From assembly GCF_006345805.1 (NCBI RefSeq), contig NW_021829627.1:1-32040 (forward strand): DNA of 32,040 nucleotides. The letters are read 5' to 3'. Shown here piece by piece: positions 1-32,040 of this stretch. The position numbers were made by a program, and so were the translations under genes. The notes under the pieces are model-generated. The model made no database searches. It was not told the DNA's origin and worked only from the letters and a program-made list of their open reading frames with translations. Positions within the stretch are counted from its first letter, which is position 1. Every line of letters starts with the position of its first letter. The stretch comes from Octopus sinensis (taxonomy: Eukaryota).

Positions 1-225
1 TTGTCCATCGAACACTGGAGTCTCTTGTAGAGGCAAGTGGGAGGGATCGTGGAGATGGACCACAAGCATTTCACCGTACATACAGAAAGTGTGTGGGGTC
101 ACGGTCTGAACATCGTGAAAAGATGGCTCGACTGTTGAGAAGTGTCGGAATCACCTGAACACGTTAGTTAATGGTTAAGACGGTGATTCTGTTTTTTGGC
201 TTAAATAATAATAATAATAATTATG
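1..225 (+). mobile_element. 3' end of a probable non-LTR retroelement ending in an (AAT)n tail
   Basis: GC-richer stretch with an open frame ending ...EKMARLLRSVGIT* near position 160, then a short UTR and an (AAT)n tail at about 203-223. It abuts and truncates the proteasome-like copy at 226-800. The family is not recognisable from this fragment. Confidence 0.4.
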
Positions 226-800
226 GCAGGAATATGTCAACACGGATGACAACTTCCTACACTGTCTCCACAAAAAGGATTTTTTAAAATATAACAACAA
301 ATTAAATACACAAACGCAATTGATTTTTTACATTTTTTAATGTATTCCGGATATCAGTGGTACTGGGTGAGCGCATAGTTCTAAAGCTTTTATATCGATG
401 ATACCTTAATTCCTCGCAAATCCGTGTACTAAGTCTGACATTTCCCGAAAATCCTGCTATTATATTTTTCGAAAAAACTTCGATTTTATCGACTCTATTT
501 CAATCTACAAAATTAAAAAAATTAGTACATTAACTACTTCCATCTTTAAATTTCGTTGTTCTTTTAGAGTCTGCAGCAAGCAAAACTACTCCGCGGTATT
601 TGACTTAAAGTATTGTTGTTCCGCACTTAAACTAATAACAAGTTGAAAACAAACCTTCATAACCACACACTTGAAAAAATATTTCTTCCCTCTTTTTAAA
701 ACATTGATTTTTAGTTTTTCTCCATCCAATAAATGATTCAACGCAGAAACAACAAAAGACCCAAATGAATTTACCAAGGGGACATTAAGTTAATTTCCAA
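226..800 (-). pseudogene. Divergent proteasome beta-subunit-like gene, copy 1 (in-frame stop, 3' truncated)
   Basis: After removing a 23-nt intron (gtttgttttcaacttgttattag) the minus strand reads ...VVMK/FKCG-TTIL*VKYRGVVLLAADSKRTT, then NRVDKIEVFSKNIIAGFSGNV. This matches the beta-subunit N-terminus (G/T1, D17, K33-like, G47-like). There is a TAA at mature residue 5. Confidence 0.7.
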
Positions 801-1229
801 TGTCAAATCAGGTGTCTCATCGCACATTTCAGTAAACAGTAACTTGATCGACATGAACAATATTCACATTCCTTCTGTCCTCACTAAAAAAATGTCAAAC
901 TTATCTGATACTCAGGTCGTCAGTAAAGGTATGGTTCTTCACAAAATTGACAATTCACAGAGAGAGTTCCAAGTTCTTAGAGACCTCAGGAATCATCGTG
1001 ATTCAATTTCTCACTGACATTGGTAGGAAAAGCTTCTCGAAAATATAAATAAAATTCATATTTATTAAAATTAAAATTATTACACTATGGTTAACCTATT
1101 TTTAAAGGTAAGCCTAATAAATTATAACACGTTGATACATGTAGTTGACTTATTTTGTTTGTATTTTATATGTACTTTTCTACATTCTTATTTAATTTGA
1201 TTTGTAAGGAATAAATCTTTATGAACTTT

Positions 1230-1790
1230 CATTTCCTGATTACAGAATTTGAAATTTTATCATTTTCATCATTTTTTTGATTTTATTCCTTAAAAGTCAA
1301 TCTCTTATTATTTTGACATTTTTATAATGATTTTTTTTATATCTTTTTGAATTTTTTTACTTCATCTTTATTCTGATTTATCTATTAACAAGAAATCTAT
1401 TAAAAATAACAAAGAATCAAAAAAGGATCAAATAAAACTAAAATCAATCAATAGCAGACATCCAGAAAAATTAAGTCTTTGATTTTTTTGGCGTCTCTAC
1501 TTTCTGGCTATATCGTAATCCACGAAAATCACTAAAAATGCTTGTTGTCGAGGAAGCACACAACCTTGATTGATTTGTCTCTCGTATTTTTTAATGTATT
1601 CCAGATGTTAATAACACTGGGTGTATTTTATATTGATAATACATTAATTCGTGTATTAGCTTCACATTTCCCGAAAATCCCGCAAAATTGTTTGAAAAAA
1701 CTTCGATTTTTTCGACTCCATTTTTATCTACAAGATTAAAAAAGTTAATACGTTTCAAAGAATTTGAGTCGTACACATTTTCACTAAACG
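1230..1790 (-). pseudogene. Divergent proteasome beta-subunit-like gene, copy 2 (partial, degraded)
   Basis: Reads VYDSNSLK/intron/KNGVEKIEVFSNNFAGFSGNV. Bases 1590-1760 are a recognisable duplicate of 336-530. The T1 region is missing and there are multiple stops downstream. Confidence 0.55.
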
Positions 1791-1801
1791 AATTTCAGAA
1801 G

Positions 1802-2552
1802 TTATTGTAGTGGGGTTATCCCCACTAAACTAATTCCAAATAAAGATATTGTGTGAACTAAGATATTATTTATTAAAATATACTTTGGGAAAATCCTTCT
1901 GTTAATCGGTCCTTTTGCGCTGCATGTTTTATAGCATCGTGGGCTATTTTAATCGCCTCACTTTGCGTTATCAATACTCCGAGGTGACTGCCAATAATTA
2001 TACAAAAATACTGTGCGAATATCCACTGAAATGCCGAGTTTGTCCAGATCCCATAAAAAGGAATAAAGGAATCAATTTTAATTGTATAGATTCCACCTTT
2101 GAAAACACATACAAGAATCACGGTCTAAAAATATAAAAAAATAAAATATACCGACAATAGAATTGGAAGTGTATAATTTGCAAAAATTCCATGAATGAAC
2201 ATTACCAAATTTCCTGGATCCACATTATGGTCGAATCTAAATAACAAATTAATCAGAAAAATACAAATAATTAAGACGACATGCACCGAACAATTTCTCA
2301 TAAACGTGCATGTTCCCCGTGAACCCAATAATTGAGTTGTTCGTAATTTGAAATATTTTGTTTAACCTGTCATTATCTAATTTGTTAGTCCAACAATTTA
2401 TTACAGTTTTTGTTGGGAGTATTCGCATCTTGGGTTACTCTGCTATCTGCAGCAAGAACAACCCTTCCAAGATAGGGTATGGTCACCACAGTTGTCATAC
2501 TTATATGATTCTAAGACGAAATTAGAAAATTCAAAGCTACCATTCGAAACAT
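1802..2552 (-). CDS. Divergent proteasome beta-type subunit-like protein, copy 3 (apparently intact, several mini-introns)
   Basis: Manual splicing (introns of 24-30 nt) gives an open frame: MFRM/NHISM-TTVVTIPYLGRVVLAADSRVTQDANTPNKN/YNDRLNKIFQITNNSIIGFTGN...EAIKIAHDAIKHAAQKDRLTEGFSQ/IHTISLFG...LQ*. T1, D17-S-R, K33-like, G47-like and the C-terminal A...AI..A..RD-like helix all fit PF00227. The start codon is uncertain. Confidence 0.75.
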
Positions 2553-3229
2553 TTTTATCAATCTAACACGTTGGTATATTCATAAATATCACTTTAATCG
2601 AGACGTAGAATTATAACTACAACATCAAAGACGGTAGAGCATGAAATTGTAGTATGGTTTTAAGAAATAAGATCAAAGAAAAATTTATTCTCGCAAAATG
2701 GAGTTAGGTGGATTTTTTAAATTTAATTCGTCAAAAAGACTGGAATTTAGGCTAAACATCTGTTTTAGATCACTATAGTTCAAAATACAATAATTCAGTT
2801 TTGTACTATTGGATTAAAACAACTTTTTAATCTGATTTTATAAATTTTTTAGTTCCATCATTATGTTATAAACCATAAAGCCATGTTCTTCATCTTTATT
2901 GGTTTAGCACCCTTACTTATTTAGTTTAATTATTTTTACATTTTGTGCATATAAAATTTTTATTGATTATTCAGTTACTCGTTAAATTCAGTTAATCGCT
3001 AACTTTTGCCTTGGTCAAAAATTTGGCAAGTAAACGGGGTTTGACTTTATTTATATTCTAAAATTTTAAACTCTTCGCAAATGTATGAAAAATAGATTAT
3101 TCCTTACTCAAAATAATAAAACTTTAATGATATGAAATTAAAAATGACAAACATAAAGGGATCAGTTTGTCTATCTAGACAAGAGCTTAGAAATTTTTAT
3201 TATCAAATAAGCCATTAACCTTATCAAGA

Positions 3230-4060
3230 GAGCTTTTGGAAGTCCCCGGAATCTCTTTCATAGTTGAACCTACTGGGATCGATTGGGGAGATGGGAAAAA
3301 ACAGGACTGTATCACTGTGTTTTCTTTCAAGAGAGGAAACACATTTATTGTAAACCGCCCCTAAATAAATCGCCACAATTTCTTAATGCAAAAAGATGCG
3401 GAAGTACTCTTCACTTGTGGAGATCCCGTGAGGCCAATACGATGTCATCCGCATAAGATAGGATGGAATCATTATTGTCGGTAGGGGGCGGAAGATCTTC
3501 CAGGAAAAAGTTGAAAAGGGCCGAGGATAAAGAGGATCCCTGAGGTACTCTGTTGGACAGGAAATGATACGTAGACTTTAGGCCTCCAAGTCACACCCTT
3601 TCCCTTCTTCCACTTAAGAGGTGAGATCCATAGTTTGAGTTACTCTGAAAATATCTTTTTTGATAGAATCCTCCTTGAGACAAAGTCAAAGACTTTGTTT
3701 ATACCGACAGAACAAAGGAAACTTTTTAAGTGTTTCGGTTTGCTTGCAAATCCAGTAAGAATGAAATCAGTGAATGTTTTTAAGCATGTAGACGCGGACT
3801 TGATTTTAAACCTATATTGAAAAGACCTTTACGGTAAAAATTCTTTTATACTTCCAAGAACCATAAACCGGTATAAAAAATGCAAAGTCGTTTCTTTATA
3901 AATGGCTGTGTCCATAATGACGTATCACATTTGGGTTTATCGAAGTATCCAACACCTCTCACCGAAAAAAGAAAAGGTGCTGACCGTTTCTTCTGTTTGA
4001 GGGTAGCGTGTTGGATTTTTTCTCCTCATTATGTGATATTTTTGCATAGAACTTTATCAG
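3230..4060 (-). mobile_element. Degenerate LINE reverse transcriptase fragment (I/Jockey-like)
   Basis: Minus strand reads QYRFKIKSASTCL...INKVFDFV...RVPQGSSLSSALFNFFLEDLPPP...ILSYADDIVL (YADD at about 3441-3456). Stops and frameshifts are present. Confidence 0.85.
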
Positions 4061-4329
4061 ATTATTCAACCCTTTTGAATATATTCCTCTGCTTTTGAAT
4101 ATATTCCTACTATTTTTGTAGGTCGAATACAGGGGTCTGGTTCAAACTATTGAATTATAGTTCATTTAATTTAAATTTTGGTTTACTTTGCGAACAAAGA
4201 ACTCTTTCACATCTTACAAAGTGTTTATATGCCCATAATACAATAAGTTGTGCTTTTTTGCTGTATAGTTTGACAGATTTCATTTGATTTTGATTAATTA
4301 ATAAATCATTCTTTTTAAAACATTTTTTG

Positions 4330-5096
4330 AAATAACCAGTCAATTTCAAATTTTTCTTATATCCTTTCCAAGTTGAAATCTAAACTCATAATATTTTTGG
4401 AGTGTCTCAAAAATGTGTTTTGCGCTACATTTTCCAACTTATCCATCATTTCATACGTTTCTAATATTGTTGTTTTGTCCTCTGTCCCAATTCCATTATA
4501 AAATTCGCGACTGTTGACTAGATTTTGGTTTTCTTCAAATATTACTTCAGTTATTATTTCTTCCAGGACTTCTTCTCCGCAATTTTTTCTTCTCTACTTT
4601 CTTCAATTTTCTTCCAACAATTAATTATTGTTGTTTCTTTGACTTCCATCCATGTTTTTCTAATAAGTACCATAATCTGTGGCATATCTATATTTTTAAA
4701 AGATTTAGGATTAATTGTTGTATCTTCTTTCAAATTGAACATAAATTCAGTTGGGAAGTTTGTGTAATACACTTTAAAACATTTTATTATACCCATGTCT
4801 AGAAGTTGAATCGAAGATGTTGTGTTTTTCGGAAGAAAAAACAATTTAACATTTGAGTATTCCAATAAAGAATGGCATGTAGCATTATCCATCATTAAAA
4901 GTATTTTTCTATCTTGTGAGAGAAACTTGTTGACTTCATCTATTTGAACTAATCTTGAAATGACTGATCCTGTATTAATAAAAGAAGAAATGTTTTTTTT
5001 TATTCGGCAAATAGTGCCTTTGCTTATCTTGAATTTTTTTACAACTTCTCTTTCAGATGAAGTTTGTAGACACTTTGCAATTTTAATTTGTTTCAA
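4330..5096 (-). mobile_element. pogo/Tigger (Tc1/mariner, CENP-B-like) transposase remnant with an internal deletion
   Basis: The HTH segment EREVVKKFKISKGTICRIKKN is joined directly to the DDE_1 segment RKILLMMDNATCH...FFLPKNTTSSIQLLDMGIIKCFKVYY. The HTH-Tc5 domain and first catalytic region are missing. No TIR pair was found. Confidence 0.85.
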
Positions 5097-5151
5097 TAGA
5101 AATCTTGGAATGCATTACACAAAGATAAGTATCAAGTGTTCAAAAATAATA

Positions 5152-6697
5152 TGTCGCGACCCACGCTGGCGACCATCCCACGCTGGCGACCATCAGTTTG
5201 ACAGGTCATGACCTTCAGTTTGACAGGTGATTTAAACCGGAAAAAATTCATTTTAAGAAATGGTTTAGCGTCATTTTACAAAAAAAATATGGTTTCTCTC
5301 AAAAGATGTTAGCATGAAAAAAGCGACTCAATTTATCATTATTAATGATCGGTATATTTGCGACTCCTAACTCATAGTCTTTATCTAAAGGACGAGAATA
5401 ACCAAAAACACAATTTGGTCATTTGTCTGGACAATGAAATGGAGATGAGGACACTAGCATTCGCCATTCACCAAGAATCCCACTGGGGAATACGAAAGCT
5501 TCAGAAAAAGTGCAGTGAATTCTATTTCACTGTAAAACGTCCAATCATCGAACAAATTATAAAAGACTGTGAAATTTGTAAATTTGCCCTACCATTGAAA
5601 GTATTTAAAAAAAATATACCTAGGTGTCGGATTCTAATTACCATGTAACTGCAGGAAAACCCAACGAAAGATTCCAGGCGGGTCTTATTGATGTTAGAAG
5701 ATATCAAGAGTTTAACGATGGATCTAATTGGATACTGACAATTATTGACATCTACAGCAAATTTGTTGTCTGCAAATCTTTAAAAAATAAAACTGCTACT
5801 GGTAAGACTTGAAATTTAATTGAAGAAGTGGTGAATAAATTCCAAAAATTGTTTTATCAAATTGGATATTGTCAGATCTTGCAAACGGACAACAGGTTGG
5901 AATTCAAAAACCAACTTATGGCTCAACTATGCGAGGAATAAATTTGAAATAAATTAGGGTGTAATTGAGCGCTTTAACTAAATATTGACACGTGCTATGG
6001 CAAAACTTATGGATAAAGAAGGAACTAAAAATTGGAAACAATACGGCGGACATATTACGAACAAATTTCGACCTCTTTAAAAATCAAATTATACAACATG
6101 CTACTGAAACCGGTCTTATTGTACAATTTCTCTACATAAAAAAATACGTAAAAATTGGAAACAATTTTTAGACAAAGTAACTTTTTCCTATAATACGACA
6201 CACCACTCGGCGATCAATTAGACCCCCTTCAAAAGTTTAGGGGTATTTCTGGAATTAACACTGTGATTCATGAAATACCAGGTTATAATCTTATTTATAA
6301 TTTAGATGAAAATAACGAGGTATCGTTTGTCGAAGATGAACTTAATGGTAAATTTACGATGTATTTATTTTTAGAAACGAATAATAAAAGATTGTGGGAC
6401 GAATCCGTCATTAAAGCTACACAGATTTGAATCCCCATATGAAGAAAAGGGAAAAGTAAAAAATATAATGTCTAAACACAGATTAATGGTTAGTTGTTTT
6501 TCCTAACAAAATTTAGTTCGAATTACGAAATAGTTACTATGAATAGAGATAAAAAATGTTAAGTTTTTTTGATTTTTTAGCAATTATCTTTAGTCAGTAA
6601 TTAGTGTCAAACTATGTAGGTCGCCCTGTCAATCTTGTCAACAATGAAGGTCGCTCTGGTCGCCAGCGTGGGATGGTCGCCAGCGTGGGTCGCGACA
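5152..6697 (+). mobile_element. Ginger-like DNA transposon 1 (retroviral-type integrase, TIRs), degenerate
   Basis: 41-bp TIR TGTCGCGACCCACGCTGGCGACCATCCCACGCTGGCGACCA starts at 5152 and its reverse complement ends at 6697. 5-bp TSD TAATA on both sides. Integrase motifs: H2C2 (IHQESHWG...CEIC), PNERFQAGLID, ILTIIDIYSKF, LQTDNR, GVIERFN, YNTTHHSAI. Stops and a deletion are present. Confidence 0.88.
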
Positions 6698-7966
6698 TAA
6701 TATTATTCAGAAAAGAAAAAAAAATAGTAAAGTGCCCATAGTGGGGTTTTGATAATTTTCAAATTTTGATGAAAAATGTACTGAAAATAAAACCGTCCAA
6801 AAAGCGAAAAAGCGAAAGAGCCCCAAGGTTTTTGTTGCGGCAGGGTTCGATTGTATTTATAATAAATGACTTCCCGTTTTTAAAAAAATCAACCAGCATT
6901 AATGTCAAAGTTTAAAATTATTATTGGTTTAGATAAATTCGAAATATTTCGTTATACCTATCTATACAATAAAACGAATTTGTACATCTCGTAATATAAG
7001 TAGGGATTAATTTAGGCTGTCGACTATTTTTTGGGTTAATATAAATTAATACATCGGAAATGATTGACTAGTTATTAATTTGAATAAAATCCGCATTTAG
7101 GCTGTCAATATGTGTAATGAATATAAAAATACGAACTTTACAAAAAAGTGACATAAGATTTAAATAGCATTCTCCCGATCGATTTGGGCCAAAATCAGAA
7201 TGTTTAACTAAATTATATACAATCATATAAAGTGAAACTCAAATAATAAATTGATTGAATGGAATAATAAATATTGTGTAAATCATTCTGGAAATATGTT
7301 TGTTTAATTCTAACTATAGCAGACAATTGTTTATTTCTTCAGAAATCAGTATGATATTGATTAATATTTTAATTATTAATTTCTACAATTACTATCTTGA
7401 TTTACACAACCGTCAGAATCTGTTTTAAAAATAATAAAATATTAAAGAAATTTGTTATTCAAACAATTTAATTTTATATTTGATTGTCTATTAGATCAAT
7501 TCTGTAAAGTTTTAAGCAGATTATTAATGTTTAAAGAGTGTAATTATAGATTGTCTATTAAATTATAACTTATATTTTTTTACAGTCGTATATAGATCGT
7601 GAATCAATGCATAATATTATTGCATTTCATCAAAATTGGTAAAATAATTAAAATAGAGAAATATCTTATGATAATTTTGGTTCCAGCTTCCTCCTCTTTG
7701 TTTTCAATCCGCTTCTTCTTGCAAGATTCATGGGCCGGGATACAGCGTCCAATTAATGAATAAAACATACTTTAAAACAAAATTATTTTATAATCGATAA
7801 TTCTGTGTGATAATTTTTGAGGGGTCTAGTAATTATTATTTACCAAGAATATTTAATATTGTAATTATAATATCGTATTTAAGCTAGCAAATCATTTCCT
7901 GATCGTTATTATCAATATATTTATTTCATATAACAATATAAACCAGCGCCGAAAATTAAGTCGAGA

Positions 7967-9202
7967 ATGAATATAATTCGTTCAAACTTATTATTAAAAT
8001 ATTAATTTTATAGACGCCAAAAACAATGAATATGTTGAAATGGAAACTTCAAGCGACACCTGGATAGAAAATTTTGTTCCAGGGGTATTAATTACTTATG
8101 ACTCTCTTAAATTTAAATAGAATAACCAGTTTTATCAAGAATATCAGAATTATAAGATCCGAATGAAGTCTATTGATGGACCATTATCATATTATGGAAA
8201 TCAACATGGACGAATTTTTGATGAGCGTTCTACGGCATGATTATTTCATATGTAATTTAATAGTTTGATGAAATGAATAAAAATCAATATTTTGATGAAC
8301 CTTTTGGAGAATATTATCATGACATGAATAACCAAAATTTTTATAATTCTTACAAAGTAGTGATTATTTGATTAGCTTAAATTTCAATAGAATAACCAAA
8401 ATGATTTTGATCCCAATTTCGATCAACCTCTTGATTTGGAATATGCTCAGATGAATAAATCAAGAAGAAATATTCATTCAAGAGTCCTTAATTATATTAA
8501 TTTTAATAGAATAATCAAATTAATTTAGATACCAATTTAGATTCATTCTATGGATTAGAATTTGTTCAGAAGAATGAACCAAGGCGAGATATATTTTCCA
8601 CAGTTTTTAATTATATTAATTTAAATAGAATAATCAAGTTAATTTGAATCCCAATTCAGATCAACTTCATTATTTTGAATTTTGTCAGATGATTAAATCA
8701 TTTCCAACTATTCATTCAAGAGTCCTTAATTATATTAATTAAAATAGAATAAACAAATCAATGCGAATAGAAGTATTACTCTGCCAATGTTGAGTTCTCC
8801 TCCCAATGTAAAAATTATTTTGAATTTATTTAATTTGAATAGCAACATCAAAATCATTTAAATGATCAAAGTTTTGAATACAATTCAGAATTCACTGATG
8901 AACCAATTTTGGATAAAGTTTGTAGGTTTTAATCATTTTTAAGAGAGTTGAGCATTCTTTAAATGAACGAATCCGCAGGGATCAAGTCAAAAAAATATAT
9001 TTAAACATCGGCAAAATAGTATATGCACAGAAAGTTGGAAAACAAGTAAAATTACTAAACTAATTTGCAGGACTATCGCGACCATATTCGCCAAACAGCA
9101 AAAAAAGCTTTCTTTTTCCTTGACGAAATTTCAAATATTATCGCTGAGTATGAAGAAAGATTTTATGAATATATCCAAATGATGAAAGACTTTGGTCAGT
9201 AA
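7967..9202 (+). CDS. Putative divergent bHLH(-Zip) transcription factor with an Asn/Gln-rich repetitive N-terminus
   Basis: Removing phase-0 introns of 25-36 nt (one GC-AG) gives a continuous frame from about 8014 to TAA at 9200-9202. The C-terminus RVEHSLNERIRRDQVKKIYLNIGKIV...RDHIRQTAKKAFFFLDEI resembles the Myc/Max-type basic helix HN..ER.RRD.IK..F..L...V. The start codon is uncertain. Confidence 0.6.
8391..8747 (+). repeat. Three tandem 119-bp exon+intron units (93-nt exon + 26-nt intron)
   Basis: Exons 8391-8483, 8510-8602 and 8629-8721 each encode 31 aa starting NNQ. The introns are nearly identical (gtccttaattatattaatt...aatag). Confidence 0.85.
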
Positions 9203-9666
9203 ATATTTCAACTATCTTGATAGCACATCCTCTCGTGGTCGAAAGCGTAATACAAATTCGGAGTGAATTTGCTAGGAGGATAATGAGTTGCAGGACAATA
9301 TTGCCTAATTTTTTTGATTGCTGGTTAGACGAAAATCGTGAAGTTAAAAACTTGATTATAACATACAGACAATAACCTAATTTTAAATTGAAAAAAATAT
9401 TGACTATCAGCCTTTTTTTATTAGCAAAGGTTTCCAAATGGTGAGGCGCGAAAAGCATATCAGAAACATTTTTTTAGAAAATTAGATCTATATAAAAATC
9501 GTGATTCATGTGATTGCCAAAAGACCAAATGAACGATTCCCAGAAGACATCGACACGAATTCCAAGACTTTAACTTTGATACGAAATTTTTCAAAGCTCA
9601 TGAGTGAAGATTCAGCCACAAACTTGATCGGTACTTTTCTATTTCATGAATCACGAAAATAGGCAC

Positions 9667-10101
9667 TTTATTTATTTATTTATTTATTAAACACCAAGAC
9701 CACAGTTAAGACCGAACTAATTAGCATGTGATCCCGACGCACTTCGACGGAGATCCTCCGGAAGGTTCAATCCTATGCAAAGTGCATCGTCCTGCGACGA
9801 CGATGTCCCAGGGGTAGGAGAGCTATTGGTCCTTTTTCGGTGAGCATTAGGTGCCCCCTCGGCGTTTCCAAATCCAGTCGAAATCTCCAAGTGAATTTGG
9901 TGGACCACGTAACGCCTTTCTAAGGCCGGATAGGAAGGAGATCCCTTTTTGACATACTGTGTCGTGCCAGATGTACTCGTCACCTCACGGGCAAAGGAAC
10001 TTCGACGAGATTAACCCCGACTCCAAAGTAGCCTCTTCTGGATTCGAACCCACGACGGCTGAATTCCAGTATCCAGGGCATACTCTTCAGCCAAGAGGGC
10101 C
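9667..10101 (-). mobile_element. tRNA-derived SINE
   Basis: tRNA-like head at 10101-10030 with an A-box-like TGGCTGAAGAG and a perfect B box GGTTCGAATCC (10040-10050), but non-canonical anticodon and T arms. A GC-rich body of about 330 bp follows, then an (AATA)n tail at about 9667-9690. Confidence 0.8.
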
Positions 10102-10227
10102 AAATTAATTAATGAAAATTTATTTAAATATTAGAGGAAAAACTAAAAAAATGAACTATGCCGATTTTGTAAATATTATTATAGATTTTTTTAAATAAAA
10201 TTTTGAATTTTTTAATCGGTTGTGTGG

Positions 10228-11316
10228 ATGGACGGTCACGTTGGGATGAGAAAATACGCAAAATTGAAGGACTTCGAACTCCCTCGCTCTGAGATGGAGT
10301 CCGTAGCCTTCCTTCAGGAGGTTGGAATCATTCCAACCGAAAAGAAATGCGCCAAAAGACATCCGATGATCTTAGAGCGAGATGGTACAACTTGGGTGTG
10401 CGATAAAAGCGAGTGTCGAATTTCAAGTTCTGTCCGAAACGGTGTAATAAGAGAGTACTTTATTTTTAGGTACGTGGCTCGAAGGCACGACAGTGTCCTT
10501 AGAATCTTGTATTCGTTTTATTTATATGTGGAGCTTCGACAGACACACCATTTTATGGTGTAGGCGTCAACTGGAATGGAGTGGCCAAACGATATGTAAT
10601 TGGTCTCACTCGCTGCGGGAAGTATGTGCTGCATATTTAGCAAATTGTCCGAACAAACTGATTGTTATATTACATTATTAGATTGCATAGGTGGAATTGA
10701 AAATGTCGTAGAAGTTGACGAAAGTATGTTTTCGAAAAGAAAAAATAATGCGGGACGGATTCTCCCTCAACAATGGGTGTTTGGGGGAATCTGTCGTGGA
10801 ACAAAAGACTGTTTCCTGGAGATGGTACCAGATCGCTCCAAAAGAACGTTAACCGCAGCGATACAGCGAAATATCGCACCGGGTTCAGTGATACACTCTG
10901 ACAAATGGAAGGGTAATTGTAATTACTTTATTCTTGTTAATAGGTTATTCAACCCCAGATCTAACTGCTCTTGGATATGTGCATCTTACAGTAAATCACA
11001 AGTTTATTATAATTCATTTATAAATTTGCAGACGAAATTTTGTAGACCCGGAGACCGGTGCACATACCCAGACTGTTGAGAGGTTCGTGTAGCAAAAATT
11101 ATATACAAAAATATAGAATGTGGAGGAACGCAAAATGGCGCAATAAGAGACAAAGAGGAACCGCACGCCACTATATGGGTGAATACTTTGCAGGTATTAA
11201 ATATTCAGATTTAATTTGTAGAATTTTTATGGAGAAGGCAAGTGAGCCATTTGGACAACGCATTCGACGAATTTTTAGACGCAATCGTGCAATGTGCCTA
11301 TTTTCGTGATTCATGA
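10228..11316 (+). CDS. Merlin/ISXO2-like DDE transposase, 7 exons, about 300 aa, open after splicing
   Basis: Predicted GT-AG introns at 10442-10469, 10647-10681, 10913-10943, 11002-11031, 11083-11116 and 11194-11221. The spliced frame reads ...RNGTWLEG...VVEVDESMF...QQWVFGGI...IHSDKWKGY...[30 protein letters not shown]...YFAEFLWR...RDS*. All three catalytic residues (D, D, E) are present. Confidence 0.88.
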
Positions 11317-12599
11317 AATAGAAAAGAACCACTGGATCTAACACAACTATTCATTCTTTAATTAACCAAACACCATTTGAAAAACTAAGAGGAGTTTCTG
11401 GCATAAACACAGTCATTCATGAATATAAAAGTTTTTCAATTTTTTTAAATTTTAAGGAAAGTGGGGGTTTGGATGATTTCTATCCACCATTTGAATGTAG
11501 AAAATATTTCAGATGTTTTATGTAAATTTTGTATAAAGTATGCTCAAAAACATAGATGATACTGATTTTGTATTAAATTTTTTTCCACAGAATTTAAATT
11601 TATCGTATTTTAAACGGATGAATAAAAAGATGAATGTTCATCAATCGAAATACAATTTTTCAAAAAAAAATTTTTTCAATTGGAAATGAAGTATGTTTAG
11701 TGAATAATTGATAGGTTCGCTTTTAAAAGATTATGTGACAAATCCTTCACCGTAGCTAAACAGATTTGAATCTCCATATGGAGAAACAGCTGAAATTAAT
11801 CAAATTTTGTCATACAATCAACTACTGATTTATTTTATATTCTAAAAAAACATAGACGCTTAATTCTAATAAATTTTTTATTGTTGAAACGGTTATTGAT
11901 TAGAATCCAATGCAATTAATTTTTACAGTCACTAGACAGGCATTATAATAGATTGATAGGTGATATGTAGCCACCATGGAATAATACGGGCATTATTATA
12001 GATTGAAGCGACATAATACAGTGTAGCATTTAGCCCATCATAAAGAGGCAGTTTTGTTTGATTTGCGACTAAATCAGTTTTTATAATTACACGATTTTTC
12101 CAATTATTGGATCTTAGTCATATTTCCACTTTCGTTTTTGATCATTTTGTCCGCCGCTACGGTGGAGTTATAATCAAAGAGAATTTCTTAATAATGTCAA
12201 ATAGCGCCCAAATTGGTTTTGTGACCATACTTATTGAAGAAATCCATCTTTTAGTAGATTTTTATAATTTGTAATTTTGTATTTTTCAAAAGAGGGTTTT
12301 CATTTAGACCCAGGTGCTTTAAAACAATAATTTTTTATTAGAAAATATAATTCAGCGGCATTGATTAATCATACAAATACATGATTATTATTGAAACCTA
12401 TATATTTTATTCACATGTGAAAAACAGTTTTTATTTTTTTGGCCGATAAGAGGGCGAACCTAATAAAATAATAATCATATTGGGAAGATTAAAAATATGT
12501 ATTTCACTCATTTTTAATAATTATGATTGATCAAGTAAAAAATCAAGTAAATATTTATGCAGAATCTACATTTGATTTTTAACTAAAGTCGCCTTTGCA

Positions 12600-13130
12600 T
12601 TGAAACAGAATTAATTATTAGAATTTTAATAACTCATCGTTGTTAACGCTTTCAATACTTCACATTTAAAGGAGTAAAATCTCAAAATAAATTTATTAAA
12701 ATTCTTAGATCGACAACTAAATGAAACCCATTCTATAACAAGGAATAATTTGTTCACATTTTTATAGATATTCTCGGTATTCCAAGCATATTTTTGATAA
12801 CCACAGACTAACATAAGTTGTGTAGTTAATTTATCCAGTTCTTACCAATGTGTCCTGTCCAAGTCTTACTAAACAATATATTCCACCTAAACCTGTCAGA
12901 ATAACACTTATCAAAAGAAGATTGTCTCTATAAACTTTTAAACTACAAAAAGTCGAGAAACTCTGCAAATACGACTTCCCTGCAAATATACAGTGTAGAT
13001 AGAAATATTGTTTTGACATTAGGGGATGACACAAAAAAGGAGTAGTTTTTACATTCTAAAAGATATCGCTTGACTTGTCTACTACTACACCTGTCTTTAA
13101 AAAATAAAAAAGAAATCGTTCTAATCAAAA
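12600..13130 (-). other. Possible small intron-containing gene of unknown function
   Basis: Short open segments (CREVVFAEFLDF / RQSSFDKCYSDRFRWNILFSKTWTGHI / CGYQKYAWNTENIYKN) are separated by plausible 19-38 nt GT-AG introns directly downstream of SmD2. There is only a weak resemblance to dynein light chain (FDKxY..W). Confidence 0.25.
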
Positions 13131-13143
13131 AGTAAGACGAAGA

Positions 13144-13587
13144 TTAAAGAGAGGCCCCAGGATTGCTGAGGACGACAATGACGGTGTCCCCTCTGAGGAA
13201 CATTTTGGAAATATAACTATAAACTAAGGACGGGCAATAACACCGGTCTTTGTTGACAGGCCTGGACTTTTGTCCCTTCTCAGACTTGGGCACTTCTGTC
13301 CACATTTCCCTCACGTTTTCGAGGACCATGTTACAATGTCTATAACACTCATATTTAATGGAGACCGATCAAAGGCCTTCACTCGGGCTAATAGTTTCTT
13401 GTTGTTTCGGCAGCTTATCAGCACTTGCTTATTCTGACGAACCGCTTGGGTCAGAAGGCTTAAGGGACCGACTTCAAACTCCTGTTTTTCCAACTCTGCA
13501 ATCTCATCCTCGGTGAGCATTGAGCGAGGTCTGTCTTTGAGAGGAATTGTTTGATTCCTTAACATTATTAACAAACAAGCACAACAT
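13144..13587 (-). CDS. SNRPD2: Small nuclear ribonucleoprotein Sm D2
   Basis: Three introns of 25, 26 and 27 nt. The spliced protein is MLNQ...[57 protein letters not shown]...[24 protein letters not shown]...*, an unmistakable SmD2 sequence. Confidence 0.96.
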
Positions 13588-13671
13588 GGTCACACAAGAA
13601 TTAACGTTTATAATAAAATAAATTAATATTATTAATATTGTACTTAATTAAATAATCTTATTATTATTAGT

Positions 13672-14144
13672 TTAGATTCTCCGGGAAACCATTTCATCAA
13701 GACTGGACTTCTGAAGATCGACTCGGTCGTTGGTGGTGAAGGAAATAGAACAATTCTAAAAATCCCTACAAGGCCAATAAACCGGGAATAACTTGGCCAC
13801 TCTGCCCTTATCGACCGAAACACGTGCTTTTTTGAGAGGAGGGACCTCATCGCCAATCCACGTGACGAAGGCAAACTTAGTGCGGACAGTGAATTGGTCC
13901 CCAGTGAAGATCTTGACGAATCCGTACATGCGTTTGTGGTCTGTGAATGAGTGAGTGGGGGACCATCAAAGTCGTCCACAAAGTCCTGGTAGTCCACGCC
14001 TGTCTTGGACACCCCAATTAAGTTGTCGGAGTAGTAACAGAACGTGGCCCTTGGAGTCACTCATTTGTGTAACCACATCACTGTGTCTTGCTTTGATTGG
14101 ATGCTCAAATAGGCTTCACTCACATTCTCCTCGAAAGTCAGCAT
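13672..14144 (-). CDS. COTL1: Coactosin-like ADF-H domain actin-binding protein
   Basis: Three introns of 24, 23 and 27 nt. The spliced protein is MLTFEENVSEAYLSIQSKQDTVMW/ATFCY...DYQDFVDDFD/DHKRMYGFVKIFTGDQFTVRTKFAFVTWIGDEVPPLKKARVSVDKGRVAKLFP/NCSISF...RRI*. This matches the coactosin motifs F.TGD...R.KF...TWIG..V..L.RA....DK. Confidence 0.88.
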
Positions 14145-14359
14145 TTATTGCGTAGAATTAAAACTCTTTTATACTCTAGTTAAGCCGGTTGTTGTATCCG
14201 TGTTTAATGTTTTTTTATTTACAGTATTTGTGTTTGAATATTACGTTTTTTGTTTAATTAAAATGTGTATTTAATCTTGATTTTTAATAAGTTATTTTTA
14301 ACTCAAATAAAATGCGGGCACTTAGAGTTATATAATTTTTCTAGTGGTGTTTCATACAG
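14145..14359. promoter_or_regulatory. Putative bidirectional promoter between the coactosin-like gene and anillin
   Basis: AT-rich spacer of about 215 bp between two divergently oriented start codons (14144 minus, 14360 plus). Inferred from gene geometry only. Confidence 0.5.
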
Positions 14360-16406
14360 ATGGATGATAGTAACTACATTCAGAAATATGAGCGCATTTT
14401 ATCAGAGCGACGTGCAAGATTAAGATATTTGGCAGACAAAATACAGTTATTCGACAGCGAAATGAACATCCCAAAGTGAATAACTCAATACATTTGTAGA
14501 CAACCATCTGTTGTTCCCCAAACACCACAAAACAAAGAAAACGTCCCCAGCCCCAGAAAAGAGACCAAACAAACTCACAATCCTTTCAAATTCGTCACTC
14601 CAATCCCCCCAAAACCCACCGAACAGCTGTTTCAGCCCCCTTTGGGTACTAATTTCCCCAATACATAGCAGATGTCCAACATGCTACCCCAGAGAGGCAA
14701 GAACGTGGCCCAATTAAAGGTCACGTAGCTGAAATAGTGCGACAAATCGAGTTACTTGGAGATAAATACCACCAAACGGAAGTCAGACCCCCACAATCAA
14801 ATGTCACCCGTCAAGACTCCCCTCAAACTGTATATCCAGACCAATATTGTAGTCTGATGAAGACACAGAAAGCCCATCGGTTGACTTGTCATCCCAGCCA
14901 GTGAAAGACTCTCCTCAAACTGTAAATCCAGCCAAATATTGTAGTCTGATGAAGACACAGAGAGCCAATCGGTTGACTTGTCATCCCAACCAGTGAAAGA
15001 CTCGCCTAATATTGTAAATTTATACGAATATTGTAGTCTGATGAAGAAATGGAGGGCAAATGGGTAGACATGTGTAGAGAGAAGTGTAATTGTGACTTGT
15101 CTGCATTGAAGGATTCATATGTGGAGGTGTCATCGACAGTGCGGGATATAGTGATGTGTGCTGATGGAGTGAAATATCAGTCGATATACCCATCGTCATC
15201 CCAACTAGTGAAAGGTGAGTGTTGTGATGTATTCAGACATGCTGGAACACTCCCAAGTGATGAAGGTGGTCCACAACACAGTCCATTCTGAAAAGGACTT
15301 GACAGAGGGACACCTCCGGGCATCCTTGGAAATAGAGGAGGGAGTGATAAACCAAGTGATCAAGGCATTGGGGACATGTGGAAGGCACCACACCCCGTCC
15401 ATCCACGCCGAGTGTTCTCGTCTGCTGTTGGTGGCCAGTATATGTCAGATTGATGATTGCCAGTACATCGAAAGGGGGCAATTCTCACACATTTGGAGAG
15501 GAGGATTCTCAGGTCGAATCCCTTTTGCTTTATTATTAAACTGAATGACATTCGACTGCAATTGAAGCAGCCCCTGTCCGACAGAACGCACTATTATGTG
15601 TGTTTGCTCAAACATGGCCACACAGTCCTGGCTACCGAGATGAGGTGGTCTGCCGAGTTTGTTGGCCACTCCTCCATCTTCTTTGCCGACGAGTTCACAC
15701 TGTCCAACCTCCCCGTTGACTTCCAACTGGTCTTGGAAGTGTTTGTCCTCGTCCTCCCCCAACAAAAGCACAGTTTGGTGGCCAAAATGACTCCCCTGTT
15801 GAGTAGTGTGCTTGTGTGTATGGTAGAGAGGAGGAGTAATCGCTTTGTGCCTAAATCCTTCGCGTCGTTGGGGTCCGTCAGTTTGTCCGTGGAGGAGAAT
15901 GGACGGAGGATTATACAACTTCCGCGTCTTCCCTCCACCTGTTTGTTGAATGGATTGATTGGACTTAACTTTGACTGTTCGATAATATCGTCCAAAGTAC
16001 TCAGATGTTTCCTCGTTGTGTTGTGCCGTGATTTATAGACCTTCCGCGAGTCCAACTCGAGTTGGGATCGACGTTGGTGTTTCATGTGTGAGGCAGTTCT
16101 CAAGATGTGGCATTACCCCGAGGATGAGCGTTCTGGCAAGGTTGTGTGTGTTGTCCATTCTAGATTCCAATTCGAAGGATTGACTTTCTCAACAGTCTGG
16201 ATGGCCTCCCTCTCCTATTTCGGGGATGGTTTGTCCACGGCCTTTCACATTCGAGGTTCGGTTGAGGGAGAGTCGTCGTGAGGTTGGTGTGGCCAGGTGA
16301 TTGTAGGTCGTGTTTGGTCTCTACTGACTCCATGGATGTGATGATGGATATGCTCGAGTTGTTGAATAACCTTTGGGAGCAATTGTTCTTTGAGGCGCTG
16401 ACTTAA
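14360..16406 (+). CDS. ANLN: Anillin-like protein (RhoA-binding/anillin homology domain + PH domain)
   Basis: About 11 introns of 22-26 nt (for example 14476-14499, 14646-14668, 14830-14852). Motifs: NQVIKALGTC...AECSRLLLVA, LNDIRLQLK...YYVCLLKHGHTVLATEM...LPVDFQLVLEVF, and PH CFL/TFRE..SWDRRWCF...LKMWHYPEDE...CPRPFTFEV. One or two apparent single-base frameshifts at about 16205-16310 (possibly sequencing errors) make the 3' end less certain. Confidence 0.88.
14810..15050 (+). repeat. Tandem 92-bp exon+intron units in anillin (69-nt exon + 23-nt intron)
   Basis: Exons 14853-14921 (SDEDTESPSVDLSSQPVKDSPQT) and 14945-15013 (SDEDTESQSVDLSSQPVKDSPNI). Three related introns (gta.at...aatattgtag) lie at 14830, 14922 and 15014. 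Confidence 0.85.
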
Positions 16407-18335
16407 CTAAAGTGTGGTTATTTCATCGTTGTTTTATATTTGCAGACTAAGTTAGGAGTTTTAATGATACAGCCAGTTGTCTTACAGAGGTAGGATTTCA
16501 ACAACCACCCCCTGTGGGTGGCAAATTGTACTTTAGCAGGCTAGTTTTTCTACTAAATGCATTCATTTAATGTTTTGTCGCATTAAGGTGGACTGAGATG
16601 ACACTTATTATAAACAAAAGGTGTCCATATCAGGATATTAATTACAATTTGGGATTGACGATCGAAAGGTCATTTCTCAGTAAGTCGAACTTAGTGCTTA
16701 ACATATGTTATTGACGATTTTTGAGTGTTTTTGTGCATTGGGCCATCAACGTATTATGGAAAACAATCCATGATTTGTTTATCGCCTAGTCAGATTTAAT
16801 CGTGATTAGCCATGCCGCAAGATTTAAACAACATGTTGACATCTCGCTATTCGGCCACACTTTTTTTATAAGATCAAGACAGAAAGAGAACATGTTATCA
16901 AGAAACTAACTAATTCAAATGAATGTGTCTCTGCTTCATCTTGTCCCCTTTTTTTGTAGTGTGGCCGATGAAGACATCCGGTTACGCAGTGAGATCACTG
17001 ATGAGGGCGTCAATTCGGGTTCCACATTAGATGCATGGATGGAGCCTTCCTTTAGCCGAAGTGATAACAGTGGAATTCCAATAAGTACTCCACCACCCGG
17101 AATGAATCAGATTGGTCAAAATAAATCTCAAACTACGATTACCGGTTAATTAAACAGTATATAAAACAAATATTCCGGCGATGCTAATCCTCCTAATGGT
17201 TGGCAGTGTAAACACTAACTTGTATAGAATACCTCTACTCACTTTACTCGCCACTTTCATTCACTCTGAGAGAATAAAACTATACAAGACAATAAAGAAG
17301 AGATTCCTGTTGGCACTGTCGTATACAACTTCTGCAAGGGACTGTGTGCAATGCAGATACTACACAGATATTAAGTATTCAAAGATGTATTTCTCGGCTA
17401 ATTATTTGGAGAATAATGGTTTAAATGAATATAACTTAATTAAATTAGGTGGTTGATCGAATAGACTACTACGACGGACCTCGTTCTGGATTTAAATATG
17501 GTGTTATATTCTTAGAAATCACACTTCTAAAAGATTACAAAGCATACACAGTCGAAATATATATAACAGTAAGAACTGGTGAACTAAAGTGATAGGTCCT
17601 GGACATAAATGACAACCCCCCATATTCCCAAGAAATACACGACTCATAACACTGGGAGGATTATCAACTGGGTTAATTATCCACTTCCCGAGAGCTGTGG
17701 ATAAAGACTCGGGGGTGAATGCACAGACACGGTATGAAGTGCTGGGGGATAGTCGTTCTCCCTCACAAATAACAAATCATCCCCCACTCTTGTATGCCAC
17801 TCCTCCCTCACTCCCCGCTCCCCCCATTAACCTGCGAGTCTTTGCCTTTGACCAACTCGACATACACTACTGGTCATTCATGGACATTGCCATCATATTC
17901 AGATCCGCCTACAACACTCCCATTCAGTTCTACGACGTCATCCTCAAAAAAGTCCCGGGAAAAGGAAAACATTTGATCACAATCCAACCCACGGACGAGG
18001 AGATCGCAAAATACGGAATGCCAACGTATTCAAATACAACCATCCACGGAAAATTTTTTATTTCATATGACGGAGAGATTAAACACTCCGGAACATATAC
18101 AGAGTTGGATGATGTATTTGATGTGGATGTGAAATACACCAACAACAGAGTGGGAGTGTATACAATCCAAGTGAAGACGATTGAAGAGAAGGCCACATTG
18201 AAATGGGTGAATGCTGGAGTTTTCTGTGTTATATGCAGTGTTCCCTCTAATGCTGCGCGCGTGCGCGTGCGCGCAGCAGTTTTGCACCTTGCTCGCAGCG
18301 AACTTTTTTTTCTGCGCAGTAGAAGTATAATATTA

Positions 18336-19537
18336 TGTGACATGGGCTGCGCGATACCTATGGGCCGCGTGATAACCTGACGTGAACCTTGAAATGTGCA
18401 TTATGAATTGATGGGATTAAATTATAAATCTTTAATTAGACCGCGACTCATTCTTATCATTTAATAATTTACTAAATTAGCTAAAGACTCTCTCATTTTG
18501 ACAAAAAAATTATATTTGTAGGAATTTAATTATCAGAATTAATTTTTGGTGGAAAACCTAAATTTCTTGAGTTATTTCTAGCGTGCAATTATTTTGCAGC
18601 AATGTTTTCGTACAAGTTATGTAAAGAATAATTTGGAATATCAATTTTAAAAGATGCGTTACAGGATAAATTTCCTGAACATCTTACAAAGCAAAAAAAT
18701 ATAGACTAGTTAAGAAATTGAAAATTTTACTGTATTAATGAAAGGCATCATACAAATTGTAATGTATAGATTGTATCTTAAATGTCCGAATTCAGATCAC
18801 AAGCTAGTGATTTGTCTAGACAATGAACCCGAAATGGAGATCGTTGCTAAAAGTTTGCATGACTTCTCGCATGGAGGAGTTAACAAATTTGAATATGAAT
18901 GTCGACAACGATTTCACAGTTAAAAATGAGATTATTCGAAAAGTCATTCGAAACTGTGAATTTGTAAATTTGCGCGACCCTTAAAAGTTTTAACTTTTTT
19001 AACTCCTAGATTGGAGATATAAATAACCATGTCTTCGCATCTTGCCCAAATGACAGATTTCAGTAACAATTTATATAGATTTGCATTTGCGAGCCGCTCT
19101 ACACACTAAGTCCTCAAATGAAGTTTGTGAAACCTCAGATCATTATTTTTTCTTAAATGGGACGTGTCAATTTCTTCAGTCCGATAATGGACTGAATTCA
19201 AGATCGTGAATGACCAATCTATGTGAGGAATTCAATATCGAATTCACGGAAGGCCAAACAATCCCCGCTCACAAGGATTGTCGAACGCTTCAATCAACCA
19301 TCATTACAAGAAAAATGGCAAAAATGATCGACAATGATACAAAAAGTGGCTGGAAAAATTAGAAATGCAGATAAAAAATTCGATGAGCGAATTTTGATTG
19401 TGCCAATGTCCAGACTTAAAAAATAATTACAAGTTATTATTCTTTGAAGTTTAATATTAATTACAGATTGCATTAAGTTAAGCTCAAGGTCACGTCAGGT
19501 ATCACGCGGCCATAGGTGTCACGCAAACCATGTCACA
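18336..19537 (+). mobile_element. Ginger-like DNA transposon 2, degenerate, inserted in the hAT 5' region
   Basis: Imperfect TIRs of about 55 bp (TGTGACATGG...GCCGCGTGATA(A)CCTGACGTGA(A)CCTTGA). 5-bp TSD TATTA on both sides. Integrase remnants LYLKCPNSDHKLVICLDNEPEM...LHDFSHGG...CRQRF, LQSDNG and SQGL.ERFNQ are homologous to element 1. Confidence 0.85.
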
Positions 19538-19599
19538 TATTAAAATTGCTATTTTTTTAATTTTTATATGAATTTATATATTCTTATTTTCATTTCAAA

Positions 19600-21590
19600 A
19601 CGAAAACGTGTCTATAATATTGATATGAGACTTAAGAAAATTCTCTCTTCTTTTAAGCCAGAATGGTTGATAGAGTACGTCGAAACCTTAACACCCGATT
19701 CAAAAATTCCCCAACATTGCAACTGGGTGATATTTTTAGTTTTTCCGAAGACTGCGGAGTTTTTGTAAAATATGTGGCGACGCTAAAGCGACTTGTGATT
19801 TTGCGAGTGGAAAAACCTGGGATATATGGAAATTGGATTATCTGAAGAGACATATTACCCATAAAATTCATTCAGATTCAATAATAAAATTAAGAAGAAT
19901 TCGAGCAGGAACTGGAATCAGCTGCTTGCTCACAGAGTCTAAGGATGACCGACAGATGAGATTCAAAATGAGTGATCGTGCACGAAGTAAAATTGAAAAA
20001 GTGAAAATTCTCATTGACAATGTTATTTTGGCTCTCTCCATGAATGCTTCATTACTTTCTGTTATGAATATACATGATCATATGGCAAAATATGTAGAAC
20101 TTCCTGATAGCTGGCGAAGTAAAAATTTGCATTTGAGTTTGTTGAATGCATCGACTACGTGGTCAAAGAGATATGTATGCAGGAAATTAGAGAGTCTCGG
20201 TTCCATACACTCATTGTGGACGAAAGCACAGATATATCCGTAACCAAAATGCTTATTATATATATTAAATATCGTCCTACGGGGACAAATTATCACAAAA
20301 CAGTTTTTGCTAGCATAATGAAACTTACAAGTTGTGACAGTAAATCTATTTTCATTGCAATCAAGAAATTCTACATGACAAACAATCTTGATTTTCAAAA
20401 GATGGTAATGTTTACATCAGATGGGGCATCCGTTATGCTAGGGAGAAGAAATGGCGTGGCATCACTGATCCGTGCTGAGGTTCCTCATCTTACTGAACAA
20501 CATTGCGTCGTTCACAGACAAGATCTAGGGATCGATGATGCATGGAAAAAAATAATCTTGTGAAAAATATTGAAATATTACTCCGGACTGTTTATACTGT
20601 TTTCAGTCGATCAAGTATAAAAAAAAGCTGCATTTCAGGACCTGCTAATGTTGTTGTTGAAGATGTCGTTTCATTTAAGCCACTAAATGAAGTGAGATGG
20701 ATGTCTCGGCATTTTGCTGTTAAAGCTTTGATAAACTACACAATTTTAATTGAATATTTCAAGAAACAGGTTGAAGATGATAATGATCCGATTGCAAAAT
20801 ATTGCTTAAAACAACTTCAAAATCCTCTTATTCATGTTGCTTTAACTGTCTTAAATGAAATTTTGGCTGAATTAGCAGATTTGTGCACAGTTTTCCAAAG
20901 AAGCTGTATATCGACCATAGAAGCAGTACAGTTTGCCAGAGCAAAAATTTCGAAGCTGAAATCTCAATATTTGGATGGAAATGAAATTTACTGGAGTGAC
21001 AGTGTGAAGATGTTGTTATCAACAACTGGTTATGGAGATACAAATACAGATGAAATCCTATGCTTTATCGAGCATGTTTATCTGCATTTACAAGAAAGAT
21101 TTCCAGCTGACGAATTAAGAGAATGGGTAGCATTTGACACTCAAGCAATTCAAAATCAGACAAACTTTGAATTTGGAAAAGAGGAGATAATTAAATTAGC
21201 GAAAAAATATGAAAATTTACTCTCTTCAGAAGTCCCACTCATAAAACTGCAGTCGGAATATACAGATCTCAAGTTTATTTTAAAAGAAAAACTGCACTCT
21301 GGTGCTTTGAAAACATTTGAAGATGTAATTTACTATATACTAGCGGAGAAAAAATTTCAGCCACTGCAACATTTGTGGATATTTGTGGCACATTTCAAGC
21401 GTCGAGTGCTGATGCTGAACGTGGATTTAGTTTGATGAACTGTATCAAAACTAAACTACGTAATAGACTTGAGATTGACCATTTGGAGATGATCATGCGA
21501 ATCAAATTCTATTTAACAAGTGGGAATACAGTGGATCTTGATCGAGTATACAAATTTTGGATACAAAATAAAACAGAAGAGAATATCCAA
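19600..21590 (+). pseudogene. hAT transposase (ZNF862-like), frameshifted
   Basis: Fragments CKICGDAK...WKLDYLKRH, TLIVDESTDISVTKMLIIY, MFTSDGASVMLGRRNGVA, QHCVVHRQDL, NEVRWMSRH and ASSADAERGFSLMNCIKTKLRNRL (hAT dimerisation domain) are spread over different frames. Confidence 0.9.
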
Positions 21591-22253
21591 TTGACTAGAC
21601 CTATTTTTTTAACCATTGGTTTTTTAATTGTAAAATTTTCCCCCCCAAAAATTTTTTGCACACGTCACTTTATAACGCTGCACAATGCAATGTGCCCAGC
21701 GCGCATAGCTACCACCACTCGCTTAGAGGGAACACTGGTTATAGTTGACAAGAAGACAGATTAATAGACCGATTGAGTGTGAGTGAAGTAGTTCAGAAGG
21801 GAGTAGAATGTGGATGCAGTACTAATTCGGAGACTGTTTGTTTTCAGTTGTTTCTTCGACCGATCTGATTCTCCTTGATTATTCGAGTGTCATCCCCACA
21901 ATTAGTGTCAACGTAAGTTGTGTGTGTTTGGAGGACATGATTTGTTTTCGATTCTGGGATGCAAACCAAAAGAATATACAATTACTGTACAGGTTGGGAT
22001 ATATTATTTATCATCACATATTTTCATTTTGCATGCTTCTTAAATTTATGATAGATTATACCTAAAGATTACATCCACACCACAATTATTGAAAACTAGC
22101 TCGGCAGCTCGCTTCGCTCACCGCGACCTAGCTCCTGCGGGGGCTGTTTCATCAACAACTATAAGTTTATGTAGATGTATAAAATAAATTCTAGCTTTAC
22201 GAAAAAACTTAACTAAATAGTTAATATTTTACGCAAATTCTTCTGATGGCGCT

Positions 22254-22555
22254 GTCAATTGGTGGTAAATTGTGTTAATGATTGTGCTAATGTGGGTTCA
22301 ACTATCAAAGTGTTTTTCAAAATCTGTTAATTGCATACTCTAATTCAAGGTCGTGCGTCAATTGGTGGTAAATTGTGTAATGATTGTGCTAATGTGGTTT
22401 CAACTATCAAAGGTTTTCAAAATCTGTTAATTGCACACTCTATTCAAGGTCGTGCGTCAATTGGTGGTAAATTGTGTTAATGATTGTGCTAATGTGGTTT
22501 CAACTATCAAAGTGTTTTTCAAAATCTGTTAATCACACTCTATTCAAAGTCGTGC
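22254..22555 (+). repeat. Tandem repeat, about 100-102 bp x 3
   Basis: Units start GTCAATTGGTGGTAAATTGTG at 22254, 22356 and 22456. Confidence 0.95.
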
Positions 22556-22626
22556 AATCTGTAATTGCACATTCTGTCAAAGTCAAATATGATAATAGCT
22601 TTAATTTGATTCATGTCGATAATGAA

Positions 22627-23620
22627 TAAAATTTTTTTAATTTTTTTGGGGGAAGGTTTTAAGGACCACATCAATGAAGTCGAGGACATCGTAGTTGTTC
22701 ATTTTAACCAAAATGAGAAAAATTTTTTTTTAATTTTTTTGGGGGAAGGTTTTAAGGACCACATCATGTAAGTCGAGGACATCGTAGTTGTTCATTTTTA
22801 ACCAAAATGCAGAAAATTTTTTTAATTTTTTTGGGGGGAGGTTTTAAGGACCACATCATGTAAGTCGAGGACCGTAGTTGTTCATTTTAACAAATGCAGA
22901 AAATTTTTTTTAATTTTTTTGGGGGGAAGGTTTTAAGGACCTCATCATGTAAGTCGAGGACATCGTAGTTGTTCCATTTTAACCAAAATGCAGAAAATTT
23001 TTTTTAATTTTTTTGGGGGAAGGTTTTAAGGACCTCATCATGTAAGTCGAGGACATCGTAGTTGTTCATTTTAACAAAATGCAGAAATGTTTTTTTAATT
23101 TTTTTGGGGGAAGTTTTAAGGACCTCATCATGTAAGTCGAGGACATCGTAGTTGTTCATTTTAACCAAAACGCAGAAAAATTTTTTTTTAATTTTTTTTT
23201 GGGGGAAGGTTTTGAGGACCTCATCATGTAAGTCGAGGACATCGTAGTTGTTCATTTTAAACCAAAATGCAGAAAATTTTTTTAATTTTTTTTTGGGGGA
23301 AGGTTTTAAGGACCTCTCATGTAAGTCGAGGACATTGTAGTTGTTCATTTTAACCAAAACGCAGAAAATTTTTTTTAATTTTTTTTGGGGGGGAAGGTTT
23401 TAAGGACCTCATCATGTAAGTCGAGGACATCGTAGTTGTTCATTTTAACCAAAACGCAGAAAAATTTTTTTTAATTTTTTTGGGGGGAGGTTTTAAGTAC
23501 TCATCATGTAAGTCGAGGACATTGTAGTTGTTCATTTTAACCAAAACGCAGGAAAATTTTTTTAATTTTTTTTTGGGGGGAAGGTTTTAAGGACCTCATC
23601 ATGTAAGTCGAGGACATCGT
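22627..23620 (+). repeat. Tandem repeat (minisatellite), about 92-93 bp x 11
   Basis: Unit AAAATTTTTTTAATTTTTTGGGGGAAGGTTTTAAGGACCTCATCATGTAAGTCGAGGACATCGTAGTTGTTCATTTTAACCAAAATGCAG. Copies differ mainly in homopolymer length. Confidence 0.97.
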
Positions 23621-23648
23621 ATTGCCAATTTGAAGTTGGTGGTGACAC

Positions 23649-23707
23649 CAGACAGACAGACAGACAGACAGACACACAGACAGACAGACAGACAGACAGA
23701 CACACAC
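23649..23707 (+). repeat. (CAGA)n microsatellite
   Basis: About 13 CAGA units with one CACA interruption, near the 3' end of the HINE-like element. Confidence 0.97.
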
Positions 23708-24899
23708 CATACCATTTTATTATTAAGATATATGAGAATATGCCCCTATGCCCCTGTTTATATGGAAATAGTGAAGATAAAAATATATAGAAATCCAAAT
23801 TTTGATGATCGATTATTTAATAAAAGTTTAATCACATCAAAGAGGGTATTTGACCGCGAAATCGAAAAGGTTTGATGTTGACCTTTACTTTCCCAATAAT
23901 ACCAAATCAATAAAACGATTGAAATTATGGACTTGAATGACAATTCTCCAGTGTTTACTAACAAGACATGTTCCCTCATTACATTGATAAATACTCGTGA
24001 ACGATACTAACAAATTTATTTGCTGAGGATGCTGACCTGGAATGAATGGAAGAATCAATATGAAGTCATTTCGGTAATGAGTATAATGAAGAGATTGGAG
24101 TCTGTGATCCATACACAAACTACGAGGATGCATTTTATATTGATCCGAATTCGGGACAGTTAGACCTAAATCATGACTTTAAAAATGTGGGATATTTCTT
24201 ATTAATATACAAGCTACTGACTCAGGGCCCCAAAAATTATTCGCCAATATTCACTGTTTTGTTCACGTGGTTGAATTTTCATCTATTTTTGACTATTCAT
24301 TCAACGGGAGTAGTGCAGTGCAGAATCAGACTATTAAATTGTCACAAAATCAATTTGGACAAACTTTTCTGAGGAATACAGCTACTTTGTGGAGTTATTT
24401 CTTTGACGATTTTATATTTACAATTCCCGATGATTCCTCACGGTATTTCAACGTTGACCTTTATTCCGGAAATGTCAGTTACGTTGGCAAAATTCAACCG
24501 TCTCTGACAAACAACTATACTCTGACGATAACTGCTTTTTCACGAAAGCATTCTTACCTCAACTATACTTTCAGCGTCAATTTGGTATTCAATGATTATT
24601 CGAGTCTCCACAAATCAGTGGACGGGAAATATATTGCGATTATTATTCCTTTTGTTATACTTTTGATTAGCTTGCTCTATTTTGGCGTTATTCATAAGGA
24701 AAAATGTAAAATATACGGCCATACATGAAACTGACAAGACTTAAGATACTAACAATGACCTTTAATCATTTTATTTCAATTATGGACTTTTCTTGTTTTA
24801 ATCACAATGTTTTACAAATAATTTATGTTAATTGCATGAAAATAGCAGAGAAAGTATGAATCATTTGTTACAATGAATAAAATAATTTTATTGTGTTTA

Positions 24900-25300
24900 T
24901 AATTACTTCGAGAAAATTTGACGGCATTAATTCTTAAAATATCCACTGAACGTTGAGTGTGTTGATTGAAGCTACATTTATCGTTTGTGACTATATCCCA
25001 AACATTTTACAGTCCTAGATATTGTTGGCTGCAATACAGAGATATCTAGACTAAGTTTATTTTTGATTTCATATAGCGTCGTCTAATTACTTTCCTGAAA
25101 GATTACATGTGGTCTGGGTTAGTAATAAACAATTTTTTTATTATTTAAAGGTTAATGAAAAATCATTTATGTGTGCAAAGAATTTTTAAGACTGTCCTCG
25201 TGACTGGCAATTGAAATTTTTTGCCAAAGGTATAATGATTTCAGTAGCTCATTTTAATTTAATTTTGTGTGGCTCAAAAAATAACGAACGTTGTTTTATG
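24900..25300 (-). mobile_element. IS630/Tc1-like transposase remnant
   Basis: Minus strand reads TTLYEIKNKLSLDISVLQPTISRTVKCLGYSHKR*, which resembles the winged-HTH motif TL.EI...L...VS..TISR.L...G.S.KR. Confidence 0.5.
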
Positions 25301-25329
25301 TGCAATGCGTGAATTAAAATGTTCATTTG

Positions 25330-27880
25330 GGATTGACAATCGAGAGAGTATTTCTCAGAGAGCCGAATCTTAACATATATTTGTAAGAGATCATGTATCT
25401 TTGACTGTGACTACTGCATGTAACAACACATAAGAAGTAGAACAAGGAAATATTAGAACAAATAACTAGGTTAGTTAATAACTGATATTCGAATTTTTGA
25501 TTGATCACGATCCTTTTTGCATATCATGTTTATTGGGGTGGGATGGTAGCAGAGGTTGCAATCTATTATGAGTAAACTAATCCATCATCTGCTCGCTCCA
25601 ATTTTAGTATTGCTTGGAAAATATATCTGGTTTTATATTCACACTTTTGTTAGTTAATAACAAGGTGGCGAACGAATAAGTACTGATCGGCAATCTCGTA
25701 ATCCTTATACGTGAATATCCAAGTATTCATTATGGGTAGTGCCCCATTCGTGAATATACACATTTCTGGCCATCAATAATACTATACACTCAGTAATCTA
25801 AAATACAGAAGGTGAGGGGACGATTGTTCTTAAATTAAACGCGACTGGAAATGGAATTTGATGGTATGTAACTTTAATGTTAGAATAAGATTTGTACAGA
25901 GATGATAATGCGACTAAACGTTCAAAGGCATCTACATTCACGTAACGAAGTTTACTAAAGTGATCAAATGATTCAAAATATTTGAATGTACATATAGTGT
26001 AGGTAAATCAAGCCATAAAATGAGTTGTTTAGTATTCTCTTGGCGGGTCTCCATCACATTGACTAGTGTTAATAAAATGTTGATCACAATGTCCTCCAAG
26101 TTTGTTAAATTCGAGAATATTCTTCATATGAAAATGTAAAGTTTCTCGTAATTTTAATTGTTGTTGTATGTCTCGCAGAATGTTCTCCATTGAACTCACA
26201 GTCGTACAAATACGACTAGTTATTCATGAGGGATATGAACACTAAATTGTTTGCATGATTGTTGTGTAAATTACATTTTTACAGGAACGCCACACTTATT
26301 AAAGCAGGGGAAGATTGTGTTTTATTTCAAATCCATCCAAGCTGTGCTAATCCATGAATAGCATCTAAAAAAGAATTTTTGGCAGAGTGATGTCGCAAAA
26401 GAGGAACAAGGAAATATAAAGCAAATAATTAGGTTAGTCAATTAGTAACATCCGAAATGTAGGTCAAAAGCAATCCTTCCAGCATAGAAGATTGCTTGAT
26501 CCGGGATATCGGCAGAGGTTGCAATCTATTGTGAGTAAAATAACACACCGTAGGCTTCCTCAGTGATTAGTGTTGCCTCTCGATTTATTTCTACGCTTTT
26601 GTTAGTAAAAATGATAGTTTGACTATACTTCACCATAATCCTTATATGTGAATATATAAGTATACATTATGGGTTGGGACCCATTTGTGAATATGCACAT
26701 TTTGTGCCTTGCACTCATACTACAAAGTCAGTAAGTTAAAATACCCTATGTAGAGGGGACGACTGATTTTTGGCCTCTGGAAAATGGTATTGATGGCATG
26801 TCACTTTAATGTTAGAATAAGATTTGTACAGAGTTTCTAATGCGACTAGACGTGCAAATGCATCTACGTTCACGTAACGAAGGTCACTACAATCAGACAG
26901 ATCTCTAATGATTCAAAATATTTGATTGTACATATAGTATAGGTTTTTCAACCCGTCAAATGAGTTGTTTAGTATTCTCTTTAGCGAGTCTCCATACAAG
27001 AACTAGTATTAATAAAATGTTATTACAATTCCTCAAGTTTGTTAAATTCGAGAATATTTCTCCCTTTGGAAATTTAACGTTGCTAGAAATTGCAATTATT
27101 GTGTTATGTCCTGCAGCATTTGCTCCATTGAATTCACAGTTTTGCAAAGCTCTGATTCAAATAAGCAATTTTTCAAAAACTCTTTTGTTAAGTCACAGTC
27201 ACTTTGGACCACTAAGTCAACAAAAAGTAGGACAAGTGAAAGCATTCTAATTAAAGCTAATATTTTATTGCGAATAACTCATTGGTTAGACAACAAATAA
27301 ATTAAAAACTTTATTAACTAAATCCAAAACCGAAATAATAAGAAATTAAGTAATTATTGATCCTAGTTTTTGGAAATTTTTCATCTTGAGGGGACTCCAT
27401 AACTCATTATTCCACATTTACTTTCATGCTCAGAGTCATTTATAACTTGTCAATTGTTTCATCTGGGGTTTTCGCATTATTAGTTTGTCATTGCAAACAA
27501 CTGCCGTAATGACTTCTTTATTAGGCATATTAATTCCCATTCCTATGCTCCAGAACGATGCTTTCTAGTGTCTTTTTCATTACAAGTGCCAGAATGTATG
27601 TTCTCGTCGGGCCTTGAACAAATAATCTTTCGATATAGGAGATAGAACACTTTGTAATACTTTTAAACCTACTCCGTCCCTATTCACAAAGATATAGAAC
27701 ACTATTTTTTCATGATTGTCGTTTAAATCATATATTTTTACTGGAATGCCACATTTAAAGCAGAGGGAGATTGTGTATTATTACGTCCATCCAAGCAGTG
27801 CTAATTCACAGATAGCATGTAAGAAAAAATTTAGGCAATCGGTGTCGCAGTGGTTTCTGTTTCGGAAGCAGTCAAGATGA
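25330..27880 (-). pseudogene. Tandem degenerate SLC19-like (reduced folate/thiamine carrier family) genes, about 3 partial copies
   Basis: Period is about 960 bp (AGAGGTTGCAATCTATT at 25551 and 26515). Motifs IATSADI, FL.AI..LA.LGW, ISVAF, FNGANAAGHNTIIAI and FARLVALETL...HQY appear in the same order as recalled SLC19 motifs (GIATATEIA, LGQ..V...GW, ISL..VSVAF, YNG.VEA..TL, F.AL.LQTL...TQF). Many stops. Confidence 0.6.
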
Positions 27881-27899
27881 TTAACAAAGGAATTGTAGA

Positions 27900-28590
27900 G
27901 AATTGAGCAAGATGAGAAATGCCTGGTTTCAATTACCTACAAAACACTGATTGGATGCCACCTGCGTCGCACCGACTGCTGAAATCGATTGACGAGATGT
28001 CTGATAAATGGAATGATTGAGAAGGAGAGGGAAGAAGTTTGCAGTATTGTGAGCAAGTGTTGGACTGCCCCACCAATCTCACTCACCCAAGATTAGGGTG
28101 TAATACTACAAGACAGTCGACGACCATCTCTGCTACAAGACGGAAATAGTCGACGCCACCAATAAAGTCTCCCATTTCACATGTGTAGAGGAGGTGATAC
28201 AAATCTTAGAGGCCTATTCGTAAGCACATTAATTGTCTCTGTTCTCTCTGCAGCCCGACAACCTCAACCGACTAGGGCCTTTCTTCAACTTGGCGGTTTT
28301 TCACTGCGAAGTGAAGGAGATGCCTCACAAGACAATAGAAATTGCGGAACAGCCCGTGGCGACACCAGAGGAGTACTCCACAACAAACACTCCATTTTCA
28401 TTGCCAAACTCATCCTGGACAATATATCCGTTAGCCCCCATTCTTATATTCACTCAATATTCCACAAGCTGACACACATCCCAACTTCATTATCTCTTCT
28501 TTGTTGTCGATCCGCCTCTTTTTGCCAGATTCATAGGCCAGGATACAGCTTTCGTGTGTTTGACAAGTTCCACTGATGTCTCGTGGTGGC
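27900..28590 (+). other. Unidentified GC-richer coding-like fragment with mini-introns
   Basis: Open segments YYKTVDDHLCYKTEIVDATNKVSHFTCVEEVIQILEAYS / PDNLNRLGPFFNLAVFHCEVKEMPHK... are separated by a clean gtaagc...ctgcag intron. No family recognised. Confidence 0.35.
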
Positions 28591-28599
28591 TACTTCCTT

Positions 28600-29380
28600 C
28601 TTCACGGTTAAAAAAGAAAAATTTCTCCGAGAACTATAAACGACCTTAAATCAAAATCGGACCTTTTGAATAGGACGACATCAAAAAATTAAACATAACG
28701 AGAATTCCAAAACTCAAATTTAATGAAATTGATGTAGCGATGATAACATGGATTAAATAATGGAATCTAGTGGAGCAATTCTATCAGATTCGATGTAATT
28801 GCAAAAGCTCTTAAATTTGGAAAAAATTTTCCAGAATTCAAAGAAAGTCGTGGGTGGCTAGAAAAGTTTAAATTACGAAATGGTGTCAAGTTAAGAAAAT
28901 TTCAGTCCAAGGTCAAATTGACGATCCAACTTATAGTGAATTGTTGATTACGGATATACTGAAAATGAAGAGCTAATGGAATTTTTAGACAAATCTGAAC
29001 AAGCTGGTACATTACAGTCAAAAAAAAGTTCAATCAGTTAGTGATTTTATTTTAATTATACTTAGGAAACAATATTGAAGAGGAATCAAATGAGAAAAAA
29101 GTTGATCTCTCAGAAGCTTTCAGAGCTTTAGAGATTATTAAAACTTATGCTTCTCAGGTAAATGCAGATATAGATGATCATAAAATATTATGCGAATTGG
29201 GGAAATGTTAAGAAAATAATTAAAAAAAATAAAATTTCTGATTTTTTTGAATATAAATAATTTTATGTATTCAGTCATTGTATATAAAAAGAAATACTTA
29301 ATCTATATTGTAAGTTCATGTTTCAACTATAAAATATTATTGGTTGTTACGTGCATGTTTGTTTCTACTGGGTCTAATGA
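28600..29380 (+). mobile_element. Tigger/pogo transposase remnant (CENP-B/Tc5 HTH + C-terminus, DDE core deleted)
   Basis: ISPRTINDLK...KFNEIDVAMITWIK...GAILS...FKESRGWLEKFKLRNGVK is followed directly by an acidic C-terminal segment ...SEAFRALEIIKTY. Confidence 0.75.
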
Positions 29381-29439
29381 AACATTTCAAATGGACCTAT
29401 TTACGTAAGATAATGAAAGAGAAACCAATAATAACGATC

Positions 29440-31230
29440 GTGTGGTCCGTGGGCAGCTTGGAACGCAAGAATCTGATATTCCCCTCCAAATTCGGTGTCG
29501 CAACCGGATTGTCCTGCTAATCTGTTAACTCTACGGGCTATCATCGATCAAGTAACGCAGGTGGACATGATCAAATGGCGAATGAAGTGGTTAACGTTTC
29601 TCGAGCAAGATTCAAAAGAATACCACGTGGTGGATGGCCTATGTTTACTCAGGCTTTTAACGAAAAGTTCCTCACGTCCAAATCTGTGGCGAATGTGAAG
29701 AGTCTGGCTAAGATGACGGGAACAAAGTCTAACTCTCCAATGGATCAAGAAAAAGAATCACAAGACTGAAATCTCTAATTTAGAGATTGCTCATTGAATT
29801 TTCTTCCCAAATAGGGCAAGTAAAATCTATCTCTAGAAAAAACGAAAGCCGACCAAAAAGTCCCATACTTAAAAAAGAAATATTGTCTGGAATAAATGCA
29901 GTGATTAATGAATATATAAAGACCAACCTCCTGTCAATTTGAATGATATCACCGATATCGTTTATGCTGCACAGCTGACATACCAAGCTCTCACAAAATA
30001 CTCTCCTAAGAATAACAACTGGAAAGGAATAATGGAAGCAAAACTAATTAAACTTAAAGAACAATACGAACAGACTAATACACTTATTGATCAAAAAGGA
30101 AGTTTGATAATGCAACGAGGGATACGCTGAGTGAATGTGGATATCGAAAGGAAGAAAGGAGAACTTGGAAGAATTTTGCTTGCATTGGAGACGAAATAAA
30201 GATTGTTGAGAAGAAACTTCGACTCCATGATGCAAGAAAAGAATTTCGGAAACAGAATTGGTTTTTTGAATTGAATCGGCGTTGTTTCTATCGCAGTTTA
30301 AATGATGAGAGAAAGAGTGCAGAGTTCATGTTTAATAACAGTGAATGTTTTTCATATTGGAAAAAATATGGAGTAGAAATGAGAAGAGCGATAATGTGTT
30401 ACATATTAACAAGAGAGTGACATGGGCAGAGGATACATTTGCAGAGTTTAGTAAAGAAAGCATCCTTGAAACAATTAAACAACTCCCAAACTGAAGAGCT
30501 AGCGGTTGTGATGGGGTGTATAATTTCTTTCTAAAAAATGACCTCAATCCATGATCACTTGTGTGAAGAACTAGTCAAGATAATCCATGGTGAATACATA
30601 CCGGATGAGTGGTTCTACACTGGAATCACATATCTCATCCCAAAGAAAGATATTTGTCAGGACCCAAAGATTTGAGACCAATTACTTGTATGTCTAACCT
30701 ATATAAGCTTGCAACGAAATGTGATAACAGGAAGTTGGGAGATTATATTGAGGCATATAATCTGATTGCCGATAATCAATTGGGAACTCGGCGAATGTGT
30801 CAAGGGGCAAGGGAACAAGCAATTCTTAACCGGTGCATTCACAAGCAAAACGGAAATAATTTGTTTTCTACCTGGATTGACGTAAAGAAAGCGTTCGATT
30901 CGGTAGATCACGAATTTCTGTTCCAGGTGCTTGAAAACTCCGGACTCCCTACCTGGATTGTGAATTTTGTGAAGAACCTTGTAACGAAGTGGAGAATAAA
31001 GCTACAAGTGTAATTCTGAATCATAATGAAATCGGAGAGGTTTAATTGGAAAGAGGCATACTCCAGGGTGATTCCTTGTCACCTCAAATCTTTGCCCTGG
31101 TGATGGATCCTCTTAGTAGAATTCTGAATGCTAAGTACCCAAAAGTGATGATTGATAACCAAGATCAGGGTTGTATTACATATACAACAAATCACTTACT
31201 GTTTATGGATGATCTAAAGGGATCTCGACG
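29440..31230 (+). mobile_element. Non-LTR retrotransposon, R4/Dong-like clade, 3'-truncated and degenerate
   Basis: NDITDIVYAAQ, NWFFELNRRCFYRSL, ASGCDGVYNFFLKK, WFYTGITYLIPK, RPITCMSNLYK, NQLG...GAREQAILN, WIDVKKAFDSVDH, RGILQGDSLSP and HLLFMDDLK. The sequence ends right after the catalytic motif, with no endonuclease domain. Confidence 0.88.
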
Positions 31231-31336
31231 ATTGTACTTTGGGCGGTCCTCCTGATGTTTTGTTGAGGGACCTAGCTACTCTAATTCCCATTTTATCTAA
31301 CATTAGTCTGGTCATTAATTCCAGTAAGTCTGAGAT

Positions 31337-32040
31337 TGAACACTAAATTGTTTGCATGATTGTCGTGTAAATTACATTTTTACAGGAATGCCACACTTAT
31401 TAAAGCAGGGGAAGATTGTGTTTTATCCATGATTAGCATCTAAGAAAGAAATAGGAACAAGGAAATATTAGAATGAATAATTAGGTTAGTTAATTAATGA
31501 CATTGAATATTTAAATTAAGCACAATCCCTTCCGCATAGATGATTGTTTAATGCGGGATATCGGTAGAGGTTGCAATCTATTGTAAGTAAACTAACGCAC
31601 CATAGGCTTCCTTCGTGATTAGTTCTGCCTCTCGAGCTCGATTTGCATGTATTTTTACGCTTTTGTCAGACAGAGCAAGAAGCAAAGAAATATTAGAATG
31701 AATAATCAATCACATTAATGTCAATCAAGTCACATTAAGAGAATTCTGAATAGCTGTCCATTTCAGGATTAAGATACCAATGGAGATTACAATCGGGAAC
31801 GTCTTTTTACAGAGGGTCAAATCTTAGTGCTCGACATGTATCTTTTTCAAATTATGTATTTATCATTGTGACTAGCTCATCTAACACAAATAGAGCTAAT
31901 AAGTTGAACAAAGAAAAATTGGAACAAATAATCAGGTTAGTAAATTAGAACACCGAAATTTTTAATTTAAGAACAATCTTCTGTGCATAGAAGATTGCTG
32001 GGATTAGGGTATCGGCAGCGGTTGCAATCTATTGTGAGTA
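31337..32040 (-). pseudogene. Two further partial SLC19-like copies continuing the array
   Basis: 31337-31430 is nearly identical to 26237-26325. IATSTDI (about 31560-31580) and IATAADT (about 32010-32030) motifs are each followed by LTNLII. Confidence 0.6.

Follow-up and report, generated by a model that had tools for sequence, protein, structure and literature searches.

The proteasome core of eukaryotes is encoded by a near-fixed set of 14 genes, whose additional copies normally diverge little from their parents. The locus studied here, in a window of 32,040 nt (the whole stretch of DNA that was analysed), raises the question of whether it holds proteasome beta-type genes that have departed far from this set, and whether any of them could still encode a working enzyme. 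The initial annotation described three head-to-tail copies on the minus strand. Their order is as described; however, only copy 3 is full, and copies 1 and 2 are partial and broken (Table 1).

Structure of the gene and its mini-introns

The gene had been said to be hidden from the open reading frame (ORF) track, and this is the case: the longest unspliced ORF in the copy 3 region has 82 aa, and a long frame opens on removal of mini-introns. Splicing four GTA..TAG introns out of copy 3 (minus strand, window 2552/2498-1802) yields an open frame of 195 aa, or of 203 aa if a fifth intron is removed and the optional exon 0 is included. The introns measure 26-30 nt overall (28, 28, 27 and 26 nt, plus the optional one of 30 nt); every one of them starts with GTA and ends with TAG, and all splice sites are canonical. 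As had been claimed, copy 3 is open from end to end: its 195 codons contain no stop, and none of 200,000 composition-matched shuffles was open over that length. The frame stays open in DNA of 27-37% GC, and the GC content is 36.6% in the exons, 15.6% in the introns and 21-26% in the flanks. With its 5 or 6 exons, copy 3 is complete as a gene and free of interruptions.

Two parts of the model allow a choice. At the 5' end, exon 1 offers an alternative start ATG at 2498-2496. At the 3' end, retention of intron 4 terminates the protein at 1873 (...GFSQSIF, then a stop), and its removal supplies the two final beta strands that the fold should have, with a rise in the Pfam score from 33.2 to 33.8 bits only.

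Introns of the same type occur in two other genes of the window. Removal of a 27-nt intron from a cadherin-like relic restores the reading ...IYIT/VLDINDNPP, and removal of a 21-nt intron from an anillin-like gene restores CFLV/TFRE...WDRRW, which matches human anillin. The occurrence of the same intron type in both indicates that mini-introns are genuine for this genome. Intron length (21-30 nt in the genes of this animal) is the one feature that narrows down the source, most probably to a myxobolid myxozoan or a dicyemid. At third codon positions the GC content (GC3) is 0.34 in copy 3 and 0.60 in the conserved anillin-like gene, which lies at a distance of 13 kb; the difference could reflect relaxed constraint or merely local composition.

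Table 1. Positions of the exons, introns and remnants of the three copies in the window
Feature	Position	Strand	Description
Copy 3, optional exon 0	2541..2552	minus	ATGTTTCGAATG, MFRM; in frame, then GTA..TTAG 30-nt intron; putatively used
Copy 3, optional intron 0	2511..2540	minus	30 nt, GTAGCTTTGAATTTTCTAATTTCGTCTTAG
Copy 3, exon 1	2405..2510 (2405..2498 from the alternative ATG)	minus	(NHIS)M-TTVVTIPYLGRVVLAADSRVTQDANTPNKN; holds Thr1, Asp17 and Arg19
Copy 3, intron 1	2377..2404	minus	28 nt, phase 1; position and phase common to copy 1
Copy 3, exon 2	2265..2376	minus	YNDRLNKIFQITNNSIIGFTGNMHVYEKLFGACRLNYL; holds Lys33 and Gly47 equivalents
Copy 3, intron 2	2237..2264	minus	28 nt; weak DNA repeat shared with the matching position of copy 1
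Copy 3, exon 3	2152..2236	minus	FDHNVDPGNLVMFIHGIFANYTLPILLS
Copy 3, intron 3	2125..2151	minus	27 nt
Copy 3, exon 4	1884..2124	minus	80 aa; GGI, TNSA (Ser129 equivalent) and QKDRLTEG motifs
Copy 3, intron 4	1858..1883	minus	26 nt
Copy 3, exon 5	1802..1857	minus	IHTISLFGISLVGITPLQ; stop TAA 1804-1802; overlaps the 5' remnant of copy 2
Copy 2, pseudogene fragment	1557..1829	minus	essentially an exon-2 duplicate, frame broken
Copy 2, possible exon 1 remnant	1829-1752	minus	without the AADS motif
Copy 2, intron	1751-1728	minus	24 nt
Copy 2, exon 2	1727 to ~1557	minus	KNGVEKIEVFSNNFAGFSGNVKLIHEL..., frame break, then ...NTLKNTRDKSIKVV
Copy 1, pseudogene	312..660	minus	exons 0-2 only; PF00227 27.4 bits; two in-frame stops
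Copy 1, exon 0	660-655	minus	ATGAAG; joined to exon 1 across a 23-nt intron
Copy 1, exon 1	631-535	minus	Gly-1/Thr1 and AADS; then a 30-nt intron
Copy 1, exon 2	504 to ~312	minus	no exons 3-5 beyond

Family membership and predicted active site of copy 3

The spliced copy 3 protein matches the proteasome family PF00227 with 33.8 bits (E 3.3e-8; gathering cut-off 22.4), in agreement with the family assignment of the initial annotation, and exons 1 and 2 alone reach 27.8 bits, which is also above the Pfam cut-off. Among the NCBIfam models, the archaeal beta subunit scored highest (28.8 bits), followed by the bacterial beta subunit and HslV. BLASTP against the Thermoplasma acidophilum beta subunit (reference sequence 100% identical to PDB 3c91_H) gave a colinear alignment of residues 2-182 with residues 1-179 at E 3e-4, and the identity in the end-to-end alignment is 25%. 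When searched against the PDB as a single sequence, copy 3 found Plasmodium beta7 as its best match (E 0.016), with beta2 and beta3 close behind. With a profile made from the three copies, the top matches were beta-type proteasome subunits and HslV (best E 1.5e-5); this profile leans weakly to the beta1 type, which is ahead by a few bits only, with beta7, beta2 and the archaeal beta subunit within that distance. No orthogroup is recognisable, which favours the earlier view that copy 3 is not merely the orthologue of a canonical subunit.

The C-terminal half gives a weaker signal. Taken by itself it has no significant match in Pfam or the PDB, although alignment places it in the right register (shuffling p ~0.008-0.017). 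Together with the colinear BLASTP alignment, this register gives indirect support to the four-layer alpha-beta-beta-alpha Ntn sandwich that would be expected for the whole chain. With hhalign, only the N-terminal 57 columns of the three-copy alignment could be aligned to two archaeal beta subunits, the alignments being very shallow. AlphaFold returned a low-confidence model for exon 4 alone (pLDDT 66), which agrees with the expected pattern in its strand-strand start and its last long helix but not in the middle; a Foldseek search with this model gave nothing significant. Taken together, the comparisons support the view that the copies are genuine, highly divergent homologues of the proteasome beta type (Ntn, MEROPS T1).

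Relatives were sought in several collections. With the spliced 195-aa protein as query, a word-indexed search for homologues returned nothing at E <= 1. A HMMER scan of exon 4 against 1.84 billion representatives gave four matches and no relative: two were translated tandem repeats, one was a bacterial protein that matched by chance over a short motif (SYGIWINSANQWVFG), and one came without an aligned stretch. A scan of metagenome contigs with exon 4 found no relative either. Thus, no relative of copy 3 was recovered from the protein collections searched, which apparently do not include the annotation of the source genome. Judged from its sequence, copy 3 genuinely belongs to the family of proteasome proteases, as an orphan-like member.

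Residues were mapped by BLASTP and by global alignment to the Thermoplasma beta subunit, with copy 3 numbered from Met1. The equivalents of T1, D17, R19, K33 and G47 reported for copy 3 were all confirmed by this alignment: T1 corresponds to T2, E/D17 to D18, R19 to R20, K33 to K38, which lies downstream of the 4-residue insertion noticed earlier, and G47 to G49; in addition, D166 corresponds to D169, S169 to T172 and G171 to G174. The combination of Thr1, Asp/Glu17 and Lys33 is therefore present, as the aligned T2, D18 and K38. The catalytic residues are retained in spite of ~70-75% divergence elsewhere. The QKDRLTEG motif of exon 4 contains the equivalents of Asp166 and of position 169, at which Thr conservatively replaces Ser; Gly170 is changed to Glu. 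The GSG motif around Ser129 had been considered absent. It is indeed altered, to NSA, but the loss of the serine is probably not correct: BLASTP and three of the four gap settings align TNSA (125-128) with TGSG and place Ser127 on Ser129, whereas MAFFT places the region otherwise, so that this assignment is alignment-dependent.

A 20S propeptide ending in Gly-1 is not present in copy 3, whose residue -1 is Met. The very short propeptide that had been predicted exists as a leader of at most 9 aa (MFRMNHISM) only if exon 0 is used; otherwise there is none, and Met -1 could itself be the start codon.

Copy 3 thus resembles the catalytic 20S beta subunits (eukaryotic beta1/PSMB6-type and archaeal PsmB) in its N-terminal TT(V/I)...G.V.LAADSR motif with Thr1, Asp17, Arg19, Lys33 and Gly47, in its GGI strand, in an EA..IA..AI..A..KD-type helix ending at Asp166, and in its length of ~195 aa. 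It differs from them in being ~25% identical to any of them and outside assignment to the seven orthogroups, in having Met instead of Gly at -1, a leader of 9 aa or less and 4 additional residues before Lys33, and in the changes of GSG to NSA, of Ser169 to Thr and of Gly170 to Glu.

Decay of the tandem duplicates

Copy 1 reads MKFKCG/TTIL, a stop, VKYRGVVLLAADSKRTTKFKDGSN, a second stop and NRVDKIEVFSKNIIAGFSGNV... A TAA at 607-605 and a TGA at 502-500 interrupt the frame, and the defects of copy 1 are due to substitution rather than to indels. When X is written for each stop, copy 1 scores 27.4 bits on PF00227, above the cut-off and independently of copy 3. This pseudogene retains the Gly-1 (MKFKCG/TT). 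Copy 2 is a duplicate of ~200 nt comprising the tail of intron 1 and exon 2 of copy 1, with a DNA identity to copy 1 that is 71% over its length and rises to 85% within a core of 68 nt; it has frame-breaking indels and no exon for GVVLAADS. Copy 2 alone has no match to PF00227, and its homology to copy 1 is at the DNA level. Neither tblastn nor reading of all frames revealed exons 3-5 of copies 1 and 2, and no further family copies were found within the window.

Long-read homopolymer error was considered as a source of the frame breaks. The intact anillin-like ORF and the intact copy 3 speak against an assembly of generally poor quality, and the defects of copy 1 are of the substitution type; the one shift of 1 nt in copy 2 may nevertheless be a sequencing error.

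The family has expanded by tandem duplication and is now decaying, and the pairing of a single intact gene with two partial, disabled copies supports a pattern of birth and death. Such a pattern had been proposed as rapid. The pattern is borne out, but its speed is not: copies 3 and 1 share ~31% amino-acid identity and identical intron positions, and this low identity combined with the same intron positions indicates that the family is old. The pN/pS ratio between copies 1 and 2 is 0.29, obtained from only 22 core codons in a hand-picked block, and may hint at past constraint on the family.

Nature of the surviving copy

Several known systems can be compared with copy 3. Like HslV (ClpQ), it has a Met-Thr-Thr start without a propeptide and is short (about 175-195 aa), and HslV is among the matches of the three-copy profile (20.2 bits). 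Unlike HslV, it scores only 12.7 bits with NF003964 (cut-off 137) and 12.1 bits with TIGR03692 (cut-off 157.75), below its score with the archaeal beta model. No HslU-like partner or other AAA+ gene was seen in the window. To our knowledge, HslV is not known in animals. In eukaryotes, HslV is organellar, of bacterial origin and found in some protists (PMC8665760). Precedents for beta-like Ntn proteins outside the 20S particle are Anbu, BPH, connectase and newer families, which form their own assemblies or are monomers and are all prokaryotic (Fuchs, Alva and Lupas 2021, PMC8665760). Neither Pfam nor NCBIfam returned a match to any of these prokaryotic families for copy 3, and its spliceosomal introns indicate that it is a resident eukaryotic gene. 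Finally, copy 3 shares an origin by duplication of a beta gene with lineage-specific paralogues such as the immunoproteasome subunits beta1i/2i/5i, beta5t, the insect testis-specific subunits and the plant duplicates. Lineage-specific proteasome paralogues typically come and go in this way, through duplications that are tandem or segmental and through birth and death. These paralogues can be assigned to a parent and keep the propeptide, neither of which applies to copy 3.

Our preferred reading, to which we give a probability of roughly 0.55, is that the locus represents a lineage-specific, very divergent offshoot of the catalytic beta subunits with one surviving, possibly active member. The product of copy 3 would be a subunit of ~21 kDa, a threonine Ntn hydrolase that works now or did so until recently. 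Thr1 would become N-terminal either when the initiator Met is removed, as in HslV, or when the 9-residue leader is cleaved off. Its O-gamma would then attack the substrate, with Lys33 (K38) and Asp17 (D18) as the proton relay, and Ser127, Asp169 and Thr172 would position Thr1 in the way known for Ser129, Asp166 and Ser169 of 20S beta subunits. It speaks against this reading that Thr residues uncovered by loss of Met in the eukaryotic cytosol are typical targets of NatA acetylation, a modification that inactivates propeptide-less yeast beta subunits. We know of no active family member that works other than inside a ring assembly. Taking this together with the ~25% identity to any beta subunit, an assembly of its own or a non-20S enzyme is likelier than a position in the canonical 20S ring. 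A more specific form, which we regard as speculative and rather unlikely, is that copy 3 is the survivor of a set of stand-alone, propeptide-less threonine proteases of the animal lineage, of beta1-like origin, that would act as an HslV/Anbu-like homo-oligomer outside the proteasome.

The rival with the most in its favour is that all three copies are relics, copy 3 (pseudogene or unconstrained gene) having so far escaped a disabling mutation, with nothing functional at the locus today. Two of the three family members are demonstrably dead and lie in transposon-rich surroundings of dead sequence, a frame-broken cadherin-like gene among them; the GC3 of copy 3 is nearer to that of non-coding DNA than to that of the anillin-like gene; the collections searched contain no homologous or annotated protein; and both the GSG motif and Gly-1 are changed. 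However, a frame of 195 codons with four or five intact pairs of splice sites is very unlikely after long neutral drift in DNA as AT-rich as this, the catalytic residues are kept while about three quarters of the other positions differ, and the decay seen in copies 1 and 2 is absent from copy 3. We therefore consider this reading doubtful, with an appreciable minority chance of being right. That the gene model itself is an artefact, with splice sites fitted to a chance similarity, is close to refuted. The splice sites were picked by eye and the C-terminal half has no independent significance, but exons 1 and 2 alone exceed the Pfam cut-off, as does copy 1 independently, copies 1 and 3 have intron positions in common, two unrelated genes of the window contain the same type of intron, and the GC contrast between exons and introns is sharp.

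Two other readings place copy 3 in the 20S core. It might be a fast-evolving canonical orthologue (beta1-like) of an extremely divergent parasite with pseudogene duplicates alongside. Consistent with this, the three-copy profile leans to the beta1 type in the PDB, T1, D17 and K33 are kept as in active subunits, and myxozoan proteins are described as highly divergent, with a BUSCO completeness of only ~52% (PMC13644364; PMC7296530). On the other hand, PF00227 is matched with no more than 33.8 bits and the PDB search with copy 3 as a single sequence reached E 0.016 at best, the Gly-1 propeptide is missing, and beta1 is preferred over beta7, beta2 and archaeal beta by so few bits. Moreover, a plain similarity search of the Myxobolus cerebralis transcriptome recovered the full number of 14 T01 homologues (PMC7296530); as canonical T01 subunits are so readily recognised in a myxobolid, copy 3 is probably extra and not canonical. 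We regard canonical orthology as improbable. The alternative 20S subunit suggested by the initial annotation, which would be stage- or tissue-specific in the manner of the immunoproteasome or thymoproteasome, fared worse, and we rate it as very improbable. Copy 3 is of the beta type, has the catalytic residues and arose by duplication, but it does not have the Gly-1 propeptide that is used in 20S assembly and autolysis. Known replacement subunits stay near the subunit that they replace, as they have the same ring contacts to fit, and plant proteasome paralogues are only moderately divergent and under purifying selection; with ~25% identity to any beta subunit, copy 3 is much further away. The relevance to parasitism that the initial annotation had suggested found no support.

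If the preferred reading of a divergent, surviving offshoot is real, the locus combines features that are unusual together: catalytic residues that are kept, divergence beyond orthogroup assignment, loss of the Gly-1 propeptide, and dead siblings adjoining. It would mean that an animal parasite of highly reduced form has either repurposed the proteasome fold or discarded it. A stand-alone enzyme would be the first non-20S enzyme of the proteasome family native to an animal, in this case a parasite of extreme genome reduction, and a protein that is both active and parasite-specific would be a candidate drug target separate from the host proteasome. In addition, genes with introns of 21-30 nt escape ORF tracks, and this may lead to misjudged numbers of genes, and of conserved genes taken to be "missing", in the genomes of myxobolids and dicyemids.

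The surroundings of the three copies are transposon-rich and consist of decayed transposons, the cadherin-like relic and the anillin-like gene, whose ORF is intact over 274 codons. Stops and frame breaks riddle copies 1 and 2, a LINE fragment, a hAT element and the cadherin-like relic. The homologue search with the cadherin-like ORF gave no matches, an exact look-up of one ORF of the window returned no entry, and the tRNA and Rfam scan of the window likewise gave none. Relatives of the hAT ORF are scattered among a scorpion, fish, amphibians and Ciona.

Gene model and family membership of copy 3

The initial annotation had described three head-to-tail, proteasome beta-like gene copies at 226-2552 that are invisible in the ORF track, and before splicing the ORFs of this region are indeed all short (at most 82 aa). 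The minus-strand frame of copy 3, the intact gene, is continuous apart from four GTA...TAG segments of 28, 28, 27 and 26 nt, whose removal leaves a coding sequence of 588 nt (195 codons); every one of 200,000 composition-matched shuffles of this sequence contained a stop. GC content is 36.6% in the exons, 15.6% in the introns and 21-26% in the flanks. With an optional fifth intron and mini-exon, the protein begins with the leader MFRMNHISM, followed by the Thr-Thr start. The earlier model evidently was this longer version, since its feature ends at 2552, and its anatomy of copy 3 was accurate.

Judged from its sequence, copy 3 is a proteasome homologue. The PF00227 profile search that had been proposed as a check gave 33.8 bits (E 3.3e-8; gathering cut-off 22.4), with residues 2-54 as the best stretch and 27.8 bits for the first 69 residues alone, and the NCBIfam models ranked archaeal beta (28.8 bits) before bacterial beta (20.3) and HslV (~12). 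In a single-sequence phmmer search of the PDB, the top matches were mostly proteasome beta chains, all weak (best E 0.016). A profile of the three copies improved the best match to E 1.5e-5, with beta1-type chains (a plant chain, Leishmania beta1 and PSMB6) slightly ahead of Plasmodium beta7, beta2, archaeal beta and HslV. Against the Thermoplasma acidophilum beta subunit, our alignment reference (checked to be 100% identical to 3c91_H), the BLASTP alignment is colinear (2-182 versus 1-179; 25% identity; pairwise E 3e-4). The C-terminal half alone has no significant match in Pfam or the PDB. When it is aligned locally with the corresponding half of the Thermoplasma subunit, the best alignment keeps the correct register and scores higher than 98-99% of shuffles; with Archaeoglobus as the reference, the figure is about 90%. 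Homology is thus likely to extend over the full chain, resting mainly on the N-terminal third. The predicted structure of exon 4 alone is of low confidence and uninformative.

BLASTP and a global alignment place Thermoplasma T1 at T2 of copy 3 (counted from Met1), E17 (Asp in most subunits) at D18, R19 at R20, K33 at K38 (after a 4-residue insertion), G47 at G49, GGI 102-104 at GGI 107-109, D166 at D169, S169 at T172 (a conservative change) and G171 at G174. The reported loss of Ser129 is probably an alignment artefact, as S127 aligns with S129 in BLASTP and in three of four gap settings, TNSA standing in place of TGSG. Residues 120-134 (window ~1996-2040, minus strand), FYGIWTNSAFQWIFA, resemble SYGIWINSANQWVFG, which is present twice in a 540-aa, bacterial-looking protein (P0015, E 9e-5); we regard the similarity as a short chance one, doubled by the repeat, and not as homology.

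Broken copies 1 and 2

Copy 1, a partial duplicate, has the architecture of copy 3 as far as exon 2, and its 30-nt intron occupies a phase-1 position identical to that of copy 3 intron 1. Its translation reads MKFKCG/TTIL, a stop, VKYRGVVLLAADSKRTTKFKDGSN, a second stop and NRVDKIEVFSKNIIAGFSGNVRL..., so that the canonical Gly-1/Thr1 junction is retained and Asp17 lies exactly at position 17. The first stop, TAA, is mature codon 5 (607-605), and the second, TGA, sits at the 5' end of exon 2 (502-500); we looked for alternative splice sites bypassing either and found none. When both stops are replaced by X, copy 1 reaches 27.4 bits against PF00227. No counterparts of exons 3-5 were seen after exon 2. 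The stretch 1-225 is GC-richer (~48% by eye) and abuts copy 1 past an (ATT)n-like run at ~205-225; it has no repeats elsewhere in the window, and copy 1 may have been truncated by its insertion. The array could continue past the window edge.

Copy 2, which overlaps the 3' end of copy 3, has about 200 nt in common with copy 1 (the tail of intron 1 and exon 2), at a DNA identity of 71%, rising to 85% in a 68-nt core, and contains frame-shifting indels of 3, 1, 11, 16 and 4 nt. Its upstream part (1829-1752) holds at most a TTI remnant, without GVVLAADS. Given the stops in copy 1 and the frame shifts in copy 2, the cluster is one intact gene with two dead fragments, and of the three genes originally proposed only copy 3 survives scrutiny, the others showing stops, frame shifts and missing exons. 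The birth-and-death picture holds, but not its rapidity: copies 3 and 1 share intron positions at only ~31% amino-acid identity, which makes the process old. Between copies 1 and 2 we counted 5.5 synonymous and as many non-synonymous changes (pN/pS 0.29 over 22 ungapped core codons of a hand-chosen block), a tiny sample that hints at former constraint on both.

Origin of the DNA and possible role of copy 3

Two unrelated genes of the window, a cadherin-like relic and an anillin-like gene, also carry tiny introns, which lends credence to those of copy 3. Excision from the former restores ...AYTVEIYIT/VLDINDNPP; removal of the 21-nt segment from the latter gives CFLV/TFRESNSSWDRRW, versus human GFLTIFEDVSGFGAWHRRW, and restores the alignment to human anillin. 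According to a 2026 paper, animal introns of <30 bp occur only in myxobolid myxozoans and Dicyema japonicum, with 5' splice sites reduced to GTa, and Henneguya salminicola has a median intron length of 27 bp and 29% GC (PMC13644364). Therefore, the DNA bearing these introns most likely comes from a myxobolid myxozoan or dicyemid parasite.

The spliced copy 3 protein found no relatives among 5.8 billion clusters, the hits of exon 4 among 1.84 billion representatives were all repeat artefacts apart from one chance motif, and metagenome contigs gave no match to exon 4. The cadherin-like ORF had no match either, and an ORF of the window has no entry on record; thus, the collections apparently lack this genome's proteins, and the missing matches are a poor guide to whether it holds paralogues.

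Family membership, an intact frame, conserved catalytic residues and dead siblings are established for the copy 3 locus. We favour, with a probability of about 0.55, a lineage-specific family of beta-type Ntn hydrolases of which copy 3 is the one surviving, possibly active member. Copy 3 would then encode a beta-type Ntn threonine hydrolase, whose Thr1 could be exposed in two ways: by methionine aminopeptidase, as in HslV, if 2498 is the start, or by cleavage of the 9-residue leader behind its Met-1. Catalysis is predicted to follow the standard Thr1/Lys33/Asp17 scheme. Counting against full activity are the missing Gly-1, the serine loop NSA instead of GSG, and the fact that yeast beta subunits without a propeptide are inactivated by N-terminal acetylation. 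It is less likely, though plausible, that copy 3 is a relic simply not yet broken.

A fast-evolving canonical subunit seems improbable to us. The myxobolid Myxobolus cerebralis transcriptome contains 14 T01 homologues, compared with 11 in Kudoa, 22 in Sphaerospora molnari and 14-15 in the surveyed non-myxozoan cnidarians (PMC7296530). These counts show that T01 gene numbers can vary among the surveyed transcriptomes; the 14 of M. cerebralis indicate that canonical subunits are easily recognised in this group, which speaks for copy 3 as an additional gene and not a canonical one. Plant proteasome paralogues are only moderately diverged, and known replacement subunits remain close to their parent subunit, whereas copy 3 has only ~25% identity; copy 3 is therefore unlikely, on sequence grounds, to be built into a canonical 20S ring, and an alternative 20S subunit is the reading we credit least. 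The prokaryotic HslV, Anbu, BPH and connectase are precedents for beta-like proteins working outside the 20S particle (PMC8665760). We regard the finding as real and modestly interesting.

Surroundings of the cluster

Positions of gene parts and other elements in the window
Feature	Position (nt)	Strand	Remarks
Copy 3 exons	2498-2405, 2376-2265, 2236-2152, 2124-1884, 1857-1802	minus	four introns removed
Copy 3 optional fifth intron	2540-2511	minus	30 nt; puts mini-exon in frame
Copy 3 optional mini-exon	2552-2541	minus	ATGTTTCGAATG; in frame via 30-nt intron
Copy 1 exon 0	660-655	minus	ATGAAG; then 23-nt intron
Copy 1 exon 1	631-535	minus	then 30-nt intron
Copy 1 exon 2	504 to ~312	minus	
LINE RT fragment	3725-3174	minus	decayed, several in-frame stops; RVT_1 40 bits; directly upstream of copy 3
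pogo/Tigger-type DDE_1 fragment	4554-5096	minus	
Retroelement integrase zinc-finger fragment	5358-5648	plus	
Tandem array	8380-8762		119-nt unit x 3.2
IS1595/Merlin-like transposase	10222-11079	plus	decayed
Tandem array	14813-15047		92-nt unit x 2.6
Anillin-like host gene	15457-16300	plus	Pfam Anillin 51.7 bits
Anillin-like candidate intron	16018-16038	plus	21 nt, GT...TAG; encloses in-frame TAG
Cadherin-repeat-like relic	17460-18240 and 23790-24728	plus	motifs read by eye
Cadherin-like relic intron	17569-17595	plus	27 nt, GTAAG...ATAG
hAT transposase	19833-21764	plus	broken into four ORFs; DUF4371 and hAT dimerisation domain
Tandem array	22254-22555		100-nt unit x 3
Tandem array	22632-23621		93-nt unit x 10.7, 91% matches
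Second RT fragment	30609-31013	plus	

The window is AT-rich (~24-47% GC per kb), and no tRNA or Rfam families were found in it. Among the host genes seen, only the anillin-like one is clearly healthy; its ORF matches human anillin (4xh3_A) at E 2.8e-14 and ~30% identity, the start of the PH domain included. Its GC3 is 0.60, versus 0.34 for copy 3, and its region is far GC-richer than the rest of the window; local composition may contribute to the gap, as the anillin-like intron is also GC-richer. Pfam Cadherin was undetected in the cadherin-like relic at E <= 0.1, so the name rests on motifs (VLDINDNPPIFPRN, AVDKDSGVNAQTRYEV, IMDLNDNSPVF and AEDAD-GMNGRIN-YEVIS); the relic also has a terminal membrane-span-like stretch. 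It contains at least five frame breaks, of which several fall at short homopolymer runs (17617-17622, 24031-24067), and could be a true pseudogene or reflect local assembly indels. The two parts of the relic are separated by the hAT element, whose nearest relatives, 40-54% identical, are scattered over a scorpion, fish, salamanders, Ciona and coelacanth; a single metagenome fragment reaches 73%. The hAT element looks widely but patchily distributed. The segments repeated at 25.3-27.8 kb and 31.3-32.0 kb, with 73-80% identity, appear to be more copies of one element, and the 93-nt array yields a spurious 117-aa minus-strand ORF.

Follow-up and report, generated by a model that had tools for sequence, protein, structure and literature searches.

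A nearly undecayed Merlin transposon copy with six predicted ultra-short introns in its transposase gene

Background

Merlin is a superfamily of eukaryotic DNA transposons, reportedly described by Feschotte in 2004. In other superfamilies, transposase genes with introns are familiar: those of the P element and of Ac/hAT carry them, and production of the transposase needs host splicing, although their introns are fewer and much longer than those considered here. The Merlin superfamily, which is related to bacterial IS1016/IS1595 and has TIRs starting with 5'-GG as a hallmark, was surveyed in 2021 in a paper that mentions introns 0 times (PMC8101967). Animal introns shorter than 30 nt have been documented only in a 2026 paper; such ultra-short introns are reported there only for myxobolid myxozoans and Dicyema japonicum, and in these animals the 5' splice signal has shrunk to about GTa (PMC13644364). 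Among the closest described systems is also Thelohanellus kitauei, with 179-185 Merlin-type proteins and introns mostly of 20-25 bp (PMC4986447, PMC8101967).

Here we describe a Merlin element from a stretch of DNA of 32,040 nt (hereafter the window), whose 0.9-kb coding sequence, in contrast to the superfamily as described, is split by six predicted introns. Some relatives also carry introns, 1-3 in number and longer, so the element adds a member to a known kind, with a transposase gene that is unusually intron-dense.

Results and discussion

Termini of the element

Positions 9630-11330 of the window are one copy of a Merlin (IS1595/IS1016-related) cut-and-paste DNA transposon of 1,701 bp, with the following boundaries.

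9622-9629, no strand: target-site duplication (TSD), left copy ACTTGATC, 7/8 match to 11331-11338
9630-9666, plus strand: left TIR, GGTACTTTTCTATTTCATGAATCACGAAAATAGGCAC, 36/37 match to the right TIR
11294-11330, minus strand: right TIR, pairs with the left TIR
11331-11338, no strand: TSD, right copy ACTGGATC, 7/8 match to the left copy

When the left TIR is compared with the reverse complement of the right one, the similarity extends over 40 nt at 95%. Both TIRs begin with GGTACTTTTC, and so with GG; the left TIR agrees exactly with that of the relative L007 over its first 10 nt and with that of L001 over its first 7 (both described below). Merlin elements are recognized by TSDs of 8 or 9 bp, and the TSD found here is of 8 bp. 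The earlier note had reported TIRs of 37 bp and a TSD of 8 bp; both are present, each with one mismatch that was omitted there.

The 24-nt core of the TIR occurs at two sites in the window, which are the two ends of the element, with 0 occurrences expected (100 shuffles). TIR-like partial matches at 6263-6277, 9499-9526 and 11412-11432 were rejected as extra copies, their scores being within or barely above the range of the shuffles. No second Merlin copy was found within the window, the exact TIR patterns had no match in metagenome and viral contigs, and joining of both flanks to search for an empty paralogous site returned none.

The transposase and its introns

If six GT-AG segments are spliced out, the sequence reads from the ATG at 10228 through 300 codons to the TGA, which sits within the right TIR. 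The exons and introns of this predicted gene, including two models of intron 2, are as follows.

10228-10441, plus strand: exon 1, ATG and N-terminal region with the CHCC motif; gap-free alignment to relatives
10442-10469, plus strand: intron 1, 28 nt, GTGTAA...TTTTAG, phase 1; best in-frame choice
10470-10646, plus strand: exon 2 in the model of the earlier note; to 10663 in the homology-supported model, adding CPNKLI
10647-10681, plus strand: intron 2 of the earlier note, 35 nt, GTCCGA...TTATTAG, phase 1; only canonical in-frame solution
10664-10690, plus strand: alternative intron 2, 27 nt, GTTATA...GCATAG; fits the family alignment, 1 nt off frame
10682-10912, plus strand: exon 3, with catalytic D143 (10717-10719) and D204 (10900-10902)
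10913-10943, plus strand: intron 3, 31 nt, GTAATT...TAATAG, phase 1; best in-frame choice
10944-11001, plus strand: exon 4; alignment to relatives
11002-11031, plus strand: intron 4, 30 nt, GTTTAT...TTGCAG, phase 2; sole in-frame GT-AG option there
11032-11082, plus strand: exon 5, with catalytic E243 (11078-11080); TQTVERMW aligns with a conserved block
11083-11116, plus strand: intron 5, 34 nt, GTTCGT...ATATAG, phase 2; best in-frame choice
11117-11193, plus strand: exon 6; alignment to relatives
11194-11221, plus strand: intron 6, 28 nt, GTATTA...TTGTAG, phase 1; best in-frame choice
11222-11316, plus strand: exon 7; its stop codon TGA (11314-11316) falls in the right TIR

The identification as a Merlin transposase, made originally from the letters of the sequence and from a spliced, stop-free frame of about 300 aa with a full D-D-E triad, is borne out by the GG-starting TIRs, the 8-bp TSD and the protein itself. 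The comparison with PF12762 that had been proposed as a check places residues 142-275 of the spliced product on profile positions 8-152 of 153 (E 2.5e-19, 70.2 bits, cut-off 27). In the protein database 381 sequences match the product, the best of them with E 9.7e-94 and a query coverage of 92-96%, and it aligns end to end, at ~50% identity, with intronless Merlin transposases of 290-303 aa. D143, D204 and E243 fall in invariant or nearly invariant columns, with 60 and 38 residues between them; the first two blocks of a Merlin DDE core are separated by ~50-70 residues. VEVDES and HSDKW of exon 3 likewise occupy conserved columns, and altogether the product retains 72 of the 74 columns that reach >=90% conservation among 108 relatives. 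The N-terminal motif C41-x3-H45-x12-C58-x4-C63 is encoded at 10348-10416; C58 and C63 are invariant in the relatives, and C41 and H45 are conserved in >=90% of them. A sequence search for a solved structure of any relative found none.

The six mini-introns of the earlier note were reproduced exactly (28, 35, 31, 30, 34 and 28 nt). GT...AG boundaries are present in 6/6 segments, and the A+T content is 78% in the introns versus 55.5% in the exons. All in-frame GT-AG alternatives within 25 nt of each boundary were scored on a profile of the 108 relatives, and among these the originally proposed junction had the top score at 6/6 junctions. With the exception of junction 2, the junctions (5/6) lie in ungapped, high-confidence alignment to relatives; the removal of intron 1, for instance, joins ...SSVRN|GTWLEG without a gap against the relatives' profile. 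Judged from the sequence, the six interruptions appear to behave as spliceosomal introns, which would be removed from a transcript of the element.

Introns of a neighboring gene and the probable host

A gene outside the element serves as a comparator for the introns.

14360-16280, plus strand: anillin-like host gene; eight GT-AG introns

Removal of its introns, of 24, 23, 23, 23, 23, 22, 26 and 21 nt, gives a single ORF of ~590 aa (1.77 kb) with a Pfam Anillin domain (E 1.6e-13). The change of frame at 15438-15463 is supported by tblastn with anillins, and three tandem units, each a 69-nt exon with a 23-nt intron, share one frame only when spliced. In a full HMMER scan the ORF has only weak matches, to chelicerate anillins (31-41% identity), which give no indication of the host; a word-indexed search with it gave no match. 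Since this gene needs eight introns of 21-26 nt for read-through, its host evidently splices ultra-short introns. The claim that the Merlin introns are sized like those of the host thus stands in part: the host does splice mini-introns, but the six in the transposase gene are all longer (27/28-35 nt versus 21-26 nt, no overlap, Mann-Whitney p 0.002, the host sample being n=8 from a single gene, with three of the introns tandem duplicates).

The host would be an animal with introns of 21-26 nt, most likely a myxobolid myxozoan or a dicyemid; the published medians for these candidates are 22-27 bp (PMC13644364). A flatworm had been considered as the host and was abandoned on the evidence of the 21-26-nt introns. 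The Merlin introns resemble the ultra-short introns of myxobolids and Dicyema in their GT...AG ends, a length below ~35 nt and a weak splice-site consensus; however, the work on those animals covers host genes, and the Merlin introns slightly exceed the sampled host introns in length and are also richer in A+T. T. kitauei is a host with introns of 20-25 bp, and its abundant Merlin, hAT and Tigger elements are a mixture seen in the window as well. Because no T. kitauei protein is among the named matches listed for either protein search, the annotated T. kitauei proteins are evidently not closely related to this Merlin family; the window itself probably comes from another species.

The region upstream of the start codon

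Two segments of very different composition separate the left TIR from the ATG.

9667-10101, minus strand: SINE-like block, 435 nt, probably a nested insertion
10102-10227, plus strand: A+T-rich leader (17% GC) directly ahead of the ATG, presumed to be native to the element as its 5' region

The first of these has 52% GC versus 17% in the adjoining 126 nt. Its minus strand contains a tRNA-like head with an exact B box GGTTCGAATCC at 10040-10050 (tRNA positions 52-62) and, on our reading of that strand, a partial A box only; its (AAAT)5 tail directly adjoins the left TIR on the inner side. The distance from the left TIR to the ATG is 561 nt with the block, compared with 53-70 nt in relatives, an interval that is comparable as a whole to the length of the leader. 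Without the block the element would measure ~1.27 kb. Rfam (gathering and lax thresholds) and ARAGORN returned no tRNA or RNA family match for the block or the window, folding of the tRNA-like head does not surpass that of its shuffles (z -1.3), no clear TSD was found around the block, and its exact head pattern had no match in metagenome and viral contigs. Since these programs gave no match and no second copy of the block was found within the window, we infer its nature, a tRNA-derived SINE-like nested insertion, from the B box, the simple-repeat tail, the base composition and the comparison with relatives. The leader may have promoter function. If transcription starts at the TIR, the block adds seven upstream ATGs.

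The second intron and the state of the copy

The best overall explanation, to which we attach moderate confidence, is a nearly undecayed Merlin copy with six ultra-short introns and two blemishes. A DDE transposase of ~300 aa, with a CHCC metal-binding N-terminus and an IS1595-type RNase-H-like core, would bind the GG-starting TIRs, excise the element and reinsert it, generating the 8-bp target duplication, as may be expected from the family. In this lineage its gene would have gained six ultra-short spliceosomal introns, all of which the host spliceosome would have to remove before the transposase could form. The first blemish would be one nucleotide missing at the boundary of the homology-supported 27-nt intron 2, in which case the full-length protein would require a cryptic donor upstream, or else the missing base would be an assembly error. 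The second would be the SINE-like block, which keeps the left TIR and the ATG apart.

The copy is young and almost undecayed. Its description as intact goes too far in two respects, the intron 2 linker (12 residues versus 14-16) and the 435-nt block that precedes the ATG. As regards autonomy, the frame is open only via the cryptic donor of intron 2, and the block parts the TIR from the ATG. We therefore read the copy as nearly intact and its autonomy as doubtful, and we would lean slightly against its making a working transposase as it stands. Since the TIRs are good, a transposase supplied in trans would be expected to move it.

It is possible, yet in our view unlikely, that the element is fully intact, autonomous and perhaps active, with the 35-nt intron 2 and a functional product of 300 aa. 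Among canonical GT-AG solutions that segment alone preserves the frame, and it has the best in-frame score; the complete DDE triad, the conserved columns and the almost identical TIRs agree with such a reading, and the reduced GTa signal (PMC13644364) would permit a GTC donor, introns 4 and 5 also having a pyrimidine at +3. The linker tells against it. The spacing from R to IGG is 14-16 residues in 126/126 relatives, 12 with the 35-nt intron, i.e. 2-3 residues below every one of them, and 15 with the 27-nt intron. The donor GTCCGA at 10647 discards 17 nt that still encode CPNKLI, to be compared with RPNQKI in the best matches, and the competing GT-AG pair of 27 nt, nearer to the intron size of the host, would truncate the product. 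The seven ATGs brought in by the upstream block, if transcription begins at the TIR, are a further difficulty.

Homology thus favors the 27-nt intron at junction 2 over the 35-nt one, as far as can be judged by comparison with relatives. With the frame restored it reads LANCPNKLIGG, spaced as in the best matches, and scores 384.2 bits on the profile versus 378.4 for the 35-nt intron; a variant of 44 nt was rejected with a worse score (367.5 bits). On the sequence as given, the 27-nt intron leads to ...NKLIVELKMS* and a protein truncated at ~142 aa. We retain it as an alternative despite the break of frame because homology favors it.

The 1-nt defect could be an artifact of assembly. On that account the element would be fully intact, with introns of 28, 27, 31, 30, 34 and 28 nt and a sequencing or assembly error at a short run of G behind the problem of phase, which we regard as rather improbable. 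The frame-restored reading is the best fit to the family. Other parts of the window show two 1-nt gaps at short homopolymers, which spread a cadherin-like motif (AEDAD / GMNGRIN / YEVIS) over three frames, and a hAT remnant whose frame shifts where seven A follow one another; a pattern of this kind is typical of lightly polished long-read assemblies. However, both of these defects could equally be genuine decay, and the error rate does not seem high, because neither the 1.77-kb anillin-like coding sequence nor the remainder of the Merlin coding sequence needs correction.

Far less probable is a domesticated transposase, i.e. a host gene with acquired introns that is no longer mobile. Intron-dense genes more typically belong to the host, the window shows one copy only, and the coding sequence is well conserved; but near-identical TIRs of 37 nt, family-typical termini and the flanking 8-bp duplication are all retained, the stop codon lies within the TIR, and the neighbors are other transposon remnants. 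Least credible of all are random insertions in a decaying pseudogene with a coincidentally open frame, for although intron 2 needs special pleading and splicing is deduced from sequence, all six segments are GT...AG, fall in the narrow range of 27-35 nt and have 78% A+T, five of them excise with no gain or loss of residues against intronless relatives, the coding sequence between them is free of stops and keeps 72/74 conserved columns, and a host gene 3 kb away has GT-AG mini-segments of the same kind.

Relatives of the element and the origin of its introns

Unlike this element, the closest full-length relatives found are single uninterrupted ORFs. L001 (ENA ERZ25067582 ctg11513, 2914-3963), an intronless element of 1,050 bp, shares with it 49% protein identity, a TIR start of GGTACTT, an 8-bp TSD, the N-terminal CHCC motif, the DDE core and a short TIR-to-ATG interval; it differs in having perfect 34-nt TIRs, a perfect 8-bp TSD and a stop 57 nt ahead of the TIR. 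Searches of protein, metagenome and viral collections found no close member of the same family, and a same-family search with the unspliced 159-aa ORF gave exon-only matches, with nothing above 68% identity. For another ORF of the window, of 297 aa, a look-up of the exact product returned no record.

Other relatives of the same clade do bear introns: L007 and L008 (ENA metagenome assemblies), L006 (Logan SRR14454025) and L009. L007, whose TIR begins with GGTACTTTTC as here, has an intact spliced ORF of 293 aa. The introns of these relatives are GT-AG, 1-3 in each gene and 38-46 nt long, and those of L006 and L007 are all in phase 0. None of their positions (H|KIGG, LVM|VPNR, HFK|VNHK) coincides with a position in this element, although two relatives' introns lie 6 and 11 nt from its introns 2 and 4; the latter is located 11 nt downstream of an intron common to L006, L007 and L009.

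It is tantalizing to consider that all six introns were gained within the mobile element after it had entered a lineage with the shortest known animal introns. We offer this only tentatively, as a rather doubtful proposal drawn from the intronless state of the closest relatives and from the different positions and longer, host-typical sizes of introns in the others. If true, this Merlin family would be a dated, polarized record of recent intron gain, expression of the transposon would depend wholly on an unusual spliceosome, and the slight excess in intron length might even point to transfer from a related host whose introns are longer.

With six introns of ~30 nt and intronless nearest relatives, intron gain in this family would be polarizable and roughly datable. 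The transposase gene packs six different introns into 1.1 kb and could also serve for compact tests of how ultra-short introns are spliced. Our finding leaves what is known of the mechanism of Merlin transposition unchanged. It does bear on annotation: ORF-based or prokaryote-style gene calling breaks such transposases into unrelated-looking fragments, so the Merlin content of myxozoan and dicyemid genomes may be miscounted.

Surroundings of the element

The element is surrounded by remnants of other transposons, and the window as a whole has a mixture of Merlin, hAT and Tigger elements. Mini-introns were considered also for the hAT remnant and rejected, the interruptions being plain frameshifts; the switch of frame in this remnant falls at the run of seven A. 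In the cadherin-like gene of the window, the two 1-nt gaps at short homopolymers occur within ~35 nt. The right flank of the Merlin element is part of another repeat.

The transposase and its introns

The segment 9630-11330 is a genuine Merlin element in good preservation; its gene is unusually rich in introns, and those of the host are ultra-short. Before splicing, the ORF list shows only fragments across it (10222-10563, 10493-10681, 10600-11079 and 11058-11309), as the earlier note had described. The splice model of that note, rebuilt from the sequence, was reproduced exactly: seven exons, beginning with the ATG at 10228, give 300 codons once six GT-AG introns are removed, and the stop codon (TGA, 11314-11316) lies within the right terminal inverted repeat (TIR). 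The introns are:

10442-10469, plus strand, intron 1, 28 nt
10647-10681, plus strand, intron 2, 35 nt
10913-10943, plus strand, intron 3, 31 nt
11002-11031, plus strand, intron 4, 30 nt
11083-11116, plus strand, intron 5, 34 nt
11194-11221, plus strand, intron 6, 28 nt

The spliced product matches PF12762 (DDE_Tnp_IS1595; E 2.5e-19), the Pfam family suggested earlier as a check, and has 381 protein matches in a large database (best E 9.7e-94, ~50% identity, 92-96% query coverage). Among the 120 matches listed, 108 are 280-310 aa long, and the top aligned homologues are single ORFs with no interruption. In an alignment with 15 homologues, combined with a profile of the 108 relatives, five junctions out of six have no gap around them and are aligned with high confidence (VRN|GTWLEG, KWK|GYS, VNH|KRNF, TVE|RMW and YFA|EFLW), and when all in-frame GT-AG alternatives up to 25 nt from each boundary were scored, the pair proposed earlier ranked top at all six. 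The complete D-D-E triad was likewise recovered, with D143 (VEVDES), D204 (HSDKW) and E243 (TVERMW) occupying invariant or near-invariant columns, and of the 74 columns with at least 90% conservation in the 108 relatives the product retains 72. Together, the homologues, the junctions, the triad and the conserved columns confirm the earlier observation of a Merlin transposase interrupted by six predicted mini-introns.

An N-terminal C-x3-H-x12-C-x4-C motif (C41, H45, C58, C63; 10348-10416) is conserved through the Merlin clade in our alignment of Merlin transposases; a Pfam search gave no match to it, and the Zn_Tnp_IS1595 zinc-finger domain is absent from Merlin elements according to the 2021 survey (PMC8101967).

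The TIRs (9630-9666 and the reverse complement of 11294-11330) bear out the claimed 37 bp with one mismatch (36/37 identical; 95% over 40 nt), and a 24-nt TIR core occurs at two sites only in the window, the two element ends, with 0 matches in 100 shuffles. The predicted 8-bp target site duplication (TSD) is also found, the flanking 8-mers ACTTGATC and ACTGGATC being identical at seven of eight positions.

Introns of the host

Three kb downstream of Merlin lies a gene with a Pfam Anillin domain (E 1.6e-13):

14360-16280, plus strand, anillin-like gene, ATG at 14360, a single ORF of ~590 aa after removal of eight GT-AG introns

Its introns measure 24, 23, 23, 23, 23, 22, 26 and 21 nt, and since the ORF opens only when these eight segments are removed, the host evidently splices ultra-short introns. 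At 14813-15088 there are three tandem 92-nt units, each consisting of a 69-nt exon (SDEDTES.SVDLSSQPVKDSPQT) and a 23-nt intron, so that exon and intron were duplicated jointly; the tandem peptide is in frame solely with the 23 nt spliced out. The frame change at 15438-15463 is independently required by tblastn with spider, sea-spider and unnamed anillins. This ORF has weak homologues only, in chelicerates, and in a lineage that evolves rapidly such matches tell, in our view, nothing about affinity. None of the window's ORFs is recorded in the collections searched.

According to a 2026 study (PMC13644364), the only animals with reported ultra-short introns are myxobolid myxozoans and Dicyema japonicum; the median is 22 bp in both Thelohanellus kitauei and Myxobolus rasmusseni, against 27 bp in Henneguya salminicola. 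T. kitauei, whose introns are mostly 20-25 bp, has hAT and Tigger elements and 179-185 Merlin-type proteins (PMC4986447, PMC8101967). The window similarly contains a hAT remnant and a pogo/Tigger-type DDE_1 fragment. No T. kitauei protein is among the named matches listed for the Merlin product, so this Merlin family and the annotated T. kitauei proteins are not closely related.

The suggestion that the Merlin introns are sized like those of the host holds only approximately. The two ranges do not overlap, with 27/28-35 nt for the six Merlin introns and the shorter 21-26 nt for the eight of the host (Mann-Whitney p 0.002, for a host sample from one gene, with three of the eight introns being duplicates). 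The A+T content is 78% in the Merlin introns, 55.5% in the Merlin exons and 65% in the host introns.

Junction 2 and the state of this copy

Junction 2 differs from the other five. In the original model (model A) its donor is GTCCGA at 10647, and the 17 nt thereby cut (to 10663) encode, in the frame of exon 2, CPNKLI, which aligns with RPNQKI, RPKQKI and RPHHKI of the three best homologues. If exon 2 is extended to 10663, a 27-nt GT-AG intron follows at 10664-10690 (GTTATA...GCATAG; model B), and the protein with the frame restored, LANCPNKLI-GGIENVVEVDES, is gapless against the family. Model B lacks 1 nt, however, and the actual sequence continues as ...NKLIVELKMS to a stop after 142 residues, before the entire catalytic domain. 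Between the conserved R of L-R-E-V-C and I-G-G, every one of the 126 relatives with both motifs has a spacing of 14, 15 or 16 residues, compared to 12 in model A and 15 in frame-restored model B. The profile scores are 384.2 bits for frame-restored model B and 378.4 for model A; a variant with a 44-nt intron 2 scored lowest (367.5) and was rejected. We infer that the 27-nt intron would be the ancestral form, that a short G run on the donor or acceptor side of this intron has later lost one G, or that the base is absent from the assembly, and that the 35-nt intron, which may still be in use, represents a cryptic-donor rescue rather than the original structure.

Upstream of the ATG there is a further peculiarity, in that 561 nt separate it from the left TIR, versus 53 and 70 nt in two relatives (L001 and L007, see below). 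Most of this length is occupied by one block:

9667-10101, minus strand, SINE-like block with tRNA-like head, B box, (AAAT)5 tail and 52% GC

The G+C content is 52% over 9693-10101 and 17% in the 126 nt preceding the ATG. On the minus strand the block opens at 10101 with the tRNA-like head, has an exact B box (GGTTCGAATCC) at 10040-10050, corresponding to tRNA positions 52-62, and ends in a tail that abuts the inner edge of the left TIR. ARAGORN and Rfam gave no match to the block, lax thresholds included, its head folds no better than shuffles, and the window contains neither a second copy nor a clear target duplication. It is probably a SINE-like insertion nested in Merlin, and it would contribute seven extra upstream ATGs if transcription begins in or near the TIR.

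Judging by the near-identical TIRs, the TSD and the well-kept coding sequence, the element inserted fairly recently; to go by the 1-nt defect and the nested block, this copy seems to have begun to decay. The earlier description of the copy as intact is an overstatement at junction 2 and upstream of the ATG, and its suggested mobility is conjectural. That the element is literally intact and active, as originally proposed, is unlikely, and we give a similarly low chance to an intact Merlin whose 1-nt defect is an assembly error: two 1-nt gaps at short homopolymers put the parts of a cadherin-like motif at ~24020-24090 in three different frames, and the hAT remnant shifts frame at a run of seven A (near 20549-20555), but apart from that defect the coding sequences of Merlin and the anillin-like gene need no correction. 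That this copy would make a working transposase as it stands appears a possibility somewhat short of even, a judgement that pools three routes, namely an assembly error, use of the cryptic donor, and model A being truly ancestral. A domesticated transposase gene is very improbable, as the TIRs and TSD are still present, and that the six interruptions are not introns is likewise very improbable.

By analogy with the family, the spliced mRNA would encode a transposase of ~300 aa, in which the N-terminal motif presumably binds DNA and the IS1595-type DDE core would cut the GG termini and integrate by an 8-bp staggered cut. Before the transposase could be made, a spliceosome adapted to very short introns would have to remove all six, and a host without such splicing would be expected to produce no transposase. 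This copy could also be mobilised in trans. Although a single copy, it is a clean candidate for the study of intron gain and ultra-short-intron splicing.

Relatives of the element

The plain form of this Merlin clade is L001, a 1,050-bp element on a 481-kb ENA contig, with perfect 34-nt TIRs (GGTACTTGTGGG...), a perfect 8-bp TSD (GCATAACA) and, unlike the Merlin of the window, a transposase in one unbroken ORF of 290 aa. Further contigs from metagenome and Logan assemblies (L006, Logan SRR14454025; L007/L008; L009) were examined because short database matches resembled exon fragments. The element of L007/L008 is complete, and its 63-nt inverted repeat has the same terminus as the window's Merlin (GGTACTTTTC). 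With its three phase-0 GT-AG introns (45, 39 and 38 nt) spliced out, L007/L008 has an intact ORF of 293 aa.

481-1715 of L007, intron-bearing Merlin element

L006 has two introns (42 and 46 nt) and L009 one (41 nt), so that the relatives carry between one and three GT-AG introns of 38-46 nt, with acceptors TTTTAG/TTTCAG. Therefore, introns in this clade are not peculiar to the window; the 2021 survey (PMC8101967) makes no mention of them. The relatives' positions (H|KIGG, LVM|VPNR and HFK|VNHK, the last common to three different elements) never coincide with those of the window's Merlin, two of them lying 6 and 11 nt from its introns 2 and 4. The differing intron sizes between sources would fit intron gain within host lineages.

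Other features of the window

At 5142-6707 lies a 1.57-kb element with 51-nt terminal inverted repeats (96%), adjoined by the truncated pogo/Tigger DDE_1 ORF (4554-5096, minus strand). Its inside (6228-6447) is akin to the right flank of Merlin (11377-11786), and both copies hold a 15-mer resembling Merlin TIR positions 11-25, with a score barely above shuffles. The hAT-type remnant (19833-21764, plus strand; weak DUF4371 match) is split by frameshifts into four ORFs that overlap and, unlike Merlin, contains no mini-introns.

Cadherin-like coding pieces (23900-24725 and 17613-18377, plus strand) carry the motifs DLNDNSPVF and ATDSGP. The three-frame stretch reads AEDAD / GMNGRIN / YEVIS, a further frame change occurs at an A5 run near 24180, and there is a candidate 20-nt intron at ~24076-24095; the frame breaks reflect either a pseudogene or residual assembly indels. 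Directly after the long cadherin-like ORF, an inverted-repeat pair (18331-19542; 33 nt, 85%, 1,146 nt apart) may delimit a small non-autonomous DNA transposon.

Tandem satellites occur at 22537-23621 (93-nt unit, 11 copies), 22254-22533 (~100-nt unit, 3 copies) and 8380-8762 (119-nt unit, 3 copies), and a reverse-transcriptase fragment at 30609-31013 (plus strand; RVT_1, E 3e-13). Dispersed repeats of 70-160 nt are common to ~25.4-27.0 kb and 31.3-32.0 kb (25461-26583 and 31337-32040), one 90-nt pair among them being 98% identical.
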